Positions 1 through 64,000 of a stretch of DNA of 64,000 bases are shown here, piece after piece; the first letter of the stretch is position 1, and the number at the start of each line of letters is the position of its first letter. Origin of the DNA: Verrucomicrobiia bacterium (GTDB lineage: Bacteria; Verrucomicrobiota; Verrucomicrobiia; Limisphaerales; UBA1100); contig JAAZZB010000006.1 of assembly GCA_014239365.1 (NCBI GenBank), positions 75,189-139,188 of the forward strand. The letters run 5' to 3'. The position numbers and the translations under genes are program-made. The notes below the pieces were generated by a model. That model made no database searches. It saw only the letters and a list, made by a program, of their open reading frames with translations, and had not been told where the DNA came from.

Positions 1-46
1 CTTTAAAAAAACCGCGCCTCACCGGTGCGAGTGAAGCGAATTATTA

Positions 47-1486
47 TTAACTCCCCCACCCTTCCGCCAAACGCACGAGGGTGCGGACGGCGATGCCGGT
101 TGCGCCTTTGCCGGAATTAGGTTGGGCTTTGTCAAACCACGCAGTGCCGGCGATGTCGAGGTGCGCCCACGGAGTGCCTTCCACGAATTGCTCCAAAAAT
201 TTTGCGGCGGTGATGGTGCCGGCTTTGCGATCGGAACCGGCATTGCGCAGGTCGCTCATATCGCCGCGCATGGGCTCGAGATAATCGGCGTCCATCGGCA
301 GCGGCCAAAAGCGTTCGCCGCATTCGCGTCCGCGCAATGCGATGCCGTCGCCGAGTGCTTTGTGATTGCCGAGCAACGCCACGCGAACGCTGCCAAGCGC
401 GACGCTCACTGCGCCGGTGAGCGTGGCGGCGTTGATGATGTGCGTTGCGCCGAGGCGATTGGCGTAAGTGAGCGCATCGGCGAGCACGAGGCGGCCTTCG
501 GCGTCGGTGTTGATGACTTCGATGGTTTTGCCATTCATCGCGGTGATAATATCGCCCGGGCGCGTGGCGGTTCCGCTGGGCATATTTTCCGCCATCGCGA
601 GCAAACAAGTGACGCGCACACGCGGCTGCAAACGGCCGATGGCGGTGATCGCGCCGATCATCGTGGCCGCGCCGCCCATATCGTACTTCATTTTTTCCAT
701 CGAATTGGCGGGCTTCAGCGACAGACCGCCGGTATCAAAAGTAATCCCTTTGCCGACCAGAAAAAGATGGTCATCATTAATTGGATCCTCGGGATTCCAA
801 CTGAGCCGAACCATCCGCGGTGGGCGCACGGAGCCTTGGCCGACGGCGAGGAGCGCGCCTGCACCGAGTTCGCGCAAGTCGTTTTCGTCGAGCACTTCCA
901 CTTCTAATCCGGCGGCTTCACCTTCGCGTGCGGCGCGCGTTGCAAATTCTTCGGGGCCCAAATCGTTGCCGGGAATTTCCACCAACTCGCGCGCGAGGTT
1001 CACGCATTCGGCGGTGATGCGTCCGGCATCGGCAATCGACTGATCGCCGGTGGTCAGCAAAATGACTTCTTCGACCGGCCACGGTTTTTGTTCTTTATAA
1101 CCGCTGGGGCGATGTTCACCAAAGCCCGCGCCTTCGGCGGCCAATCGCGCGCAAGCATCGGGCGGAAGCAGCAACGCCACCGAGCGACACTTGGCCTTGG
1201 CGGCGGCGCGCACAGCTTGGCCGGCGGCGGCAAACCAATGGCGCGCCATCGGTGCTTCGCCGAGGCCGATGAGAAACACACGCTTCACGGCAGTATCCGG
1301 CACGCGATGGATGAGCGTGCACGCGCCGGTTTTGCCGGTGAATTCGCCGGTCTCGATGAGTTCGCCGGGCAAGCCGCCGAGGCGCGCATCGAGCGCGGCA
1401 TCCACCGCGGCGCCTTTGGCCAGCGGCACGGCTAGCGCGTCGACATTGAGTTCTTCCCAGTTTCCAGAATGAAGGGTGATGTTCAT
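47..1486 (-). CDS. pepA: Leucyl aminopeptidase (M17)
   Basis: VGKGITFDTGG, MKYDMGG, NTDAEGRL and WAHLDIAG motifs; start trimmed to MNITLH at 1486. Confidence 0.95.
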   Translation of the reverse strand: MNITLHSGNWEELNVDALAVPLAKGAAVDAALDARLGGLPGELIETGEFTGKTGACTLIHRVPDTAVKRVFLIGLGEAPMARHWFAAAGQAVRAAAKAKCRSVALLLPPDACARLAAEGAGFGEHRPSGYKEQKPWPVEEVILLTTGDQSIADAGRITAECVNLARELVEIPGNDLGPEEFATRAAREGEAAGLEVEVLDENDLRELGAGALLAVGQGSVRPPRMVRLSWNPEDPINDDHLFLVGKGITFDTGGLSLKPANSMEKMKYDMGGAATMIGAITAIGRLQPRVRVTCLLAMAENMPSGTATRPGDIITAMNGKTIEVINTDAEGRLVLADALTYANRLGATHIINAATLTGAVSVALGSVRVALLGNHKALGDGIALRGRECGERFWPLPMDADYLEPMRGDMSDLRNAGSDRKAGTITAAKFLEQFVEGTPWAHLDIAGTAWFDKAQPNSGKGATGIAVRTLVRLAEGWGS

Positions 1487-1502
1487 AATTGTTTTCCTAA
1501 AA

Positions 1503-2168
1503 TTAAGTTTTATCCGGCCCCGGCTCGATTGTCGCAATGGCGTGCAACAAATCGGTGGCGGCTTGGTGATATAATTTTTTGAGCTGTTCTTTGTCTTTGG
1601 TTTCGTTTGCCTTGGCCCGAAGGTCGCGGAAGTCGAGCGGTTCGCCAAACTTTATTTCCACCCGATAAGGACGCGGAAACCAATGATGCCGGTTGAAGGC
1701 TTCGTACGAGCCGAATAATTTGACGGGAACCACGGGCGCATCGCTCTTGAGAATGATGAGGCCCACGCCGGGCTGCGGGGCTTGGATTTGGCCGGTGTGC
1801 GAGCGGGTGCCTTCGGGATACATCATCACCGCATCCCCGGCGCGCAGGCGGGTGAAGAAGGTTTTCAAGCCGCGGCCACTGCCGGATTGGTCCACGGGAA
1901 TGACGCCCCAACTGTGCAGCAACGTCCCGACCAATGGAACTTTGTAAGCACTGGCGCGCGCGAGGGCGATGACCAATCGCTGCACGGAACAGACCATATA
2001 AAATGGATCGAGATAACTGACGTGATTGGAGGCAAGAATCACGCCGCCGGTTTGCGGCACGCGATCGTTGTGCAATACGCGGCGGCGAATCCAAGTGCGC
2101 GTGAATAGCCCCGAGATGAACCGGGCCAGCCGATACGAAACACCGATGCGCGTGGGGGTTCGTGCCAT
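1503..2168 (-). CDS. PlsC-like lysophospholipid acyltransferase
   Basis: NHVSYLD (HX4D) and YPEGTRS motifs; start MARTPT 2 nt after the SDR stop. Confidence 0.9.
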   Translation of the reverse strand: MARTPTRIGVSYRLARFISGLFTRTWIRRRVLHNDRVPQTGGVILASNHVSYLDPFYMVCSVQRLVIALARASAYKVPLVGTLLHSWGVIPVDQSGSGRGLKTFFTRLRAGDAVMMYPEGTRSHTGQIQAPQPGVGLIILKSDAPVVPVKLFGSYEAFNRHHWFPRPYRVEIKFGEPLDFRDLRAKANETKDKEQLKKLYHQAATDLLHAIATIEPGPDKT

Positions 2169-2170
2169 TG

Positions 2171-2977
2171 CTATTTCCCTTGCCCGCGAAAAATGCGCAG
2201 CACTTTGCGGCGCAACAGCGCGGGCCACAGCGCTTTGAGAATGGGCGCGAGGCGCAGGCGCGGCGGGATGATAAGTTCATGCCGGCGCTCGCGCATCGCG
2301 TCGATGATTTCGCGCGCGCATTGTTCCAGCGTGATGGACTCGTGATTGTGCGAGCGTTTGCTTTCGCCCATCGCCGCGCCATCGCCGGTGCACGCGTTGG
2401 CGCGCATTTGGGTGCCTTGAATCCAATGCGGATGGACGGTCAAAATATCAACGCCGGTTTCCTCCAGCTCGTAGCGCAGCGTATCGCAAAAGCCTTCGAG
2501 CGCGTGTTTGCTGGCAACGTATCCGGAATGCGCGGGCACGGCGATTTTGCCTTGGATGCTGCCGATGGAAACGACGAGCCCGCCGGACTTCTTAAGCGCG
2601 GGCAATGCAAAGTGCAGCGTGTGCACGAGGCCAAGATAGTTCACCTCCATCAAGCGGCGAAACAAACTGAGGTCAGTCACTTCCTCGAACTTGGCCCACA
2701 TACTGAGGCCGGCGTTTGAGATGAGAAAATCAATGCCGCCAAAGCGCTCGGTGGTTTTGGCGATGAGGCGTTCGCAATCTTCGGGCTGCGTGACATCGCC
2801 GGTGACGGCCATCGCTTCGCCGCCCGCCGCTTCGCATTCGGCCACGGCTTCGGCAAGGGCCTCGGCGTTGCGGGCGAATAGCACAATGCGACAACGCCGT
2901 GCGGCGAGATCGCGCACGAGTTGGCGGCCCAAGCCGGATGAGGCGCCGGTGATGATGACAACTTTTTTGGCAAACAT
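2171..2977 (-). CDS. SDR oxidoreductase, DHRS7B/PexRAP-like (putative acyl/alkyl-DHAP reductase)
   Basis: TGASSGLG, SNAG and YVASK motifs; GSIQGK..ASKHA..F.D.LR.E and ANACTGDG resemble DHRS7B as recalled. Confidence 0.85.
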   Translation of the reverse strand: MFAKKVVIITGASSGLGRQLVRDLAARRCRIVLFARNAEALAEAVAECEAAGGEAMAVTGDVTQPEDCERLIAKTTERFGGIDFLISNAGLSMWAKFEEVTDLSLFRRLMEVNYLGLVHTLHFALPALKKSGGLVVSIGSIQGKIAVPAHSGYVASKHALEGFCDTLRYELEETGVDILTVHPHWIQGTQMRANACTGDGAAMGESKRSHNHESITLEQCAREIIDAMRERRHELIIPPRLRLAPILKALWPALLRRKVLRIFRGQGK

Positions 2978-4722
2978 TAGTCCGCCTTGTTGAACGACGC
3001 AATGGCCTCATCGGTCAAGCCCCATTCGCGGAGGGGATCGGGGCCGGGAATGATTTTGCCGGGGTTCATCACGGCTTTGGGGTCGAGGCCGTCTTTGATG
3101 GCGCGCACGGCTTTGACGCCGGTGGGCGAAAGATCGGCCTCAATCCACGGGAGATGCTCCGTGCCGATGGCGTGATGATGGCTAACGGTGCCGCCGTTTT
3201 GGAGGAAGGAATCTTCGGCGGCTTTTTTGATGTAAAGATATTGATCCATCTCGCGGCCTTCGATTTGGCGGCAGCCGAAGGTGAAGTAGAGGCTCGCGCC
3301 GGTGTGATAGTTGTGGCTGATGTGGCAGCCGACCCACGGATCCGCGCCGGTATCACGAATGGCTTGTTGGATGTTGGCGAGGGTTTTGGTGTAAAGATTG
3401 TGGAGGTTCTCCCACGTGGTGGAAGTTTCGCTGACGTCGCCCATCACGCCGCGGTCCATCAAATAATCGCGGACGTGCGGGAAATCATACTTCGCTTCCT
3501 TAAAGGAATTGCCCGGACCTTCGCCGAGGTTCACGCCGCCGTGCTTTCGGAAAACCCGATTGGATTCCCGCCGCTGCAAATGGAACGTATCGTAATCGCC
3601 TTCGTATGCGGTGGTCATCATACAGCACTTTGTAAAATCAATGCCTTTGATGTTGCGCAAATACCATTTCATTACCGCGCCGATTTTTTGTTTCAACGGC
3701 GACTCCACTTTTTTGAAGGCCGCGCTCAGGGCCGTTTTGCCCGGATCGTTAAGGCGCGTGATGATCGGCATCGCACCGTGCCGCATGCATTCGTGGATGG
3801 CGTGAATGCCACTTTCGAAATCCGGGAACAACCAACCTTCAAACAATTTATATTCCGGCAAGCGATGCACTTGCATCGTCACCTCGGTGATGACGCCGAG
3901 GATGCCTTCGCTGCCCACGCACAAACTCCGCACGTCAATTCCATTGGAAGTATTGGGAACCGTGCGCGTGACGATCGTGCCGCTGGGCGTGACCATCCGC
4001 ACCGCGATGACCATATCCTCAATCTTGCCGTACTTGTCGCTTTGCATTCCCGCCGAACGCGTGGCCACCCAACCGCCGAGCGTGGAGTGCACAAACGAAT
4101 CCGGGAAATGCCCAAGCGTAACGCCTTCCGCCTCAAGCTGTTCCTCCATATGCGGCCCATAAACGCCGGCCTCAATGCGGGCGAGTAGCGATTTTTTATC
4201 AACCGCCAACACGCGATGCATCCGGCACATATCGAGGCTCACAATGAATCGCCCATCGCGATCTTTCGGCTCAATGCAACCGGCGATGTTCGTGCCACCG
4301 CCAAACGGAATGAGCACGGCGTTGTGTTCGTGGGCGGCTTTGACGATGGCCACCACGTCATCTTCGCTCGCGGGATAGACAACGAGATCCGGCGCGAAGT
4401 CCACTTGCCCGCGCCGCAAGCGAAACAAATCGCGAAAGGCTTTTCCGGCGGCATGGATGAGGCGATCTTTTTTGTCGACGGAAAATTGGTCGCCCGAAAG
4501 CGCGTCGCGCAACGCCGCAAGAAAAGGCGCATTCTCTTTCGCCGCGGGCAGATGCACGTCATCAAACTTCACCGGCGGCGTGGGCTCGACTTGTTCCAGC
4601 CCCAACTCGCCGCTGAGGTACGGCCACAGCTTCGGCTTGTCGGCATCGCTGAAGCTCACGTCCTCGTGGCCCCAGCCCCACCATTTCATATGGCGAATTT
4701 TGGGTTCGGAAGAATTAGCCAT
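2977..4722 (-). CDS. Alkyldihydroxyacetonephosphate synthase-like FAD oxidoreductase (AGPS)
   Basis: KWWGWG, PFGGGTN, GHFPDS...STLGGWVATRSAG...YGKIED, GSEGILGVITE and the SHHHAIG triple-His motif. Confidence 0.88.
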   Translation of the reverse strand: MANSSEPKIRHMKWWGWGHEDVSFSDADKPKLWPYLSGELGLEQVEPTPPVKFDDVHLPAAKENAPFLAALRDALSGDQFSVDKKDRLIHAAGKAFRDLFRLRRGQVDFAPDLVVYPASEDDVVAIVKAAHEHNAVLIPFGGGTNIAGCIEPKDRDGRFIVSLDMCRMHRVLAVDKKSLLARIEAGVYGPHMEEQLEAEGVTLGHFPDSFVHSTLGGWVATRSAGMQSDKYGKIEDMVIAVRMVTPSGTIVTRTVPNTSNGIDVRSLCVGSEGILGVITEVTMQVHRLPEYKLFEGWLFPDFESGIHAIHECMRHGAMPIITRLNDPGKTALSAAFKKVESPLKQKIGAVMKWYLRNIKGIDFTKCCMMTTAYEGDYDTFHLQRRESNRVFRKHGGVNLGEGPGNSFKEAKYDFPHVRDYLMDRGVMGDVSETSTTWENLHNLYTKTLANIQQAIRDTGADPWVGCHISHNYHTGASLYFTFGCRQIEGREMDQYLYIKKAAEDSFLQNGGTVSHHHAIGTEHLPWIEADLSPTGVKAVRAIKDGLDPKAVMNPGKIIPGPDPLREWGLTDEAIASFNKAD

Positions 4723-5443
4723 GGAGTTCCTTCAACTTGTGAATGCGTTTTTCCATTTCGCGAGTGATGGCACTATAAATCATTCGACCGCCGCCATGTT
4801 CCTCGCGAAAGCGGTTCGGGTCAATCGCTTCCCCGATATAAACCCGCAATCGCGTGGGCTTGAAAAATTTGCCGCCCTTCGGATACGCGCGGTGCGTGCC
4901 GTTGATATAAACCGGCACGATGGGCAAACTCAATTCAGTGGCAATCATCGCCGGCCCCTTTTTCATCGGAGCCATCTCGCCGGTTTGCGAGCGCGTGCCT
5001 TCAGGATAAATAATGAGGCTGCGATGGCCGTGGGTGGTGAACTCGCGGCACGCCACCATCAGCTTCACGATGCTCTCGCGATTGGCGCCGCGATCGGCGG
5101 GAATGAGATTCATCAGGCGCGAGAGAAAGCTGTTGCGCTTTTCGTTGTCGAAAAAATAATCCTTCGCCGCCACCATTCCGTATTGTTCGAAATCCTCGCC
5201 GCCGGCGTACATCAACGCGGCGCTGTCCATATGGCTGCAGTGATTGCTGCAAAACATAAACGGCGCGGACGGCAGATTTTCGCGGCCCACCACCTTGAGT
5301 GGGCACCACACATTAAAAAGCACGCGGCAAAACAGCTCGAAAAATTTGTGCCACATCGCCGCCTTGCCGCGCGGCGATTTGCGCAGATAGCCGTACTCCG
5401 GCTCGAGTTCCGCCTCTTTCAGTAATTCCTGAAAGCTCGACAC
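4715..5443 (-). CDS. PlsC-family acyltransferase (candidate DHAP acyltransferase)
   Basis: NHCSHMD (HX4D) and IYPEGTRS motifs; GTG start at 5443 with GGAGG Shine-Dalgarno upstream; overlaps the AGPS start by 8 nt. Confidence 0.88.
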   Translation of the reverse strand: MSSFQELLKEAELEPEYGYLRKSPRGKAAMWHKFFELFCRVLFNVWCPLKVVGRENLPSAPFMFCSNHCSHMDSAALMYAGGEDFEQYGMVAAKDYFFDNEKRNSFLSRLMNLIPADRGANRESIVKLMVACREFTTHGHRSLIIYPEGTRSQTGEMAPMKKGPAMIATELSLPIVPVYINGTHRAYPKGGKFFKPTRLRVYIGEAIDPNRFREEHGGGRMIYSAITREMEKRIHKLKELHG

Positions 5444-5445
5444 GC

Positions 5446-6597
5446 TTACCTCCCGAATTTCGCGTGGGCCTCGGCGAACTCGTTGCTCACGATGGCCCCC
5501 GCCAGTGAAATTTCCAGCGCCAATGCTGACGCACAAATGATCTCCGCCAGTTTGCGCGATGAATGTTCGCCCCCGGCGCAGCCCAATAATTCCAAGTTCG
5601 CCCGTTGCGCGTGCAGCCGCGTGGCCCCGCCCACCGTGCCCACCGTCACGCTCGGCATACTCAGCGTGGCATATAAATCGTCCCCGCGTTTTTCGTACGT
5701 CGCAATGCCGATGGCGTTCTCCGCGACGCACGCGACATCCTGCCCCAACGCGAGATAAAGCGCCGCCAACGCGTTGGCGGTGTGGAGGTTCATCCCCAGC
5801 ATCCCGGCCATTTGCGAGCCGAGATGTTTATCGGTAAGCGCTTCGATGAGTTGATCGGCCGTGACGCGCAGTAATTTTTTTAGGATGCGATTGGGAATTT
5901 GGAAACTGGCGATGACGTGATGGCCGCGCCCTTTGATGAGGCTGCGATGCGCGGGGTTTTTGTCCGCATTAAAATTGCTTTCCAGCAAATATCGCAACGG
6001 CGTTTCGCCGGAAAGATTTTCGACAATGTAACGGCACGCGGCATCGGTGCTCAACGTCACCATATTTTGTCCGGCGGCCTCGGCGGTGTGATAAATGAAA
6101 TCGAGGATGACGCGGTTGTGGATGATGTGTTTATCGATCCGCAACAGTTTGCCGTGGCGCGTGGTGCTTTCGGCCGCTTTTTTGATGTCGTCATAACGAG
6201 CGTCGATGATTTTGAGAAAAGCCATCGCCTCTTCGATTTCATCAAACCGAAACACCGGCGCGCGCGAAAGTTCCTGCTTCACGTGGCGCGTCTTGATGCC
6301 GCCCGCGCGATGGGTCAGATAAAATCCGCGCGTCATCGAAAGGCTCAGCGTGCCCTCCACCGTGCACAGCGGCACATAAAAATCTCCCTGCGCGTAAGTG
6401 CCGTCGATTTTCAACGGGCCCGAAATGCTCAACGGCAGACCAACAAAGCCCACGTGATTTTCGATGAGCCCCTTGAGATTTTCCGGATCATCCAGCGCAA
6501 ACGCCGGCATCGCGTGCCCCGTCTGCTCCTCCAGCCATTGCTGGCGCGCCTCGGTATCCGCTTGGGCGTACCCGCGCGGTGGTGTCAATTTATTCAT
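5446..6597 (-). CDS. HMG-CoA reductase family protein (class I-like, catalytic domain only)
   Basis: ENHVG, CTVEG (catalytic Glu), EAAGQNMV, ADKN, LGQDVA (catalytic Asp), GTVGGAT and the C-terminal AHAK His. Confidence 0.9.
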   Translation of the reverse strand: MNKLTPPRGYAQADTEARQQWLEEQTGHAMPAFALDDPENLKGLIENHVGFVGLPLSISGPLKIDGTYAQGDFYVPLCTVEGTLSLSMTRGFYLTHRAGGIKTRHVKQELSRAPVFRFDEIEEAMAFLKIIDARYDDIKKAAESTTRHGKLLRIDKHIIHNRVILDFIYHTAEAAGQNMVTLSTDAACRYIVENLSGETPLRYLLESNFNADKNPAHRSLIKGRGHHVIASFQIPNRILKKLLRVTADQLIEALTDKHLGSQMAGMLGMNLHTANALAALYLALGQDVACVAENAIGIATYEKRGDDLYATLSMPSVTVGTVGGATRLHAQRANLELLGCAGGEHSSRKLAEIICASALALEISLAGAIVSNEFAEAHAKFGR

Positions 6598-6694
6598 AGT
6601 GTTGGCCAAAACCGCCCGAAAAAGCGGGCCCGCGGCGTTGGGTCGCTCATCGCGGATGCGGGCAATCTAGCGACAAAACCCCGTCAGTCCAGCA

Positions 6695-9007
6695 TTACTT
6701 GCCCATCTTGCCCGCATCACGCCCCAGCCACGCCGGCAACAAACCCAGCGCCGCCACCAACGCCCCCGCCAAACCCGCCGCCAACAGCAACCCAAAATGC
6801 ACCACCGGCGGAAAGGACGCGAATGCGAACACACACAAAATCCCTCCCAGGATCACCGTGGTGCAAACGATTGGCCGGCACTTCACCTCCAACGTTTCCT
6901 TCAACGCCGCATTGCCGTCCAGCCCGCGCGCGCGCGCCATCCGCCAGTGCGTGATGAAATGAATCGTGTCGTCCACCGCAATCCCAAAGGCCACCGCCGC
7001 CACCATGATGGTGATCGCGTTCAAGGGCACGCCGGCGAAGCCCTGCAGCGCCACCACCAACCCCACCGGCAGCACGTTGATGAACAGCGCAATGAGCGCC
7101 AGCGACAGCGACCGCCAAATCACCACCAACGCCAACCCCACCAACGCGCACGTGATGCCCGCCGTACTCGTTTGGCTGTCCACGATCACGCGATCCGCCT
7201 CGAGGACTTCATGGATGCCTTGCGTGGCCGAGATCCCAATCGTCGCATTCGGTCGTGCATCGGCCAGTTCCCGCACCAACGAATGAATCATCGTGATATA
7301 TTCCTCCGCCGCCATAAAGCGCGTGCGGACGTACAAATACGTTTTACGTTTTCCTTCATCAAACAGGATGTCCATCAACGGCAGCATTTCCTCGAACGCT
7401 TCCGAGCTAAGGATGCTCAACATATTCGGCTTCAACAATTTCTCGGCCATCACGCGCACCAGCGTTGACTCATCATCCACCGCCGCGTGATAGATCTGAT
7501 CCAACACCCACGGGTAAACATAAGCCACCTCCACTTCCTCGTGCGCGATGGCAATTGCCCGCGCGCGGTTCAAAAACTCCACAAACTTTTTGTCACTCAC
7601 GCCGTCCGCCCGGCCGGAATCAATCTCGATGCGCAGCACATTGATGCCGCCACATTCGCGATCGCACAGTTCCACCACTTGCCGCGTGGGACTTGCCGGC
7701 TCCAGAAATTCCGTGGCGCGAATATCCGTGCGCACCTTTGACCAACCCCAAACCATCGCGCCCACCAGCAGCAACGTGCCCACCGCAATCGCCGGACGCC
7801 ACCGGCGCACCCGGTCCAGCCACCGCCCGTAATCCAGCGGTAACGTCTTTTCTCGAACCGCCGCGGACACATTGCCCGCGTGCAGAAAACGCAATAGCAT
7901 CAACGCCGGACCGAAGGTGATGGAGAACATCAAAATCATTCCCGCGCCGCCGATGAACCCGAATTCACGAATCGACGGCACCTCGCTGGCCATCAACGAA
8001 AATAATCCCGCCGCCGTGGTCAGTCCCGCGAAGGCGCTGCTGCGGAATACTGTTTCGAACACCGCCCGCACCGCGTCCTCCGCCGACTGCCCCGCGTTGC
8101 GGGCGCGTTGATACGCCGTGCCCACGTGAATGAGCATCGCCAAATGCAGGCCCGTGAGCAGCGGAAAAAGCATCACCGTAAACACGTTTGCCTTGTCGCT
8201 AATCAGCGTGATCAATCCCGGCAACGCCGCCAAGCCCAGCACTTGTGCGAGCAACACCGCCAGCACCATCCACAACGAACACCGAAACGTCAGCAACAAC
8301 ACCCCCAACAAAACCGCCGAAGCGATGGGCAGGAACAGCCGCATATCCCTCCACAGCGTCAGCCGAATTTCCTCCTCCGCGTGCGGGGCGGACAACACTT
8401 GAAATCGCTGCCCCATTCCCGCAAACGGCGCCAGCGTGGCATTGATGGACTCCACGTATTTTTGGTTGGACTCCGAAGTGCTGACGTCCGCCTCGCACAT
8501 CAGCCACATCATCGCGCGGCGGTTGTCCGGCGTGACCAAAAAATTTTGCAGCAACGGCAGCCGATCCTTGCAATACCCGCGCGCCGTTTCCAACTCCGCC
8601 TCGCTCAAGCCCGCGATCAATGGCTGCATTTTCAACGGCGGCACCGACGTCAACGCCACCTCCGGACGAAACGGTGGATACACCAAACTCAAGGCATGAT
8701 AAACATGCGGATTGGCCATGCACGCCGTGCTGATCTCCCGCAGGCGCACGATCGATTCCGGCGCGAACACATCGTCGAACTCCACCACCACCAGCGCAAA
8801 CACGAGGTTGTCCTCCACCTGCGCCATCCGGCTGTTGACCGACTTGTACCCCTCCAAGCTGCGTTGATCGCCCGAAAGCAGCACCTCCAAATCCGCCCCC
8901 AACTTGAAATGATCCATCCGCCCAATCAGCCCCATGCAAACCAGCGCCACCAGCACGGCCCACAACCGAAACGGATCAAGATTGAATTTTCCCTTCGGAA
9001 CCTCCAC
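6695..9007 (-). CDS. MMPL/RND family transporter
   Basis: Two halves of 1 TM + soluble loop + 5 TM; GLTTAAGLFSL and GIAVDDTIHF motifs. Confidence 0.88.
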   Translation of the reverse strand: MEVPKGKFNLDPFRLWAVLVALVCMGLIGRMDHFKLGADLEVLLSGDQRSLEGYKSVNSRMAQVEDNLVFALVVVEFDDVFAPESIVRLREISTACMANPHVYHALSLVYPPFRPEVALTSVPPLKMQPLIAGLSEAELETARGYCKDRLPLLQNFLVTPDNRRAMMWLMCEADVSTSESNQKYVESINATLAPFAGMGQRFQVLSAPHAEEEIRLTLWRDMRLFLPIASAVLLGVLLLTFRCSLWMVLAVLLAQVLGLAALPGLITLISDKANVFTVMLFPLLTGLHLAMLIHVGTAYQRARNAGQSAEDAVRAVFETVFRSSAFAGLTTAAGLFSLMASEVPSIREFGFIGGAGMILMFSITFGPALMLLRFLHAGNVSAAVREKTLPLDYGRWLDRVRRWRPAIAVGTLLLVGAMVWGWSKVRTDIRATEFLEPASPTRQVVELCDRECGGINVLRIEIDSGRADGVSDKKFVEFLNRARAIAIAHEEVEVAYVYPWVLDQIYHAAVDDESTLVRVMAEKLLKPNMLSILSSEAFEEMLPLMDILFDEGKRKTYLYVRTRFMAAEEYITMIHSLVRELADARPNATIGISATQGIHEVLEADRVIVDSQTSTAGITCALVGLALVVIWRSLSLALIALFINVLPVGLVVALQGFAGVPLNAITIMVAAVAFGIAVDDTIHFITHWRMARARGLDGNAALKETLEVKCRPIVCTTVILGGILCVFAFASFPPVVHFGLLLAAGLAGALVAALGLLPAWLGRDAGKMGK

Positions 9008-9080
9008 GGCGGCTCTTCTACAACGCGCAAGCAGCCAATTCGACTATTTTTTGCCCCGCAACTCCAGCACCGCCATCGCT

Positions 9081-9150
9081 AACCACAGATTTCGCAGATT
9101 ACACAGATAACCCCAAAAAAAATCTGCGCTCATCTGCGTAATCTGCGGTT
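9081..9150. repeat. REP-like palindromic element ((CAGAT)x3 / (ATCTG)x3)
   Basis: AACCACAGAT TTCGCAGAT TACACAGAT ... ATCTGCGCTC ATCTGCGTA ATCTGCGGTT. Confidence 0.75.
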
Positions 9151-9158
9151 CAAAAAAA

Positions 9159-10940
9159 TCAAGCCGCCAAGTGAGCGCGGGAGATTTGTTGGGCTTGGGC
9201 GATTTGCTCGGGGGTCATGCAGCGGGCGGTGTGGCGTTTGTTTTTCTCGGCGATTTCCAGGCCGTGCGATGAGGCGCGGTTGAACCACACGTACGCGAGC
9301 ACGTAATCCTCCGGCACGCCGCGTCCGCGCAAATAGCAATCGGCCAAAATCAATTGGGCCTCGGGCACTTCCTGCGCGGCGGCGAGCTGGCACCACTTGG
9401 CCGCTTCGCCGGCATCCGCGTCCACGCCTTCGCCGTGATGATAGAGCGTCGCCAACACGTGCTGCGCCACGGCGTGCCCTTGCTTGGCGGCTTGGCGATA
9501 CCACGTGACGGCTTGATCCAAATTAGCCTCCGTGCCGCGACCGAGGTGCAGCATCACGGCGAGATTATATTGCGCCCGCGCCAAACCTTGATCCGCCGCC
9601 AACTCGTACCAGCGCAAAGCCGAAGTAAAATTCTGTTCCGTGCCGCGTCCCTGTTCGTGGAACGCGCCCAGATTGCACTGGGCGCTGGCGATGCTTTGTT
9701 CGGCCGCGAGCTTGTAATACTTGAGCGCTTTGACGTCATCGGCGGGCACGCCACGTCCGCGTGCGTGCATTGCGCCGAGGTTAAACTGCGCCGCCGCGTG
9801 GCCGGCATCGGCGGCGAGCGTGTACCAATCGGCGGCTTCCGTGAGATTTTCTGGAACGCCATCGCCGCGCTCGAGGCTGACCGCCAGCCGATACTGCGCT
9901 TCATTCACGCCGCCTTCGGCGGCTTTGCGCAGCCACTTCACAGCGGCCGCCGCATCGCGCGGCAGCGCCACGCCGTCATCCAGCGCGCGCCCGAGTAGCC
10001 ATTGCGCCTCGGTGTGATCGGCGGTGGCGGCTTGTTCCAGCCATTGCGCGGCTTCGGGCGAATGCGCTTCGAGTAAGTTACGGCCAAGATTGAATTGCGC
10101 GGGCAAGCAATTTTGTTCCGCCGCGCGGCGATACCATTCCATGGCTTCGCCGGCATCCGCATCCACGCCGATGCCTTCGGCAAGGCAACGACCCAAATTA
10201 TTTTGTGCAGCGGCGTGGCCGACTTCGGCGGCGGCGCGATACCAACGTGTGGTTTCCGTTTTGTCGGCATCCTCTTCAGCCGCCAACAAATCGGCCAAGT
10301 GCGCCTGGGCGGCGGCGTGATTTTTCTCGGCGGCTTTGGTGAGCCATTCCTTGGCGACTTCCAAATCTTTTTCCGCGCCACGCCCTTGCGCGCAGCGAAG
10401 GCCGAGGTTGAATTGCGCGGCGGTGTTGCCTTGCTCGGCGGCTTTGCGGAACCAACCGACGGCTTGGGCTTCATCGGCGTCCACGCCGGTGCCTTCGGAA
10501 AAGCATACGCCCAAATTATTTTGTGCCAACGCGAAGCCTTGCTCGGCGGCTTTCGTTAGCAACGCCGCGCCTTCGGATTCGTTGGCGGACACGCCGTTGC
10601 CGCGCACGAGCCGCCAGCCGAGGATGGCTTGGGCGCGCGCGTAGCCGAGCTCGGCGGCTTTACGATACCACTTGAGCGCGGCTTTGAGATCGGGCGCGCC
10701 GAGCGCATCGCTGGTGTACAGAAGGGCGAGATTATTCATCGCGGGCGGGAAGTCGCGCTTGGCGGCTTTGCGATACCATTTCTCGGCCTCCTTGAGATCG
10801 CCCTCGCCGCCGTCGCCGTCACCATTGGCAAGCTTCACGGCGAGCGTAAATTGCGCTTTGAGCACGCCATCTTTGGCTTGCGAGCGCAATTCTTTCAGTT
10901 CCGCTTTGGCGGATTTTTCTGCCTGTTTGTCTTCGGCCAT
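9159..10940 (-). CDS. Sel1-like repeat protein (about 15 repeats)
   Basis: Recurrent AQxNLG...G.GV..D...A..WY..AA.QG 36-aa units; start trimmed to MAEDKQ. Confidence 0.93.
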   Translation of the reverse strand: MAEDKQAEKSAKAELKELRSQAKDGVLKAQFTLAVKLANGDGDGGEGDLKEAEKWYRKAAKRDFPPAMNNLALLYTSDALGAPDLKAALKWYRKAAELGYARAQAILGWRLVRGNGVSANESEGAALLTKAAEQGFALAQNNLGVCFSEGTGVDADEAQAVGWFRKAAEQGNTAAQFNLGLRCAQGRGAEKDLEVAKEWLTKAAEKNHAAAQAHLADLLAAEEDADKTETTRWYRAAAEVGHAAAQNNLGRCLAEGIGVDADAGEAMEWYRRAAEQNCLPAQFNLGRNLLEAHSPEAAQWLEQAATADHTEAQWLLGRALDDGVALPRDAAAAVKWLRKAAEGGVNEAQYRLAVSLERGDGVPENLTEAADWYTLAADAGHAAAQFNLGAMHARGRGVPADDVKALKYYKLAAEQSIASAQCNLGAFHEQGRGTEQNFTSALRWYELAADQGLARAQYNLAVMLHLGRGTEANLDQAVTWYRQAAKQGHAVAQHVLATLYHHGEGVDADAGEAAKWCQLAAAQEVPEAQLILADCYLRGRGVPEDYVLAYVWFNRASSHGLEIAEKNKRHTARCMTPEQIAQAQQISRAHLAA

Positions 10941-11105
10941 CAGTGCAGCTGGTATTTTTCGCCGCGGCAACAAATGGATTGCACGCGGAAAACGGTCGTT
11001 TTTACCCGTTTTTCACGCGAAAAGCCAGTCATTCTCCTTGGCGAATGTATTTGGAAAAATAGAGCAACACTTGTGCCAAAGTCTGTTTTTTCCTGAAAAA
11101 CCCAC

Positions 11106-11140
11106 AAAAAACCCCGCCGCCCGCCGAAGCGAGGGGGGGG
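11106..11140 (-). terminator. Intrinsic terminator
   Basis: Minus strand CCCCCCCCTCGC-TTCG-GCGGGCGGCGGGG-TTTTTT: a cUUCGg tetraloop with a U-tract after the gene ending at 11178. Confidence 0.65.
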
Positions 11141-11177
11141 AAACAGGCAGGTTGGGTAACCCGTGATTGTCTGTTTT

Positions 11178-11879
11178 CTAATTCTTTTTGCCGCCCTTGC
11201 CGCCACGCTTTTGGCGTTTGAGGCGGGTATCGAACGTTTCCACTTCGCCATCACCATCGACCACTTTGATGATGGCCAAGCCGGTTGGGGTAGTGACAAA
11301 ATCCACGGTGGCATCCTCTTCACCTTCCTCGTCTTTGGCCTTCACCGTGGCGCGCAGACCGCGCTCGGTGGCTTTCCATTTGCCAACGTAGATGGGACCG
11401 CCTTTCAAATCTTCGCAGGGGGTGACGGTGAATGCGCCATCGGGTTTCACTTGCACAGAGAGATGCTCTTCATCGAACCATCCAACGTAGACACCCGCTG
11501 GCCCTTTTTCGGCCAATCGTTTGTTGCGCTTGAATTGGGGCATTCCGAATTCATCCACTTCGCCACCGGGTGAGATCACTTTCACCAGCGCGAGGTCACC
11601 GTTATCCACCGTGAACACGACTGTGCCTTCGTCGCCGGTGGGGTCTTTGAGCTTGGCGGTGAGGGTGTTGCCGTCGCGCTTCCACGTGCCGCGCATTGTG
11701 AACTTGGGGCGCTCGGCGCTGGGCCGGACGATGATGGAGCCATCGGCTTTGAGAATGGCGGTGGCGAGTTCGCCTTCGATTTCGCCTTTGTAAGTGCCGG
11801 CGATGGGCGGTGCTTTTTTGTCCGCACCTAACGCAATGAATGCGATGAGGCTGAACAGAGTGAAGAGTTTTGTTTTCAT
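11178..11879 (-). CDS. Secreted hypothetical protein with two tandem beta-rich repeats
   Basis: Signal peptide MKTKLFTLFSLIAFIALGA; repeats GTYKG..LKADGS..GTWK and GVYVG..VKPDGA..GKWK. Confidence 0.75.
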   Translation of the reverse strand: MKTKLFTLFSLIAFIALGADKKAPPIAGTYKGEIEGELATAILKADGSIIVRPSAERPKFTMRGTWKRDGNTLTAKLKDPTGDEGTVVFTVDNGDLALVKVISPGGEVDEFGMPQFKRNKRLAEKGPAGVYVGWFDEEHLSVQVKPDGAFTVTPCEDLKGGPIYVGKWKATERGLRATVKAKDEEGEEDATVDFVTTPTGLAIIKVVDGDGEVETFDTRLKRQKRGGKGGKKN

Positions 11880-11881
11880 TT

Positions 11882-13264
11882 TTATATCTCCCAGCCTTTG
11901 CGGTAATCTTTGGTGGCAAAGGCGGTGGCTTTTGGGTTTGAGGATTTGAGTTTCTTGGCGTTCCAATCGAAGCCTTCGCCGACGCGCATTGCGATGTTGC
12001 CCAACAGGATGGCTTCGGTGAAGTTGCCGGCGTGGTTGAAATTGGAGAGGGCGAGTTCGGGGTTGTTGGCCTTGATGGCTTCGGCCCACTCGAGTTTCAT
12101 GCCGACATCGCCTTTGTTATTGCGGGCGAGCACGGGGTCGGTTTTTTTGAATTCCGGCGCTGCTTTGCCGCCGGGCACGGGGAGGAGTTTCCACGCGGCG
12201 CCGTAGTCGTTGGGAGAATATAGAATACCTTTGGTGCCGACGATGAGCGAGCCGCTTCCGGGGGGATTGTTGCCGTGGAAGAGCTCGGCGGGCGGCAGTT
12301 TCTTTTTGCCGTTTTGTTTGCCTTCGTACCAAAAGAAATCCACTGCGCCGCGGCTCCCACGAACGCCTCGGCCACGGATGGCGGGGAATTTTAGTTTGAT
12401 CACGGCCCACGCGGGGAAGGTCTCGGGGTTGATGGGGCCAACGGTGATGGGCTCGACCCACGTCGGTTGCGTGAGACTGCAACCCATATAAGCGAGGTTG
12501 GCAGTGTGACAGGCCATGTCGCCCATTGCGCCGGTGCCGTAGTCCCACCAACCGCGCCATTTGAAAGGATGATAACCGGCGTTGTACGGGCGCATCTTGG
12601 CGGGGCCAATGAATGAATCCCAATCGACGGTGTCGGGCACGGCTTGCTCGGGTAAAGCCTTGGTGATGCCCGGCGCTTGCGGCCACACGGGGCGGTTGGT
12701 CCACACGTGACATTCCTTGATCTCGCCGATGGCGCCCGCCCACAATGCCTCGACGCCTTCGCGCATGCCGTTCATCGAGGTGCCTTGATTTCCCATTTGG
12801 GTGCACACTTTATTTTTCTTCGCCTCGAGGCGCATTTGGCGCGCTTCCCAAACGGTGTGGGTCAGCGGTTTTTGGCAGTAAACATGAATGCCCTGACGCA
12901 TCGCGCGGATGGCGGCGGGGGCGTGCGTGTGATCGGGGGTGGACACGGTGCACGCGTCGATCTCCTTGCCCATCTTGTCGAGCATTTCGCGGAAGTCGGT
13001 AAACTTTTTTGCCTTGGGAAAATTCTTGGCCGCGCCCGCGCCTCGGCGGAAGTCCACATCGCAAAGCGCAACCACCTCTCCGATTTTACCCGCGCCGCTA
13101 ATATCGCTGCCGCCCTTGCCGCCCACGCCGATGCCGGCGACGGCGAGGCGTTCATTGGCGCCGAAAACGCGGGAGGGGAGAAAGTTCACCGCGATGGCTG
13201 AGGCCGCGCCAGCCTTGAGGATGTCGCGTCGGGTGTAGGATTTGATCAAAGTTTTGTGTGACAT
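11882..13264 (-). CDS. Tat-exported Gfo/Idh/MocA oxidoreductase
   Basis: TRRDILK Tat motif, IGVGGKG, STPDHTH, YCQKPLTH, GDMACH. Confidence 0.93.
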   Translation of the reverse strand: MSHKTLIKSYTRRDILKAGAASAIAVNFLPSRVFGANERLAVAGIGVGGKGGSDISGAGKIGEVVALCDVDFRRGAGAAKNFPKAKKFTDFREMLDKMGKEIDACTVSTPDHTHAPAAIRAMRQGIHVYCQKPLTHTVWEARQMRLEAKKNKVCTQMGNQGTSMNGMREGVEALWAGAIGEIKECHVWTNRPVWPQAPGITKALPEQAVPDTVDWDSFIGPAKMRPYNAGYHPFKWRGWWDYGTGAMGDMACHTANLAYMGCSLTQPTWVEPITVGPINPETFPAWAVIKLKFPAIRGRGVRGSRGAVDFFWYEGKQNGKKKLPPAELFHGNNPPGSGSLIVGTKGILYSPNDYGAAWKLLPVPGGKAAPEFKKTDPVLARNNKGDVGMKLEWAEAIKANNPELALSNFNHAGNFTEAILLGNIAMRVGEGFDWNAKKLKSSNPKATAFATKDYRKGWEI

Positions 13265-13324
13265 GAGAACGTGTGTGTCAGCCGAGTATCGACTGTGCAC
13301 GAGGATGCGCAAGGGTTTTTTTGT

Positions 13325-13390
13325 TGAACCGCCAAGCCCCCAAGACGCCAAGTTTATCTTTTCCTGGCGTCTTTGTGACTTAGCGGTTCA
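13325..13390. repeat. REP-like palindromic element (AACCGCCAAG family), copy 1
   Basis: TGAACCGCCAAG..AAGACGCCAAG ... CTGGCGTCTT..CTTAGCGGTTCA; related copy at 14783. Confidence 0.75.
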
Positions 13391-13396
13391 CCCGAT

Positions 13397-14737
13397 TTAC
13401 CAACCCCAGCCTTTGCGGTATTCGCGGCGGACAAATTGGTTGGCGTTGGCGCTTTTGGCGGTGCCTTTTTTGGGGTCCCAGTCGAGCGGTTCGTTGGCGC
13501 GGATAGCGAGATTGCCGAGCAACACGACTTCGGTAAACGGACCGGCAATTTCGAAGCGGCTCAATGGAGCGTGGCCTTTGCCGGCGGCGGCATCGAGCCA
13601 TTCGGTGTAATTGCTCTTCACACGCGGGAGGGTGCGCGGCGTGTTTTGCTCGATGTGTTTTACCTCGTCGGCGGCGCGACCGGTGACTTTCCAGCTATTG
13701 CGGAATCGATTGAAAAAAAGTTTCCCCTTCGTGCCCACGAGCATTGAGCCGTAGCTGCCTTGGCGACCGCCTTTCGCCATATTCACGCCGCCGGTAGTTT
13801 CCTGCGAGGGCGCGTTTTGCACGCCGTCTTTTTTTCCATCGTACCAAACCAGCTTCACCGGCGGACGCTTCCCGCGCGCGGGGAATTGATAATCGATGAC
13901 GGCCCATTTGGGCGGGCTTTCTTTCGTGCCGCCGCCGTGCCGCGCCTCCACGTGCGTGGGCACGCCGAGCTCGAGACTCCACCACGCCATATCCATTAAG
14001 TGACACGCCATATCGCCCAACGCGCCCGTGCCGAAATCCCACCAACCGCGCCACGCGAAGGGCACGTAGCCTTTGCCGTATTCGCGGAAGGGCGCGGGGC
14101 CGAGCCACAAATCCCAATCCACATTCGCGGGCACCGGCTCCTTGGGCGGACGCGCCGCCATGCCTTGCGGCCAAATGGGGCGGTTCGTCCACACGTGCGC
14201 TTCGGTGACCTCGCCGATGATGCCCGCGCGCACAAGCTCCACCACACGCCGGATGGGTTCGCCCGCGTGCGCTTGGTTGCCCATTTGCGTGACCACCTTG
14301 CTGGCGGCGGCTTGCTTCACCAACTCGCGCGCTTCCCACACATTATGCGTGAGTGGTTTTTGGGTGTAACAATGCTTGCCCATTTGCATCGCCTTCATCG
14401 TGGCCACGGCGTGGGTGTGGTCGGGCGTGGAGATGGTGCAGGCGTCGATGCTCTTACCCATTTGATCGAGCATCACGCGGAAATCAGAAAACACTTTTGC
14501 CTTCGGATATTTTTTGAACGACCCCGCGCCGCGCCGCGGATCCACATCGCAGAGCGCCACGATATCCGCGCCCGCCGCAGCGGAGCCATTGATATCCGCC
14601 GTGCCTTTGCCGCCCGCGCCAATCCCGGCGACGGCGAGGCGCGCGTTGGCGCCAAAGACGCGTGAAGGAAAAAAGTTAAACGCAAACGCGGAAGCCGCGC
14701 CGGCTTGGATAGCTTGTCGACGTGTGATGCGTGGCAT
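13397..14737 (-). CDS. Tat-exported Gfo/Idh/MocA oxidoreductase (paralogue)
   Basis: TRRQAIQ Tat motif, IGAGGKG, STPDHTH, YTQKPLTH, GDMACH. Confidence 0.93.
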   Translation of the reverse strand: MPRITRRQAIQAGAASAFAFNFFPSRVFGANARLAVAGIGAGGKGTADINGSAAAGADIVALCDVDPRRGAGSFKKYPKAKVFSDFRVMLDQMGKSIDACTISTPDHTHAVATMKAMQMGKHCYTQKPLTHNVWEARELVKQAAASKVVTQMGNQAHAGEPIRRVVELVRAGIIGEVTEAHVWTNRPIWPQGMAARPPKEPVPANVDWDLWLGPAPFREYGKGYVPFAWRGWWDFGTGALGDMACHLMDMAWWSLELGVPTHVEARHGGGTKESPPKWAVIDYQFPARGKRPPVKLVWYDGKKDGVQNAPSQETTGGVNMAKGGRQGSYGSMLVGTKGKLFFNRFRNSWKVTGRAADEVKHIEQNTPRTLPRVKSNYTEWLDAAAGKGHAPLSRFEIAGPFTEVVLLGNLAIRANEPLDWDPKKGTAKSANANQFVRREYRKGWGW

Positions 14738-14782
14738 GGGAGAAGGCTGCGGAAGTTGCCCGCGATTGTAAAGATTTTTTTG

Positions 14783-14830
14783 AACCGCCAAGGCCAAAAA
14801 TGAACTTGGCGTCTTTGTGCCTTGGCGGTT
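14783..14830. repeat. REP-like palindromic element (AACCGCCAAG family), copy 2
   Basis: AACCGCCAAGGC ... GCCTTGGCGGTT inverted repeat. Confidence 0.75.
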
Positions 14831-14845
14831 AACAATCCCCGCGCT

Positions 14846-15124
14846 ATGGATTATCTACGCGACCAAGCGTTTCAATATTACGGCTGCGACTGGGCGGCGA
14901 TGGTGTTCACATTTCTTTCGTTGTACCTGCTGGGCAACCGCAACCGGTTCGGTTTTGCAATGGGAATCGGGGCAAACGTTTTTTGGTTCAGCTATGGCTT
15001 CATGACCCACAGTGTCGCCAATATGCTGTGCAGCGTGGTGGTGATGCTGCTGCAGTTTCGCGGTTGGCAAAAGTGGACGCGCGAATCTGAAAAGACTGTT
15101 GAGGCCAAACCGGAGATCGCCTGA
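14846..15124 (+). CDS. Small 3-TM membrane protein, PnuC/semi-transporter-like
   Basis: DWAAMVFTFLSLYLLG.R.R.GF...GWQKW pattern; three hydrophobic helices. Confidence 0.6.
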   Translation: MDYLRDQAFQYYGCDWAAMVFTFLSLYLLGNRNRFGFAMGIGANVFWFSYGFMTHSVANMLCSVVVMLLQFRGWQKWTRESEKTVEAKPEIA

Positions 15125-15201
15125 CGCAAGCTCGACATTTGCCGCAAACTGTAGTAGCTTCCGCGCCGATTCCGGATGAACCGGATCACCCAAAACGCAC
15201 T

Positions 15202-15798
15202 ATGAACTCCCGCTCATTCCTCGCCGCGCTGGCGGCCGCCTTTGTTGTTTTTGTCTGGCAATCCATTTCGCATATGGCCCTGCCGTGGTTTCACGATTCG
15301 CTCAACAAATTTGAAAACGAAGCCGCGATGGTGGAGGCGTTCAAGGCCAATGCCAAGGTCGATGGAATTTATCATTTGCCGCAAGCGGATATGAAAGACG
15401 AAGCCGCCACCGAAGCGGCGATGAAACAAATGGAAACCGGCGTGTCCGTGTTCGTCGCCGTGCGGCTCAACGGCCGTGGCGGCATGGCGCAATCACTGGT
15501 GCACCAGTTTATTTACAATCTCCTCGGCGCGCTGTTCGTCACGTTTTTGCTCACCAAACTCTCGCACTCGGGCACGGGCTGTCGCGTGGGCGTCACAGTG
15601 TTCTTCGCGCTGTTCGCCATCGCCACCGCCATCCTCCCCAACTGGTCGTGGTGGGCTTTCTCTAATTCCTTCACCGGCTTTTTGGTGTTCGATCATCTCG
15701 TGGGCTGGACGCTCGCCGGCTTCGTGCTCGCCAAGCTCGTGCCCAAAAATGATGAAGGCGAACCGGAAATCGAATCGGTTGAAAGTGACTCAGAATAA
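15202..15798 (+). CDS. Hypothetical membrane protein (4 TM)
   Basis: FVWQSISHMALPW, DGIYHLP and hydrophobic helices; start MNSRSF. Confidence 0.75.
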   Translation: MNSRSFLAALAAAFVVFVWQSISHMALPWFHDSLNKFENEAAMVEAFKANAKVDGIYHLPQADMKDEAATEAAMKQMETGVSVFVAVRLNGRGGMAQSLVHQFIYNLLGALFVTFLLTKLSHSGTGCRVGVTVFFALFAIATAILPNWSWWAFSNSFTGFLVFDHLVGWTLAGFVLAKLVPKNDEGEPEIESVESDSE

Positions 15799-15800
15799 AA

Positions 15801-16496
15801 TTACTTCAACGCCGCTTTCACCTCTGCTTTGCGCATAAAGATCAGAAGGATAATAGGATAAACAATGCGCAGTAATTTCCCGATCATTTGACCGATCTTT
15901 CCCGGCGTTAACTCGGTACTGCCTGAAACGTTGCCAATTGCATCAGGCATCAAAGCAAATTCCATTATTGATTCAGCGATACTGACCAATAAATATCCGA
16001 TGGCATAAATATCCGATGGCATAAACCATCGCCAACGTGCGACCCCATTTTTTAGCCATCAACAGCCCAACGCCGCTGATTAATTGGATCAATAACAGGA
16101 TGATTGCCACCCCGCTGAGAACCACACCGAATATCAACATTGGCTTCGCTTCACTGCCGATTTTCCCAGCTTCAACCGCCGCCAAAAGAGCGATCAACGC
16201 GGCTGTCCCGATGCCCTGACAAATCCCGCATAAGATGCCAAACAGGATGTTCAATATACCAAACACTTTCGGTGTTTGAGTGGGCGTGGAGGCAGGTGCG
16301 GTGGCCACCGGCGGCGGTGCGGCGCTAAGGGCGGCGGCGAATTCCGGGAAGGTGGCGACGGCGGCCCATTCGGTTGTGCCTTCTTTGTGGATCATCGTCG
16401 CGGCGTTGGCTTGGCCGGATTGAATCCATTGAATCACCGCCGCTTCATCCACGGGGCCGTACTGTTGCTGGTCGCTGCCAAGAATGGTGTAAACAT
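15801..16496 (-). pseudogene. GYF_2 (DUF4339) domain membrane protein, frameshifted
   Basis: [14 protein letters not shown]...[31 protein letters not shown]_2 motif; 16-bp tandem duplication at 15989-16020 shifts the frame; ATG at 16496 is 2 nt out of frame. Confidence 0.75.
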
Positions 16497-16602
16497 ACGG
16501 TTGGGGCCGATTGCGGGCTTGCGTGCCGCCTCGAACCGCACCACACTGCACGCACACCCCGCCCGGCATCAAGTTATTTGCCGTGCAATTTTGAAAATAA
16601 AA

Positions 16603-18150
16603 ATGAAAACCCTCACACGCATTTTTCAAATCACCGCCCTCGTGTGGTTCACCTCCGCCCTCTCCGCCGCGCCCGCCGGCAAACGGCCGAACATTTTGTT
16701 TGTCTTTACCGACGACCACGCGGCGCACGCCATTAGCGCTTATGGTTCAAAGATAAACACCACGCCTCACATGGATCGCCTTGCCAAAGAAGGTATGCTT
16801 TTTGAAAAATGTTACGTGAGCAATTCCATTTGCGGGCCAAGCCGCGCCGTGATTCTCACCGGTAAATACAATCACCTCAACGGTTACTTCCGCAACGGCC
16901 TCACGTTCGATGGCTCGCAAATGACGTTTCCTAAACTGCTGGGCAAGGCCGGTTATGCGACGGCGATGATCGGCAAATGGCATTTGAAAAGCACGCCCAC
17001 GGGGTTTGATTACTTCGACGTGCTCGTCGGCCAAGGGCCGTATTATAATCCGCCAATGAAAACGACGAACGCGGAAGGCAAAGTCGTCACCGTCAAGCAC
17101 ACCGGTTACACCACCGACATTATCACCGACAAAGCGCTGGCGTGGCTCAAGAATGATCGCGATCAATCCAAACCATTTATGCTGATGTACCAACACAAAG
17201 CCCCGCATCGCAACTGGCAGCCGGGGCCGAAACATCTCACGCTGTTTGATGATGTGGAGATTCCCGAGCCGGAAACTTTGTGGGACAATTACGAAGGCCG
17301 CACTTCAGCCGCCCACAAACAAGCAATGACCATCGCGCGCCATCTCAGCCCCAACGACCTCAAGCTCAACGCCGGCCCCGGCAACCTCACACCCGCGCAA
17401 AAGAAAAATTGGGACGCCGCTTACGGCCCCAAAAACGAAGCCTTCCGCAAAGCCAAACTCCAAGGCAAAGCGTTGGTGAAATGGAAATACCAGCGCTACA
17501 TCAAAGACTACCTCCGCTGCGTGCAAAGCGTGGACGACAACCTCGGCCGCGTGCTCGATTATCTCGACGCCAGCGGCCTCGCCAAAAACACCATCGTCAT
17601 TTACAGCAGCGACCAAGGCTGGTACCTCGGCGATCACGGCTGGTACGACAAACGCTGGATGTACGAGGAAAGCCTCGTGATGCCGCTGCTCGTCCGCTGG
17701 CCCGGCGTCGTCAAGCCCGGCAGCCGCAACACCGACATCGTTTCCAATCTGGATTTTGCCGAAACCTTTTTAGACATCGCCGGCGCAAAAATCCCCGCAG
17801 CAATGCAAGGCCACAGCATCGTACCGCTCCTCGAAGGCCGCACGCCCAAAAATTGGCGCACGCATTTTTATTATCACTACTACGAATTCCCCGGCGCCCA
17901 CAGCGTCGCCCGCCACTACGGCGTCACCAACGGCCGCCACAAACTCATTTACTTTTACCAATACGACGAGTGGGAACTCTTCGACCTCGGCAAAGACCCC
18001 AACGAACTCACCAGCGTCTACGGCAACAGCGACTACAAAAAAGTGCAGTCCGATCTCCTCGCCCAACTCAAACGCCTCCGCGCCCAATACAAAGTCCCCG
18101 AACAAGACCCCGTCCGCCCCCCGCGCAAGCCCCGCCCAAAGAAAAAGTAA
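16603..18150 (+). CDS. Sulfatase (Cys-type, S1)
   Basis: [26 protein letters not shown] motifs; signal peptide. Confidence 0.95.
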
Positions 18151-18158
18151 ACACGGGA

Positions 18159-18262
18159 GGGACGAGTTCCACCTCGTCCCAAATCTTTTAATTCAAAATT
18201 CACCACAGAGGCACAGAGGGCACAGAGATTTTTTGCCTCTGTGTTCTCTGTGTCTCAGTGGT
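18159..18262. repeat. Composite REP-like element, left direct repeat
   Basis: GGGACGAG-TTCCAC-CTCGTCCC followed by CACCACAGAGGCACAGAG...CTCTGTG..CAGTGGT; near-identical to 18508-18609. Confidence 0.85.
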
Positions 18263-18282
18263 ATAAAAACCGAGGTGAACTA

Positions 18283-18495
18283 ATGAGCCGACGATACGCC
18301 ATTGTAATTGAGCAAGGCCCTGAAAGTTACGGGGCCCACGTTCCTGATTTACCCGGCTGTGTGGCAGCCGCCACTTCCCGCAGTGAAGTGCTGCAATTGA
18401 TTCGGGAAGCCATCGATCTCCACCTCGAAACCTTGCGCGAAAGCGGCGAGCCCATCCCCGAGCCCGCTTCTCAAACTGAATACGTAGAGGTATAA
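18283..18495 (+). CDS. hicB: HicB-family antitoxin (short, orphan)
   Basis: RYAIVIEQGPESYGAHVPDLPGCVAAA...EAIDLHLETLRESGEPIPEP; GAGGTG Shine-Dalgarno; no hicA nearby. Confidence 0.88.
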   Translation: MSRRYAIVIEQGPESYGAHVPDLPGCVAAATSRSEVLQLIREAIDLHLETLRESGEPIPEPASQTEYVEV

Positions 18496-18507
18496 TTTGC
18501 GGCTCTT

Positions 18508-18609
18508 GGACGAGTTCCACCTCGTCCCAAATCGTTTAATTCAGAATTCACCACAGAGGCACAGAGGGCACAGAGAATTTTGCCTCTGTGTTCTCTGTGC
18601 CTCTGTGGT
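18508..18609. repeat. Composite REP-like element, right direct repeat
   Basis: GGACGAGTTCCACCTCGTCCCAAATC...CACCACAGAGGCACAGAGGGCACAGAG...CTCTGTGCCTCTGTGGT. Confidence 0.85.
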
Positions 18610-18623
18610 TAAAAAAGAAATCT

Positions 18624-21600
18624 TCACTCCCCGCGCAGGTACGCCAGCAAATCGGCCATCGCCGCTGGCGGCAGCGCGGCTTCGAGGCCGGGGGGCATTA
18701 GGGAAAGGCCGGTGCTTTGGAGGGTTTTGATGTTGGCGCGGAGGATGATTTGTTCGGCGCCAATGGCGGTGCGCAGCGTGAGGCTGGTGGGGGTCTCAGC
18801 GGTGATGACGCCGGTGTGCGCGGTGGCGTTGCGGGTGATGATGACGTAGCCGACGTACTTGTCTTCCACGGCGCGATTGGGATCGAGGATGGCGGTGAGC
18901 CAATCGGCGGTGGGCTTGGCGGCGAAGAGGGCGGGGTCCGGACCGACAGGATTGCCTTGATTATTGAACCGATGGCAAACGGCGCAGTTGGCTTTGAACA
19001 GGAACGCGCCGTCTTCGGCGTTGCCTTTGAGTTTCCCAATACCGGCATAGCGGGCGATGACTTTGGCGCGGTTGGGATCGACTTTGCCGAAGAGTTGGAT
19101 GGCGCGTGCGCGGAGGGTGGCGTCGGTGTGTTTGGTAAATTTCTGGCGATGCGCGGGGCTGATTTGGTTGGCGGCCAAATCGCCTTTCTCGAGCGCAGCG
19201 AGAAGGGCTTGCGTCCACGCGGGGCGGGTGAGGAGGGTTTCAATCGCTTCGGCGCGGATGGCGGGGCTGAAGGTTTGCCAACTACCGAGTAATGCGCTGA
19301 CCAAGTGCGGCTGATGAATTTTTCGCAACGTGGCGAAGGCGGTTTTTTGAAGCGCGGGCGGATGCTCGGCGGCGAGTAATTTGACGAGGGTTTTTTTGTC
19401 GGCATCAATCGGTTCGAGACCACGCCCGAGAAGCGGAATGGCAGCTTGGCGTTCGGCGACGGTGGCGTTGGGATTGGCGGCGGTGGCGCGGGCGTGTTTG
19501 AACAGGGCGGCGGTTTTGGTAAGGGCGGCTTTGAGTTTGGGCGGAGCGGTCTTTTGGAAATCGATGAGAGTTTGGCCGCGGGCGTGGAGGGCGTCGAGCA
19601 GTCCGGCCAAGATGGTGAGGTCGGCGGGAGTAAGATCATTGAGCACGAGCGCGAGGGCGTCGAGTTGCTCGCCGGTGGTGGCGAGTTTGAGGAGGTGATT
19701 GGAAAGCGCGGCGGGCGGGCGGCCTTTCTGCGAAAAGATTTGCTTGAGCATCGCGGCGGCGTGCGGGGCGGCGGAGCTTTTCACCGCCAACTGAATGTCA
19801 GCATTTTTGGGATGCTGCACGGCAAGGTAAACAAGGCCTTCGGTGACAAGCTGGCCCTTGCCTTGGCCGAGGGTGAAGGCGAGCTGGCGGAGGACGCGGG
19901 GGGATTTGTCGGTGAGGCATTGGCGGGCGAGCGCTTCGTTGCCGCCCTCGCATAAACGCACGGCGTGTTCGCGGACGGCCGCGTGGTCATCGCGCAGAGC
20001 ACGGGCAAGGGTTTCTTTGTTGAGCGCGTTCAAGCCCGCGAGGGTGTGCAGGGCGTGGATGCGTGCTTGGGGCGAAACGATTCCGCGCAACATATTGGCG
20101 GCGATGGAGCCGAGGCGCTGATGGGTTTTCGGGTCGTTGCGCGTGATGAGCAATCGCTGGGCGGTGTCGCGTTGCCAACCGTTGGGATGGTCGAGTGCCC
20201 AGACGAGTTGTCGCGTGGGGAGTTTATCGAGGCGCGGGATTTTTCGCAGCTTTGCGCCTTTGGGAACCACGCGCCAAATGCGTCCTTTGTCGTGGCCGGC
20301 GCGGAGGTCCACGCGGCTTTGCATCGTGGCGGGAATCCACTCGGGATGCTCGATGATGAGGCGGTACATATCGGCGATGTACAACGCGCCGTCGGGGCCG
20401 GTTTTGAGTTGCACGGGGCGAAACCAGTTGTCGGTGCTGGCGAGGAATTCGCTTTTCTCTTCGCCCGCCGCGCGGTGGCTCTTGAAGCTCACGCCGTCGG
20501 GCACGAGCACTTCGCGATGGACGAGATTGTGCACCGGTTCGCTGATGAACACGCTGCGCGCAAACTCTTTGCCGAACAAGCCGCCGCGATAAGGCGTGGC
20601 GCTGTTGGCGCTGGTCACGTGTCCGTAGCTTTGCGGTTGATTCGGGCGCACCATCTTCGCGCTGATGGGGAAACAGCGGTTGCTGGAAAACGTATTGCGA
20701 CGCGTGGCCCCCACGGCGAGCTGCGGATTGCGCGCGAGGTAACGCAACGGCACGTGGTAATGCCACAGCCAGTTTGGGTTGTTGTTGCCGAACCAATTCC
20801 CCCAGTCATCGCGCCAACGGCCGAACTGTGTTTGGCCCGCGACGGCTTCGAATTCGCCAGTCATCTTAAAACGAAAATCGCGTCCGCTTATATTAGTGCG
20901 CGCGCCCGTGGCTTTGCTGGTGATCGTGCCGCCGCTGTCGCCGTTGGCGGCGTAAATCCAGTTGTCCAGCCCGAGCGCAAAGCCATTCATCCGATGCTGC
21001 TGATTGCCCTCGCGGAAGCCGGTGAAAAGCACGCGGCGCACATCGGCGCGGCCATCGCCGGTGGTGTCCTCGGCGTAGAGGATGTCCGGCGCGGCACTGA
21101 TGAGCACGCCCTTGCCCCACGCGAGCACGCCATTGGGAAAATTCAGGCCCTCGAGAAACACCGTCGATTTTTCATAACGCCCGTCGCCGTCCGCATCCTC
21201 CAGCCAACGCACCACGCCGCCGGGTTTGCCATCGATGCCGAGCGGATAATCGCCCATCTCGGCCACCCAAAGTTTGCCGTCCGCGCCCCAGTCGAACGCC
21301 ACCGGATCGCGCAATTGCGGCTCGCTCGCGACGAGCTGCACCGCGAAGCCCTCGCGCACTTGAAAGCATTGGCGGCTTTCCTCCGGCTCCTTCGCCTTCG
21401 GCCCGCCGAAATCCAGCAACTCCTTAAACGACCGCCGATCCACCACATCCGGCAAATGCGCCGTGTCCTCGTTTTGAACCCACAAGTGCCCGCTATGAAA
21501 CCACGCGCCATTATTCGGATGCTTGCCCCCGCGCGAAATCATCGGGATCGCATCCTTGTCCCCGCGCTTCCCCTCGCGCGCCATCGTCCATCCCGGCTTC

Positions 21601-23369
21601 CATCCCAACCCCGGATTCACCCGCGTCTCCCAAAGATAAACGCCCCAGCGTTTTTCATTAGAAAAAACAATGTCATCAAATCCGTCGCCGTTGAGGTCGA
21701 TGAAGCGCACGCCGTTGTCTTTGCCTTCTTTGTTTACGATGGTTAACCCTTTGGGCAGTGTAAACGGGAGCTTTACCCAAGATTTCTTTTTATCGTTCCA
21801 TTCATAGATGAAGTTCTCGTGTTCATTGCTAACGATGCACTCGCACTGACCATTGTTGTTAATGTCACGAAGGCGAATGCCAACATCACGGGGTGCTGTT
21901 GTATCGAACGTTTTGAGATTCGTGTAACCAATGACTGATTCGATTAAATCGAGCCCCTTTCTTAGAGCCTTATCTTCCTTCCATTTGCCTTTAGAAAATG
22001 TCCAAAATCTCGGATATAAAATGGTGTCTTCATACGAGCCACGACATTGCTCGAACGCTGAAACTTTTCCTTTATGAATGATCCCGAAATTAACCTCTGA
22101 GTTTACTGCACGAGAATCGCCATTCATTTCTTTCCCAATCCCAAATGGTTGCTCAGTTCTTTCCCACTTTCGCTCCTTCGGTTTCCAAATTCGGGTTACT
22201 TGGTGGAGCATCTTGTTGATGAGAATGTCCATATAGCCGTCGCCGTTTACATCAACGAGTCGTGTTCCCCTGTCAGAGTTAAGCGCGTGTGGATGTCGGA
22301 TTTGTTCGTTTTCAGCCATTTTCTCCAGCCGCTCCGCGCACTCTTTAAAATTCAAAAACTTCACCTTCTTGCCGTAGGTTTTTTCCGCGTAGTCGATGAG
22401 GGCGACGAGTTGGTCGGGGCTGCTCCAGCCGTGGGGGTGGAAGACGAGGTTCATCACACCCTGTTTGCGCACGGTGACGTCGAGGGCGCGTTTCCAATCC
22501 TCGAGCAGTTGCGGCTGGCGATCGCCGATGAGATTGTGCGCCTCCCAATCGCTCGGCACCGTGCAAGGAAATTCCCAGCATAGGCGGTTGACCACATAAG
22601 GATACGGATAATCCTCAATCGTGCCGACGTACGAACCCATCGTGCGCATCCCCTTGCGATGTTTGGGCGTGACCTTGCGGGGGAGATACTTGGCGAAGCG
22701 CTCGGTGCCGTCCTTGTCCAGCACCCACTCGCGCGGGAGGGATTTATCCTTGGAGGTGGTGATGTTGAACACCGAGGAATCGATTTTCAAAAACCGCCCG
22801 CCCTCGCTGGTCTGGTTAAAAATCTCCGCAAAGAAGCGCGGGCTCAAACTGTTCATCGAATCGCAACACGGCATCCGATAAGCGACCGGATTGTTCCCCT
22901 TAATTTGGCTGAGCAAATCCACCCCGCCGTGAACGACATTCGCCGCCTGCAAAAAATTTCCCTTCTGCAAAAGCGGACACGGATGCGAAAGCGTGTGCAC
23001 CTCAATGCTCAAGCCCTCCTTCAACCACGCCTGCACCTGCTTATCATCCGGCGCAATCCGGCACGTCATAATACTCACCGGCGCGCGCCCATCGATTTTT
23101 TTCAACCGCTCCAAAATCGGCCGCAAAAATTTCTCATACCCCGCCGCAGCCCGCATGTCATCGATGCCCAAAGTGACCACCGCCTCCACCCCGTCCTCGC
23201 CCACCCACTGCGGCGTAATCAACTTCGGGAAATCCCGATGCGGATAAAACGGACTCGGATCATCAAGGTAAGTCAGACGATTCGCGGGGCTCTTGGAAAC
23301 ATGAGTTTGGGCGAAAGCCGGAAGGGCCAGCGCGAAGAGTAACAGCAGCAACAACCGAATGGAATTCAT
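18624..23369 (-). CDS. Multidomain PVC-type heme protein: deacetylase-like N-terminal domain, FG-GAP region, dehydrogenase beta-propeller, HEAT-like repeats, cytochrome c
   Basis: LGIDD and EVHTLSH motifs; DVNGDG/DLNGDG; VASEPQLRDPVAFDWGADGKLWVAEMGDYP; CAVCH; SLMPPGLE. Confidence 0.9.
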   Translation of the reverse strand: MNSIRLLLLLLFALALPAFAQTHVSKSPANRLTYLDDPSPFYPHRDFPKLITPQWVGEDGVEAVVTLGIDDMRAAAGYEKFLRPILERLKKIDGRAPVSIMTCRIAPDDKQVQAWLKEGLSIEVHTLSHPCPLLQKGNFLQAANVVHGGVDLLSQIKGNNPVAYRMPCCDSMNSLSPRFFAEIFNQTSEGGRFLKIDSSVFNITTSKDKSLPREWVLDKDGTERFAKYLPRKVTPKHRKGMRTMGSYVGTIEDYPYPYVVNRLCWEFPCTVPSDWEAHNLIGDRQPQLLEDWKRALDVTVRKQGVMNLVFHPHGWSSPDQLVALIDYAEKTYGKKVKFLNFKECAERLEKMAENEQIRHPHALNSDRGTRLVDVNGDGYMDILINKMLHQVTRIWKPKERKWERTEQPFGIGKEMNGDSRAVNSEVNFGIIHKGKVSAFEQCRGSYEDTILYPRFWTFSKGKWKEDKALRKGLDLIESVIGYTNLKTFDTTAPRDVGIRLRDINNNGQCECIVSNEHENFIYEWNDKKKSWVKLPFTLPKGLTIVNKEGKDNGVRFIDLNGDGFDDIVFSNEKRWGVYLWETRVNPGLGWKPGWTMAREGKRGDKDAIPMISRGGKHPNNGAWFHSGHLWVQNEDTAHLPDVVDRRSFKELLDFGGPKAKEPEESRQCFQVREGFAVQLVASEPQLRDPVAFDWGADGKLWVAEMGDYPLGIDGKPGGVVRWLEDADGDGRYEKSTVFLEGLNFPNGVLAWGKGVLISAAPDILYAEDTTGDGRADVRRVLFTGFREGNQQHRMNGFALGLDNWIYAANGDSGGTITSKATGARTNISGRDFRFKMTGEFEAVAGQTQFGRWRDDWGNWFGNNNPNWLWHYHVPLRYLARNPQLAVGATRRNTFSSNRCFPISAKMVRPNQPQSYGHVTSANSATPYRGGLFGKEFARSVFISEPVHNLVHREVLVPDGVSFKSHRAAGEEKSEFLASTDNWFRPVQLKTGPDGALYIADMYRLIIEHPEWIPATMQSRVDLRAGHDKGRIWRVVPKGAKLRKIPRLDKLPTRQLVWALDHPNGWQRDTAQRLLITRNDPKTHQRLGSIAANMLRGIVSPQARIHALHTLAGLNALNKETLARALRDDHAAVREHAVRLCEGGNEALARQCLTDKSPRVLRQLAFTLGQGKGQLVTEGLVYLAVQHPKNADIQLAVKSSAAPHAAAMLKQIFSQKGRPPAALSNHLLKLATTGEQLDALALVLNDLTPADLTILAGLLDALHARGQTLIDFQKTAPPKLKAALTKTAALFKHARATAANPNATVAERQAAIPLLGRGLEPIDADKKTLVKLLAAEHPPALQKTAFATLRKIHQPHLVSALLGSWQTFSPAIRAEAIETLLTRPAWTQALLAALEKGDLAANQISPAHRQKFTKHTDATLRARAIQLFGKVDPNRAKVIARYAGIGKLKGNAEDGAFLFKANCAVCHRFNNQGNPVGPDPALFAAKPTADWLTAILDPNRAVEDKYVGYVIITRNATAHTGVITAETPTSLTLRTAIGAEQIILRANIKTLQSTGLSLMPPGLEAALPPAAMADLLAYLRGE

Positions 23370-23415
23370 CCATCAAAAGTAAAAGGGGGGAAGCAGAAAG
23401 TCAAAGCCACAGAAA

Positions 23416-23470
23416 GGTAGGGCGTGCTGTCCCAGCGCGCCACGGCGGGATGGGGACACCCCGCCCTACC
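23416..23470. repeat. GTAG-type REP doublet
   Basis: GGTAGGGCG...CGCCCTACC with internal hairpins; supplies the TAG stop of the gene ending at 23466. Confidence 0.8.
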
Positions 23471-24818
23471 TCTTCAGCGAGGAGGCGGCCGTGACTTCCA
23501 CTTTGAAGGCGTGAAATACTTCCTGTCCGCTGGCGTCGGTGAGGGTAAGAATGACGCTTTGGGGGCCGGGCTCCTGAGTGGCGGGGATTTTCCACGTCAA
23601 CCGATTCCGGCGAATCTTCATTCCATCCGGCCCACTGCTGAGGACGGCTTTGGCGCGACCGCGCGCGGATAAAATTTCCAACTCATAAGAATACGTCTGG
23701 CCAGCAGTAACGCGCTTGGGTGGCACGGAACTGGCAAAAAGATAATCGATGCCCTTCTCTTTCATCACTTCCACCAACGACACGCGCCGGAGAATGAGCT
23801 CATCATTCGAAGGCGCAAGCGTGAGCAAGAGATTTGCATTCGGGAAAAAATGGATGCGCTGATCGATGGGCAACCGCGCGGAGAATGCGCCGTGCAGTTC
23901 CTCAAGTTCGGGCAGTGTGATGAGGAGTTGGCGATCGTTGGCGGTGAAGAACGAAATCGATGGCTTCGCCTTGGGGCGTTGGCCGTAGTACGGGCCCGTA
24001 CCTTTGACGCCCATTATGTAAGCGGGATGGTAAGTGGGCAAACAACGCAAACCATCGAAGCGCGCTTTGTTGAGCTGCGTCAGTTCCTGCGAGTACACGC
24101 CGCCGCTGGTGAGCACGAGGCTGCCGTCCGGGCTGGGGATGAGGTAACCGGCACTGGAATGTTGGCTGCGCACGTGATGTGATTTGCCAATCAAAGTAAG
24201 CAGACGAATGCCAGAAGGCGAAATGCCCGGCGCCCACGCGGTAAAGGAAGTGCCATCAAGCGAGGCGCGTATGCGCAGCGGATGGCTCGGATGCGCCATC
24301 CAAAAAGTATCCTTTTGACCGAACGAAACTTGTTTCAATGTCAACGGATCATAAAAACGCGCGCCCTTGCGCGTGAGCAACAGCGCCGGCCCCGACGAGC
24401 CCGCGCCCATCACTAAGGCATCGATCGTGGCGGTTTCCTCCAAGGGCAAGGTGAGTTCTTTTTTGAAGGACTTGAGATCCCAACGCTGAATCAATTTATG
24501 ATCGCGTGCCACCATCAACAGCTTGTCCATTCCGCCCGCGAGCAAAATGTCATCCGCGCCAATGCGGAGATGCTTTACAATTTTCCCCGCCGCCACATCG
24601 AACACCGCCAATTGTCGCAGCTTGGGTAAATGAAAAATAAGAAAACGCCCGCCACCTACAGCCGTCACCGAGCTTGCGGTTGACGGCAGCGTTCGTTTCA
24701 GCATACCGCTCTTCGGAAAATTCGGTTCCTTCATCGACGCACCGATTGCGGAGGAAGTGGAACTTGGCACGCCACACCCCAAAGCAGCAGCCAACAAAAT
24801 CATCATCGCGGGTTTCAT
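23466..24818 (-). CDS. Putative lipoprotein, beta-propeller-like with C-terminal Ig-like domain
   Basis: Lipobox-like AALGC; C-terminal YSYELEI...LSSGPDGMKI....LTWKIP resembles He_PIG/cadherin-like domains. Confidence 0.7.
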   Translation of the reverse strand: MKPAMMILLAAALGCGVPSSTSSAIGASMKEPNFPKSGMLKRTLPSTASSVTAVGGGRFLIFHLPKLRQLAVFDVAAGKIVKHLRIGADDILLAGGMDKLLMVARDHKLIQRWDLKSFKKELTLPLEETATIDALVMGAGSSGPALLLTRKGARFYDPLTLKQVSFGQKDTFWMAHPSHPLRIRASLDGTSFTAWAPGISPSGIRLLTLIGKSHHVRSQHSSAGYLIPSPDGSLVLTSGGVYSQELTQLNKARFDGLRCLPTYHPAYIMGVKGTGPYYGQRPKAKPSISFFTANDRQLLITLPELEELHGAFSARLPIDQRIHFFPNANLLLTLAPSNDELILRRVSLVEVMKEKGIDYLFASSVPPKRVTAGQTYSYELEILSARGRAKAVLSSGPDGMKIRRNRLTWKIPATQEPGPQSVILTLTDASGQEVFHAFKVEVTAASSLKR

Positions 24819-24860
24819 TCGGAAAAACGTAAAAGATGAAACGCACAAAGTCAAAGCCAC

Positions 24861-25424
24861 TTACCGCACCACCACGCATTCGGGCAACGCGGCTTCCAGC
24901 TCGGCCACGGCGGCATCGGTCACCGGTGAGGCGGTCAGCAAGAGCAGACGCAAGCTTGTCAAACCGGCTAAATGTTTGAGGCCGGCATCGGTGATTTTTG
25001 TGTCGTACAAATATAATGCGCGCAATTTTGTTTGGCCCGCCAATTTGGCGAGGGCGGCATCGGTCACGGCCAAACTGCCGAGCCCCAGCCACAGTAAATT
25101 TCCTTCGGCATCAAAATCGTGATCCATCGCCAACGATTCCACGGCGGCTTTGAGATTTCCCTTTTGTTGGAGCGCACGCAGCAAGGGATCGCTCGTGGGA
25201 CTGGAGGGAGTGGAGGGATTTACGGGCGGGGAATTGGTGGCGGGAATTGCCGGTGCATTGGTTTGAATTGGCGCAGGATTGTTTGTGGCATTTGCAGCTT
25301 TCGCAGGCGGTGGGAGGTCGGCCGGTTTTTTGTCCTTCATCGTCACCGCCAAAAAAATGGCCAACGTCAAACCCAACCCAGCCAAGGATACGACGATTAT
25401 TTGATTTCTGGATACTGCGGCCAT
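24861..25424 (-). CDS. Membrane-anchored leucine-rich repeat protein
   Basis: N-terminal TM, Pro/Asn-rich linker, LRR units L..L.L..T.ITDAGLKHLAGLTSL. Confidence 0.85.
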   Translation of the reverse strand: MAAVSRNQIIVVSLAGLGLTLAIFLAVTMKDKKPADLPPPAKAANATNNPAPIQTNAPAIPATNSPPVNPSTPSSPTSDPLLRALQQKGNLKAAVESLAMDHDFDAEGNLLWLGLGSLAVTDAALAKLAGQTKLRALYLYDTKITDAGLKHLAGLTSLRLLLLTASPVTDAAVAELEAALPECVVVR

Positions 25425-25473
25425 CGCTCGGTGGCCCAATGTGCCCGTCCGCGAACGAAACGGCAAGGGAAGG

Positions 25474-26283
25474 TTATTGCGCGGATTGAAACTCAACCGA
25501 CAAACGTTGCCCTTCAGCCACGGCCTCGGGGATCATTTGGTCGGTGAGCAATTCCTTGTCACGTTGTGCCTGTCGGTGATTTGCTGCCGCAGCAAGGTTC
25601 AGCCATTTATAAGCTAGCACGAGATCCTGCTCCACGCCTTCACCGTGCGCGTAGCACAAGCCCGCGTAGTATTGGGCGTCCACGTGCAAATTTTCTGCCG
25701 CGCGTAAAAACCATTTCGCAGCCTCCACGTCATCCTTGGGCACACCCTCGCCCACTTTGCAAAAGTAACCCATTTGAATTTGCGCATCGGCATAGCCCTG
25801 ATCGGCGGCCTTTTTCATCCACGCGGCAGCAGCCAGATCATCCTCGAGCACGCCGCGGCCATCGGCCAACATCAGCGCCAGATTGTACCGCGCCTTTTCC
25901 AAGCCTTGTTGCGCTGCCCGTTCGTAGTACATCGCAGCCAGAGGAATATCCTTTTTCACTCCGGTGCCTTTTTCGAGCATCAACGCTAAATTAAATTGCG
26001 CTTCCGCCAAACCCGTATCAGCAGCTTTTTGATACCACTCCGCCGCGGTGACTAATTGTCCGGCGACATCGTGCTGCAACCCCAAATTAAACTGTGCTTC
26101 CGGATTGCCCGCCTCGGCTTTGCTCCGATCAATCGGTGGCTGAGTGTGGGTTGGAATCGGAAACCCGTTTGGCTGGGGAACATCAACTTCCGGAGCAACC
26201 GGTGTGCTCGTGGAACCGCAACCCGCCAGAAAAAACGCCACGGCCAATCCCGTCGCCGCACAAATGTTCAAGTTAGTTTTCAT
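25474..26283 (-). CDS. Sel1-repeat lipoprotein
   Basis: FLAGC lipobox; five Sel1 units. Confidence 0.9.
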   Translation of the reverse strand: MKTNLNICAATGLAVAFFLAGCGSTSTPVAPEVDVPQPNGFPIPTHTQPPIDRSKAEAGNPEAQFNLGLQHDVAGQLVTAAEWYQKAADTGLAEAQFNLALMLEKGTGVKKDIPLAAMYYERAAQQGLEKARYNLALMLADGRGVLEDDLAAAAWMKKAADQGYADAQIQMGYFCKVGEGVPKDDVEAAKWFLRAAENLHVDAQYYAGLCYAHGEGVEQDLVLAYKWLNLAAAANHRQAQRDKELLTDQMIPEAVAEGQRLSVEFQSAQ

Positions 26284-26357
26284 GCAAAAATACCGCCCAT
26301 GGAGTAGCGGGGACAGTAGCAAAAATGAAGACGCCCATCAAGCCGGAACGTTACAGA

Positions 26358-26735
26358 TCAGTCCGGCGCGCCCATTTCCGCGCGCAAAGCGTCGAGGTCA
26401 TCCGGGCTAAATTGCCGCGCCACTGCATCAAGATTTTTGCCCGCCTTGCGATCGCCCTGATTCGCCGCCTGAAAAAAGAACCGATACGCCTTCAGCAAAT
26501 CCTGCTCCACGCCATCGCCCGAAAAATGCCGCGCGCCCAAATTATTCTGCGCCAGCATATGCCCCGCCGCCGCCGCTTGTTGCAGCCACTCCACCGCCAC
26601 ATCGTCATCCAGCTCCACGCCCATCCCCAAAGCGTGCCGCCAGCCCAACTCATACTGCGCCTCCAGCGCCTCGGCATCGCCCCCCTCCGCCTTGGCGGTG
26701 AGGGCTTCCAGATTCAGTTCATTTTCGTCAGTCAT
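26358..26735 (-). CDS. Small Sel1-repeat protein
   Basis: AQYELG...GMGVELD and AQNNLG...GDGVEQD. Confidence 0.88.
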   Translation of the reverse strand: MTDENELNLEALTAKAEGGDAEALEAQYELGWRHALGMGVELDDDVAVEWLQQAAAAGHMLAQNNLGARHFSGDGVEQDLLKAYRFFFQAANQGDRKAGKNLDAVARQFSPDDLDALRAEMGAPD

Positions 26736-26782
26736 TTTTTCGCGGGCAACGAGACTGCACTCCACCTAACTTTATGGCGAGC

Positions 26783-26810
26783 TTGACATTCGTACCAATT
26801 GTGGTACATT
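26783..26810 (+). promoter_or_regulatory. Sigma70 promoter with overlapping TA operator palindrome
   Basis: TTGACA-N16-TACATT with extended TG; GTACCA-ATTG-TGGTAC palindrome; ATG 6 nt after the -10. Confidence 0.75.
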
Positions 26811-26816
26811 AGCCAA

Positions 26817-27167
26817 ATGGCAATTGAACGGCCCATTCCAGTTTGGTTTTTCCAGACAGCAAAAGGGAATGAGCCGGTTCGGGAATGGTTGCGAGGATTA
26901 CCCAAGGCCGATCGCCGACGAATTGGCGAGGATTTGAAAACCGCCCAATTCGGCTGGCCATTGGGGATGCCGTTGGTGCGCAAGTTGGAATCAGATTTAT
27001 GGGAAGTGCGCACGCGATTGACCGGTCGCATCGCGCGGGTGCTGCTCACCGCAAGCGATCACGGCTTGGTGCTGTTGCACGGGTTTATCAAAAAAACTAA
27101 AAAAACGCCGGCGGCTGACCTCGCTCTGGCCCGCCGCCGACTACGACAACTTGATTATGAAAAATAA
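26817..27167 (+). CDS. RelE/HigB-like toxin (Gp49/DUF891 type)
   Basis: FFQTAKGNEPVREWL...GWPLGMPLVRKL..DLWEVR...LLHGFIKKTKKTP. Confidence 0.92.
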   Translation: MAIERPIPVWFFQTAKGNEPVREWLRGLPKADRRRIGEDLKTAQFGWPLGMPLVRKLESDLWEVRTRLTGRIARVLLTASDHGLVLLHGFIKKTKKTPAADLALARRRLRQLDYEK

Positions 27168-27471
27168 TAATAAACATATCGGAAGCAACTTGGACGATTT
27201 TCTGGCTGAAGACGGCACCTTGGCTCAGGCGGAAAGCGTGGCCATCAAGCGAGTGATCGCACATCAACTCGCCAGATTGATGGAGCGGCAACAACTTACA
27301 AAGACCGCGATGGCCCGCCGCATGCACACCAGTCGCGCGGCGGTGGATCGCCTGATGGATCCCGCCAATGCATCCGTCACGCTGTCCACTCTCAGCCGCG
27401 CCGCCAATGCGTTGGGCACAAATCTACAAGTGAAACTTTCCCGACCGCGGGCAGCGGCCAAGGTGGCCTAA
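27157..27471 (+). CDS. XRE/HTH antitoxin (HigA-like)
   Basis: HIGSNLDDFL...LTKTAMARRMHTSRAAVDRLMDP.N.SVTL.TL; overlaps the toxin end. Confidence 0.9.
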   Translation: MKNNNKHIGSNLDDFLAEDGTLAQAESVAIKRVIAHQLARLMERQQLTKTAMARRMHTSRAAVDRLMDPANASVTLSTLSRAANALGTNLQVKLSRPRAAAKVA

Positions 27472-27914
27472 TCTTTCCGGCTGTCCATCACGAAGGTGAC
27501 GGGGCCGTCGTTGATGAGGCTCACGTCCATCATCGCGCCGAACTCGCCGGTTTGCACGGGCACTTCAAGTGCGCGGAGTTGTTCGCAAAAATATTCGTAC
27601 AAGCGCTTGCCTTCCGCGGGTTCTGCCGCAGTGGTGAAGCTGGGCCGACGGCCTTTGCGCCAGTCGCCCGCCAGCGTGAATTGGCTGATCACCAAGGCGG
27701 CGCCGTTCACGTCGCGGATGGAATGGTTCATCTTACCATCGGCGTCATTGAAAATCCGAAAACCCGCGATGCGATCGGCCAAAAAATCCGCGTCCGACTC
27801 CGCATCGCCCTTGGCCACACCGAGGAGGATGACCAAGCCCGTGCCGATCTCGCCTGTGACGCGATCGCCCACGGTGACTTTAGCGGCGGTGGTGCGTTGG
27901 AGAACGGCGATCAT
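27468..27914 (-). CDS. dtd: D-aminoacyl-tRNA deacylase
   Basis: MIAVLQR, SQFTL, KGRRPSF, GEFGAMMDVSLINDGPVT. Confidence 0.95.
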   Translation of the reverse strand: MIAVLQRTTAAKVTVGDRVTGEIGTGLVILLGVAKGDAESDADFLADRIAGFRIFNDADGKMNHSIRDVNGAALVISQFTLAGDWRKGRRPSFTTAAEPAEGKRLYEYFCEQLRALEVPVQTGEFGAMMDVSLINDGPVTFVMDSRKD

Positions 27915-27920
27915 CGGTGA

Positions 27921-28047
27921 AGGCCCAATGACCAATGACCAAATCCCAATGAAATCCCAAACCCCAAGACCCAATTCAAACCGAACGCCCATTGAAAATT
28001 GGAGCTTGGGATTTCCTTGGTCATTGGGCCTTGGGAATTGGTCATTT
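27921..28047. repeat. Heptamer-periodic palindromic repeat element
   Basis: AGGCCCAATGACCAA (27921) pairs perfectly with TTGGTCATTGGGCCT (28017); AATCCCA/TTGGGA heptads. Confidence 0.75.
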
Positions 28048-28944
28048 ACCCCCCTTCCACCCCAGCCAACTCTTAAGCGTAACAATATCTTTCCGGATCG
28101 CTGCCACGTGTTGCGGAATCAGCTTGGGATCGCGGTGGTTCAAATATTCTTCGTGCAAATTGATGGGGCCGGTGAAACCGCTGGCAATGAGTTGGCGCGG
28201 GTATTTTTTGTCCACGATGCCTTCGGCGAGCGAGCAGTTTTTGCGGTTGTTATTTTCCCAACGGAAACTTTTTACGTACAACGCGCCGATGCGCGGACGC
28301 AGCAGATTCGCATTCAATGGCCACGCGCGCATCCCTTCGGCTTTGGCGTGGCTGAGATCGAACCCCACCGAAACGTGCGCGGGATCGTGCGCTTTGAAAA
28401 GGTCGTGCAAATCCCACAAAGGCGCACCGACGTAGTTGCTGCCGGAATGGTTTTGGTAAATCGCTTGGATTCCCAATTCTTTATTGAGCGCCACGAGGTT
28501 TTTTAGAATGGGCCGGAACTCGTCGAGTTGTTTTACAACAGATCGTTTGAGATCATATTTGTAATAACCCATTCGATAACGCTTCACGCCGAGCTTTGCA
28601 GCCACGCGAAGTTGCTGCACGTTGAGTTTGTCATCGGCGTTGTTAATGCCCGAGGCCATGATGGTGAGCTCGAGCTTTCGCTTGCGAAGGGCCTCCACCA
28701 TTTTGGGTAATTCATCGGGCACTTGCTCGGGCGTGATGTGGCCGCCGGGGCGGATGGTGCCCTCAATGCCATCAAAGCCCAGCTCGGCAATGAGGTCGGC
28801 CAAGTCATCATAGCTCAATGATTGGAAAGGCTTGGTGAACACACAAAATGGATTGCGCCGTTTGACTCCCAGCGTTTCGGCGGCGAGCAATGGCGCGGCC
28901 ACGGCGGCGCTTGTAGTGGTTGCGAGAAATTGTCGGCGTTGCAT
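28042..28944 (-). CDS. Tat-exported sugar phosphate isomerase/epimerase (xylose isomerase-like TIM barrel)
   Basis: QRRQFL Tat motif, FTKP, GFDGIE, YQNHSG, FDLSH, NLHEEY. Confidence 0.88.
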   Translation of the reverse strand: MQRRQFLATTTSAAVAAPLLAAETLGVKRRNPFCVFTKPFQSLSYDDLADLIAELGFDGIEGTIRPGGHITPEQVPDELPKMVEALRKRKLELTIMASGINNADDKLNVQQLRVAAKLGVKRYRMGYYKYDLKRSVVKQLDEFRPILKNLVALNKELGIQAIYQNHSGSNYVGAPLWDLHDLFKAHDPAHVSVGFDLSHAKAEGMRAWPLNANLLRPRIGALYVKSFRWENNNRKNCSLAEGIVDKKYPRQLIASGFTGPINLHEEYLNHRDPKLIPQHVAAIRKDIVTLKSWLGWKGGK

Positions 28945-29032
28945 AGGCCGACTGTGCCGCGCGCGCGCGCGGGCGTCCATCATTTAACCTTCCGCCCGAC
29001 GCATCGCCTCCGTAGGATGCCGCCGCTTTCCG

Positions 29033-30352
29033 ATGGATTCCTCCAAGGCACTTGATCAACAAACCATCTTCCGCACGTGGCTTCCGCTCGCGGCGAGTTG
29101 GCTATTGATGGGCGCGGAGCTGCCGCTGCTCAGCGCGGTGGTGGCGCGCCTTGCCGATCCGGATATTCATTTGGCAGCGTACAGCGGCATTGTGTTTCCG
29201 CTGGCGCTGGTGATTGAGTCGCCGATTATTATGCTGCTCACCGCGTCCACCGCGCTGAGCCGCAGCATGCGCGCGTACAAAAAAATGTGGCGGATGATGA
29301 CGTGGATGAGCGTAGTGCTGACAGTGCTGCACGTGGCGATCGCGTTCACGCCATTGTACGATTTCATCGCGCTGAAAATTCTCAATGCCCCGGTAGACAT
29401 CATCGAGCCCGGCCGCATTGGGTTGCAAATCATGACGCCGTGGACGTGGGCCATCGCGCATCGGCGATTTAATCAGGGCGTGCTCATTCGCTTTGGTCAA
29501 TCCGGCGCAGTCGGCTGGGGCACGGCGATGCGATTGGTGGCGGATGTGATTGTCCTCGCCATTGGTTTTGCGTTGTACGATGTCGCCGGCATCGTGGTGG
29601 CTACGGCGGCGGTGGCGGCGGGTGTGCTGGCGGAGGCGGCGTATATTCGCTGGAAAGTGCAGGCGGTGATCACCGGCCCATTGCGCGAAGCAAGCAACGG
29701 GAAAGGCCCGGCCATCACGCAACGCGAAGTGATTTTGTTTTATTTGCCGATTGCCTTCGCGCCCACGATTGGGTTGCTCGGCCAGCCGATGCTCACCGGT
29801 GCGATGGGTCGGATGGATGTGCCATTGCTCACGCTGGCAGTGTGGCCCACGGTGAACAGCCTCATCTTTATGCTACGCGCCGCGGGCATCGCGTACACGG
29901 AAGTGGTGGTGGCGCTGCTCGATCGCCCCGGCGGCTTACGCCAGTTGCGGCGGTTCACCGTGTGGCTGAGCCTCGGGCTGAGTGTGCCGTTGCTGGTTTT
30001 GTGCACGACGCCGTTGATTGATATTTGGTTCGACCGCTTCATCGGACTGCGGCCGGAACTGGCCGCGCTGGGCAAATCGGCATTGTGGTTTGCGGTGTTG
30101 ATGCCGCCGGTTACTGCGTGGGGATGTTATTTTGAGGGCTTACTCATCCACCACAAACGCAGCGCGCCGGTGACTGAAGCGGTGGTGTTTTTTATTGTCA
30201 CGCTGTTTGGCTTTCTGTTTTTTGCCGTGCAAACCCAAAGCATGCCGGGCCTGAACGCGGCCGTGTGCGCGATGACGCTCGGCGGCGTGGTGCAAATGCT
30301 ATGGCTCTGGCGACGCAGCCACGGCATCGCCCTCGAATATTTGGAGAAATAA
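29033..30352 (+). CDS. MOP-superfamily 12-TM transporter, ANKH/MATE-like
   Basis: Two similar halves (TWLPLAA / FYLPIAF), HLAAYS..VFPL...ESP; 12 hydrophobic segments. Confidence 0.7.
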   Translation: MDSSKALDQQTIFRTWLPLAASWLLMGAELPLLSAVVARLADPDIHLAAYSGIVFPLALVIESPIIMLLTASTALSRSMRAYKKMWRMMTWMSVVLTVLHVAIAFTPLYDFIALKILNAPVDIIEPGRIGLQIMTPWTWAIAHRRFNQGVLIRFGQSGAVGWGTAMRLVADVIVLAIGFALYDVAGIVVATAAVAAGVLAEAAYIRWKVQAVITGPLREASNGKGPAITQREVILFYLPIAFAPTIGLLGQPMLTGAMGRMDVPLLTLAVWPTVNSLIFMLRAAGIAYTEVVVALLDRPGGLRQLRRFTVWLSLGLSVPLLVLCTTPLIDIWFDRFIGLRPELAALGKSALWFAVLMPPVTAWGCYFEGLLIHHKRSAPVTEAVVFFIVTLFGFLFFAVQTQSMPGLNAAVCAMTLGGVVQMLWLWRRSHGIALEYLEK

Positions 30353-30447
30353 TCGCTAAGGTTTTCGCTTGGCCCGTCATTTCTTCCCGACGACTGAGAT
30401 CAGTATTTTTTTGGGAAAAAAACGCCAAGGTCGTGTAGGTTGTTGCA

Positions 30448-30999
30448 ATGAACGAGCCGAACGCCGGAGAACAACATCGGATTCACGTGCAACAATTGTT
30501 CGTGAAACATCAGGGCGTGCTCAAGGGGTACGTGCTAGGGTTGGTGCCGGAATTTGCTTCGGCGGAGGATGTGCTGCAGGAAGTTTTTTTGACGGTGACG
30601 GCCAAGGCGGATCAGTTTGAAGAAGGCAGCAACTTCGTCGCGTGGGCGCGCAGCATTGCGCGGTTTAAGGTGATGGAACACTGGCGCGCGCGACGGGGCG
30701 AACCGCAGGCGCTCAGCAACGAAGTGCTCGAATCGCTGGCGGCTTCCGCGCCGGATGAGGTGCCGGAAGAACAAAGTGAACGCGAGCGGGCGCTCAAAGG
30801 CTGCCTCGCACAACTCTCGCCCACGGTGCGCGAGTTGGTGGAGCTAAGATACGCGCAGGAACATAAGCCCGCCGAGATTGCGCGCATCAAAAACTGGACG
30901 CCCGAGGCGGTGTACGTCGCCCTCTCCCGCGCGCGCGCGGCATTGCGGGTGTGTTTGCAAAAACAGTTGGCGCTATCCGGCAAGGGGGAAGGGATTTGA
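30448..30999 (+). CDS. ECF sigma factor (PVC type)
   Basis: AEDVLQEVF, FEEGSNFVAWARSIARFKV, VYVALSRARAALRVCL. Confidence 0.93.
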   Translation: MNEPNAGEQHRIHVQQLFVKHQGVLKGYVLGLVPEFASAEDVLQEVFLTVTAKADQFEEGSNFVAWARSIARFKVMEHWRARRGEPQALSNEVLESLAASAPDEVPEEQSERERALKGCLAQLSPTVRELVELRYAQEHKPAEIARIKNWTPEAVYVALSRARAALRVCLQKQLALSGKGEGI

Positions 31000-31176
31000 T
31001 TTGATCGCGGCTAAAATTTTTGGCGAAGGGAATGGTTTTCCCGCGCCACAACAAATGTCCCTTGGGACTGGTTGGGTACAGACAGCACGGCGGTTTCCTG
31101 CCGCGTTTGGATCGGGGCTCCGCCCGGTGCAGCGCGGTGGGAGCCGTTCGTGCAACCCATTAAATCTGGAGACTGA

Positions 31177-32616
31177 ATGATGGAAGATAAACGACTCGCC
31201 CGTCTATTGGACGGGCACTTTGACGGCACACTAAAATCCGCCGACCGGCTGGAACTCGAAACGCTGCTGCGCGAAAGCGAGCAAGCCCGCGCCGAGTACT
31301 GGGCGCACGCCCAATTGCACAGCGATCTGCACGGCGCGCTGCGTCTGCCCGCTGCTGCGCCGGAGCCGCGCCCCACGCCAATGCAGCGTTGGCGGCATCT
31401 TATGCCCCGCCCCGCCCGTCGCATTCTTGCCCACGCCGCCGTGGTGGCCGCGTGCCTCGCCTTCGTTTGGTGGGCCCGCCAGCCGACTGCACCAGCACAA
31501 TCGGAGCCGGTTTATGTCGCCGTCATCGGCCATCTCAATTCAGTTAAGAGCCTGCAAAATTTCCAACCCGGCCAAGCCATTGCCACCGGTGAACTGGAAA
31601 TAAAAAATGGCCTGTTGGAATTGAAATTTTTCAACGCCGCCACCGTCACGCTGCAAGGCCCCGCGCGACTGGAGCTGCGCTCAATGGATCGGCTGGTGCT
31701 GCACCACGGTCGCCTCGCCGCGCGTGTGCCGGAAACGGCAATCGGGTTCACTGTCGAAACACCCGCCGGCAAAATCATCGACCTCGGCACCGAGTTTGGC
31801 GTCCACGTCCGCGACGATGGCACGATGGAAACGCACGTGTTCGAAGGCGAAGTGGATGTGGCCTTGCCGCGTCAGTCCACGCACCGACTCACCGCCGGCA
31901 CCGCACTCAATGTTTCCACCGAAGGCACCGCGCAGGAAGCCCCCGCCAATCCCGCGCAATTCCCGCGCTCCGTAACGCAATTGGATCAACTCCTGCTCAA
32001 TCCCGGTTTCGAGCCGGGCACGCCTGTTTATAGTTATGGCATCCCGCACGCGCCCGGCCGATGGAGCGGCGATCTCGCCGTCATCACCGGCCCCGAGATG
32101 GGCATCCAACCCAAGACCGGCAAAGGAATGCTGCGCTTCGATCGCTCCATCCATTTGCTCACCGAAGAGGACACCGAAGAATCCCACGCCGCCAGCGAGC
32201 AATGGCAAATCATTGACCTCCGCCCCCTCAAAGCCAACGCGCCGCGCGCCGCCTTCACCGCCACCGCCCGCGCATACTTCAATCGCATCGACGCCGGAGC
32301 CTCCACCGACACCCGTTTTGAAATCGGCCTCTACGCCTACGCCGGCACCCCCACCGATGCCCATGCGCATTGGAAAAATCACAGCCGCCGCCTTGCCGGC
32401 CATTTCAGCGGCATCAACACCGATGCCAACCCCGCCACCTGGCAGCCCGCCGAAGCGCGCCTCACCATCCCCGCCGAAGCCGATTTCATTCTACTGCGCC
32501 TCTACGCCGTGGAAGATATCGCCGATGAACACCCCCAACAAACCGAATTCGCCGGCCACTACGCCGACGCCGTCCAACTCACCCTCCAACGCGCCCCCCT
32601 CCCCGCCACGCGCTAA
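31177..32616 (+). CDS. FecR-domain anti-sigma factor
   Basis: N-terminal LLDGHFDG..LE.LL helix, TM segment, GFTVETPAGKIIDLGTEFGV...HVFEGEV. Confidence 0.9.
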   Translation: MMEDKRLARLLDGHFDGTLKSADRLELETLLRESEQARAEYWAHAQLHSDLHGALRLPAAAPEPRPTPMQRWRHLMPRPARRILAHAAVVAACLAFVWWARQPTAPAQSEPVYVAVIGHLNSVKSLQNFQPGQAIATGELEIKNGLLELKFFNAATVTLQGPARLELRSMDRLVLHHGRLAARVPETAIGFTVETPAGKIIDLGTEFGVHVRDDGTMETHVFEGEVDVALPRQSTHRLTAGTALNVSTEGTAQEAPANPAQFPRSVTQLDQLLLNPGFEPGTPVYSYGIPHAPGRWSGDLAVITGPEMGIQPKTGKGMLRFDRSIHLLTEEDTEESHAASEQWQIIDLRPLKANAPRAAFTATARAYFNRIDAGASTDTRFEIGLYAYAGTPTDAHAHWKNHSRRLAGHFSGINTDANPATWQPAEARLTIPAEADFILLRLYAVEDIADEHPQQTEFAGHYADAVQLTLQRAPLPATR

Positions 32617-32652
32617 ATGGAAAAGTAAAATCAGCAATCATTGTAGCGGCGC

Positions 32653-33990
32653 TCAATGACCGCCGCTACGGTCCACGCCCTCGCGATGGTGCTTGCTCAG
32701 CCGCTCGAGTTTTTCACCCCATAACTTCTGCGCCATCTCGCGGGCGGGGACGAACGGGCATTTGGGCTTCGGATTTGCGTGTGTGACATCCTGATGACGC
32801 AGCGCGTATTGCGCGCCGGTGAGCACAGCGTCGCTGCCCCATTGGCTTTCGAGGTGCTGCATCGCGGCATCCAACGCACCCCAGCGTTCGGCATCGGTGG
32901 TGCCCCACAGCGTCGGCTGCGTGTCCAGTGGTTTGAGGTTGCAAAAACAAATCCGAATCTGCCGCACGGGCTGCACGTGGCCGGCCATCGTTTCATCAAA
33001 CAATTCCTCGAGCACGGTGTTGATCGTGGAATTCAGAAACTGCGGATGATCAAAGCGATGCCCCGCGCCGCTTTCCGAAAAATCCGTGAAGCGAATGGCC
33101 AAACTCATCTCGCGCGCCTGCAACCCTTCGCGCCGCAGTTGGCCGATCAGCCGCGTGCTTTCGCTGAGCGCGAAGATCAGCGCCGCCTCATAATCCGGCT
33201 CGTCGAAGGGCAGCGTGGTGCTGCTGGAAATCGTCGTGCGCGCTTTCACCTCCAACAACAGCGGCTCGTTCCAATGCCCGTTGGCGAAGAGCCAAAGTTG
33301 CTGGCCCCAAATGCCGAACTTTTGTTTCAGCATCGTCGAGGGCAACCGCGCCACATCGCCAAACGTCCGCGCGCCCAGCACCGCCAGCGAACGCTCGCGC
33401 CGCTTGCCCACGCCCGCCAATTCGCTGACGTGTCGTTCGGCCAAAAATTCTTTTTCGCAATCCGGCGGCACCTCCACAAACCCCGGCTTCGCCGCGCTCG
33501 TCGCCAGCTTTGCCATCCACGTGCTGCGCCCGAGGCCCGCGGACACCGGCAGCCGCAGCTCATCCTGAATCCGCGCGCGCAAGCCATTCACATAATCCGC
33601 CGCCGTCGCCACGGTGGTCTCGCGCCAGACGTGCGTGCCCATCGCCGTCAAATCCAGAAACCCCTCGTCGATGGACATCGGCACCAACGTCGGCGAGTAA
33701 TCCTCCATGATCTGAAACATCGCCTTCGAAAGCCGCCGATACTCATCATACTGCGGCCGCGCCAGCACCCCGTGCGGACACACCCGCTTTGCCTCAAAAC
33801 ACGCCATCCCCGTGTGAATCCCAAACCGCTTCGCCTGACGATTGGCGGCAATCACAATCCCATCCCCACGCCGCCCGCCGCCCACCCACACCGGCCGCCC
33901 CGACAACGAGGCATCCAGCGCCACCTCGCAACTAGCAAAAAAGGTGTCGCCATCCACATGCAAAATTCGACTGGGCTGCCGGGTAATCAT
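32653..33990 (-). CDS. dinB: Y-family DNA polymerase IV
   Basis: ILHVDGDTFFASCE, AKRFGIHTGM, SIDEGFLD, AKLA...KP, LAGVGK. Confidence 0.9.
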   Translation of the reverse strand: MITRQPSRILHVDGDTFFASCEVALDASLSGRPVWVGGGRRGDGIVIAANRQAKRFGIHTGMACFEAKRVCPHGVLARPQYDEYRRLSKAMFQIMEDYSPTLVPMSIDEGFLDLTAMGTHVWRETTVATAADYVNGLRARIQDELRLPVSAGLGRSTWMAKLATSAAKPGFVEVPPDCEKEFLAERHVSELAGVGKRRERSLAVLGARTFGDVARLPSTMLKQKFGIWGQQLWLFANGHWNEPLLLEVKARTTISSSTTLPFDEPDYEAALIFALSESTRLIGQLRREGLQAREMSLAIRFTDFSESGAGHRFDHPQFLNSTINTVLEELFDETMAGHVQPVRQIRICFCNLKPLDTQPTLWGTTDAERWGALDAAMQHLESQWGSDAVLTGAQYALRHQDVTHANPKPKCPFVPAREMAQKLWGEKLERLSKHHREGVDRSGGH

Positions 33991-34368
33991 CGGAATTCCT
34001 CTCCACTCTCCGCGCAAAATCACGCGCTGTCAATGTGAGGGAAAAGGTGGGACAAAGAAGGTCTGAGAGCGCAATTTATCCCACTCGCCGCACTTCAAAA
34101 TGCCGATGCTTGCGCTTGGCTTTGGTGACTTCGAAGGCGAGGCTGGCGTCGAACAAGGCCGCGATGCGGGCGGCAGGCAACGCACGCGGAACGGTCTTTC
34201 TTTTTCATCACGCCGCAGAGTATCGGAGGCAAATAGACTTATCGTTCTTTTGCTCCTCACACCGCTCGCAATCCACAGTTACCTTACCAACTAAAACAAG
34301 ATTTACCGTTGGAAATTCCTCTGTTTTACCCTTGTCCAAAATGGCTTGCGGCGGCATAAATTTCAGCC

Positions 34369-34821
34369 GTGAAACCATTTCGACTTACTTGGATTTTGAT
34401 GGCGGCGGTAATTTGCAACGCAACGGCGGACGACATTCGTGGCGAGGTGGAGTTCAGCATCAACGCGAGGGCAAAGACGACCAAAGCGGGGACGCCCTTT
34501 GCATTAGAGCTGGAATACAACATCGCCCCCGGCTGGCACATCGGTCCGCAAACATCGAAAGTCACCATCCCCACTGAGCTGGAGTGGACGCTGCCCGAGG
34601 GGGTGAAGCTGGTGAAAGTGGAATGGCCGGAGCTGAATTATTTTGGCAACCCGCCCGGCTTTCAAGGCAAAGTGATTCTCCACGCCAAACTGCAAGCGGC
34701 GAAGGACTTAAAGCCCGGCGCGAAATTAACCATCGGCGTCCGTTCATCGTGGCAAGTGTGCAAAGGCATTTGTAAACTGGGCGAGGCGACGAAGTTGGTG
34801 AAGGTGACGGTTGCAAAATAA
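34369..34821 (+). CDS. Exported DsbD N-terminal-domain (thiol-disulfide) protein
   Basis: Signal peptide; IAPGWHI, PTELEWTLPEG, EWPE, WQVCKGIC (CxxxC). Confidence 0.85.
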   Translation: MKPFRLTWILMAAVICNATADDIRGEVEFSINARAKTTKAGTPFALELEYNIAPGWHIGPQTSKVTIPTELEWTLPEGVKLVKVEWPELNYFGNPPGFQGKVILHAKLQAAKDLKPGAKLTIGVRSSWQVCKGICKLGEATKLVKVTVAK

Positions 34822-34837
34822 AACACATCAAAAATTT

Positions 34838-36043
34838 ATGAAAACACAAACTCTCTTCAAAACCTTCGCAACGCTCACCGCCCTCGGCACGGCCGCTGCC
34901 GCGTACGCGGTGGATTTCGCACCGCCGCTAATGATGCAGGCCAACGGCCAACCCATCAGCACCGAATCCCCCGGCTACGCCGCGCCGTGTTGGGCGGATG
35001 TGGATGGCGACGGCAAAAAAGATTTGCTCGTCGGCCAGTTTGCCGGCGGAAAAATTCAGGTGTTCAAAAACACCGGTGACAACAAACTCGCCGCCGGCCA
35101 ATGGCTGCAGGCCGACGGCAAAACCGCTAAAGTCCCCGGCGTATGGTGATGCACCAGCTCGACTCCACAGTTTGTGGATCTCAATAACGACGGACACCCC
35201 GACATTCTTTCCGGTTCTTACTCGTGGAATGAGCGGGGAATGGCCGGCATTTTCCAAGTGCTCTGGGGCCAACCCGGCGGTGGTTTCAAGCAACCCACCC
35301 CACTGCAAGGCACCGACGGCAAGCCGCTGATTATTCTGCCAGACGATAAAAAAACCCCCACCCTCGCCCGCATCTGCACCCGGCCCACCGCTGCGGATTG
35401 GGATGGCGACGGCCACATCGACCTCGTGGTCGGCAACTTCGGCGGCAGCTTTTATCTCTTCAAAGGCGAAGGCAAAGGCAAGTTCGCGCCCAAAGCCACA
35501 AAACTCACTTCCGGCGGCAAAGCCCTTGAAGTCCGACACCACAGTGACCCCTTCGTCATCGACTGGGATGCCGATGGCGACCTCGATCTCCTTAGCGGAG
35601 CATCCGGCGGCGGCGTGCACTGGGCCGAAAACACCGCCGGCAAAGGCAAAGCCCCGACGCTCAAACCGTTCAAAGCCATCATCGCCTCCGGCCCCAAACG
35701 CGAATACGGCGCGATGCTTAAAGAAGCCGACCTCGACGGCCCCGGCAGCGACACCCGCATTTGGGTGGACGACATCAACGGCGACGGCAAGCTCGACCTC
35801 CTTGTTGGCGACTCCGTGCAACTCGTTTCCCCAGCCAAAGGCTTGACCGAAAAAGAGTACCACAAACAAAAAGCCGCGTGGAAAGTTGAGAAAGACAAAT
35901 GCATCGCAATACTCAGCAATCGGAAATCGAAAAAAGCTGAGAAACGCGCCGCCGGCAAAAAGATGAACAATCTACACAACCAACGCAAAGATTTCGAAAT
36001 CACCAAAAGCACCGGCTACGTGTGGCTCTATTTGCAGAAGTAA
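34838..36043 (+). CDS. Secreted FG-GAP/VCBS repeat protein, candidate selenoprotein (in-frame TGA at 35147-35149, codon 104)
   Basis: ORFs 34811-35149 and 35174-36043 are in frame: VPGVW-TGA-CTSSTPQFVDLNNDGHPDIL; five DxxGDG-type repeats; SECIS-like hairpin follows. Confidence 0.8.
35161..35180 (+). promoter_or_regulatory. Candidate bacterial SECIS element
   Basis: GA(C bulge)TCCACA-GTT-TGTGGA-TC, starting 11 nt after the TGA; loop begins GU. Confidence 0.65.
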
Positions 36044-36094
36044 GGTAGGGACGCGCTGCCGCGCGTCCAGGACACGCGGCAGCGTGTCCCTACC
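36044..36094. repeat. GTAG-type REP doublet
   Basis: GGTAGGGACGCGCTGCCGCGCGTCC-A-GGACACGCGGCAGCGTGTCCCTACC between convergent genes. Confidence 0.85.
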
Positions 36095-36104
36095 ATCACC
36101 AACT

Positions 36105-36620
36105 TCACTTCTTCAGCTTAAACGAATCAAAAAACTTTTCCGCGCTTTTGAAAGCTATGTCGTTCGCCTTGGCGACGAGGGTGAGTTGATACACTCGCGT
36201 GCCCACCACATACAAACGCGTGTGCACGGAGTAGTCGCCGGGCGGCGCGGCGGTTAATTTAAATTCACGGCCCTCGTGTTCCCCCAACTTAATGGCTTTA
36301 GGAATAGCGGGCTTGCCTTTCACATTTTTCGCCATGCCCTTTGCCATCAAATCCAGTAACTTTCCCGGCGGCGTGGTCTTCAAAAATGCCTCCGGATAAT
36401 CGTGCGTGGCCACGCGCCACACCGTGTCCTTGTTCGGCGTGTGCGAGTGCGCAGTAATTTTCACCACGCCAAATGGATAACGATTCTGCCCGCTTTTCAC
36501 CGTTACTTTTCCCGGCATAGAAATGGCAAATTTTCCATCGGGCGATTTATACTCGGGCCAATCAGCGGCGTGCAAACAAGGGGCCAACATGAATGCAAAA
36601 ATCAGTACGCGTATTTTCAT
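36105..36620 (-). CDS. Secreted hypothetical protein (PsbP/DUF1795-like PVC family)
   Basis: Signal peptide MKIRVLIFAFMLAPCLHA; W.EYKSPDGKFAISMPG...GHEGREF-like segment...RVYQL...KFFDSFKL. Confidence 0.7.
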   Translation of the reverse strand: MKIRVLIFAFMLAPCLHAADWPEYKSPDGKFAISMPGKVTVKSGQNRYPFGVVKITAHSHTPNKDTVWRVATHDYPEAFLKTTPPGKLLDLMAKGMAKNVKGKPAIPKAIKLGEHEGREFKLTAAPPGDYSVHTRLYVVGTRVYQLTLVAKANDIAFKSAEKFFDSFKLKK

Positions 36621-38749
36621 TTTTTGAGAATGGGTTGCGGCCGCAGATGACGGTGGAGGTACAACCAGCGGAGGCTGCTTGAATGGCTGATGAGGCCGTG
36701 TTTGCTGCGGGGGTAAATCATCATATCGAATTGCTTGCCTGCGCGTTGGAGGGTGTCGGCGAGTTGCCACGTGTTGGCGGGGTGCACGTTGTCGTCGATG
36801 AGGCCGTGCAGGAGGAGGAGTTTGCCTTTCAGGTTTTTCGCGTGGGTGAGGCAGGAGCCAGCGCGATAGCCGTCCGGGTTTTCCTTGGGGGTGCGCATGT
36901 AGCGTTCGGTGTAAATGGTGTCGTAGTTTTTCCAATCGGTCACCGGCGCGCCCGCCACGCCGACGTGAAAAACATCCGGATAACGCAGCAACGCCAGCGC
37001 GCTCATATAGCCGCCGTAGGAATGGCCGGCGATGCCCACGCGCGTGGCGTCCACGTACGCGCGCTTGGCGAGGTGGCGCACGCCGGCGGCTTGATCGTCG
37101 AGATCCACCGTGCCGAGTTTGAGGTAGCCCGCCGTTTCAAACGCCTTGCCGCGCGCGGCAGTGCCGCGATTGGCAATGGTCGCCACGAGAAAACCAAACT
37201 CGCAATATGGATTCGCCGCCGAATAACGATTACTCACCCCGCGCGAACTCGGCCCGCCATACACGCTCACCAACAGCGGGTACTTGCGCTTCGGATCAAA
37301 ATTCGCGGGCTTGTACAGCGTGCCGTAAATAATCGTTTTGCCGTCCGTCGCTTTACAGGCAAACAACTCCGGCTTGGCGAGCCCCAACTCGGCCTCCATT
37401 TTTTTGTCGGCATCCGGTCGCTCTGTCAGCACGACAACTTCGTTTCCTTTCGCATCAAACAACGCCATCACCGGCGGCACGCCCACGGCTTCGCGTCGCG
37501 CCACGAACCATTTGTGATCGGGCGAAATGTTGAACGTACTATAATAAAGGGCATTGCGCGTGAGCCGCGTGTGGCCGGTGCCATCGGGCCGCACGCGATG
37601 CAAGTGATCGTTGAGAGGATTCCCGCCACTGCGCGCGGTGAAATAAATCCAGCCGGATGTTTCATCCACCTTCACCAACGCGGTGGCCGGCTTACCCTTC
37701 AGATTTGAAAGCGGCCCCAGCCGCGAACCGTTGAGATGGCGCAGCTCGTACTGCTTCCAGCCGGTGCGTTCGGTTTCCCAAATGAAACGTTTTTTATCAT
37801 CAAGGAAACGCATGAGCGACAGATTATTTTGCCAAGCCGGTTGTTGCTCGCGCACCACCACGCGCGTACGACCGGTGGCAGGATCGGCGGCCACAATCTC
37901 CAATGTGTCCTGTCGGCGATTGGTACGATTGAACAGCAACGCCGATCCATCGGGCGCGAAGCGCGCGTTGAAAATATATTGCGTGGGGTCGCCGCCCACA
38001 TTCACGCGCGTGGTGCGGCGCGTTTGGCGGTCGTAAATGAGAAGACCCGCGACCGGATTGGCATCGCCGGATTTCGGATAACGCACCGTTTGCACGTCGG
38101 TGTAGTTGGCGGTGTTGCCGGTGGTGAGGTGGTAATCGCGCAGATGCCGCTCGTCCATTTCATAAAACGCCAGCCGCCGACTATCCGGCGACCACCACAT
38201 CGCGGAGCTTTGCCGCAGTTCCTCGCCATAAACCCAACACCCCGTGCCGTATCGAAATTTTTCTGTGCCGCCCTTAGTGACGGAAATCACTTGCGTAGCG
38301 TTGGCGTCCACTGCGGGCGCGCCTTTTTTTGGCGGCGCCGTTTCGATCACCACATTAAAATCCCGATACCGCGCCATCCACTTGCCATCGGGCGAAAGCG
38401 CCTGCGTCGCCTGCCGCGCCCGCCCCACACGCGGCGACCGACGCGGCGGCGGTCCGGATGGCGGCTTGGGTTTCGATGGCTTGCCAAGATCTTTGATAGA
38501 AAAATCGCCGAGACTCAAACGGAACTGATTTGTCCCGCGCACAAAAGTCATCGACCGACCATCGTCCGCCCATTCAACACGGCTCACGCGGCCAGCGCCA
38601 CTCAACATCGCTGTAGCCTCGCGGACACGTTGAAAGCTCTCAAACCCAGGCAAATGCGCCAGCGGATGGGGCGGCGGTTTTTTCTCCGCCGATTCCGCCG
38701 CGCAGCAGCTGACTGCGAGGCACGAAAAAATTTTCAGCCAACGATTCAT
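36617..38749 (-). CDS. S9B dipeptidyl peptidase IV family
   Basis: WVYGEE, WWSPD, VYGGP, GHSYGG nucleophile, DDNVH, YPRSKH. Confidence 0.93.
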   Translation of the reverse strand: MNRWLKIFSCLAVSCCAAESAEKKPPPHPLAHLPGFESFQRVREATAMLSGAGRVSRVEWADDGRSMTFVRGTNQFRLSLGDFSIKDLGKPSKPKPPSGPPPRRSPRVGRARQATQALSPDGKWMARYRDFNVVIETAPPKKGAPAVDANATQVISVTKGGTEKFRYGTGCWVYGEELRQSSAMWWSPDSRRLAFYEMDERHLRDYHLTTGNTANYTDVQTVRYPKSGDANPVAGLLIYDRQTRRTTRVNVGGDPTQYIFNARFAPDGSALLFNRTNRRQDTLEIVAADPATGRTRVVVREQQPAWQNNLSLMRFLDDKKRFIWETERTGWKQYELRHLNGSRLGPLSNLKGKPATALVKVDETSGWIYFTARSGGNPLNDHLHRVRPDGTGHTRLTRNALYYSTFNISPDHKWFVARREAVGVPPVMALFDAKGNEVVVLTERPDADKKMEAELGLAKPELFACKATDGKTIIYGTLYKPANFDPKRKYPLLVSVYGGPSSRGVSNRYSAANPYCEFGFLVATIANRGTAARGKAFETAGYLKLGTVDLDDQAAGVRHLAKRAYVDATRVGIAGHSYGGYMSALALLRYPDVFHVGVAGAPVTDWKNYDTIYTERYMRTPKENPDGYRAGSCLTHAKNLKGKLLLLHGLIDDNVHPANTWQLADTLQRAGKQFDMMIYPRSKHGLISHSSSLRWLYLHRHLRPQPILKK

Positions 38750-38762
38750 CAACGGGGTGCAA

Positions 38763-40232
38763 CTAATCGATCGGCTTGAAGGGGAAATCCGCTGACGGAC
38801 TATGTTCCGATTGCATCAGCCTCCGAATTTGGTCCACTACCTTGGGGTGCTGCGCGGCGACATCTTTGGATTCGGCGATGTCGGTTTTCAAATTGAAGAG
38901 CTGAATCTTGAGCGGGGTCTTATTATTTTTACGGAGCATATTTTGGCGCACGCCTTTCCAATGGCCCATCCACACCGCTTGTTGGCCGCCGTAGCCGGTG
39001 AATTCGCGATACAAAAACGCGCGCGGGTCTTGTTTTTTGCCAAGCAACGTGGGCGCAATGCTGATGCCGTCGATATCGATGGATGCCGGAGCGGATGCCC
39101 CGATCAAATCCAGCACAGTGGGCAGCCAATCCTCCAGGCCGGTGCGATAATGAGACGTGCTGCCGGCTTTGATTTTGCCGGGCCATTTGACGATGAGCGG
39201 CACGCGGATGCCGCCTTCATACAGCGAACCTTTCAAGCCGCGCAAGGGCTTCACGCTTTCAAAAAAATCGTAATCCACTTCGAGTTTCAAATGTGTGGTG
39301 CCGTTGTCGGAGGTGAAGACGACGATGGTATTTTTTTCGAGGCCGAGTTCTTTAACGAGGTTGAGTACGTTGCCAATGTAGCGATCCATGCGGGTGATCA
39401 TCGCGGCATACGCGGCGCGCGGCGTGAAGTGAGGCGTGTAGCCGTAGCCTTTGGCGCGGGTGAACGGCGGGTCATTCCATTTCTGCGCGAGGTAGGGCTT
39501 AAGTTCCTCATCGGGCACATGCAGCGCCACGTGCGGGATGACGGTGGGGTAATAGAGAAAAAACGGCCGGTCCTTGTTTTTTTTCACAAACGCCAAGGCA
39601 CGATCGTTGATGCGATCGGGCGCGTAGTCTTGTCCTTTAAAAATATCGTAGCTGCGCGGATCGCCGGCATCCGCACCTTGCGGCAACGAAGCATGACCGG
39701 GCACGGGTGGCTTATTGTTGAGCGCGTACTTTTCTTTGTTGCTCCAAAGATAGGGCGGATAATAGCTGTGCGCGACACGCTGGCAGTTGTAGCCAAAAAA
39801 ACGGTTAAAACCCTGATGCATAGGATCGCCCGTGGAGCCCGGCCCGCCCAGGCCCCATTTGCCAAACGCGCCGGTGGTGTAGCCCTGCTTTTGCAACAGC
39901 TCGGCCATCGTCACCTCGGCCAACGGGATCGGGTGTTGGCCTTCGGGCTTAAGTTCCTTGTTGTTGCGCACAAACGAATGCCCCGGATGCTTGCCGGTCA
40001 TCAACACACAGCGTGACGGCGCGCACACGGCGTTGCCGGAATAGTTCGCTGTGAAGCGCATCCCCTCACGCGCAAGTCGATCAAGATGCGGCGTCTTAAT
40101 TTTCTTTTGCCCGTACGACCCCAGCTCGGAATAGCCAAGGTCATCGGCCATGATAAAAATAATATTCGGTTTCTGCTCGGCGAAAAGTGCCGGAGCAATG
40201 GAAATGCAAATGAGGGTGAGAATTCGTTTCAT
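38763..40232 (-). CDS. Arylsulfatase
   Basis: KPNIIFIMADDLG, CAPSR, GKWGLG, TSDNG, LYEGGIRVP. Confidence 0.95.
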   Translation of the reverse strand: MKRILTLICISIAPALFAEQKPNIIFIMADDLGYSELGSYGQKKIKTPHLDRLAREGMRFTANYSGNAVCAPSRCVLMTGKHPGHSFVRNNKELKPEGQHPIPLAEVTMAELLQKQGYTTGAFGKWGLGGPGSTGDPMHQGFNRFFGYNCQRVAHSYYPPYLWSNKEKYALNNKPPVPGHASLPQGADAGDPRSYDIFKGQDYAPDRINDRALAFVKKNKDRPFFLYYPTVIPHVALHVPDEELKPYLAQKWNDPPFTRAKGYGYTPHFTPRAAYAAMITRMDRYIGNVLNLVKELGLEKNTIVVFTSDNGTTHLKLEVDYDFFESVKPLRGLKGSLYEGGIRVPLIVKWPGKIKAGSTSHYRTGLEDWLPTVLDLIGASAPASIDIDGISIAPTLLGKKQDPRAFLYREFTGYGGQQAVWMGHWKGVRQNMLRKNNKTPLKIQLFNLKTDIAESKDVAAQHPKVVDQIRRLMQSEHSPSADFPFKPID

Positions 40233-40278
40233 CGTGTGGCAAAAGCATACCGACATTCTCGGCCGAACGCAACACTCA

Positions 40279-40395
40279 GGAGGGGCAAGTTCCAGCTTGC
40301 CCGCTTTGAATTTACCACAGAGATCACAGAAAATTTCAGCCTCTGTGCCTCTGTGTTAAAAAAAGAAATGGGACGAGGTGGAACTCGCCCCTCCC
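40279..40395. repeat. Composite REP-like element, degenerate third copy of the 18.2/18.5-kb family
   Basis: GGAGGGGCAAGTTCCAGCTTGCCC, ACCACAGAG...CTCTGTG, then inverted GGGACGAGGTGGAACTCGCCCCTCCC. Confidence 0.75.
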
Positions 40396-40405
40396 TTGGG
40401 CGAAT

Positions 40406-43768
<3,363 letters not shown>

Positions 43769-43811
43769 AATTCGTGTGCAAAAAAGACGCTATCGATGAA
43801 GCGGCATTCAA

Positions 43812-44201
43812 TCAATCCCACAAAATCGGCGTGTCATAAGGGCGCAACAATGGATCGGGCGAAACCAGAGTCAACCCCGATTCCATCGCGTGCGCCACGA
43901 GTAGGCGGTCGAAGGGATCGCGATGATGCATCGGCAAATTCTCAACCCGAAAAATGACCTCCGCGTTCAAGGGAAGTTCCACAATTTGATAACGCGCGAC
44001 CAAGCCGGGAACAATCTCAGAGGGCGGCTGCTTCCAGTGCAACTTCCCAATCGAGTGCTTAATCGCCAACTCGATGTACGAAACGTGGCTGATAAAAAGC
44101 TCGTTGTCCGGGCTCACCAACTCATCCACTAGGCTTGGCGGCAATTCCTCGTGCTCATCAAACAGCCAAATCGCCGTGCACGTATCCAGCAGCAACCTCA
44201 T
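43812..44201 (-). CDS. vapC: VapC PIN-domain toxin
   Basis: MRLLLDT, SYIELAIK..IGKL, LPMHHRDPFDRLLVA. Confidence 0.93.
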   Translation of the reverse strand: MRLLLDTCTAIWLFDEHEELPPSLVDELVSPDNELFISHVSYIELAIKHSIGKLHWKQPPSEIVPGLVARYQIVELPLNAEVIFRVENLPMHHRDPFDRLLVAHAMESGLTLVSPDPLLRPYDTPILWD

Positions 44202-44458
44202 CGGGCGGGCAGTTCGCTCGAGTTGTTTCCATAAAAGTCCGCTTCCAACTGCGGATCCGGCTCATTAAAATCCTTCGGCAACGGCATCATCCCCCGCGCC
44301 AATCCCAATGGCCGCTTGCCTTCGGGCGTCGGCTTCAGTGGCGTGATCTGTGCAAACGGCTTGTTGTTTTTGCACAGCACAATGCGCTCCCCATTCTGCA
44401 CTTGCCGCGAAATCTCTGAAAACTTCGCCTTCGCCTCCGCTATGTTGACCATCTTCAT
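44198..44458 (-). CDS. Phd/YefM-family antitoxin
   Basis: VNIAEAKAKFSEI...GERIVLCKNNKPFAQI...RPLG...DFNEP; 4-nt overlap with vapC. Confidence 0.92.
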   Translation of the reverse strand: MKMVNIAEAKAKFSEISRQVQNGERIVLCKNNKPFAQITPLKPTPEGKRPLGLARGMMPLPKDFNEPDPQLEADFYGNNSSELPAR

Positions 44459-44464
44459 AGTCAC

Positions 44465-44493
44465 AATGTTGGTCATCTTTGGCGATTTGTCAA
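44465..44493 (-). promoter_or_regulatory. Sigma70 promoter of the phd-vapC operon
   Basis: Minus strand TTGACA-N17-AACATT-N6-ATG. Confidence 0.6.
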
Positions 44494-45894
44494 CTATTTT
44501 GCCACTTTTTCCAGCATTTTTAGCAGCGCCTTTTTGATTTTTTCGGAGGCTAGAATCTCCAATGTGCAGGTGCCCATCCACGTTTCGTAGCCGCCGAGGG
44601 CGTGTTGGCGGGGGGTGGGGAGGTAGCCGTAATGGCCGTTGGCCAGCTCGATGGTGAAGGTGCTTTGAGGGAGCGGGCTTTGGGCCTTGAGGGTGAGGCC
44701 GATTTCGCAGAGCACTTCGCACGGGATACTGATGATGCCCACCTCGCCGAGGCGCAGTGCTTGCAAAACGATTTCCTCCTCGCGCGGGCCATTGGCGAGG
44801 GCAAGCGTTCGGCGCGCGTAGGATTCTGCCAAACGCGGCAAGGGGTTGGGCGGGTTATCGGATAACACAGCTTTGGCAAAGGCGATTTGTTTGGCAGTGG
44901 GGATGCGGGTTTTTAGGGTGAGCAAAGTTTGCTCCATGGCGAGCGAAATGTTTTTGCGGAATTTTGCTTTTGCGTGCGCGGCAAGTACGCGATCAGCCAC
45001 GAGTTTGGCGACTTCGTTCATTCGCTGAAGGGGCGGCTGCCTCGGGCGCGGTACGCGGAAGCTGATGTTGTTGATGTCGCCGCTGGTGCCGTTGGACATC
45101 ATCGCGACAAAGCCTGCGTCTTTACCAATCGCCTTTTCGATGAGGCCGGAGAACACTCCAAAATAATCCGCCGACACGCCGCCTCCCGGAACGCCGCCCA
45201 CATAATGCAGCGAGTAGTTTGCGAGCAACGCAATCGGCCGTCCATCAGTGCCGCGCAGGGAAATAAAATGCACCTCGGGATCCGTGGGGCCCGCCGGTCG
45301 CTCGATGAGGTTGCGCGGCGGGTTCATGCGCGCGATGTCCGTTTTTTTACCAAAAGGATTTACCGCAATGCCGCCGGGCTTCATATGCCAGCGACGATTG
45401 AAAATTTCTTCCGGCACCAACGCCACGCCGTGGGCCAATTCGGCGGGTGCGAGGTTTTTCTCCGCCTGCACAATTGCGGCGGCGATGCCTTCGACGAGTT
45501 GATTAAAATACGCTCGATGCACTGCGTCGGTGCGATTGGTGAGGCGGTCTTTCCCCGGCGGGGCGGTGTGTGTGTGCGTGGCGGCGACGAGGATGCGATC
45601 GCCGCGAACCTTTGTGCGCTTCGCCGCAAGCGCCTTGGCGGCGTCGAGGTAATTACGGCCAATGAGGCAGTTGTCGACGATCACAATCGCTAACCGTGTT
45701 TTGCCATCATCACAAACAATCGCCCGCGCGTGCAACGGATCATGCGCCTTCGTGGCGAGGCGTTCGTGGAAGGAACCAATCATTTGCAACGGCCATTGCT
45801 TCGGCGTGATATCCACCTTCGCCGCGCCGGCGCGAAACTCCGCCCACGCGTGGGTGGTGGTGAGAAAAAGGGTGAGGAGAATTTTGATTTTCAT
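44494..45894 (-). CDS. Neutral/alkaline ceramidase-like secreted hydrolase
   Basis: GAAKVDITP, HDPLHARA, ATHTHTAP, NYSLHY, NGTSGD, GYLPT...GGYE. Confidence 0.85.
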   Translation of the reverse strand: MKIKILLTLFLTTTHAWAEFRAGAAKVDITPKQWPLQMIGSFHERLATKAHDPLHARAIVCDDGKTRLAIVIVDNCLIGRNYLDAAKALAAKRTKVRGDRILVAATHTHTAPPGKDRLTNRTDAVHRAYFNQLVEGIAAAIVQAEKNLAPAELAHGVALVPEEIFNRRWHMKPGGIAVNPFGKKTDIARMNPPRNLIERPAGPTDPEVHFISLRGTDGRPIALLANYSLHYVGGVPGGGVSADYFGVFSGLIEKAIGKDAGFVAMMSNGTSGDINNISFRVPRPRQPPLQRMNEVAKLVADRVLAAHAKAKFRKNISLAMEQTLLTLKTRIPTAKQIAFAKAVLSDNPPNPLPRLAESYARRTLALANGPREEEIVLQALRLGEVGIISIPCEVLCEIGLTLKAQSPLPQSTFTIELANGHYGYLPTPRQHALGGYETWMGTCTLEILASEKIKKALLKMLEKVAK

Positions 45895-45961
45895 GGCGTT
45901 GGATTTCATTCGTTGAACGTGTGGTGGATTAATTCTCGTCAATTCGCGTCATTTTTTCAAC

Positions 45962-46591
45962 TCAATTACCCGCAAGTGATTCGATCATTATTTGGATACT
46001 GGCACGGGCGGCTTTGGGGTATTTCGCGGGCAGTTTGAGGGGCAACAGTGAGGAGTAGTTGAAGCTGATGGAAATGATGCCGTACGCAACGGTCCAGCAT
46101 CGCGCAGGGGTGGCGTTTGGAAATTCAATGCGCAGTTGTTGCTGCGTCAGGTTTACCAAATCGTTGACGTAAGTGGCCATCAATTTGCGGATGGGTGGGG
46201 ATTTTTCAGCTGCGGCAATGAGGGATTCCGCCACTAACAGGCTCTGCGCGGTATCGGTTGATTCCAAAGGGAGCAGGATGTCGAGCAGTTGTCGGATGCG
46301 TTCTTTATTCGGAATGGCGGCGAATGATTCCTGGGCTTCCCGCTGGTATTTGCCAACTACACGGCGAGCGAGCGCCATCACAAGATCTTCGCGGTTGCCG
46401 ACGAAATGGCGTAGGATGCTCCGCTGCATACCCGCGGCATTGGCGACTTGCTCCATCGAACAGCCTTCCAATCCGTGACGGGCCACGCAAATTTCAAAAG
46501 CATCAAGGATTTCAGCCACCCGGGTTTCCGCAAGGCTGGGCCGACCTCGATGGGTCGGGGGATTGGATTTTTTAATTTTCACTGTTGACAA
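45962..46591 (-). CDS. TetR/AcrR family regulator
   Basis: GRPS....R..EILDAF..CVARHGLEGCSMEQVANAAGM.RSILRHFVGNREDL; exact start uncertain. Confidence 0.9.
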   Translation of the reverse strand: MSTVKIKKSNPPTHRGRPSLAETRVAEILDAFEICVARHGLEGCSMEQVANAAGMQRSILRHFVGNREDLVMALARRVVGKYQREAQESFAAIPNKERIRQLLDILLPLESTDTAQSLLVAESLIAAAEKSPPIRKLMATYVNDLVNLTQQQLRIEFPNATPARCWTVAYGIISISFNYSSLLPLKLPAKYPKAARASIQIMIESLAGN

Positions 46592-46628
46592 TATAACAGA
46601 CCGCGATTAGATTGTCCAAGACGACAAT
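46585..46628 (+). promoter_or_regulatory. Sigma70 promoter with candidate TetR operator
   Basis: TTGACA-N17-TAGATT; ATTGTC-N6-GACAAT palindrome at 46611-46628; extra GACAAT half-site at 46587. Confidence 0.65.
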
Positions 46629-46637
46629 TTATTCATC

Positions 46638-48071
46638 ATGAAAACCATTCCAAATAGGGGTCATTTGCTAGGATTTGTATGCGCCGTGCTGGTGTTGGGT
46701 TGTGGGCCGCGAGATGAGGAGGATGCTGCAGGAGGCGGTGAAGAGGTGTCCTACGTGAACGACATCCAGCCCATTATAGAAAATTTCTGCACCACCTGCC
46801 ATGCGGGCGAGGATCCGGAGGGGGATTTTGTGCTAACGAGTTATGCGGACGTCCGCAAATATGCGGAGGAGGGCAAGCTCTTGCAGCGTATCAACGATGC
46901 TAAGAAGCCCATGCCCGAGAGCGGCCTGATGCCGCGCCATTTGCGGCGGCTATTCAAACGTTGGGCGGATACCGGCTATCTCAACGAAGGCACCATCGCA
47001 CGAAAAGCAATCCCAATAAAACCCATGAAATATCCAAAAGCTAGAATACATCCGATCGACATCAATGAGCGCGGCTTCGACCTGTTGAGCCGCCTGCAGG
47101 GGCACTGGGCCGGCTCGATGAACCTGATGGGCCTGCAGCATGATTGGATGGCGTTCGATTACCGCGCGATTGCGCCATCGCATATGCACGGCATCTTTGA
47201 AGGCGGCACGATGGGCAATCTTTTTACGTCGTTCTTTGTGGCCAACTACAAGGGGCGTCGGACGATTATGGCGCGCAACGGCGGCATCCTGAATAACATT
47301 TATCGCACCAGTTATTTCGTGCTCGATCAGGCGCGCGAACAAAACGGGGGTGCTTACTATCGCCTGGTGGATGTCCATGGCGGCAAGGCCATCATGTGGA
47401 TGGAGTTGACCTTTCGAGGCGATCGAATGGAATTTAATGCCTTCACCAGTCGGTTTGGTTCGCAGAAGCAAAAACGCCATATGGCGTTCAAGGCGAAACA
47501 GACCAACCCTGAGTTGTCGGCAACCGCAGCACGAGCGTTAGGCTTCCCCCGCAACGAAGTAGCCTTTGATTTTTCAAAAGGTCTGCCCGAACCGGATTGG
47601 GGCAAGGACGGACCGGCGTCTTCCGCCAGCTACATGGCCACGGACAAAACCAAAACCCTGCTTGAGCTGGCACACATGGCCGGCGATCCCATTCGGATTG
47701 ATCAAATGCCACACCTGTCACAACTCAGTGTTTCCATTAAACGCAATGCACGCACGGCGGGCAAGAAGCTGCTGATTTATCTAACCCTCAAGCCGCTGAC
47801 GCTTGCCAACAAGAAGTTAGCCATTCAGGACGGCTTCGTGCGGTTGGACTTGATGAATGGACTGCTTTCATTCCCGGAAATTGCAGGCAAACAGGATTCC
47901 TTCACCTTCACATATCTACATCCGGGAGAATATTTCCTGACGGTGATCGCTGATATGAACGGCGACAGCCTGCCTTCAACGGGCGATTTCAACAGTCCAT
48001 CGTTGAAAATATTGGTCCCTCCCCTTGGCCATCCCAAAGTGACCGTGGATAATCTTACGATGCAAAACTAA
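46638..48071 (+). CDS. Lipoprotein with N-terminal cytochrome c domain and uncharacterised C-terminal domains
   Basis: VLGC lipobox; VSYVNDIQPII..FCTTCH...PMP; DMNGD near the C-terminus. Confidence 0.82.
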   Translation: MKTIPNRGHLLGFVCAVLVLGCGPRDEEDAAGGGEEVSYVNDIQPIIENFCTTCHAGEDPEGDFVLTSYADVRKYAEEGKLLQRINDAKKPMPESGLMPRHLRRLFKRWADTGYLNEGTIARKAIPIKPMKYPKARIHPIDINERGFDLLSRLQGHWAGSMNLMGLQHDWMAFDYRAIAPSHMHGIFEGGTMGNLFTSFFVANYKGRRTIMARNGGILNNIYRTSYFVLDQAREQNGGAYYRLVDVHGGKAIMWMELTFRGDRMEFNAFTSRFGSQKQKRHMAFKAKQTNPELSATAARALGFPRNEVAFDFSKGLPEPDWGKDGPASSASYMATDKTKTLLELAHMAGDPIRIDQMPHLSQLSVSIKRNARTAGKKLLIYLTLKPLTLANKKLAIQDGFVRLDLMNGLLSFPEIAGKQDSFTFTYLHPGEYFLTVIADMNGDSLPSTGDFNSPSLKILVPPLGHPKVTVDNLTMQN

Positions 48072-48078
48072 CCTTGGT

Positions 48079-48133
48079 GGTTGGGCGCGCTGTCCCCGCG
48101 CGCCGCGGCGGTGTGGCGACACCTCGCCCTACC
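48079..48133. repeat. GTAG-type REP doublet (degenerate)
   Basis: GGTTGGGCGCGCTGTCCCCGCGCGCC...CGCCCTACC, similar to 23416-23470; supplies the sulfatase TAG stop. Confidence 0.75.
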
Positions 48134-49583
48134 TGCCTTCGCGTTTGTTCGGGTCAAACTTTTTGTTTGAGGTCGGCATTCTCGCGCCGGTATCCTTGCG
48201 CCATTGGGCGAGTTTGGCGGCGAGGGCTTTGACTTTGTCAGGATGCTTCTTGGCGAGATCGGTTTTCTCGCCGATGTCCTCGGCCAAATTGAACAGCTCC
48301 AGCCGGCCGTCCTCGTACCATTCGATGAGCTTCCAGTCGCCCTCGCGCACGGCGGCCGTGGGGGCGTTGCCCTGATTGCCGTAGTGCGGGTAATGCCAGT
48401 AGAGCGCGCCGCGGTCTTGGGGTTTGCCGCGCAGGGCGGTGGTGAAACTCACGCCGTCAATGGGCAGGGGCAGCTGCGGCTTGAGACCGGCCATTTCCAT
48501 GATGGTCGGGAAAAAGTCCGTGCTGGTGACGGGCGTGTCGTTCACGCTTCCGGGTTTGGTGACGCCGGGCCAGCGAACCATCATCGGTTCGCGGATGCCG
48601 CCTTCGTACATCCAGCCCTTGCCGCCGCGCAGCGGCAGATTGCTGGTGGGATGCCCTTCGCTGGTGGAGAGGCCGCCGTTGTCGCTCATGAAAAACACGA
48701 CGGTGTTCTCTTCCAACCCGTGTTCCTTGAGGCCCTCGAGCACCTTGCCGACGGCGAGATCCATCGCCTCCACCATGCCGCCGTACACGGCGTGCTCCTG
48801 CACGAGGCGCACCTTTCGGTTGTGTTCCTTGCCCCACTTGGCCTCGAGGCCGCGCTCTTGTTTGCGGGCGAGATATTTGTCACGCAAATCCGTGCGCGAG
48901 ATCAACGGCGTGTGCACAGAGTAAAACGAAAGGTAGGCGAGGAAGGGCTTGTTCTTGTTGGCGGCCATGAACTTCACCGTCTCGCTGGCGAGTCGATCGG
49001 GCAGGTGCTCCCCGTCGGGGCCGTCCTTTAGGCGCGGGTTGCCGTAGGGTGAAAAATATTTTTTACCGCCGTACGGGCCGCCGCGATGATGGCCGCCCAT
49101 GTTCACGTCAAAGCCCTGATCTTCCGGCCAGAAACCTTCGTTGCCCAAATGCCATTTACCGGCAAAAAATGTGGCGTAGCCGTTTGCCTTCAGCGCCTCG
49201 GCGAGGGTGAATTCCTTGAGTTCCAGCTGGCGTGTGTAGGTCGCGGGCAGGAGCCGCGTATTGCGCCGCCACGCCTTGCCGGCGGACGCACCGATATAAT
49301 CGGTGACGCCCGTGCGGGTGGGATAGCGGCCGGTCATAATGCTCGCGCGCGTGGGGCTGCATACCGTGCAGGCGGCGTAGGCGCTGGTGAATTTCATGCC
49401 CGAAGCCGCGAGCCGATCGCAGTTGGGCGTGGCGTAAAACGAACTGCCGAAGGATTTCAGATCCGTCCAGCCGAGGTCATCGACCAGGAAAAAGACGAAG
49501 TTGAGCGGCTTGGTTTTTTGTTCAGCCTGCGCCACAGCCGGGCACAGGAACGTCAATAAAATTAGAACGCGAAACGCTTTCAT
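48129..49583 (-). CDS. Sulfatase
   Basis: NFVFFLVDDLG, CSPTR, GKWHLG, MSDNGG, YEGGIR. Confidence 0.95.
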   Translation of the reverse strand: MKAFRVLILLTFLCPAVAQAEQKTKPLNFVFFLVDDLGWTDLKSFGSSFYATPNCDRLAASGMKFTSAYAACTVCSPTRASIMTGRYPTRTGVTDYIGASAGKAWRRNTRLLPATYTRQLELKEFTLAEALKANGYATFFAGKWHLGNEGFWPEDQGFDVNMGGHHRGGPYGGKKYFSPYGNPRLKDGPDGEHLPDRLASETVKFMAANKNKPFLAYLSFYSVHTPLISRTDLRDKYLARKQERGLEAKWGKEHNRKVRLVQEHAVYGGMVEAMDLAVGKVLEGLKEHGLEENTVVFFMSDNGGLSTSEGHPTSNLPLRGGKGWMYEGGIREPMMVRWPGVTKPGSVNDTPVTSTDFFPTIMEMAGLKPQLPLPIDGVSFTTALRGKPQDRGALYWHYPHYGNQGNAPTAAVREGDWKLIEWYEDGRLELFNLAEDIGEKTDLAKKHPDKVKALAAKLAQWRKDTGARMPTSNKKFDPNKREGR

Positions 49584-49649
49584 GGATGGGCCAAGTGTGC
49601 CCGCAGCCCCGTTCCAGCGCAAGCTTGGCTTGGCGATGGCAGCGGCCGT

Positions 49650-50093
49650 TTATTCACTTACAATTTCAAAAATCGCCTCCACCTCCACCGCCGCGCCGGT
49701 GGGGAGGGCGGCGAAGCCGAGGGCGCTGCGGGCGTGGAAACCGTCGCCGTCTTTGCCGTACAGTTCATGCAAGAGATCGCTGGCGCCGTTGATGACAAGG
49801 TGCTGATCAGTAAAGTCCGGCGCGGAGTAAACGCAGCCAAGTAACTTGATGACTTTCAGCCCATTGAGGGTTCCGTGTGCGTTGTGGACGGAGTTCAGGA
49901 TTTTTTGCGCGCAATCCTTCGCGGCGGCGTAGCCTTCCTCGACGGTGACATCTTTGCCAAGCACACCTTTCGCGTCGCTGGTGTGACCGCTGGTGAGGAG
50001 CTGATTGCTACTGCGAATGCAGAGGTTGAGATAGCCGGGTTCTTGTTGGGTAAATTGAATGCCAAGGTCGGCTGCTTTGTCTTGAGGGTTTAT
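49650..50093 (-). CDS. RidA/YjgF family protein (ATA at the expected start)
   Basis: Frame stays open from ATA-AAC-CCT (xNPQDKAADLGI...LLTSGH) through FTDQHLVINGASDLL...HARSALG..ALP.GAAVEVE. Confidence 0.8.
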   Translation of the reverse strand: MNPQDKAADLGIQFTQQEPGYLNLCIRSSNQLLTSGHTSDAKGVLGKDVTVEEGYAAAKDCAQKILNSVHNAHGTLNGLKVIKLLGCVYSAPDFTDQHLVINGASDLLHELYGKDGDGFHARSALGFAALPTGAAVEVEAIFEIVSE

Positions 50094-50204
50094 GCGGGGA
50101 TTATAAAGGCTGGGTCTCAGTGGGCCAGCGAAAACTGCGATTCAAAAGGATGACTGCGCCAAGCCCGGCAGCGGCAGCGGCATCACCCGGCGCAAAAGAA
50201 GGTG

Positions 50205-51560
50205 CTAAAACAACGGCAGCGGGGCACCTTCGCAAATTTGGAATGGACGGCCGAGTACGTCGTGCAGTTCGGTGCGGGGGTCGATGCCCATCGCCTGGAA
50301 AACCGTGGCGTGGATGTCGGCGGGGGAACAGGCGTTGGAAGCGGGCTCGGCGCCTTTGCGGTCGCTGCTGCCGTAGATTTGCCCACCGCGAATGCCGCCA
50401 CCGGCGAGGGCCAGCGAGTACACGCCGGGATGATGGTCGCGTCCGCCGTTCTTGTTGATTTTCGGCGTGCGCCCAAAGTCGGTCAGAAAAACCACGAGCG
50501 TCTCGTCAAGCATGCCGCGCATCTCGAGGTCGGTCAGCAGCGCGGAGACGGAGCGATCAAACACCGGCAGCAGTCGGTCCTTCATTTTCTTGAAATGCCC
50601 GCGGTGCGTATCCCAGTTGTCTCCACCGCCACCGGCGAGGTCGCCCGCCGAGCACAACGCCTGCACCACCGGCACACCGGCCTCCACGAGCCGGCGCGAG
50701 AGCAGCAGCGTTTGCCCGCCGATGTGGTCGCCGTACAACGCGCGCAGTTTCGGGTCTTCTTTTTCGAGGTCGTACGCCGCGCGCACGGGCGAGCCGAGCA
50801 GCATGTCCGCGGCCATTCGGCGAAAATTATCGAACCGTTCGTACTCGGTTTCCGCGCCATTTTTCCGACTGACATTTTGCTCGAGTTGTTCGAGCAATGT
50901 GCGCCGGCCCTCGACGCGCTGCTTCTCGAGGTTCAGTTTTAATTTCAGCTCGCGGTCGGTATAGCGCGACACGCCGCCATATGGTTTGCCCGCGGGCGTG
51001 CGCACAAGGATGGGGTCGTGTTTCGCGCCGAGCCAGCCCGCGCCTTCGCCAGCCATTTGCGTGCCGTTGTCGTACATGGAGTACGGCATGCGAATGGCCC
51101 GCGGCGTGCCGACGCCGGGATGGTGGAAATGCGAAATCATTGAGGCCAGCGACGGCCAGTTGTTGCGGCTCTTGGCCTTGATGCCGCCCACGGGATTGTG
51201 GCCGGTCATGTTGATGTACATGCCCTGCTGATGCCCGCCCTGTTTGTGATGCACCGAGCGCACGATGGCCAGTTTGTCCGAGTGCTTTGCCAACAGCGGG
51301 AGGTGTTCGCAAAACCGGATGCCCGGCGTGGCGGTCTTGATGGGCTTGAACTCGCCGCGAAACTCCGCCGGCGCTTCCGGCTTGGGATCGAACGACTCGT
51401 AATGGCTCATGCCGCCCCAAGTATAAATAATGATGCACGCTTTGGCCTTGCGCGTGGGAGCGGCGTGGGCCGACAACTTTAAAAAAGTTGGAATCGTCAA
51501 GCCGGCAAGGCCCACGCTGGAGCGCAGGAAATCACGTCGTGAATGTTGCAGACTCAACAT
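50205..51560 (-). CDS. DUF1501 family protein
   Basis: SRRDFL, GGMSHYESFDPKP, WDTH, DFGRTP, GRDH. Confidence 0.93.
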   Translation of the reverse strand: MLSLQHSRRDFLRSSVGLAGLTIPTFLKLSAHAAPTRKAKACIIIYTWGGMSHYESFDPKPEAPAEFRGEFKPIKTATPGIRFCEHLPLLAKHSDKLAIVRSVHHKQGGHQQGMYINMTGHNPVGGIKAKSRNNWPSLASMISHFHHPGVGTPRAIRMPYSMYDNGTQMAGEGAGWLGAKHDPILVRTPAGKPYGGVSRYTDRELKLKLNLEKQRVEGRRTLLEQLEQNVSRKNGAETEYERFDNFRRMAADMLLGSPVRAAYDLEKEDPKLRALYGDHIGGQTLLLSRRLVEAGVPVVQALCSAGDLAGGGGDNWDTHRGHFKKMKDRLLPVFDRSVSALLTDLEMRGMLDETLVVFLTDFGRTPKINKNGGRDHHPGVYSLALAGGGIRGGQIYGSSDRKGAEPASNACSPADIHATVFQAMGIDPRTELHDVLGRPFQICEGAPLPLF

Positions 51561-51646
51561 CGTTTCTTTGACGCTGTAAACGATTTCAGAATTTCAGCTA
51601 ATTTTAGCGGCCTGCTGAAAACTAGAATTCATTGGCGGGAAGCCAC

Positions 51647-52504
51647 TTACTTCGCCTTTGGGATGACCGCCTTCGCCAATTTCGCTGTCGAGATGAAGTA
51701 GCCAATCGGTTTATCCTTTTCATCGGTAATGAGCCAAGTGGCATCAGAAAAAGTGTTTTGTTCGTGAGTCGCGCCGACGTTGAGTGTCGCATAAATCTTC
51801 AGCCCGCCGCCGTATTCGACCCAGTAAAGCTTCACCTTACGGCCCGATTGGTTTTCAAAGACCACCGTCGTGAACGAGCCGGTCTTCGACTTGGGCGGTT
51901 TCTGGTCGCTCGCTGCAATCCATTTCAACGCGTCCATCGGCTTCGGCTCCGGCTTCTTGATAACCACGACCTTGCTCAAGTCGAGCCCGCGCACAATTTT
52001 CACCTTCGGCCGCGCCTTTTTAAACCGCGCCACGCCCGCGTCGGTCACATCAGTCTGCCAAACATAGAGCTGCTTGAGATTCTTGAGCTCCGCCAATTGG
52101 TCGAGCGACTTGTCGGTAATCTTCGTCGCGTATAAATTCAAGTACTCGAGGTCGGGCAGATTAACGAGATTGCCGATGCCCTCGTCACCAATCTTCGTGC
52201 GCTCGAGATGCAATCGGCGCAACTTCGTGAGGCCCTTGAGATGCAACAACCCGGCGCTCGTGATTTGCGTGTCGCGCAAGTTCAGAGCGATGACATTTTT
52301 CAACGCGGCCACATTCGCCAGCCCGTCATCAGTCAAGCCGCGCCCGCGCAAGTGAAACTCCACTTCCCATTGCTCCCCCTCGCCCGGATAAGGCAGCACG
52401 AGCCCACCGCTTTTTTTAATGGCCTCGAGTGTAGCGGAATCCGCCGCTTGCACACCAAACGACAATGACGAACAGAGTATCAATCCCAACAGTATCTTTT
52501 CCAT
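51647..52504 (-). CDS. Secreted LRR protein with C-terminal VHL-beta-like domain
   Basis: Signal peptide; 24-aa LRRs; VVFENQSGRKVKLYWVEYGG...YATL..G......TF....WLITD. Confidence 0.8.
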   Translation of the reverse strand: MEKILLGLILCSSLSFGVQAADSATLEAIKKSGGLVLPYPGEGEQWEVEFHLRGRGLTDDGLANVAALKNVIALNLRDTQITSAGLLHLKGLTKLRRLHLERTKIGDEGIGNLVNLPDLEYLNLYATKITDKSLDQLAELKNLKQLYVWQTDVTDAGVARFKKARPKVKIVRGLDLSKVVVIKKPEPKPMDALKWIAASDQKPPKSKTGSFTTVVFENQSGRKVKLYWVEYGGGLKIYATLNVGATHEQNTFSDATWLITDEKDKPIGYFISTAKLAKAVIPKAK

Positions 52505-52521
52505 GATCTTATTTTTCGAAA

Positions 52522-53685
52522 TTAGTTTTTGGTGAATTCCTTTGGGACGCTGCCATCGCCGGTGGCCTTGCCGCCGAGCAGCCACGCGAGGTTGAATCGG
52601 GCGACGGTGGAGCCGCCTTTGGGGCCACCTTCGAAGTGATGGAAAATCATACCTTCGGTCTCCGTGCCCGGGCGGCCGGAGGTGATCGACGAGTACGCGT
52701 GGGCACCGGCGAAGATGAGCCGCTTGATGGGCCATGTTTTGCCGCCGTCGAAGCTGGCCCACACGGTGCCGCGATTGCGAGCGTTTGGGCTGTCGCAGTT
52801 ACTGTAAATTAAAATGTCGCGGCCACGAATCGGCAACCGCGTAAGGCCGCCCATGCAGCCGTAGTTCGTATTTTGTGGACCGTCGGGCAGCGCCTTGCAG
52901 AAGGTGAGGTTTTTCCACGTCTGGCCGCCATCGGTGCTCGTGGCGGTCCAACGCCGCCGCGGGTTGGCGCCTTCCTCGGCCCAGTGACGGCGCGAGTTGT
53001 AATAAATTGTCCCATCGGCCAACTCCGCCAACGTCGCCTCGCCCGTGCCGTTGGCGGGGAAGGGGTCGCTCGTCTGCCACGTCTTGCCGCCGTCGTCGCT
53101 GAAGATGGCGTTGGTGTAATGCCGCGGCCAACTCGCGCGCTCGTTCTTGCCCGCATAAAAACGCGACGGCCGAATCAGCCGCCCTTTGTGTTTCCCGTGC
53201 CGGAGCGTGATGCCGTGCTCGTTCATGTGCATTGACGGCATATTGCCCTTTGAGTCCGGCTTGATTTTAAACTCAATCTGCTTCCACGACTTCCCGTCGT
53301 CCGTGCTGCGAAAAACCCGCAACGGCGCCGGCGGATGGCTGTCCTCCACGAAGGCGAGGATTGCGCCCGACGTCTCATCCACCGTCAACCCACCGCACTG
53401 AAAGCCCGGCTTCGCGATGACAATCTCCGCCCCCCAAGTTTTCCCGCCATCCTCACTGCGCCGCGCGCGCACGCTGCGAGTGCCAAAGGTGGTCAGCACT
53501 GTCCCCTTCAACGTCACCACCACATTGGGCATCCGTTCGCTTTTAAAAACTTGCGTCATCTCCAATCGCGGTTTGCCAAGAAACGGCTTCAGCGATCCTT
53601 CAACAACTGGGGTGCACTCGGCGGCGTGGACAAAGCCCGCGAGGTAACTTCCCGCCAGCATTAGAATGAAACGAATATTTTTCAT
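52522..53685 (-). CDS. Sialidase-like BNR/Asp-box protein
   Basis: RMP motif; five S.DGGKTW-type Asp boxes; AYS. Confidence 0.88.
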   Translation of the reverse strand: MKNIRFILMLAGSYLAGFVHAAECTPVVEGSLKPFLGKPRLEMTQVFKSERMPNVVVTLKGTVLTTFGTRSVRARRSEDGGKTWGAEIVIAKPGFQCGGLTVDETSGAILAFVEDSHPPAPLRVFRSTDDGKSWKQIEFKIKPDSKGNMPSMHMNEHGITLRHGKHKGRLIRPSRFYAGKNERASWPRHYTNAIFSDDGGKTWQTSDPFPANGTGEATLAELADGTIYYNSRRHWAEEGANPRRRWTATSTDGGQTWKNLTFCKALPDGPQNTNYGCMGGLTRLPIRGRDILIYSNCDSPNARNRGTVWASFDGGKTWPIKRLIFAGAHAYSSITSGRPGTETEGMIFHHFEGGPKGGSTVARFNLAWLLGGKATGDGSVPKEFTKN

Positions 53686-53757
53686 AGATCGGGAAAGGAT
53701 GACGCGCCGCGAGCGAATGGCAATCGGAAATGCCCGCTTATGTTTGTGCGTGAAGCG

Positions 53758-55143
53758 TTAAAATAATTCCGAAATTGGCTGACCGCCTTCGGTGACAATG
53801 GGGATGGGGCGGCCTTGGGCGTTGGTCCAGTGGGAATTGAGATCAATGCCGAGGTGTTGAAAAACAGTAGCGGCAAGGTCACTGGGGCCGACGCGACGGG
53901 TGGCGACGTCGTAGCCCTTGCGGTCAGTGCTACCGATAACACGGCCGTGGTTGAGACCGCCGCCGGCCATGACCATCGACATGACGCGCGCCCAGTGGCC
54001 GCGTCCGGCGGTTTTGGTCATCACGGGGGATCGGCCGAATTCGCCCATCATTAAAATCAACGTGTCGTCGAGGAGCCCGCGTTGCTCAAGGTCGGTAACG
54101 ATGGCGTTCAAGGTGCGGTCGACACGGGGCATAAGCGGCTTGAGTCCCTTCTTGATTCCGCCCCAACGAACTTCATCGCCGTGATGGTCGAAATAGCCCC
54201 ACGCGCCGCTGACGAGCACGAAGGTTGAGCCGGCTTCGACAAGGCGGCGGGCGAGCAGCGCCTTTTGGCCGATGCTATCGCGTCCATAAAAATCGCGCAT
54301 CTTAACGGTCTCTTCATCGAGATTGAACGCGCGTTTGGCGCGGCCGGAGAGGACCGTGTCGAGCGCTTGTTGCGTGTAATGATCGAGCTGGGCAACGGCG
54401 GGATTGTTGTCGAGGTCGCGATGCATGCGGTCGAGCTGGCCTAGCAACGAGCCGCGTTCGCGCAGGCACGGGGTGGAGAGGCCCTCGGGCAACGCAAGGC
54501 GGCCGGCGAGGTCTTGGCCTTTCACCGGTGCGAAATCTCCGCCCAAGTGACCGGCCTCCCAAACATCCGAACGCCACGAATCGGCGAGGCCCACAAAGGC
54601 CGGCATGCCCGGATGATTCGGCCCGCGAAACTTTGCCGCGATGGAGCCCATGGAGGGATAGCCACCGCCATCCTTGCCGTCATTAGTGCGGCGCGCCAGC
54701 GGATTGCCGGCCTGCATGGTGATGGGCGTGTGGTTGCTCGCGCTGCAATCCACGCCACGCAGAAGGGTGAGCTTATCCATCAACTTGGCGGTCAGTGGCA
54801 GATGCTCGCTTACGCGTACGCCGGGTAGACGAGTCGGGATGCTACCGAACGGCCCGCGAATCTCGCTGGGAGCATCAGGCTTGGGATCCCACATATCAAT
54901 GTGGCTCGGGCCGCCGGACAGCCAAAACAGAATGACGTTTTTTTTGCGTTTTGGATTACCCGCCTTCGCCGCTGCCGCGCGGTGTTGCAATAGCATCGGC
55001 AACGAAAGCCCCGCCAAACCGGTGAGCCCCGTTTGCAAAAACCATCGCCGCGAATTGACGCGTAGTAAGTCACCGTCGGCCGGACTGAAGAGGGGCGCAA
55101 TGCCACCATTGGAATGCTCGGATTTATTGCAACGCTCACTCAT
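53758..55143 (-). CDS. DUF1501 family protein
   Basis: SRRWFL, GGPSHIDMWDPKP, FDHH, GEFGRSP, GRGHW; start uncertain (55143-55179). Confidence 0.9.
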   Translation of the reverse strand: MSERCNKSEHSNGGIAPLFSPADGDLLRVNSRRWFLQTGLTGLAGLSLPMLLQHRAAAAKAGNPKRKKNVILFWLSGGPSHIDMWDPKPDAPSEIRGPFGSIPTRLPGVRVSEHLPLTAKLMDKLTLLRGVDCSASNHTPITMQAGNPLARRTNDGKDGGGYPSMGSIAAKFRGPNHPGMPAFVGLADSWRSDVWEAGHLGGDFAPVKGQDLAGRLALPEGLSTPCLRERGSLLGQLDRMHRDLDNNPAVAQLDHYTQQALDTVLSGRAKRAFNLDEETVKMRDFYGRDSIGQKALLARRLVEAGSTFVLVSGAWGYFDHHGDEVRWGGIKKGLKPLMPRVDRTLNAIVTDLEQRGLLDDTLILMMGEFGRSPVMTKTAGRGHWARVMSMVMAGGGLNHGRVIGSTDRKGYDVATRRVGPSDLAATVFQHLGIDLNSHWTNAQGRPIPIVTEGGQPISELF

Positions 55144-55351
55144 TTTTTCGATTGTGCGCATATGATTAGTTTTCCGCAATTATCAATCCAGCAGTGCGAA
55201 ATCCCTGCCCACGCAATATTTAGAAGACATAAAAATCAAGATATTCAGCGAACATTAGCATTGCTCAATCCAGAATGCCGCGCGCCAATCCGGTGGCGAG
55301 TAATTTTTTAAAGAAGCAGCCTCGCTGGCTTGACCGCGAGAGCCCTTCACC

Positions 55352-56509
55352 TCAGCGATTCGACCGGAAGCGACCCGGTGGCAGGCTGAATTGTCGTTGA
55401 AAGGCCCGCACCATGACTTCCAAATGTTGATAGCCCGTGCGCTCAGCGATGGCGGCGAGGGGGTAATCGGTTTCGATGAGCAATCGCCGAACGTGTTCCA
55501 GCCGCGCGCGGCGTATCTCGGCCGCGGGCGTGCGGCCAAGGGCTTGGGTGAACCGATGCTCCAACGAACGCCGCGACACGAAGAGCGCCTTTTGCAAATC
55601 ACTAACCTTCAGCGGTTCGGTCGAATGATCGCGGATGTGTCGCAACGCAGCGGCCACGAGAGGATCTTCCACCGCGGCGGTATCGGTGGATTGCCGCTGC
55701 ACCACCCCCACCGGCGGCACGTGGATTGGCTTCGCGGGCGCGCGACGTCCAGACATCAATCGATCCAACAACGCCGCCGCCTCGCGGCCCACGCGCAGTG
55801 GCGATTGATCAATGTTCGACATCGGCACGGGTGCCAGCGAATTCATCACCGAATCGTGCTCGGCACACAGCACCGCCAAATCGTCCGGCACGAGCAACCC
55901 ATTCGCGCTGCACGCGGCGATGACTTCGCGCCCGACTTCGCCGTTCCAAACCAGCAACGCCGTCGGATGCCGCAAGCCGCGCAGCCAGTCGACCAGCCGT
56001 TGGCGCTGCTGATGCAAAGGCCGACGATGCTCCCTCGATTTGCCAGAAAACGAAACGCACTCAAAACCCGCCGCGCGCGTGGCGATGGCAAACTCCGCGC
56101 CGAGCACATCCGCATAACGCGGCTGCCCCACCGGTCCCACGTAAGCGAATGACCGAAACCCTTTCTCCACAAAATGACTCGCCGCCAACCGCGCGCACGC
56201 CGATTCATCGGAGGACACCCGCGGGATGGCGCGGCTGTGCTCGCCCTGCCACGAAACATTGACCGCCGACAACCCGCGCCGCCGAAGCGCCCGTTCCTGC
56301 GCGCGATCCACCAACCGCAGGATAACCCCATCCCCGCGCCAACCCTTCGGCAACTGCATCGTCTCCAGCAACCCGCGCGGTTCGATATGCAAATCCCACG
56401 GCCCGTGCTCGCGCGCATAATCCGCCACGCCCCGCAACAACTGCCGATGCCACTCACTCGTCGTCTGCACCAACAACGCCACCCGCCGAGTTTTCCGTTT
56501 CCGCGCCAC
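55352..56509 (-). CDS. XylR-type regulator (LacI-like sensor plus AraC HTH)
   Basis: RRVALLV..LLRGVADYA, VPDDLAV, VSRRSLEHRF, IAERTGY; divergent from phnA. Confidence 0.92.
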   Translation of the reverse strand: MARKRKTRRVALLVQTTSEWHRQLLRGVADYAREHGPWDLHIEPRGLLETMQLPKGWRGDGVILRLVDRAQERALRRRGLSAVNVSWQGEHSRAIPRVSSDESACARLAASHFVEKGFRSFAYVGPVGQPRYADVLGAEFAIATRAAGFECVSFSGKSREHRRPLHQQRQRLVDWLRGLRHPTALLVWNGEVGREVIAACSANGLLVPDDLAVLCAEHDSVMNSLAPVPMSNIDQSPLRVGREAAALLDRLMSGRRAPAKPIHVPPVGVVQRQSTDTAAVEDPLVAAALRHIRDHSTEPLKVSDLQKALFVSRRSLEHRFTQALGRTPAAEIRRARLEHVRRLLIETDYPLAAIAERTGYQHLEVMVRAFQRQFSLPPGRFRSNR

Positions 56510-56526
56510 GCCCCACCAAACCGCCC

Positions 56527-56557
56527 TTTGCGCAAAACATCAATTTAATTGCGCAAA
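56527..56557. promoter_or_regulatory. Tandem TTGCGCAAA boxes, candidate operator
   Basis: TTGCGCAAA at 56528 and 56549, 21 bp apart, in the divergent intergenic region. Confidence 0.65.
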
Positions 56558-56605
56558 TGCTCATTGCGGTTTTGGGGTTGGGGCGGCACGGTGGGGCGCG
56601 TTGAT

Positions 56606-57844
56606 ATGGCGGATTTTTCGATAAATGGAATAGACTACCGGTTGCCCTCGGGGCCGGTGGCGGTGATTTGCGTGGATGGCTGCGAGGAGGCGTATTTGGA
56701 TGTGGCGCTGGCACGGGGCCGGATGCCGCAGTTGGCGCGGATTTTGGACGGCGGCTGGCGCGGGGTGGCTCGCGGGGCGTTGCCTTCGTTTACGAATGTG
56801 AATAATGCGGCCATCGTCACGGGGGTGCCGCCGGTGGTGACGGGGTTGAGCGGGAATTTCTTTTTAGATCCGGACACGGGCGAAGAGGTGATGATGAATA
56901 GCTCGGATTTTTTGCGCTGCGAAACTTTGCTGGCCGCCGCCGCGCGTGCGGGCCGTACGGTGGCGATGGTGACGGCGAAGGAGAAGCTGCGCGATTTACT
57001 TTCGCCGGGGCTCTTTGATGAGGGCGTAACGGGGATGGCGTTTTCCGCCGAGAAAGCCGCCGAGGCGCGCGAGGCCACGCATGGCATTGGCGATGTGGAG
57101 GCGTTGGCGGGCGACACGCCTCCTATCTATAGTGGCGAGGCGAGCGTGTATGTGCTGCGCGCGGGCGCGGCTTTGGTGGAAGCGGGCCGCGCGGATTTTT
57201 TGTATCTTTCGCTGACGGATTATATTCAACACAAATTCGCGCCGGAAGAGGAAGGCGCGCTGGAATTTTACGAAGCCCTCGACGTGCAACTCGGGCGGTT
57301 GACGGATCTTGGCTGCCGCCTCGGCATCACTGCCGACCACGGGATGAACGCCAAATGCCACGCCGACGGCACGCCGCGCGTGATTTATGTGGAGGATGTT
57401 TTGCGCGAACAATTTGGCGACGGTCACAAAGTAATTTGTCCCATCACCGATCCGTACGTTGTGCACCACGGCGCGTTAGGTTCGTACGTGACGGTTCATC
57501 TTGCCGACCCAAATCGTGCCGAAGAAATTGCCGAATGGCTACGCACGCTCGATGGCGTGACGGAAGTGCTGTCCAAAGCCGAAGCGGCGGAGGCATTGGA
57601 ATTGCCAGCCGACCGGATCGGCGACCTCATCGTGATGAGCGCGGCGGATACGGTCGTTGGCCGAAGCCCGGAATATCACGACCTCTCTAAACTGGATCGT
57701 CCACTGCGTTCGCACGGCGGTCGGTTTGAAACGAGGGTGCCGTTTATTTTCTCCGGGCCGCTGAACGCCGAGTACGCGGCAAAGGCTGCGGATGATCCGC
57801 GCAATTTTGATGTGTTTGATTTTGTGTGTAATGGGATCGAATGA
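56606..57844 (+). CDS. phnA: Phosphonoacetate hydrolase
   Basis: ICVDGCE, PSFTNVNN, YLSLTDYIQHK, TADHGMN, DPYVVHHGALGS, LRSHGG. Confidence 0.95.
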   Translation: MADFSINGIDYRLPSGPVAVICVDGCEEAYLDVALARGRMPQLARILDGGWRGVARGALPSFTNVNNAAIVTGVPPVVTGLSGNFFLDPDTGEEVMMNSSDFLRCETLLAAAARAGRTVAMVTAKEKLRDLLSPGLFDEGVTGMAFSAEKAAEAREATHGIGDVEALAGDTPPIYSGEASVYVLRAGAALVEAGRADFLYLSLTDYIQHKFAPEEEGALEFYEALDVQLGRLTDLGCRLGITADHGMNAKCHADGTPRVIYVEDVLREQFGDGHKVICPITDPYVVHHGALGSYVTVHLADPNRAEEIAEWLRTLDGVTEVLSKAEAAEALELPADRIGDLIVMSAADTVVGRSPEYHDLSKLDRPLRSHGGRFETRVPFIFSGPLNAEYAAKAADDPRNFDVFDFVCNGIE

Positions 57845-57855
57845 TGATTGAACAA

Positions 57856-57920
57856 GGACTCGCAAGCTCGCCCCTCAAATGAGAGGCGACAGTATAATGG
57901 AGGGAGGAGCTTGCGAATCC
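57856..57920. repeat. REP-like inverted repeat between phnA and phnY
   Basis: GGACTCGCAAGCTCGCCCCTC ... GAGGGAGGAGCTTGCGAATCC; TATAAT in the loop at 57893. Confidence 0.7.
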
Positions 57921-57949
57921 CTTTACTAGTCCAAAAAAAGAATTTCAAA

Positions 57950-59380
57950 ATGAACGAGACTGAACAAACTAAAATACTGGAACTACCGTGCTACATCGCT
58001 GGCGAAGCAGTGGGCGGGGAATTGCTCGATGTAATTTATCCGTACACCGGCAAGGTGGCGGGGCGTGTGCGGCAGGTGGATGGCGCGGGATTGGAGCGGG
58101 CGCTGACGGCGACACAACCGGTCGAGCTGACGCGTTGGGCGCGACACGAAATTTTGATCAACGCGCGCGGATTGTTGTCCGACCGCGCGGAGGAATTTGC
58201 ACAGCTCATTCGCAGCGAGACGGGACTGTGCATGCGCGAGACGCGTTACGAGGTGGGGCGGACGCAGGATGTGCTGCAGTTCGCGGCGATGGAGGCGCTG
58301 AAGGACGACGGCCAGATTTTTTCGTGTGACATTTCGCCGCAAGGGCAGGCGCGCAAAATTTTTACAATGCGCGAGCCGTTGAAATTAGTGGCGGCCATCA
58401 CGCCGTTTAATCATCCGCTCAATCAAGTGGCGCACAAACTTTCGCCGGCCATCGCGGCGGGCGCGCCAGTGATTCTCAAACCCTCGGAGAAAACGCCGCT
58501 CACTGCGCTGCGCTTCACCGAACTGCTATACGAAGCGGGTCTGCCGCCGGAAATGCTCAGCACGATTGTCGGGCCGCTGGATTCGGTAGTCACGCCGCTC
58601 ATCGCGGATGATCGCGTGGAACTGGTGAGCTTCACCGGCAGCGTGGCCATCGGCAAAACGATTTCGCGCACGGCGGGCTACAAAAAACTTTGCCTCGAGC
58701 TGGGCGGCAACTCGCCGCTCATCGTGTTGGACGATGCGGATCTTGAACTCGCCGTGAAACTCGCCGCCGAGGGGTGCTTCCGCAATTCCGGCCAACGCTG
58801 CACGGCAGTGAAGCGGCTGCTCATTCACGAGGCCCTGCTCGGCGAATTTACCGAAGCCTTTGTGGCGAAGCTAGCGGAGTATCCCTGCGGCGATCCCGCC
58901 GATGACGCCACGCGCGTGGGCACGGTCATTGATGAAAATTCCGCCAAGTTGCTGGCGTCGCGCGTGGAAAAAGCCGTGGCCGATGGTGCGCGTGTTTTGG
59001 CCGGCGGCAATCGCGAGGGCGCGTTGCTCGAGCCCACCATCATTGCCGATGTGCCGCGTGATGCGGAGATGGTCGTGCAGGAATCCTTCGGCCCGCTTGC
59101 GCCGATTATGCCGGTGAAGGATTTGGACGACGCCATTGCGTATGCCAATGGCACGGCGTTCGGGCTGTCCTCGGGCGTGGTCACCAACAACATGGACGCC
59201 ATGCTCGCGTGCGTGAAAGGCATTCGCACCGGCACGGTAAACATCAACGCCGTGCCCGGCTATCGCATCGAGAGCTCGCCGTTCGGCGGCGTGAAAGATT
59301 CCGGCCTCGGCATTAAAGAAGGTGTCATCGAATCCATCAAATATATGTCCAACGTGAAAACTTTTTCGCTGCCATGGTAA
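57950..59380 (+). CDS. phnY: Phosphonoacetaldehyde dehydrogenase
   Basis: ALDH motifs ITPFNHPLNQVAHK, LELGGN, NSGQRCTAVKR; FSCDIS and PGYRIE; phn context. Confidence 0.93.
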   Translation: MNETEQTKILELPCYIAGEAVGGELLDVIYPYTGKVAGRVRQVDGAGLERALTATQPVELTRWARHEILINARGLLSDRAEEFAQLIRSETGLCMRETRYEVGRTQDVLQFAAMEALKDDGQIFSCDISPQGQARKIFTMREPLKLVAAITPFNHPLNQVAHKLSPAIAAGAPVILKPSEKTPLTALRFTELLYEAGLPPEMLSTIVGPLDSVVTPLIADDRVELVSFTGSVAIGKTISRTAGYKKLCLELGGNSPLIVLDDADLELAVKLAAEGCFRNSGQRCTAVKRLLIHEALLGEFTEAFVAKLAEYPCGDPADDATRVGTVIDENSAKLLASRVEKAVADGARVLAGGNREGALLEPTIIADVPRDAEMVVQESFGPLAPIMPVKDLDDAIAYANGTAFGLSSGVVTNNMDAMLACVKGIRTGTVNINAVPGYRIESSPFGGVKDSGLGIKEGVIESIKYMSNVKTFSLPW

Positions 59381-60498
59381 ATCAAAACGACAAACCCCTC
59401 TTCACCCCCGGCCCGCTCACCACCAGTCCCACGGTGAAAGCCGCGATGGGGCGCGACCTCGGCTCGCGCGACACAGAATTCATCGGCATCATTCACGACC
59501 TTCGCAACAGCCTGTTGCAACTCGCCGGTGTTTCGCAAGCCGATGGTTGGGAGGCGGTGCTGATGCAGGGTAGCGGCACGTTTTCGATTGAGTCGGTGCT
59601 TTCGTCCATCACACCGCCCGACGGCAAATGGCTCGTCATCATCAACGGTGCATACGGCGAACGTATTTTGAAAATCATCAAGCGGCACGGCTTTGCCGCC
59701 GAGGCGATTCGCTGTTCGGAAAACGAATTGCCCGACCTCGCCGGCATCGCGGCAGCGCTTGGCAAAGGCGGGTTCACGCACGTTGCCGTTGTGCATTGCG
59801 AAACGACTTCCGGCATTATGAATCCCATTGCGGAGATTGGCGCGTTGGCGAAGGAGCGCGGCTGCGTTTATTTTGTCGATTCGATGAGCGCATTTGGCGG
59901 AGTGGAATTTGACTTCGCCGGCAGCCAACTCGATTGCCTCGTGTCGAGCGCCAACAAATGCGTGCAGGGCGTGCCGGGTTTTGGCTTTGCGATTTGTCGG
60001 CGCGAATTGCTGGAAGCCACCGAAGGCCACGCGCGCACCATCAGCCTCGACCTCACTGCGCAATGGCGCGGCTTGGAGGGCAACGGTCAGTTTCGGTTTA
60101 CGCCGCCGACGCACACGCTGCTTGCTTTTGCGCAGGCGTTGGGCGAGTTGGACGAAGAAGGCGGCATCGCCGCGCGCGCCGCGCGTTACCGCGCCAACCA
60201 CGATGCGTGCGTGGCGGGGATGCGCGCGATGGGCTTCACGGAATACGTTCCGGAACATTTGCAAGGCCACATCATCACGTCGTTTTTGTATCCCACGGAT
60301 GATTTTGATTTCGAAGATTTTTACAATCGCTTAAACGAAAAGAGCTTCGTCATTTATCCCGGCAAAGTGACGAAGGCCAATTGCTTCCGCATCGGCCACA
60401 TCGGCCATTTGTTCCCCGCCGACACCGAAGCGCTGCTGACTGCCATCCGCGCCGTGGCCACTGAAATGAATCTGTCCATCGAGGCCAAGCCTGCATAA
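59374..60498 (+). CDS. phnW: 2-aminoethylphosphonate-pyruvate transaminase
   Basis: LFTPGPLTTS, MQGSGT, HCETTSG, DSMSAFG, SSANKC (PLP Lys), QFRFTPPTH, VIYPGK. Confidence 0.95.
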   Translation: MVNQNDKPLFTPGPLTTSPTVKAAMGRDLGSRDTEFIGIIHDLRNSLLQLAGVSQADGWEAVLMQGSGTFSIESVLSSITPPDGKWLVIINGAYGERILKIIKRHGFAAEAIRCSENELPDLAGIAAALGKGGFTHVAVVHCETTSGIMNPIAEIGALAKERGCVYFVDSMSAFGGVEFDFAGSQLDCLVSSANKCVQGVPGFGFAICRRELLEATEGHARTISLDLTAQWRGLEGNGQFRFTPPTHTLLAFAQALGELDEEGGIAARAARYRANHDACVAGMRAMGFTEYVPEHLQGHIITSFLYPTDDFDFEDFYNRLNEKSFVIYPGKVTKANCFRIGHIGHLFPADTEALLTAIRAVATEMNLSIEAKPA

Positions 60499-60506
60499 AC
60501 TTCCGT

Positions 60507-61823
60507 ATGTCCGACCCTTCTTCCACCGAGCAAGACGCGCGCTACACCCACTGGCGCTGGCGCATCTTCTTCATCACTTGGATCGCGTACGCCGGATTTT
60601 ATCTTACCCGCAAATCATTTTCCGTCGCCAAAATTGGGATGGAAAAAGATCCATCAATCAATTTGGATCCCGCAATGATGGGGGCGCTGGATGCGTCCTA
60701 TCTCGTCGCCTATGCCATTGGCCAATTTGTTTGGGGCATGTCCGCCGATCGTCTGGGCACGCGCAAGGTCGTGCTCGGCGGTTTGTTAACCTCCGTCGTC
60801 GCCGGCGTGGCGATGGGTTTTTCGTCTGCCACATTAATGTTTGGCGGCTTGTTATTTGTTCAGGGCTTGGCGCAATCCACCGGTTGGGCGCCGCTTACAA
60901 AGAACGTCAGTTTTTGGTTTCCACAAAAACAGCGCGGAGTGATCTACGGATTTTGGTCCACCAACTATGCGGTGGGCGGCTTGATCGCTGCACCCATCGC
61001 CGGATTCCTCGCGGTGTATTTTGGCCATTGGCGATATGCGTTTTGGGGGCCCGCAATTATTTTACTCGGCGTATGGGTGCTGTTTTTAATGCTTCAACGA
61101 AATCAACCCGAAGATGTGGGTTTGCCTCCGGTGGATGAAACCGAGGAAGACAAGGTGGATGGAAATTCAGAGAGTGGCGAAGCTGAAGCAAAAGCTAATT
61201 GGTGGAAAACCTCCCTGCAAGTTTTGAAAAACAAGCAGGTGTTAATTATGGCCGCCAGTTATTTTTTTCTGAAGCCAACCCGCTACGCCATAATTTTTTG
61301 GGGACCCTATATGGTGAACAAAAAACTCGGCACCAATGAGTTGGACTCCGCCATCACCAGCGCCATCTTCGATGGGGCCGGCGTGTTGGGCGCGTTGGCG
61401 GCCGGGATTGCATCCGATAAAATTTTCAAATCCAGACGTATGCCCGTGTGTGTTGTTTCGTTGGCAGTCTTGGCCGTCACTCTGTTTATGTTCGACACCT
61501 TCACCAGCACCGGCAGTCATCTGATGATGGGCGTGTTGCTGTTCGCCATCGGGTTTTTCATTTATGGGCCGGACTCCATTTTGGCCGGCGTTGCCGCAGT
61601 GGATTTTGGCACCAGCAAAGGTGCCGGCACCTCGGCGGGCTTCATCAATGGCTGCGGCTCCATTGGCGCCATCCTGGGCGGATCGCTGCCGGGGGTCATC
61701 TACTTACATTACGGCTGGGGCACGCTGTTTAATATTCTTGGAGCATCAGTTTTTATTGCCGCCATTCTGCTTGCTACCCGCTGGAATGCGGTTCCCACCA
61801 CACAATCTAAGTCACCCGCATGA
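60507..61823 (+). CDS. MFS transporter, organophosphate:Pi antiporter (GlpT/UhpT) family
   Basis: WRWRIF..TWIAYAGFYLTRKSF, QSTGW, WFPQKQRG, AGFING.G. Confidence 0.88.
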   Translation: MSDPSSTEQDARYTHWRWRIFFITWIAYAGFYLTRKSFSVAKIGMEKDPSINLDPAMMGALDASYLVAYAIGQFVWGMSADRLGTRKVVLGGLLTSVVAGVAMGFSSATLMFGGLLFVQGLAQSTGWAPLTKNVSFWFPQKQRGVIYGFWSTNYAVGGLIAAPIAGFLAVYFGHWRYAFWGPAIILLGVWVLFLMLQRNQPEDVGLPPVDETEEDKVDGNSESGEAEAKANWWKTSLQVLKNKQVLIMAASYFFLKPTRYAIIFWGPYMVNKKLGTNELDSAITSAIFDGAGVLGALAAGIASDKIFKSRRMPVCVVSLAVLAVTLFMFDTFTSTGSHLMMGVLLFAIGFFIYGPDSILAGVAAVDFGTSKGAGTSAGFINGCGSIGAILGGSLPGVIYLHYGWGTLFNILGASVFIAAILLATRWNAVPTTQSKSPA

Positions 61824-63064
61824 ATCAATCGAATGGAACGCTGAACCTTGCTGACTTGATTGCCTCGCGGCGCGAGGGACATTCGATGCCGCAAGAATTT
61901 TACACGGACGCCGCGGTGCACGTGGCGGATGTGGAGCGGATTTTTAAGCGACAATGGGTGTTCATCGGGCACTCGTGTCAAATTATTGAAGCGGGGGAAT
62001 TTTTTACGGTCACGATTGGGGACGACCCCTTGATAATTATTCGCGGCGATGACGGCGTCATTCGCGCGCTGCATAATGTATGCCGACATCGGGGAACGCT
62101 CATCAGTCGCGAGAGCTGCGGCAAGGCGCGGCGGTTGGTTTGTCCGTATCATCAGTGGACCTACGAACGCGATGGCAAGCTCGCTTCGTGTCGAGGGATG
62201 CACGAAATCAATCGAGACGAACATTCGCTGCTCCCCGCGCACTTGGAGGATTTGGAGGGAATGCTCTTCGTGTGCCTCGCGGACACGCCGCCGGATTTCG
62301 TCGCCGCGCGCGAAGCGATGGCGGAAGTCGTGCGCCCGCAACGAATGGGCAAAGCGAAGGTGGCAAAGATTGTCGATTACGAGGTCGGCTCAAACTGGAA
62401 ACTTGTTTGGGAAAACAACCGCGAATGCTACCACTGCAACGTCAATCACCCGCAATACATCAAAGCAAACTTCGACCATTTCAATAGCGACGACACCACG
62501 CCGCGCGTGCAGCAACGCATCACGGCCGCCGCCGAGCGACACGCCGTCCAATGCGCGAAGAATGGGCTCGAAGTCACCCACAAAGAAACGGGCATGGCGA
62601 CTTTCCCGGACCCCGATCGTGGCCTGTGGTTTTCCGCCAACCGCACCACGCTCGTCGATGGCTACGTCAGCGAAACGATGGACGGCCAACAAGTCGCGCC
62701 GCTCATGGGCGATTACACCGACGCCGACGTGGGCACGATGCGCTGCCGCACGATGCCGAATATGTGGAACCATTCCAGCTGCGATCACGTCGTAAGCACG
62801 CGCCTTTTGCCGACCGCCGCCAACCGAACCCAAGTGCGCGTGATGTGGCTCGTGCATCCCGACGCCGAGGAGGGCCGCGATTATGATTTGGAAAAACTCA
62901 TGCCCTTTTGGCAACTCACCAGCGAGCAGGATTGGGAGCTATGCGAATTCGCGCAGACTGGCATCACCTCCAGCGCCTACCGCCCGGGCCCGTATTCCAC
63001 CCCCAAAGAATACAACGTCGACGCCTTCGTGCGATGGTACTTGGAGGCTTTGCAAAATGGTTAA
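61820..63064 (+). CDS. Rieske non-heme iron oxygenase alpha subunit, GbcA/Stc2-like (quaternary amine N-demethylase type)
   Basis: CRHRG...CPYHQWTY; NWKLVWENNRECYHC...HP; WLVHPDAEEGRDYD...W..T.EQD; YRPGPYS. Confidence 0.88.
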   Translation: MNQSNGTLNLADLIASRREGHSMPQEFYTDAAVHVADVERIFKRQWVFIGHSCQIIEAGEFFTVTIGDDPLIIIRGDDGVIRALHNVCRHRGTLISRESCGKARRLVCPYHQWTYERDGKLASCRGMHEINRDEHSLLPAHLEDLEGMLFVCLADTPPDFVAAREAMAEVVRPQRMGKAKVAKIVDYEVGSNWKLVWENNRECYHCNVNHPQYIKANFDHFNSDDTTPRVQQRITAAAERHAVQCAKNGLEVTHKETGMATFPDPDRGLWFSANRTTLVDGYVSETMDGQQVAPLMGDYTDADVGTMRCRTMPNMWNHSSCDHVVSTRLLPTAANRTQVRVMWLVHPDAEEGRDYDLEKLMPFWQLTSEQDWELCEFAQTGITSSAYRPGPYSTPKEYNVDAFVRWYLEALQNG

Positions 63065-64000
63065 CCAACCCAAAACCGCAAACATCGTCATCGTCGGCGG
63101 CGGCGCCGTGGGGTGCGGCGTTGCGTATTCGCTGGCGAAGGCGGGCGTCGAAGATGTTTTGCTTTTGGAAAAAGAATCGACGCTCGCGGCGGCAACTTCC
63201 GGCCAAGCGGCGGGGCTCGTCGGCCAAGTGCGCAACAGCGTGGAGCGCACGCAACTCGCGATGTGGTCGGTGCAGACGTTTAGCGAATTGCAAGCAGACG
63301 ACACTGCCAACCCCGGTTGGCGGCAAGTCGGCTCGCTGCGCGTGGCGCTGAATGACGAACGCGTCGCGGAGTTTGAGGGCATGAAAGCGGTGGCGGATGA
63401 AGCCGGTTTGGAAACGGAATTCATCGACCCCACTGCCGCGCAAACACATTGGCCGCTGATGGATTTTTCCGCAGCGAAGGCGGTGCTTTGGTGCGCGTCC
63501 GATGGCTATCTGCAACCGAGCGACCTCACCATGGCGTACGTGGCGCACGCGCGGAAATTGGGCGCACAGTTTTTGACGAGCACACCCGCGCGCGAAATTC
63601 GCCTTGAGGGCGGTCGCGTCACCGGCGTGGAAACCGACGCGGGCATCATCGAATGTAAAACGGTCATCAACGCCGCGGGCGCGCACGCCTTTCACGTCGC
63701 GCAAAGCGTCGGACTCGAGCTGCCGATCGTGCCGGTGCGCCATGAATTTTTCGTGACCGTCCACGCCGATGGCCTCGTGCCCGAGCTGCCGGTGGTGCGC
63801 ATTCCGGATGCCACGCTGTATTTGCGCGCGGAAACCAACGCGCTGCTCTGCGGCGGCTGGGAACCGGAAGGGCTCTCGACTGACCCGCGCGGTTTCGCGC
63901 TGACCGCCGAGCCGCCCGCTATCGAGCCGGATTACGAAGTGCTCGGTTGGTTCGCCGAACAACTCGCGCCGCACTTGCCGAAGGTAAACGATCTCGGCCT
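63057..64000 (+). CDS. FAD-dependent oxidoreductase, sarcosine/dimethylglycine dehydrogenase-like (runs off the window end)
   Basis: Not in the ORF track; my translation gives MVNQPKTANIVIVGGGAVGCGVAYSLAKAG...TSGQAAGLV...GWRQVGSLRVA...SDGYLQP...VINAAG; overlaps the Rieske stop. Confidence 0.85.
   Translation, partial: MVNQPKTANIVIVGGGAVGCGVAYSLAKAGVEDVLLLEKESTLAAATSGQAAGLVGQVRNSVERTQLAMWSVQTFSELQADDTANPGWRQVGSLRVALNDERVAEFEGMKAVADEAGLETEFIDPTAAQTHWPLMDFSAAKAVLWCASDGYLQPSDLTMAYVAHARKLGAQFLTSTPAREIRLEGGRVTGVETDAGIIECKTVINAAGAHAFHVAQSVGLELPIVPVRHEFFVTVHADGLVPELPVVRIPDATLYLRAETNALLCGGWEPEGLSTDPRGFALTAEPPAIEPDYEVLGWFAEQLAPHLPKVNDLG

Follow-up and report, generated by a model that had tools for sequence, protein, structure and literature searches.

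A probable verrucomicrobial operon for ether-linked membrane lipids of the animal peroxisomal kind, with a proposed alcohol supply from a repurposed HMG-CoA reductase relative

Can a bacterium build ether-linked glycerolipids by the route of animal peroxisomes, and from where would it take the fatty alcohol? This question is raised by five genes in a 64,000-nucleotide stretch of DNA from a marine Verrucomicrobiota genome (GCA_014239365.1, JAAZZB010000006.1:75189-139188; the whole stretch is referred to as the window). The eukaryotic peroxisomal ether-lipid pathway comprises FAR1, GNPAT, AGPS, PexRAP/DHRS7B and an sn-2 acyltransferase. As judged from the sequence, ether-linked membrane lipids are most likely made here in the same manner as in animal peroxisomes, the fatty alcohol being supplied by a repurposed relative of HMG-CoA reductase (HMGR).

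Layout of the locus and the FAD enzyme

The features of the locus are collected in Table 1. The five genes are tightly packed on the minus strand (6597..1503) in the order HMGR-like, AT1, AGPS, SDR and AT2, with junctions of 2-nt gaps or 1- and 8-nt overlaps; the layout, domains and motifs given in a preliminary description of the locus were all confirmed. The MMPL/RND transporter upstream presents weak similarity to HpnN and HAE3, under the model cut-offs, and was identified at this place in 9 of 80 related loci, in Verrucomicrobiota only. The transporter may export lipid made by the pathway, and it is uncertain whether it belongs to the unit. PepA, which follows AT2 in related Verrucomicrobiota loci too, is probably co-transcribed with the operon and has no evident role in the pathway. 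The hairpin past PepA is likely the 3' end of the transcription unit, the total count of terminator-like sites across the region being not above that of shuffled sequence.

Table 1. Features of the locus, in window positions
Feature	Position	Strand	Details
MMPL/RND transporter	6695..9007	-	770 aa; 97 nt upstream of operon, same strand; PF03176 106 bits
HMGR-like gene	6597..5446	-	383 aa; ATG start; 2-nt gap before AT1
AT1, PlsC-type HX4D acyltransferase	5443..4715	-	242 aa; GTG start, GGAGG upstream; 8-nt overlap with AGPS start
AGPS	4722..2977	-	581 aa; 1-nt overlap (TAATG) with SDR
SDR, classical	2977..2171	-	268 aa; 2-nt gap before AT2
AT2, second PlsC-type HX4D acyltransferase	2168..1503	-	221 aa; last of the five
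Leucyl aminopeptidase PepA	47..1486	-	16 nt downstream of AT2; NF002073 485.3 bits (cut-off 432)
Terminator-like hairpin	15..38	-	just past PepA; 9-pair stem, then TTTTTTT

The third gene encodes an FAD protein with the domains FAD_binding_4 (PF01565, 124.6 bits) and FAD-oxidase_C (PF02913, 119.3 bits). Its best solved matches are Dictyostelium ADPS (2uuu, 447.9 bits, E 5.5e-133) and guinea-pig AGPS (4bby, 306.7 bits, E 3.1e-90), whereas the next-best solved structure is D-lactate dehydrogenase 8jdb (92.7 bits, E 2e-25) and other GlcD/D-lactate dehydrogenases reach E 2e-25 or weaker. The NCBIfam glcD model scored 160.8 bits (cut-off 567.9). A GlcD/D-lactate dehydrogenase identity is rejected on the far higher scores to solved AGPS, and the assignment to AGPS made in the preliminary description is upheld. 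The SHHH motif lies at residues 514-517; R323, Y479 and H515-517 align to guinea-pig R419, Y578 and H615-617. Arg419, Tyr578 and the His615-617 loop belong to the guinea-pig active site. All 27 bacterial AGPS homologues compared share R323, S469, Y479 and H515-H517. By family this protein is a true alkyl-DHAP synthase (EC 2.5.1.26), an FAD enzyme that would form the ether bond by putting a fatty alcohol in place of the acyl group of acyl-DHAP.

The HMGR-like protein as a candidate alcohol source

The first gene encodes a protein of which residues 16-383 are covered by the HMGR domain (HMG-CoA_red, PF00368, 344.9 bits). It scored 279.3 bits against the archaeal class-I HMGR 6hr7 and 303.6 bits against TIGR00533, under the equivalog cut-off of 441.8. 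The catalytic residues Glu559, Lys691, Asp767 and His866 correspond to E46, K213, D287 and H378, kept in all 27 AGPS-linked homologues, and Arg590 is conserved. In the alignment to human HMGR, Ser684 is replaced by Glu (E206) and Leu862 by Phe (F374), each invariant in the same 27 proteins, all of which also carry Asn in place of Lys692. Of 147 representative relatives, only 6 have Ser at the Ser684 column and only 5 have Leu at the Leu862 column. A canonical HMG-CoA reductase (EC 1.1.1.34) was rejected on the score below the TIGR00533 cut-off and on the Glu and Phe at the Ser684 and Leu862 positions.

These replacements recall FcrA, an HMGR-derived fatty acyl-CoA reductase described in 2025 in ISME J (PMC11948995). 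The signatures given there are the replacement of Ser684 (Glu in Natronomonas), a bulky residue at Leu862 and the loss of the HMG-binding Lys735, printed as 'Lys795' in that paper (PMC11948995). In the present protein the equivalent of Lys735 depends on the aligner, being K257 with HMMER pairwise and D256 with MAFFT, and both columns vary within the AGPS-linked clade (n=27; column 256: D19, Q5, K1, L1, N1; column 257: K14, C7, M3, L2, A1). An N-terminal Lad (or ACP) domain, described in PMC11948995 as a feature of certain FcrA and not of all, is absent from the HMGR-like protein.

The genomic context was consistent with a role outside mevalonate synthesis. The gene is the sole PF00368 match in the genome of the window (93.6% complete), where HMG-CoA synthase was not found, mevalonate kinase gave no match above cut-off and Dxr was identified with 461.7 bits. 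The same genome contains no convincing FAR, the best NAD_binding_4 (PF07993) match scoring 37.6 bits in a search that detected the family in 14 of 14 control genomes, and the operon itself has no FAR (NAD_binding_4) domain, unlike the myxobacterial-type AGPS operon.

The AGPS-linked HMGR-like proteins are monophyletic, with support of 100 in FastTree (185 rows) as well as in IQ-TREE (76 rows), and split from 7 canonical Ser-Lys-Leu HMGR rows with support of 98 in both. Neither Pb-FcrA nor the Natronomonas enzyme is among the rows, so membership of the FcrA group follows from the residues and from the separation from these 7 canonical rows only. Some relatives in the same radiation occur as fusions with AMP-binding and PP-binding domains. 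Of 201 Gemmatimonadota genomes sampled, 2 contain the close HMGR-like type, each time beside a close AGPS, and AGPS was present in none of the 22 genomes having other FcrA-like types. In 301 Verrucomicrobiota genomes there were 13 others with high-scoring PF00368 genes and no AGPS; 6 were inspected and all 6 presented FcrA-like residues. FcrA-like genes are thus not always accompanied by AGPS.

In the survey of 80 related AGPS loci the HMGR-like gene adjoins AGPS in 29, belonging to Verrucomicrobiota, Gemmatimonadota, Ignavibacteriota, Planctomycetota, Calditrichota, Gammaproteobacteria and one unclassified MAG; 2 more loci outside Acidobacteriota are too short upstream to tell. The reductase is absent from all 46 Acidobacteriota AGPS loci with enough flank, so another alcohol source must exist there. 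In another Verrucomicrobiota genome, G045, AGPS is present without a PF00368 gene, and the position of the HMGR-like gene is taken by a classical FAR (PF07993, 204.6 bits), followed downstream by an acyltransferase gene, a HAD gene and AGPS (displacement). On the FcrA-type residues, the orphan status together with Dxr, and the replacement by a classical FAR in G045, the HMGR-like protein is proposed to be an FcrA-type fatty acyl-thioester reductase yielding fatty alcohol.

Companion enzymes, the proposed pathway and its alternatives

Both acyltransferases match Pfam Acyltransferase (PF01553; AT1 78.3 bits, AT2 82.1 bits) and contain EGTR and HX4D (residues 68-73 in AT1, 49-54 in AT2), with H68 and D73 of AT1 invariant in 27 of 27 homologues. 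The closest solved structure to AT1 is Thermotoga PlsC 5kym (E 1.6e-16), its match to the PlsC-type curated model being under cut-off; AT2 reached E 2.7e-13 with 5kym and branches separately from AT1 (11 rows, support 90). An AT1-type gene adjoins AGPS in 68 of the 80 loci, among them 37 of the 48 Acidobacteriota loci without the reductase, and on this adjacency AT1 is proposed to be the DHAP acyltransferase supplying 1-acyl-DHAP to AGPS. AT2 was identified in only 9 of the 80 loci, Verrucomicrobiota in every case, and is proposed as the sn-2 acyltransferase acting on 1-alkyl-glycerol-3-phosphate.

The SDR (adh_short 171.2 bits; generic model NF004825 297.7 bits, cut-off 215) contains the classical Gly-rich cofactor motif and YxxxK, as TGASSGLG at residue 10 and YVASK at residue 153. 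Among solved structures it comes closest to clavaldehyde dehydrogenase and 11-beta-HSD1, and an atlas search retrieved 'short chain dehydrogenase' clusters only. Where 850 bp or more follow AGPS in the locus, it was present in Verrucomicrobiota (16/16), Gemmatimonadota (2/2), Ignavibacteriota (2/2), Calditrichota (1/1), the unclassified genome (1/1) and Planctomycetota (1/2); of the loci with the reductase-AT1-AGPS core, all 3 gammaproteobacterial ones and 1 of 2 from Planctomycetota lack it. By gene neighbourhood, which is all that points to its substrate, it is proposed to be an NADPH-dependent 1-alkyl-DHAP reductase forming 1-alkyl-glycerol-3-phosphate.

Taken together, the five genes probably constitute one operon through which 1-O-alkyl-2-acyl-glycerol-3-phosphate, from which plasmanyl (alkyl-acyl) phospholipids derive, would be made by an aerobic, AGPS-dependent route, with the alcohol coming from the HMGR-like reductase. 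This protein, taken as a class-I HMGR relative within the FcrA radiation, would convert a long-chain acyl thioester to the fatty alcohol in a four-electron reduction; AT1 would acylate dihydroxyacetone phosphate to 1-acyl-DHAP; AGPS would replace the acyl group with the alcohol; the SDR would reduce the keto group of 1-alkyl-DHAP; and AT2 would acylate sn-2, head groups then being added by ordinary phospholipid enzymes. Substrates, products, the way in which AT1 and AT2 share the acylations and the role of the SDR are all inferred. The earlier claim that gene order follows reaction order stands if formation of the alcohol is assigned to the HMGR-like protein. The vinyl-ether desaturase PEDS1 gave no match in a genome search of limited power, so the product would probably be alkyl ethers and not plasmalogens. 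ElbD homologues are present in Pontiella (Verrucomicrobia), for which PMC11868695 reports no ether lipids detected, so that homologues alone do not guarantee the lipid.

Three other readings were weighed. That the HMGR-like protein is a real reductase of HMG-CoA (or other short acyl-CoA), unrelated to alcohol supply, with AGPS taking its alcohol from elsewhere or from the environment, is very improbable: the conserved catalytic residues and Arg590, a K257 that may match Lys735 in pairwise alignments, the high similarity to 6hr7 and the public annotation of all close homologues as 'hydroxymethylglutaryl-CoA reductase' are set against the undetected HMG-CoA synthase and mevalonate kinase beside a Dxr, the TIGR00533 score, the invariant replacements at Ser684, Leu862 and Lys692, the monophyly of the AGPS-linked clade apart from Ser-Lys-Leu HMGRs and the classical FAR in the equivalent position in G045. 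It is unlikely, though less strongly so, that the SDR reduces a fatty aldehyde released by the HMGR-like enzyme, or another lipid intermediate, leaving the keto group to a housekeeping enzyme. The generic character of all its matches and its absence from some core loci agree with such a role, but it directly follows AGPS with a 1-nt overlap and keeps this place in five named phyla and one unclassified MAG. Moreover, assayed FcrA performs the whole four-electron reduction (PMC11948995), and the myxobacterial AGPS operon likewise has an NAD-dependent reductase-type gene (PMC9131029).

The remaining reading retains the same enzymes and changes the end product to neutral or signalling ether lipids (alkyl-diacylglycerols like Myxococcus TG-1, or free alkylglycerols) instead of bulk membrane phospholipids, with AT2 or another acyltransferase completing a lipid for storage or signalling, to be exported by the MMPL transporter. 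Precedents are the alkyl-diacylglycerol TG-1 made by M. xanthus from like precursors (PMC9131029) and the discovery of FcrA in a neutral-lipid (wax ester) setting (PMC11948995), and the exporter gene close upstream, conserved in 9 Verrucomicrobiota loci, would fit. However, the operon has no enzyme to dephosphorylate alkyl-acyl-glycerol-3-phosphate, AT1 and AT2 are both PlsC-like, and no WS/DGAT match was found in the genome, though the same search gave none in any control genome. We regard this outcome as rather improbable, and membrane phospholipids are retained as the predicted end product.

Comparison with known systems

The operon is like the eukaryotic peroxisomal pathway in the order of chemical steps and in a homologous AGPS with the same active-site Arg, Tyr and HHH. 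It differs in its alcohol-forming reductase, of the HMGR fold and not the Rossmann-type FAR fold, in its small PlsC-like acyltransferases (221-242 aa) in place of the large GNPAT, and in the gathering of five genes in one operon. The self-contained 1-O-alkyl pathway mirroring that of eukaryotes, as first proposed, is therefore supported by inference, with only AGPS homologous to its eukaryotic counterpart; the reductase is an analogue, and the acyltransferases and the SDR are probably analogues too. The conservation of synteny expected by the preliminary description was found across phyla, yet the arrangement is not special to PVC bacteria, its core being found in phyla beyond them (seven phyla counted).

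Other bacterial routes share the ether-linked glycerolipid as end product. Ger and PlsAR, of anaerobes, perform the reductive conversion of ester bonds under anoxia, and ElbD, of myxobacteria, is a multidomain FadD-ACP-FAR-PlsC enzyme; unlike this operon, these routes use neither AGPS nor DHAP.

The M. xanthus operon MXAN_1676-1675-1674 comprises AGPS, a FAR-GNPAT-like fusion and an NAD-dependent epimerase/dehydratase-type protein, and deletion of MXAN_1676 left ether lipids slightly lower (PMC9131029). As in the present operon, AGPS is grouped there with a reductase that forms the alcohol, an acyltransferase and a nucleotide-dependent reductase. Here, however, the reductase is HMGR-like instead of a FAR domain, the genes are separate and not fused, the SDR is classical and not of the extended type, an extra sn-2-type acyltransferase is present and the arrangement occurs in other phyla; G045 presents the myxobacterial-style FAR-AT-HAD-AGPS version within Verrucomicrobiota. 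With this myxobacterial AGPS–FAR/acyltransferase–reductase operon already known (PMC9131029), AGPS homologues already reported in Verrucomicrobiota MAGs (PMC11868695) and an ether-lipid role of FcrA a published speculation (PMC11948995), the operon is not wholly new.

According to the authors of the FcrA study some FcrA may feed ether-lipid synthesis, an AGPS gene lying nine genes from Pb-fcrA (PMC11948995). Cases like the present one may already be contained in the supplementary tables of that study. The present protein is like FcrA in the kept catalytic residues, the Glu at Ser684, the bulky residue at Leu862 and hosts without the mevalonate pathway. Unlike assayed FcrA it has neither a Lad nor an ACP domain, and it is known from sequence as a separate, strongly supported subfamily with Asn at Lys692, encoded directly beside AT1 and AGPS.

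Gene order and surroundings of the operon

The operon comprises five genes in the order HMGR-like gene, first PlsC-type HX4D acyltransferase (AT1), alkyl-DHAP synthase (AGPS), SDR and second HX4D acyltransferase (AT2). The arrangement agrees fully with the preliminary description, all five being encoded on the minus strand with the SHHH and HX4D motifs at the positions assigned there, and the expected domain of each gene was verified by Pfam. The best reading of the five genes is the one already proposed, an ether-lipid pathway, and it is probably right, each activity being a predicted one.

Coordinates of the operon genes, of other genes in the window and of compared loci
Feature	Location	Strand	Remarks
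HMGR-like gene	window 6597..5446	-	383 aa; 2-nt gap before AT1
AT1	window 5443..4715	-	242 aa, GTG start behind GGAGG; 8-nt overlap with AGPS-like gene
AGPS-like gene	window 4722..2977	-	581 aa; 1-nt overlap with SDR
SDR	window 2977..2171	-	268 aa; 2-nt gap before AT2
AT2	window 2168..1503	-	221 aa; last of the five genes
MMPL/RND transporter	window 6695-9007	-	ends 97 nt upstream of the operon, same strand
pepA (leucyl aminopeptidase)			starts 16 nt downstream of the operon; then a hairpin with a T run
Sel1-repeat, sulfatase and DUF7133 genes	window 9159-10973, 16276-18150, 18624-23369, 38763-40256, 40406-43768	-, +, -, -, -
Partial operon copy	G000:C48 (L099, 1-5337)		5.3 kb
PP-binding and thioesterase protein	L030 (Acidobacteriota) 5740-6897	opposite to AGPS	AGPS neighbour
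FAR-acyltransferase-HAD-AGPS cluster	L098 (G045:C19) 3045-7722
FcrA-like gene cluster	L096 (G174:C38) 2471-6015		without AGPS
Distant Gemmatimonadota AGPS matches	G393:C6:108127-109746, G374:C7:19342-20949		34% identity; one in-frame TGA each

The MMPL/RND transporter presents a weak HpnN-like similarity and might carry ether lipids to the outer membrane; its gene was identified upstream of the operon in 9 loci, all from Verrucomicrobiota, among the best 80 of 581 AGPS stretches. Scanning of the window gave 3 promoter-like sites (shuffled mean 3.7) and 18 terminator-like sites (14.4 in shuffled sequence), neither above shuffled sequence, and the Rfam search of the window gave no match. A search for RNA evidence gave two marine runs, each with 0.05 of the sampled words; their contigs, mostly 90-95% alike, touch parts of every gene of the operon but leave out the MMPL gene. 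One of the runs, X1, probably derives from DNA, and since contigs cannot reveal transcription these matches do not bear on expression or the limits of the operon.

The genome of the window (G000) comprises 3.3 Mb in 89 contigs and is 93.6% complete. Its contig C48 carries the 3' end of the operon again (AGPS C-terminus, SDR, AT2 and PepA, at 91-95% amino acid identity), which suggests inclusion of a second strain in the MAG, not a true duplication. Elsewhere the window encodes two sulfatases, a protein of 604 aa with Sel1 repeats and two giant DUF7133 proteins that carry cytochrome c domains, a set that would be expected in a polysaccharide-degrading bacterium.

The synthase, the acyltransferases and their neighbours across phyla

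A grouping of the FAD protein with GlcD or D-lactate dehydrogenases, named in the preliminary description as counting against the pathway, is not seen, and the comparison favours AGPS. Among solved structures the best match is Dictyostelium ADPS (E 5.5e-133, 448 bits), followed by guinea-pig AGPS at E 3.1e-90, whereas the best structure outside AGPS, a D-lactate dehydrogenase, reaches E 2e-25 and the curated glcD model scores 160.8 bits, far under its cut-off of 567.9. Guinea-pig R419, Y578 and H615-617, which we take to be the catalytic residues, align with R323, Y479 and H515-517 as counted along the printed alignment, and these are invariant in 27/27 bacterial homologues from seven phyla. 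A complex prediction for AGPS and AT1 from 27-row alignments scored zero, which is no answer and is silent on binding.

AT1 and AT2 are both similar to Thermotoga PlsC, AT2 forming a separate branch in an 11-row acyltransferase tree (support 90). AT1 and AT2 thus add to three PF01553 genes located elsewhere in the genome. The SDR is of the classical type and scores over the cut-off of a generic NCBIfam model; its nearest solved relatives are uninformative and the atlas search returned generic SDR clusters only. From gene position and the chemistry that AGPS requires we infer what the SDR does and which reaction falls to AT1 and which to AT2. PlsY (TIGR00023) gave no match in this 93.6% complete genome, and one other acyltransferase match there, in a reading frame of about 715-735 aa, could be PlsB-like. 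Neither WS/DGAT (PF03007) nor PEDS1/CarF (PF10520) was found in the genome, but as the models matched no control genome either, this is no proof of absence.

AGPS relatives are common; of 581 confirmed stretches with them the best 80 were kept, and all locus counts refer to these. The HMGR-like gene adjoins AGPS in 29 loci: 18 from Verrucomicrobiota, 3 from Gammaproteobacteria, 2 each from Gemmatimonadota and Planctomycetota, and one each from Ignavibacteriota, Calditrichota, an unclassified organism and a partial Verrucomicrobiota contig. It is absent from the 46 Acidobacteriota loci with at least 2 kb upstream and from the sole Chloroflexota locus, and two loci (L004 and L025) are too short upstream to judge. 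An AT1-type gene lies beside AGPS in 68/80 loci, including 37/48 from Acidobacteriota, while AT2 was identified in 9, only in Verrucomicrobiota. Where there is downstream room, the SDR follows AGPS in Verrucomicrobiota (16/16), Gemmatimonadota (2/2), Ignavibacteriota (2/2), Calditrichota (1/1), the unclassified organism (1/1) and Planctomycetota (1/2), and in none of the 3 gammaproteobacterial and 45 Acidobacteriota loci. By these counts AT1 and AGPS are the conserved core. In one Acidobacteriota locus (L030) the neighbour of AGPS is a protein with PP-binding and thioesterase domains.

An HMGR relative as candidate fatty acyl-CoA reductase

Public records name all the close homologues retrieved for the HMGR-like protein (58-94% identity, no assayed FcrA among them) HMG-CoA reductase. 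The gene content of the 93.6% complete genome argues otherwise: PF00368 is matched by this single gene, the search for HMG-CoA synthase was negative, no mevalonate kinase match passed the cut-off and Dxr gave a clear match. The protein itself reaches 303.6 bits, below the cut-off of 441.8 of the NADPH-HMGR equivalog. Operon-bearing genomes of other phyla have a single PF00368 gene in 4/5 cases, the Legionellales genome having two.

The other candidate identity is FcrA, the HMGR-derived fatty acyl-CoA reductase described in 2025 in ISME J as a relative of class I HMGR. In the available part of that paper the pocket changes are replacement of Ser684 (Glu in Natronomonas), substitution of Leu862 by a bulky residue and loss of the HMG-binding Lys (PMC11948995; human-HMGR numbering), the latter printed as 'Lys795' and read here as Lys735. 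Aligned with human HMGR, the HMGR-like protein carries Glu in place of Ser684 and Phe in place of Leu862, whereas the catalytic Glu, Lys, Asp and His are retained. The Lys735 position is ambiguous, falling on K257 by HMMER and on D256 by multiple alignment, and neither column is conserved in AGPS-linked proteins.

The full-library search with this protein gave 2976 relatives at E <= 0.001, and the best 150 were used; 3/150 relatives and 2/39 locus ORFs covering fewer than 300 query positions were left out, giving 147 representatives. Lys691 and Asp767 are present in 147/147, Ser at column 684 in 6/147 and Leu at column 862 in 5/147. Replacement of Lys692 by Asn marks 27/27 AGPS-linked proteins against 5/147 representatives. 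In a 185-row FastTree, which includes neither assayed FcrA and has 7 canonical Ser-Lys-Leu rows as its small outgroup, the canonical rows split off at support 98, and the 28 AGPS-linked rows group with 6 representatives, all uncharacterised, in one clade at support 100. Both results were repeated by IQ-TREE with 76 rows, omitting 13 near-duplicate AGPS-linked rows and 96 others by random sampling.

The wider radiation contains members fused to AMP-binding and PP-binding domains, which fits fatty acyl thioesters as substrates. Across P0126, P0128, P0129, P0133, P0134, P0140, P0147 and P0187 the fusion partners are AMP-binding and PP-binding domains, APH/EcKL-type kinase domains, DUF3419 and an N-terminal PilZ-like domain; in L094 a DUF3419 gene adjoins the FcrA-like gene. 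In L096 the FcrA-like gene has an Acyl_transf_1 gene on one side and a gene for a UbiA-family prenyltransferase on the other, and the cluster may belong to another lipid pathway that consumes an alcohol.

Among 301 sampled Verrucomicrobiota genomes PF00368 was matched in 61, and AGPS at E <= 1e-60 only in the genome of the window and in G045, too few for co-occurrence. High-scoring HMGR-like genes without AGPS were identified in 13 other genomes; the 6 fetched have Glu and Phe, yet Lys at 692, and branch apart from the AGPS-linked clade, while four fetched lower-scoring PF00368 matches present the canonical Ser-Lys-Leu pattern. Among 201 Gemmatimonadota genomes, a sample centred on G301, which was picked for having the operon, the close type (60-61% identity) is confined to G301 and G413, in both of them within 700 bp of the close AGPS. 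Another 22 have other FcrA-like types (35-42% identity), none with AGPS, and 3 have a distant AGPS (34-36% identity) with no FcrA-like match. Two distant matches, in G393 and G374, contain an in-frame TGA. FcrA-like enzymes are clearly used in other pathways as well.

Significance and relation to known systems

A broader proposal is put forward tentatively, at somewhat less than even odds: a horizontally mobile ether-lipid cassette, with a core of reductase, AT1 and AGPS, often with the SDR, and built around a dedicated subfamily of HMGR-derived alcohol-forming reductases with Glu684, Asn692 and Phe862, may yield plasmanyl lipids in aerobes from at least seven bacterial phyla, including widespread pelagic marine Verrucomicrobiota. 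If the proposal holds, monoalkyl glycerol ether biomarkers would have in these carriers a source in the oxic ocean that has been overlooked. Alkyl glycerol ethers of the non-isoprenoid type, when found in sea water and sediments, are commonly attributed to anaerobes, for example sulfate reducers, a reading on which the operon would bear. The pathway itself, as read from the operon, would widen oxygen-compatible ether-lipid synthesis, known from myxobacteria and eukaryotes, to Verrucomicrobiota that are common in the sea and to several further phyla. It would also mean a second, independent evolutionary solution to the alcohol supply of the AGPS pathway, with an isoprenoid enzyme fold recruited into fatty-lipid chemistry and fixed in an operon with AGPS.

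The origin of eukaryotic AGPS was reportedly left unsettled by a 2026 PNAS study; given the 448 bits to the Dictyostelium enzyme, the AGPS of the carriers would be a candidate relative. AGPS lacks phylogenetic signal according to the available part of PMC13012113. The compact five-gene cassette, expressible in E. coli, would show which substrates an AGPS-dedicated FcrA subfamily accepts and would give access to a putative bacterial DHAP acyltransferase and alkyl-DHAP reductase, steps that the myxobacterial literature, in its available parts, assigns from sequence analysis only.

The preliminary description knew of no published account of such a pathway in a PVC bacterium; components of it have in fact been published. 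In full texts no published description was found of an HMGR-like or FcrA gene directly coupled to AT1, AGPS and SDR, nor of an AGPS-dedicated FcrA subfamily, although supplementary tables may list cases. AGPS homologues are reported from 43/270 Black Sea Verrucomicrobiota MAGs in the available part of PMC11868695 and from sponge symbionts (bioRxiv 10.64898/2026.06.23.733905), distant ones having been noted already in 2022 (PMC13159169). The available part of PMC11948995 suggests that some FcrA feed alcohol into ether lipids and places AGPS nine genes from Pb-fcrA.

The M. xanthus operon comprises, in the available parts of PMC9131029 and PMC13012113, MXAN_1676 (AGPS), MXAN_1675 (a FAR-like and GNPAT-like fusion) and MXAN_1674 (an NAD-dependent epimerase-type protein); the MXAN locus names were not found in the text of PMC3950526. 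In G045, which has no PF00368 match, AGPS is preceded by a classical fatty acyl reductase (FAR, PF07993, 204.6 bits), a PlsC-type acyltransferase and a HAD gene, so that FAR occupies the place held by the HMGR-like gene in the operon of the window. This cluster resembles the myxobacterial one. The pathway read from the operon varies a type already known and does not found a new one.

Follow-up and report, generated by a model that had tools for sequence, protein, structure and literature searches.

The 64,000-nucleotide stretch of DNA analysed here (the window) contains a gene for a homologue of class-I HMG-CoA reductases (HMGRs) that probably belongs to the FcrA family and feeds fatty alcohol to an ether-lipid operon, a reading to which we assign a probability of about 0.78. 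The deduced protein is predicted to be an NADPH-dependent reductase that converts fatty acyl thioesters to fatty alcohols. Enzymes of the FcrA family are derived from class-I HMGRs and have retained their four-electron reduction of a thioester to an alcohol, with long-chain fatty acyl thioesters taking the place of HMG-CoA. According to the enzymological part of Grossi et al. 2025 (PMC11948995), the assayed enzyme Pb-FcrA (CUS01882.1) from 'Ca. Promineifilum breve' uses NADPH to reduce acyl-CoA of C14 and longer, has no activity with HMG-CoA and is insensitive to simvastatin; the second FcrA studied there is that of Natronomonas pharaonis.

The first-pass annotation of the window had suggested that the HMGR homologue was repurposed as the alcohol-forming acyl-CoA reductase for alkylglycerone-phosphate synthase (AGPS). 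Sequence, genome and synteny data argue for this proposal, which also matches the published enzymology of FcrA. The use of an HMGR homologue as an acyl-CoA reductase is already known from FcrA (Grossi et al. 2025), and the supply of AGPS by some FcrAs is likewise proposed in that work (PMC11948995). The new element, as far as sequence comparison can indicate, would be a distinct AGPS-tied FcrA subclade that completes a eukaryote-like alkyl-DHAP pathway with FcrA in place of FAR.

Residue pattern and phylogenetic placement of the reductase

The open reading frame of the reductase extends from position 5446 to 6609 on the minus strand, and a conserved ATG at position 6597 gives the product of 383 amino acids. 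Its description as an HMGR homologue in the first-pass annotation was borne out by the Pfam PF00368 match (E=7e-103, residues 16-383), and 'hydroxymethylglutaryl-CoA reductase' is the name that the gene carries in databases and in most source records. Like a canonical class-I enzyme, the protein can be aligned from end to end with the HMGR of Methanothermococcus thermolithotrophicus (6HR7, the top PDB match, E=4.5e-82) and with the human enzyme (1DQ8/1DQ9, E=4e-48), sharing the catalytic residues and the C-terminal helix segment that bears the catalytic His. The score of 303.6 bits against the NCBIfam HMGR equivalog model TIGR00533 is, however, below the cut-off of 441.8. Long N-terminal 'extensions' in two relatives (L096 and L101) were discarded as Arg-rich read-through containing no domains.

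Residue numbers were transferred from human HMGR by means of HMMER alignments. All five motifs quoted in the first-pass annotation were found in the translation: Glu81 of TVEG corresponds to human Glu559, D212-K213-N214 (DKN) to D690-K691-K692, with Lys692 hence replaced by Asn, Asp287 of GQD to Asp767 and His378 of AHAK to His866, and the DKHLGS motif occupies residues 256-261. The latter segment, which includes the Lys735 position, is one residue shorter than its canonical K-N-L-x-G-S counterpart, and the equivalent of the canonical motif DAMGMNM reads AAGQNMV. The catalytic residues E81, K213, D287 and H378 are invariant among the close homologues (A1 alignment); in the wider AGPS-linked clade the Glu, Lys and Asp are present in all 86 rows and the His in 84 of them. 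Arg112, equated with human Arg590 by counting on the HMMER alignment, is clade-invariant, as it is in canonical HMGRs.

In contrast to the catalytic residues, the positions that bind HMG in canonical class-I enzymes are altered, since the set Ser684/Lys692/Lys735/Leu862 reads Glu, Asn, Lys or Asp (depending on the aligner) and Phe in the reductase. Ser684 is represented by Glu206 (Glu in 84/86 and Asp in 2/86 clade rows) and Leu862 by Phe374 (71 Phe, 14 Trp and one gap in the 86 rows), whereas Ser and Leu, respectively, stand at these positions in the canonical archaeal HMGRs that were aligned together with the clade (3/3 each). Neither the Ser684 to Glu nor the Leu862 to Phe replacement appeared in the first-pass annotation. 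Section 19 of PMC11948995 gives the replacement of Ser684 and Leu862 as diagnostic changes of FcrA, with Glu360 and Trp528 in the N. pharaonis protein, and the residue spacing 360/367/411/441/528/532 given in the paper recurs as 206/213/257/287/374/378 in the reductase. As in the FcrAs described there, a class-I HMGR fold with its catalytic Glu, Lys, Asp and His is thus combined with Glu at position 684 and an aromatic residue at position 862.

The third diagnostic change listed in PMC11948995 replaces Lys735 by varied, mostly small residues. The partner of Lys735 in the reductase depends on the aligner, being Lys257 according to HMMER and Asp256 according to MAFFT. Under the HMMER alignment the small-residue change is not seen in the reductase, which has Lys where N. 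pharaonis FcrA has Gly411 (PMC11948995), although Lys is not conserved clade-wide: the commonest residues at position 257 across the 86 rows are Lys (25), Gly (14), Phe (14), Cys (11) and Ala (10). The reductase also differs from the FcrAs studied in PMC11948995 in reading DKN where these have DKK, in lacking the N-terminal Lad domain (PF25653) and in its position within a subclade of its own that is strongly supported and has a long stem. A further character of the family in that paper is an elongated hydrophobic pocket for the substrate in the oligomer model.

Two trees were calculated, the first with FastTree from 241 rows and the second with IQ-TREE (quick, LG+C20) from 86 rows hand-picked from 247. 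The reductase was placed in a clade of 86 rows in the FastTree and 32 rows in the IQ-TREE analysis with a support of 100%, and three canonical archaeal HMGRs were set apart from all other rows with a support of 99% in both trees. This placement outside the canonical HMGR group is another feature shared with FcrA (PMC11948995). Moreover, the clade lies on the side of the PF25653-bearing proteins and away from the HMGRs of Methanohalophilus and Acidilobus; the support of 89 for this split in both trees is moderate. The assayed FcrAs carry PF25653 as their N-terminal domain (PMC11948995), and since both trees were built without Pb-FcrA and N. pharaonis FcrA, the tie to these two proteins is made by domain architecture and residue pattern. 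The stem of the AGPS-linked subclade is long (0.46-0.51 substitutions per site) and its members are devoid of the Lad domain, so the chain length or the carrier (CoA or ACP) of the substrate may differ from those of the studied FcrAs. Related domains also occur fused to AMP-binding and PP-binding modules, an arrangement that points to fatty-acyl substrates.

Gene order, predicted pathway and conservation of the operon

The reductase gene is followed by four genes on the same strand (Table 1) with closely spaced or overlapping junctions. The GTG start codon of acyltransferase 1, which is preceded by GGGAGG, is located 2 nt past the reductase stop codon, the ATG of the AGPS gene lies in an 8-nt overlap with the stop of acyltransferase 1, the ATG of the SDR gene overlaps the AGPS stop codon by 1 nt (TAATG) and the ATG of acyltransferase 2 is situated 2 nt past the SDR stop codon. 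An overlapping open reading frame at 1510-2382 on the minus strand was rejected as a gene: its product is rich in Arg and Ala and has no family match, and the frame at 1503-2168 is the real gene.

Table 1. Genes of the reductase operon and the adjacent transporter gene, with positions in the window.
Gene product	Positions	Strand	Characteristics
FcrA-like reductase	5446..6597	-	class-I HMG-CoA reductase homologue, 383 aa, no N-terminal Lad/PF25653 domain
Acyltransferase 1 (PlsC family, 242 aa)	4715..5443	-	PF01553 E=1.2e-21; PDB 5kym PlsC E=1.6e-16
Alkylglycerone-phosphate synthase (AGPS/ADPS, 581 aa)	2977..4722	-	Pfam FAD_binding_4 and FAD-oxidase_C
Classical short-chain dehydrogenase/reductase (SDR, 268 aa)	2171..2977	-	Pfam adh_short E=2.3e-50
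Acyltransferase 2 (PlsC family, 221 aa)	1503..2168	-	Pfam PF01553 E=4.9e-23
MMPL/HAE3-type RND transporter (770 aa)	6695..9007	-	Pfam MMPL E=2.5e-30; sub-threshold NCBIfam matches to HAE3 and HpnN

The translationally coupled genes would direct the formation of 1-O-alkyl (plasmanyl) glycerophospholipid precursors by the route of the eukaryotic peroxisomal pathway, in which all substrates and lipid products named here are predicted ones. The FcrA-like reductase would deliver the fatty alcohol, and acyltransferase 1 is predicted to carry out a GNPAT-like step that makes acyl-DHAP, with DHAP as its presumed substrate. The AGPS protein matches Dictyostelium ADPS (PDB 2uuu, E=5.5e-133, residues 45-558) and the mammalian enzyme (4bby, E=3e-90) and, judged from its sequence, is a true orthologue of alkylglycerone-phosphate synthase; it would exchange the acyl group of acyl-DHAP for the fatty alcohol and thereby generate the ether bond. 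The SDR scored 297.7 bits against NCBIfam NF004825 (cut-off 215); given the location of its gene, and by analogy with the eukaryotic pathway, it is predicted to act as alkyl-DHAP (alkylglycerone phosphate) reductase and to yield 1-alkyl-glycerol-3-phosphate, and acyltransferase 2 is the putative enzyme for acylation of this intermediate at sn-2.

The synteny analysis comprised 79 clade loci, 67 of which were informative in that at least 2.6 kb of downstream sequence was available. In 62 of the 67 informative loci, representing ten named phyla, an AGPS gene of the same orientation was detected no further than 1.5 kb downstream, and it was missing nearby in the remaining five; outside the clade, none of 12 informative loci had AGPS in the vicinity. 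An acyltransferase gene separates reductase and AGPS in 60 of the 62 linked loci, so that the order reductase, acyltransferase, AGPS is found in 60/67 informative loci. Sufficient downstream sequence for the SDR gene was available in 61 clade loci, and in 50 of these it is the next gene after AGPS; acyltransferase 2 follows the SDR gene in Verrucomicrobiota relatives only. The co-occurrence of DKN-type reductases with AGPS, a check suggested in the first-pass annotation, held with regard to the AGPS linkage but not to the motif, since DKN is typical of one subclade only (51/86 rows) and the Marinimicrobia subclade has kept DKK with an equally strong linkage. Additionally, among 81 sampled genomes of the order, three carry a close homologue of the reductase and four carry AGPS, and all three reductase-positive genomes have AGPS. 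A sample of 151 genomes of the phylum is uninformative on this co-occurrence: 35 genomes gave a reductase match, none of which exceeded 42% identity apart from that of the source genome.

The earlier statement that the reductase heads the operon is correct for the tightly coupled gene set conserved across phyla, in which the reductase comes first; the MMPL transporter gene, however, lies 97 nt upstream of the reductase start on the same strand, and a longer transcript is therefore possible. A scan for promoters and terminators gave counts that did not differ from those in shuffled sequences and no site between the two genes. Relatives with the transporter gene at this position are confined to the Verrucomicrobiota, and for many of them its product shows just 37-42% identity, as compared with 86-93% for the reductase. 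The transporter is accessory and outside the module conserved across phyla; a role in lipid export is possible, and it may move the lipid product of the operon.

The data on the subclade and its gene order also bear on the alternative that the enzyme is a thioester reductase of ether-lipid synthesis with a substrate or product unlike that of Pb-FcrA, that is, with acyl-ACP, with acyl groups of another chain length or branching, or with an aldehyde as product that is subsequently reduced by the SDR. The long stem of the clade, the missing Lad domain and the restriction of the Lys692 to Asn change to one subclade are consistent with such a variant, as is the alignment of the SDR (144.6 bits) with the C-terminal half of NF005539/PRK07201, a profile that PMC11948995 uses for the AcrB reductase. 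However, both reductions proceed without free aldehyde in class-I HMGR chemistry and in Pb-FcrA (PMC11948995, section 18), the pathway requires an alkyl-DHAP reductase for which the SDR is the sole candidate in the operon, and in 50 of 61 loci the SDR gene comes after AGPS and not after the reductase. We consider this variant unlikely.

Pathway genes in the source assembly

The source assembly has a size of 3.3 Mb and a completeness of 93.6%. The first-pass annotation had noted that genes for FAR, HMG-CoA synthase and mevalonate kinase are lacking in the window, and none of the three was found in the whole assembly either. Four weak matches to the FAR-type domain NAD_binding_4 (PF07993; 22-38 bits) were rejected as sugar-nucleotide epimerases or dehydratases, and searches of the assembly for the FAR C-terminal domain, the WS/DGAT domain and CarF/PEDS1, each run without a positive control, detected none of the three. 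Since CarF/PEDS1 was not found, alkyl rather than vinyl ethers are to be expected as products.

Wax esters, the sink in Natronomonas and 'Ca. Promineifilum', or free or phosphorylated alcohols might instead be the main destination of the alcohol made by an FcrA-type reductase, with the adjacency of AGPS being secondary. Wax-ester synthesis is the only role assayed for FcrA (PMC11948995, section 18), APH-type kinases occur as fusion partners of related domains, and the five informative loci devoid of AGPS would fit such a sink as well. The lack of a WS/DGAT match in the assembly (searched without a positive control), the translational coupling of the reductase gene to acyltransferase and AGPS genes, the AGPS linkage of 62/67 clade loci and the presence of AGPS in every reductase-positive genome of the order sample speak against this possibility, which we regard as quite improbable.

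With respect to isoprenoid synthesis, the assembly encodes Dxr (461.7 bits) and two IspH proteins of the MEP pathway and a single PF00368 protein, whereas neither the C-terminal domain of HMG-CoA synthase nor mevalonate kinase nor mevalonate diphosphate decarboxylase was found in it. The best 'mevalonate kinase' match (65 bits) is a GHMP kinase whose top model, a heptose-phosphate kinase, was also below its cut-off. A host genome without the mevalonate pathway is a further trait in common with FcrA (PMC11948995) and distinguishes the reductase from canonical class-I HMGRs. A genuine HMGR forming mevalonate, either for isoprenoids or for isoprenoid alcohols that are passed to AGPS and give hybrid lipids, would be in line with the full-length homology to 6hr7, the intact catalytic tetrad, the retained Arg112 and the Lys at or beside the Lys735 position. 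It is nevertheless very improbable in view of the pathway genes found and not found in the assembly, the sub-threshold TIGR00533 score, the residues at positions 684, 692 and 862, the separation from canonical HMGRs in the trees and the assayed relative that does not reduce HMG-CoA (PMC11948995). The hybrid-lipid alternative raised in the first-pass annotation was likewise rejected, as no enzyme able to make HMG-CoA or to use mevalonate was found in the assembly.

Some HMGRs, namely class-II enzymes, are oxidative in nature, and the organism appears from related records to be a marine heterotroph, but a catabolic cluster in which the reductase works in the oxidative direction, converting fatty alcohols released from imported environmental ether lipids to acyl-CoA, can be given almost no weight, because the two acyltransferases, AGPS and the SDR are biosynthetic types in pathway order and the operon contains no ether-cleaving enzyme.

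Relation to known ether-lipid systems

The deduced operon was compared with ether-lipid systems of known composition. In the account given in PMC13012113, the MXAN_1676-1675-1674 operon of Myxococcus xanthus encodes AGPS and a FAR-GNPAT fusion termed 'FARAT'. The operon described here resembles this system and the eukaryotic peroxisomal set of FAR, GNPAT, AGPS and alkyl-DHAP reductase in its pathway logic and in the possession of a true AGPS orthologue, and it resembles the myxobacterial operon in that alcohol supply, acyltransferase and AGPS are encoded together (PMC13012113). In contrast to both systems as presented in that paper, the reductase is derived from HMGR and unrelated to FAR (PF07993), the acyltransferase is encoded separately as a small PlsC-type protein and CarF/PEDS1 was not found. 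The FcrA-like reductase would accordingly fill the slot that is taken by the unrelated FAR in eukaryotes and myxobacteria.

ElbD of the myxobacterial elb cluster provides another bacterial aerobic route to alkyl ether lipids with fatty-acyl reductase and PlsC-like modules. Unlike the products of the present operon, ElbD unites FadD, ACP, FAR and PlsC-like domains in a single large protein and operates independently of AGPS, and no ElbD-like protein is encoded in the reductase operon. The gene context also differs from that of the FcrAs in PMC11948995, which co-occur with WS/DGAT, the AGPS gene of P. breve being nine genes away, whereas the reductase described here is part of an AGPS-coupled operon.

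The FcrA-family reading has several consequences. The name 'hydroxymethylglutaryl-CoA reductase' is misleading in that it attributes mevalonate metabolism to a bacterium relying on the MEP pathway. Read as an FcrA, the reductase completes within one operon an ether-lipid pathway that otherwise would be without a FAR, and two reductase families without common origin would occupy a single pathway slot, with FAR serving eukaryotes and myxobacteria and FcrA the present operon. The compact set of five genes can be expressed in Escherichia coli. We give even odds to the wider proposal that the AGPS-linked FcrA subclade constitutes a self-contained, horizontally mobile module of four genes (reductase, DHAP acyltransferase, AGPS and alkyl-DHAP reductase) and is at the same time the principal aerobic pathway by which abundant marine bacteria of the Verrucomicrobiota, Marinimicrobia/Fidelibacterota, Planctomycetota and Ignavibacteriota form non-isoprenoid 1-O-alkyl glycerol lipids. 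If the module is read correctly, surveys based on FAR, GNPAT, AGPS and PEDS1, or on ElbD and Agps alone, would score its carriers as having an incomplete pathway, since the reductase of the module is not a FAR. With its occurrence in ten or more named phyla, among them many uncultured marine groups, the operon represents a concrete genetic marker for the production of alkyl ether lipids by bacteria, and the module would, if this reading is true, name producers of the alkyl glycerol ethers that are seen in sea water and sediments.

The FcrA-like reductase and its protein family

The open reading frame of the reductase extends to a TTG codon at position 6609, and all aligned relatives share the ATG start codon at 6597. 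Of the solved structures, 6hr7 (E=4.5e-82), a class-I HMG-CoA reductase (HMGR) from Methanothermococcus thermolithotrophicus, and 1dq8 (E=4e-48), the human enzyme, are the closest. The score of 303.6 bits with the NCBI curated model TIGR00533 lies below the equivalog cut-off of 441.8. The motifs quoted in the first-pass annotation, including DKN and DKHLGS, were all present. A HMMER alignment with human HMGR, the numbering of which is used below, assigned E81, K213, D287 and H378 of the reductase to the catalytic residues E559, K691, D767 and H866; K692 is replaced by Asn214, giving rise to the DKN motif, and the K735 segment is shorter by one residue, giving rise to DKHLGS. Two additional positions of the HMG pocket, absent from that annotation, are altered, as Glu206 occupies the position of Ser684 and Phe374 that of Leu862.

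FcrA is described in the passages of Grossi et al. 2025 (PMC11948995) as a named clade of class-I HMGR homologues. According to these passages, the enzyme of 'Ca. Promineifilum breve' (Pb-FcrA) reduces acyl-CoA of C14 and longer to the alcohol with NADPH, does not reduce HMG-CoA or C16:1 aldehyde and is not inhibited by simvastatin. The hallmarks given there are a conserved catalytic tetrad, the replacement of Ser684 by Glu, of Leu862 by a bulky residue and of Lys735 (printed as 795) by small residues; bacteria having an FcrA as sole homologue of this type are stated to be devoid of the mevalonate pathway. The same source suggests in section 20 that the alcohol of ether lipids may come from some FcrAs, and reports an AGPS gene nine genes from Pb-FcrA and one genome with a PlsC-like gene adjoining fcrA. 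The earlier proposal that an HMGR homologue might serve as acyl-CoA reductase matches this family and is therefore already in print, both as a described family and as a hypothesis on ether lipids.

Residues 206, 213, 257, 287, 374 and 378 of the reductase (Glu, Lys, Lys, Asp, Phe and His) show spacing identical to that of residues 360, 367, 411, 441, 528 and 532 of N. pharaonis FcrA. With Glu206 and Phe374 at matching positions, the reductase therefore carries two of the three diagnostic substitutions. The third was not found in the HMMER register, in which K257 pairs with K735, and MAFFT pairs K735 with D256.

All data on genome content refer to the assembly of 3.3 Mb (89 contigs, 93.6% complete), in which the reductase is the only PF00368 gene. 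A comparison of mevalonate, MEP and FAR genes, as proposed in the first-pass annotation, detected the MEP-pathway genes for Dxr (461.7 bits) and two copies of IspH, and neither the HMG-CoA synthase C-domain nor mevalonate diphosphate decarboxylase was found in this 93.6%-complete assembly. The top 'mevalonate kinase' match (65 bits) belongs to a GHMP kinase, the best score of which is with a heptose-phosphate kinase model, albeit below the cut-off of that model, and four weak FAR-type NAD_binding_4 matches represent sugar-nucleotide epimerases or dehydratases. Searches of the assembly without a positive control yielded no FAR C-terminal, WS/DGAT or CarF/PEDS1 domain.

Phylogenetic position of the reductase

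The phylogenetic analysis comprised the window protein, homologues of 93 distinct loci from GTDB species genomes (18 and 80, five of them shared) and 147 representatives, namely the best 150 of 2976 proteins from an exhaustive HMMER search (E up to 0.001) minus three fragments. The canonical Ser/Leu signature was present in only three of the 147 representatives, two of which are named HMGRs of Methanohalophilus and Acidilobus. Trees were calculated with FastTree from all 241 rows and with IQ-TREE (quick search, LG+C20) from 86 rows selected from 247. Both trees separated the canonical archaeal HMGRs from all other rows (99% support). In both, the window protein belongs to a clade with 100% support and a stem of 0.46-0.51, which comprises 86 rows in the larger tree and 32 in the smaller; this clade falls on the side of the proteins bearing the N-terminal domain PF25653 (Lad; 89% support). 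This domain is part of the architecture described for the assayed FcrAs in the passages of PMC11948995, whereas it is absent from the subclade of the window. The trees, which do not include the assayed proteins themselves, thus ally the clade to them indirectly, by way of the PF25653 architecture. Position 257 varies within the clade, the commonest residues among the 86 rows being K (25), G (14), F (14), C (11) and A (10).

Fusions of related domains with AMP-binding modules, PP-binding modules and APH-type kinases occur, in agreement with fatty-acyl substrates. Three arrangements occur among the homologous proteins P0130, P0134, P0135, P0141, P0148, P0188, P0127 and P0129: N-terminal AMP-binding (plus PP-binding) modules, either a C-terminal APH/EcKL-type kinase or DUF3419, and a PilZ domain in the group with Arg at the position of Ser684.

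Organization and conservation of the proposed ether-lipid operon

Genes of the reductase region (window coordinates)
Feature	Position	Strand	Remarks
pepA	47 to about 1486		next after second acyltransferase
PlsC-type acyltransferase (second)	1503-2168	-	ATG 2 nt past SDR stop; ~16 nt before pepA
Classical SDR	2171-2977	-	start overlaps AGPS stop
AGPS, true orthologue	2977-4722	-	PDB 2uuu E=5.5e-133; ATG overlaps preceding stop by 8 nt
PlsC-type acyltransferase (first)	4715-5443	-	GTG start 2 nt past reductase stop, preceded by GGGAGG
FcrA-like reductase	5446-6597	-	383 aa; Pfam PF00368 E=7e-103, residues 16-383
MMPL/HAE3 transporter	6695-9007	-	97 nt upstream of reductase

In the pathway proposed for the five coupled genes, the reductase would supply the alcohol, the first acyltransferase would form acyl-DHAP, AGPS would form the ether bond, the SDR would reduce alkyl-DHAP and the second acyltransferase would act in sn-2 acylation; the substrates of the SDR and both acyltransferases are predicted from gene position and the eukaryotic pathway. 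A longer open reading frame in another frame (1510-2382), which masks the second acyltransferase gene, is spurious. No promoter or terminator signal was found that decides on co-transcription of the MMPL and reductase genes. A partial AGPS copy at a contig end of the same assembly (G000:C48:1-492), which shares 92% identity with the window's AGPS over residues 418-581 of the latter, may reflect strain heterogeneity or a duplicate.

The clade of the window is represented by 79 loci, 67 of which are informative, their sequence continuing for 2.6 kb or more downstream from the reductase gene. An AGPS homologue starts within 1.5 kb downstream on the same strand in 62 of these 67 loci, the exceptions being L037, L066, L080, L082 and L083, and is preceded by an intervening acyltransferase gene in 60 of the 62. 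An SDR gene directly follows AGPS in 50 of the 61 clade loci that have 3.4 kb or more of downstream sequence, and none of the 12 informative loci outside the clade carries AGPS. The 64 AGPS-carrying loci belong to Verrucomicrobiota (24), Fidelibacterota/Marinimicrobia (15), Pseudomonadota (4), Planctomycetota (3), Spirochaetota (2), Bacteroidota (2), Ignavibacteriota (2), Lentisphaerota (1), Gemmatimonadota (1) and Calditrichota (1), with nine lacking a phylum; the second acyltransferase and MMPL genes join the module only in Verrucomicrobiota. The DKN motif characterizes one subclade (51 of 86 rows), and linkage of the reductase to AGPS is just as strong in the subclade with DKK.

In a sample of one genome per family from the window's order (81 genomes), three contained a close reductase homologue and four contained AGPS, with all three reductase carriers among the latter; the fourth AGPS match is partial and stems from a genome that is 78% complete. 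The genes are thus patchily distributed but occur together, which suggests joint movement of the whole module.

Variant loci and relation to published surveys

Two AGPS lineages occur in the same operon, the window's type being nearest to Dictyostelium ADPS and that of Marinimicrobia/Fidelibacterota (L051-L081) nearest to mammalian AGPS (4bby, E=2.5e-132) and 31% identical to the window's. In loci L024 and L078, a DKN-type reductase is accompanied by an AGPS just 30-32% identical to the window's, as in Marinimicrobia. Locus L031, recorded as an Akkermansia muciniphila MAG, contains the five genes from reductase to second acyltransferase at 51-66% identity; as its sequence falls among the Verrucomicrobiota relatives in both trees, this MAG may be misnamed. 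In close relatives (L012-L026), the upstream MMPL gene exists in two forms, 79-90% and 37-42% identical to that of the window, while reductase, acyltransferase and AGPS remain about 73-98% identical irrespective of this form, a pattern suggestive of a recombination boundary where the reductase gene begins.

Clade members L066 and L082 (Parachlamydiales), devoid of AGPS, show the order lpxD, reductase, fatty-acid-hydroxylase-family gene and FadL-type outer-membrane transporter. The FcrA-like genes of L087, L090, L091, L094, L096, L099 and L103 (~41% identical to the window's) likewise have no AGPS neighbours and are accompanied by PPDK_N/PEP-utilizer, DUF3419, CDP-alcohol/cytidylyltransferase, UbiA-type and AMP-binding/acyltransferase genes, apparently a lipid module of another kind.

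Surveys of bacterial ether-lipid genes used ElbD and Agps (PMC11868695; bioRxiv 10.64898/2026.06.23.733905) or FAR, GNPAT, AGPS and PEDS1 (PMC13012113) as queries, and the passages of these three sources do not mention FcrA or HMGR homologues. A full-text literature search yielded no description of a reductase-acyltransferase-AGPS operon; the supplements of PMC11948995, outside its coverage, may bear on this point. With FcrA already described in PMC11948995, the reductase is placed here in a known family. The sequence comparisons indicate a probable member of the FcrA family, and the new element is its place in a distinct Lad-less subclade tied to AGPS.

Follow-up and report, generated by a model that had tools for sequence, protein, structure and literature searches.

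A candidate selenoprotein family of presumably exported FG-GAP beta-propellers carrying a vicinal Sec-Cys pair in Verrucomicrobiota and Planctomycetota

In this study, we describe a gene of a Verrucomicrobiia bacterium that almost certainly encodes a genuine selenoprotein and represents a new selenoprotein family. The gene lies within a 64,000-nucleotide stretch of contig JAAZZB010000006.1, which we refer to as the window (Table 1). The explanation that we propose is very likely as well: a single gene for an exported propeller would contain a UGA at which selenocysteine (Sec) is inserted under the direction of a SECIS element. That the resulting redox pair is served by a DsbD-alpha-like protein is only slightly more probable than not.

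Table 1. Features of the selenoprotein locus (window positions) and the basis of each assignment
Feature	Position	Strand	Basis or remark
Selenoprotein gene (candidate)	34838..36043	+	401 codons plus stop; FG-GAP/VCBS beta-propeller followed at the C-terminus by a helical hairpin and closing strands
Predicted Sec-type signal peptide, residues 1-24 (...AAAAYA / VDF)	34838..34909	+	read from sequence
TGA, putative Sec codon 104	35147..35149	+	aligned column conserved as TGA in homologues
Cys105 codon TGC, vicinal partner of Sec104	35150..35152	+	Cys after TGA in 76/76 Sec forms
SECIS-like hairpin	35161..35180	+	folding, pairing in homologues, synonymous constraint
Apical loop GUU	35170..35172	+	GTT in 70/76 Sec forms; loop G 20 nt after UGA
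Upstream gene, 150-aa predicted exported stand-alone DsbD N-terminal (DsbD-alpha-like) domain	34369..34821	+	Pfam PF11412
20-bp perfect inverted repeat directly 3' of the stop	36044..36094	+	RNAfold -50 kcal/mol

When TGA is translated as U, the gene forms a single frame from the ATG at 34838 to the stop at 36041-36043 with only one in-frame TGA, around which it reads KVPGVW-U-CTSSTPQFVDLNNDG, i.e., W-U-C; the read-through peptide predicted across this codon is VPGVW-U-CTSSTPQFVDLNNDGHPDILSGSYSWNER. Under translation table 11, the frame is broken into two ORFs (34811..35149 and 35174..36043), which a preliminary description of this DNA had recognised as one frame interrupted by a single TGA; the sequence and the translation with TGA as U confirmed this. 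The downstream ORF starts at a GTG within the DLNNDG loop and therefore has no signal peptide of its own, as had also been noted. Moreover, contigs from another sample carry the same TGA, and one that covers it has zero differences.

We aligned the best 80 of 441 relatives, with loci taken from species-representative genomes, and found that the column of U104 is occupied by TGA in 68 of these 80 and by the first residue of a Cys-Cys pair in 6, while the remaining 6 were unalignable at this point. The distant TGA loci in this set of the best 80 of 441 always encode Cys at the next position (68/68), and the TGA is present at the same column in all nine loci of the window's own relatives, one of which is a second paralogue from this genome. 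Conservation extends to either side of the TGA column, with invariant positions in the N-terminal part (P50, G59, L63, V65, G66, Q67, G71, and P100) as well as in the C-terminal part of 38 aligned sequences. Of the 120 best matches in the protein database, 115 are C-terminal fragments of 267-294 aa; the gene is therefore split at the TGA in public records, which is what the preliminary description had expected of standard annotation. One C-terminal fragment record is named "VCBS repeat-containing protein". The full-length database homologues (n = 5) carry W-C-C in four cases and M-E-C in one, the latter (P0010) having Glu at the Sec column, a point against our reading. These results agree with the earlier proposal that homologues should have either a conserved TGA or Cys at this column, with conservation on both sides of it.

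We also examined how widely the family is distributed. A search with the Cys-form protein P0004 through a sample of 400 genomes of the window's phylum matched no genome other than the window's own at E <= 1e-40, which shows that the orthologue is patchy among the sampled genomes. A metagenome scan with the back-translated pattern W-C-C-T-S-S-T-P-Q/H returned 51 matches, of which 0 were family members, and hence the Cys-form control consists of only 6 distant loci. One further in-frame TGA, in a distant FG-GAP match (G036, locus L018), was rejected as a Sec site, as it is an ordinary gene end. The family is large and common in Planctomycetota and Verrucomicrobiota, and in these comparisons it has the Sec form far more often than the Cys form.

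Downstream of the TGA, we found the hairpin GA(C)TCCACA-GTT-TGTGGA-TC, which starts 11 nt after this codon, just as the preliminary description had reported, and whose 6-bp upper stem starts 14 nt after it. Taking the T of the TGA as position 1, the lower pairs G15-C34 and A16-U33 are formed around a bulged C, and the core consists of U18 C19 C20 A21 C22 (A23) opposite (U27) G28 U29 G30 G31 A32; where the A23-U27 pair is missing, the loop reads AGUUY. The element is embedded in the codons for T-P-Q-F-V-D, 14-32 nt 3' of the UGA. The five core pairs are complete in 68 of 76 Sec forms, as opposed to none of the six Cys forms, and one core pair is missing in 8 of the 76. Pairing was found in 87.9% of the cells of the alignment, compared with 21.5-55.7% when the partners were slid. 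Covariation is thin, since two of the six pairs are invariant and double changes occur at one pair only: pair 21-29 is AU in 64 sequences, GC in 4, and GU in 2, and the compensatory A-U to G-C change in four sequences couples CCG to GCG. The covariation analysis suggested earlier thus yielded one compensatory pair, together with a strong constraint on synonymous sites and the absence of the hairpin from the Cys forms. This constraint is seen in the codons used for Pro (CCA in 56/64, against a baseline of 8.4%), Ser (TCA in 9/10, against 11.5%), Val (GTG in 70/70, against 33.9%), and Gln (CAG in 71/72, against 72.6%); furthermore, the preceding codon ends in T in 69 of 74 sequences (9.4 expected). 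As the stem overlaps a conserved peptide, part of its nucleotide conservation comes from coding.

With respect to folding energy, the 71-nt fold is unremarkable against shuffled sequences (z = -0.34); RNAfold gave -7.1 kcal/mol for the hairpin alone and -8.8 kcal/mol for the 36-nt element that includes the lower stem. Published constraints for bacterial SECIS elements comprise a 3-9-nt loop that has G among its first two positions, an upper stem of 4-16 bp, a UGA-to-loop distance of 16-37 nt, and a minimum free energy at or below -7.5 kcal/mol (PMC13188914). The element analysed here has a GUU or AGUUY loop, a stem of 5-6 bp plus 2, a spacing of 20 nt, and an energy of -8.8 kcal/mol; the hairpin alone just misses the energy limit but passes once the lower stem is counted. 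The likeness to a SECIS claimed in the preliminary description agrees with these constraints (PMC13188914). An Rfam scan of positions 34000-37000 at E up to 10 gave five chance-level matches, none of them to a SECIS family. It is the comparison of homologous loci, and not the energy of the fold, that shows this putative SECIS to be more than a chance hairpin.

The genome possesses the complete machinery for Sec insertion that such a gene would require. A cluster at 9.4-14.8 kb of contig C40 contains the tRNA-Sec gene (9414-9509), selD (427.8 bits), selA (379.7 bits), and selB (wing domain, 63.5 bits), so that all four components sought were found. Moreover, an FdhA-like gene of the same genome (CSRAUHAPT) has a comparable hairpin from 11 nt after its UGA. 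SelA is present in 7/7 genomes of the relatives with the TGA form and in 4/4 additional Sec-form genomes that we examined; the genomes of three Cys forms (L071, L083, and L091) also give a strong SelA match, which counts against our reading.

The protein has the FG-GAP type of propeller fold that had been proposed for it. Pfam assigned FG-GAP_3 (PF13517, 97.8 bits, cut-off 26.9) and FG-GAP (PF01839, 50.2 bits, cut-off 22.1), the AlphaFold model (pLDDT 90.8, pTM 0.88) places the FG-GAP propeller in a single domain, and the top Foldseek matches are FG-GAP propellers (lectins, integrins, CRTAC1) with a probability of 1.00 and TM-scores of only ~0.34. Five conserved DxDxDG loops (residues 54-62, 114-122, 187-195, 242-250, and 312-320) presumably bind Ca2+, and the U-C pair is found within a long, 16-residue loop that precedes blade 2 and the second of these Ca-type DxDxDG motifs. 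The predicted signal peptide suggests that the protein is exported; in the model, this region includes residues with pLDDT <50 (1-8 and 18-22).

The gene directly upstream, whose stop lies 16 nt ahead of the selenoprotein start codon, encodes a DsbD_N domain (PF11412, 37.8 bits, cut-off 25). Its Cys pair, C131 and C135 (WQVCKGIC), forms the sole invariant columns among 15 related domains. Among 89 related loci, 16 have a DsbD_N domain that adjoins the propeller or is fused to its N- or C-terminal end; in the other 73, none was seen within the 1.5-kb flanks. Of six fusion proteins examined with Pfam, four were assigned DsbD_N; no such domain was detected in L081 and L072, the two Cys-form fusions among them. 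In one locus (L067), the U-C propeller shares a single frame with DsbD_N and with a TlpA-like thioredoxin domain that contributes another Sec, in U-G-P-C; this is the only case among the 89 loci in which the DsbD_N linkage occurs together with a UxxC thioredoxin domain. The inverted repeat behind the selenoprotein gene probably ends a two-gene transcription unit, for which we only infer a terminator role, since no T-run follows it.

Two explanations dispense with Sec altogether. The TGA might be a real stop, leaving either two genes, for an exported peptide of 103 residues and for a cytoplasmic protein of 289 residues that starts from the GTG at 35174, or a pseudogene. This would agree with the two ORFs seen under table 11 and with the annotation of the C-terminal piece as a protein of its own in 115 of the 120 best matches, but it is highly improbable, given that the TGA occupies the same column in 68 of the best 80 of 441 relatives with both halves conserved in frame, and that full-length Cys homologues exist. 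Moreover, a split would cut a blade of a confidently modelled single-domain propeller, the downstream piece would begin within a DxDxDG loop, and the constraint on synonymous sites points to an RNA element at precisely the place where one would look for a SECIS. The idea that a standard amino acid is inserted at the UGA (Trp, Cys, Arg, or Gly), through a reassigned code or near-cognate suppression, finds some precedent in the UGA-to-Trp reassignment that is reported for some Verrucomicrobiota (PMC13462651). Nevertheless, we regard it as scarcely credible: TGA is a usual stop in this genome, where it closes 205 of 659 long frames, and the gene contains a single TGA, while homologues show Cys rather than Trp at the Sec column. 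Moreover, a SECIS-like element follows the TGA, and the genome has the full Sec machinery.

Retaining Sec as the residue encoded by this codon, we asked what the U-C pair might do. The adjacency and fusion to DsbD_N, along with the fusion to a UxxC thioredoxin domain, suggest a periplasmic Sec-Cys redox centre. We postulate that the UGA at 35147 would be decoded as selenocysteine by the SelA/SelB/SelD/tRNA-Sec of this genome under the direction of the hairpin in the T-P-Q-F-V-D codons, and that Sec104 and the invariant Cys105 would form a vicinal pair on the loop ahead of the second DxDxDG blade. In the periplasm, this pair may cycle between a selenolate/thiol and a selenenylsulfide state, and it could be reduced again by way of the DsbD-alpha-like product of the gene 16 nt upstream. 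We lean slightly towards such a redox relay. Alternatively, Sec and Cys could chiefly serve not as a catalytic redox centre but as a site for soft metals or metalloids such as Hg, Cu, As, or Se, located on a face of the propeller in a periplasmic binding, scavenging, or detoxifying protein. Several catalogued CU/UC selenoproteins are metal-related (CopZ-like GxUC, HgcA, the MerB-like SaoL, and MbdU; PMC13188914), and FG-GAP propellers such as those matched by Foldseek (lectins, integrins, CRTAC1) normally bind rather than catalyse. However, the recurrent DsbD_N adjacency or fusion and the UxxC thioredoxin of L067 are typical of thiol-disulfide electron relays, and no metal-resistance genes were found among the neighbours scanned, so that we consider a metal site rather unlikely.

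The gene and its product can be set beside several known systems. With the fdhF/FdhA paradigm, the gene shares the in-frame UGA, a small apical loop with G-U ~20 nt downstream, the existence of Sec/Cys homologue pairs, and the expected dependence on SelA, SelB, SelD, and tRNA-Sec; it differs in that the product folds as a beta-propeller instead of being a molybdopterin enzyme or having a thioredoxin fold, is predicted to be exported, has a vicinal U-C, and carries its SECIS inside the conserved T-P-Q-F-V-D peptide. Other FG-GAP/VCBS propellers (the Psathyrella lectin PVL, CRTAC1, integrin alpha, TcB) are alike in Pfam scores, the five DxDxDG loops, and the Foldseek probability of 1.00, whereas the U-C loop of 16 residues ahead of blade 2 and the DsbD_N link are peculiar to the present family. 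Mammalian thioredoxin reductase has a vicinal Cys-Sec redox centre in its C-terminal G-C-U-G; the neighbouring Sec and Cys of the present protein could similarly close into an eight-membered selenenylsulfide ring and pass electrons on, but their order is U-C instead of C-U, they are located in an internal propeller loop and not in a flexible C-terminal tail, and the protein is bacterial and, by prediction, extracytoplasmic. In the DsbD/ScsB pathways, DsbD-alpha hands electrons to DsbC, DsbG, CcmG, and envelope peroxiredoxins. As in these pathways, a DsbD_N with a conserved Cys pair is encoded beside its presumed client or fused to it, and the thioredoxin-like domain of L067 echoes the gamma-to-alpha order of DsbD; unlike in these pathways, DsbD_N is here a stand-alone domain whose gene encodes no membrane part, and the presumed client has a propeller in place of a thioredoxin fold. 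Sec also adjoins Cys in several catalogued selenoproteins, namely the CopZ-like 2Fe-2S protein (GxUC) and HgcA, SaoC, SaoL, MbdU, and KCU-star, which have CU (PMC13188914); their folds are unrelated to the propeller, and their NCBIfam models miss the window protein and six other family members.

The preliminary description had placed the fold outside the classical selenoprotein families, and the literature bears this out. To our knowledge, bacterial selenoproteins are, with few exceptions, proteins of the cytoplasm, and the majority of them have thioredoxin-like or metal-cofactor folds. No FG-GAP, VCBS, or propeller family is listed among the 119 families of prokaryotic selenoproteins catalogued in 2026 (Table 1 of PMC13188914), and no NCBIfam family reached its cut-off for the window protein or for six other members. 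In our literature search, we found no report of an FG-GAP, VCBS, or bacterial beta-propeller selenoprotein. The family is likewise absent from the titles and abstracts of the papers found on selenoproteins of Planctomycetota and Verrucomicrobia; the main texts of PMC12013277 (deep-Sep) and PMC4807772 mention neither FG-GAP nor VCBS, though their supplementary tables S2 and S9 could list a candidate of this kind.

If our reading is true, this would be the first beta-propeller selenoprotein, and one that is predicted to be exported. Since most of the family's public records end at or begin after the TGA, the selenoproteomes of Planctomycetota and Verrucomicrobiota have been undercounted, and gene calls are faulty in many metagenome-assembled genomes; the SECIS within the T-P-Q-F-V-D codons offers a simple signature for finding the family. 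Through the recurrent link to DsbD_N and thioredoxin modules, a new selenium-dependent redox activity of the periplasm becomes open to testing. With our confidence evenly balanced, we speculate that the present gene is the founding example of an overlooked large family of extracytoplasmic propeller selenoenzymes, in which the normally non-catalytic FG-GAP fold would bear a Sec-Cys active site and would act as the terminal client of a DsbD-like periplasmic relay; in some members, UxxC thioredoxin, DsbD-alpha, and U-C propeller would be fused into a single double-selenoprotein chain. In Planctomycetota and marine Verrucomicrobiota, this family may rank among the commonest ways of using selenium.

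The preliminary description had read the two open reading frames found here under translation table 11 as one frame broken by one TGA, and both the sequence and its translation with TGA as selenocysteine (Sec, U) agree: a single frame of 401 codons results, whose sole in-frame TGA lies in ...KVPGVW-U-CTSSTPQFVDLNNDG..., and the downstream table 11 frame would begin within the DLNNDG loop. By its sequence, the N-terminus (MKTQTLFKTFATLTALGTAAAAYA/VDF) resembles a Sec-type signal peptide. The TGA is no assembly slip, since positions 34408-35491 are matched without any difference by a 1,084-nt contig that comes from a different sample within the same study. TGA otherwise serves as a normal stop codon here, terminating 205 of 659 stop-to-stop frames of at least 500 codons. 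The genes for Sec insertion, which the description had proposed to look for, are all present, forming one cluster outside the window (G000:C40:9414-14825, in the window's own genome, where the window itself is C72:75189-139188) in which 52 nt separate the end of tRNA-SeC from the start of the selD match. The same genome carries a further, classical selenoprotein gene for an FdhA-like molybdopterin oxidoreductase (TGA in CSRAUHAPT), where a hairpin, GGUCGCC-GGUCU-GGCGGCC, begins 11 nt past the UGA.

Coordinates of the features in the window, and of related features elsewhere (prefixed by genome, contig or locus)
Feature	Position	Remarks
ECF sigma factor (Sigma70_r2/r4_2), then FecR-domain protein	30448-32616	~2 kb upstream of the operon
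DsbD N-terminal domain (DsbD_N) gene	34369-34821	150 residues; PF11412, 37.8 bits (cut-off 25); ends 16 nt upstream of the selenoprotein gene
Region covered by the contig from another sample	34408-35491	
Table 11 frames	34811..35149, 35174..36043	same frame
Selenoprotein gene	34838-36043	ATG 34838, stop 36041-36043
In-frame TGA	35147-35149	Sec104
Weak microRNA-like Rfam matches	36037-36106	correspond to the inverted-repeat hairpin
Inverted repeat	36044-36094	20 bp, perfect, GC-rich; directly 3' of the stop; -50 kcal/mol; without T-run
276-residue frame	36105-36935 (-)	N-terminal part Pro/Arg-rich; putative start; no Pfam family; overlap with the 5' end of the DPP-IV frame
Second Sec-containing FG-GAP paralogue	G000:C72:146223 (L030:816-2156)	447 codons; ~7 kb past the window end
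tRNA-SeC(tca)	C40:9414-9509	
selD	C40:9562-10476	427.8 bits
selA	C40:10797-11864	379.7 bits
SelB wing domain	C40:14685-14825	63.5 bits
FdhA-like gene	G000:C9:40085-41533 (L163)	
Propeller fusion with thioredoxin domain	L067:1390-4185	second in-frame TGA at L067:3865-3867

Conservation spans the TGA, as the preliminary description had required of homologues. Of 441 relatives that a scan with one genome per species brought up, the best 80 were examined; Planctomycetota dominate this set, alongside some Verrucomicrobiota and a few bins under other labels. In these 80 loci the aligned column reads TGA followed by Cys (Sec form) in 68 and Cys-Cys (Cys form) in 6 (L071, L072, L080, L081, L083, L091), the remaining 6 not being alignable or comparable (L098, L105, L106, L107, L109, L110). 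The family motif is U-C-[TIV]-x-x-x-[PS]-Q-x-[VA]-D-x-[ND]-x-D-G, and in 38 orthologues P50, G59, L63, V65, G66, Q67, G71 and P100 are invariant upstream of the TGA, as are many columns downstream. At the DNA level, the only orthologue among 40 relatives (genome G004, 68% identity) retains the TGA; a paralogous group of 7 loci, one of them in the window's genome, has VPST-U-CSTFCPQFVD. A quick maximum-likelihood tree (82 rows) shows Sec forms in every clade, with the Cys forms nested among them; it requires four state changes, only one of which is forced by starred branches. Public gene calls begin just past the TGA, since 115 of the best 120 protein database matches (267-294 residues, one named 'VCBS repeat-containing protein') align to just the C-terminal 67-72% of the query, which is the split by standard annotation that had been predicted. 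Four of the five full-length homologues among these matches read W-C-C (P0003, P0004, P0005, P0008) and the fifth M-E-C (P0010, 388 aa); in the latter Glu replaces Sec (PGVM-E-CASATPQFVE), and it may be a variant having lost the vicinal pair. SelA was found in all seven relatives' genomes with a TGA form, but also in 27 of 41 searched overall, hence this co-occurrence is weak. Strong SelA matches were present in all four additional Sec-form genomes; in the six Cys-form genomes the match was strong in three and weak or partial in three (112, 75 and 22 bits).

The SECIS-like hairpin, UCCACA-GUU-UGUGGA, begins 14 nt past the TGA, and two additional lower pairs flanking a bulged C begin at 11 nt, so sequence and folding bear out the element originally described. 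It lies within the bacterial SECIS model as set out in section 5 of PMC13188914 (a 3-9 nt loop having G in its first two positions, a 4-16 bp stem, a distance of 16-37 nt to the UGA, MFE <= -7.5). Its folding energy is unremarkable alone (z = -0.34 over 71 nt; hairpin -7.1 kcal/mol, 36-nt element -8.8 kcal/mol). With position 1 at the T of TGA, the stem pairs 18-22 with 28-32, with an optional pair 23-27 and loop 24-26; all five core pairs are formed in 68 of 76 Sec forms versus none of the 6 Cys forms, and 70 of the 76 have GTT as the loop. Across 74 aligned sequences 87.9% of cells are paired, a share that falls to 21.5-55.7% once the partners are shifted by 1-3 columns. The covariation that had been suggested as a check was partly found: neither the covariation score nor the share of paired cells was reached in any of 500 shuffles, and pair 21-29 (AU 64, GC 4, GU 2) shows double changes, its GC state (L077, L084, L095, L096) coupling synonymous CCA->CCG with Val->Ala GTG->GCG, but two of the six pairs are constant throughout. 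The strongest SECIS evidence is synonymous-site constraint, measured against the codon usage of the same 74 genes (33,348 codons). In 69 of 74 sequences (9.4 expected) the codon preceding Pro has T at its third position, regardless of which amino acid it encodes (T, G, S, C, A); Pro is CCA in 56/64 (baseline 8.4%), Ser at this site TCA in 9/10 (11.5%), Val GTG in 70/70 (33.9%) and Gln CAG in 71/72 (72.6%). Cys forms have GTC, CCC, CCG and mixed endings at these sites.

The proposed FG-GAP propeller was recovered by Pfam in the read-through protein (FG-GAP_3, 97.8 bits; FG-GAP, 50.2 bits), by an AlphaFold model built from 38 sequences (pLDDT 90.8, pTM 0.88), in which a helical hairpin (338-385) and closing strands (387-398) come after the propeller, and by Foldseek, which places FG-GAP propellers at the top of its PDB matches (Psathyrella lectin, E 1.5e-8; CRTAC1; TcB propeller; integrin alpha), with TM-scores of only ~0.34. 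Sec104 and Cys105 lie within loop 94-110, ahead of strand 111-113 and the DLNNDGHPD loop. Since Cys105 occurs in all 82 family members, Cys180 in 54 and Cys51 in 30, the vicinal Sec-Cys is the only constant candidate active site.

Directly upstream lies the DsbD_N gene, whose product is predicted to be exported. No further functional clue was found in the other neighbours (DinB, ECF sigma factor with FecR-like protein, DPP-IV, sulfatase, ThuA/cytochrome c protein). An iterative HMM search of 89 loci with 1.5-kb flanks placed a DsbD_N domain in 16: adjacent upstream in the window and G004, fused C-terminally in L021, L026, L027, L028, L067, L075 and the Cys forms L072, L081, L083 and L091, fused N-terminally in L079 and L087, in a downstream frame in L071 and encoded divergently in L034. 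Pfam confirmed the domain in L021, L075, L067 and L087, and did not detect it in the fusion proteins L081 and L072. Two cysteines are the only invariant columns among 15 DsbD_N domains compared. L021 has, in addition, a peptidoglycan-binding domain, consistent with the periplasm as its location; orthologues of the second paralogue in related genomes (L021, L026-L028) have C-terminal PG_binding_1 and DsbD_N domains. In L067, one frame continues through the U-C propeller, DsbD_N and a TlpA-like thioredoxin domain, in which a second TGA occurs (DFWGDW-U-GPC), hence a single chain would join all three modules, a probable double selenoprotein of ~930 residues. Its planctomycete genome, G450, has one in-frame TGA in 9 of 20 Redoxin-family matches, pointing to a sizeable set of selenoproteins with the thioredoxin fold. 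For the function of the family, we only infer, from the DsbD_N adjacency and fusions, the invariant Cys pair and the L021 and L067 architectures, that the Sec-Cys pair would act in the periplasm as a redox centre that a DsbD-like relay serves; the main functional rival is a metal-binding role of the same pair.

A 2026 review catalogues 119 prokaryotic selenoprotein families (PMC13188914); its full Table 1 lists no FG-GAP, VCBS or propeller family, a term search of its text was likewise empty, and no model of NCBIfam release 20.0 passed its cut-off with the window protein or with any of six other family members, in line with the initial view of a fold outside the classical families. The open literature, taken without supplementary tables such as Table S9 of PMC4807772 (which lists planctomycete selenoprotein candidates), yielded nothing relevant to the family. 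By every computational criterion the gene is a genuine selenoprotein gene, with UGA predicted to be decoded by the standard bacterial mechanism, and it represents a large family absent from the 2026 catalogue, NCBIfam and the searched literature. Both the fold and the location set it apart from most selenoproteins.
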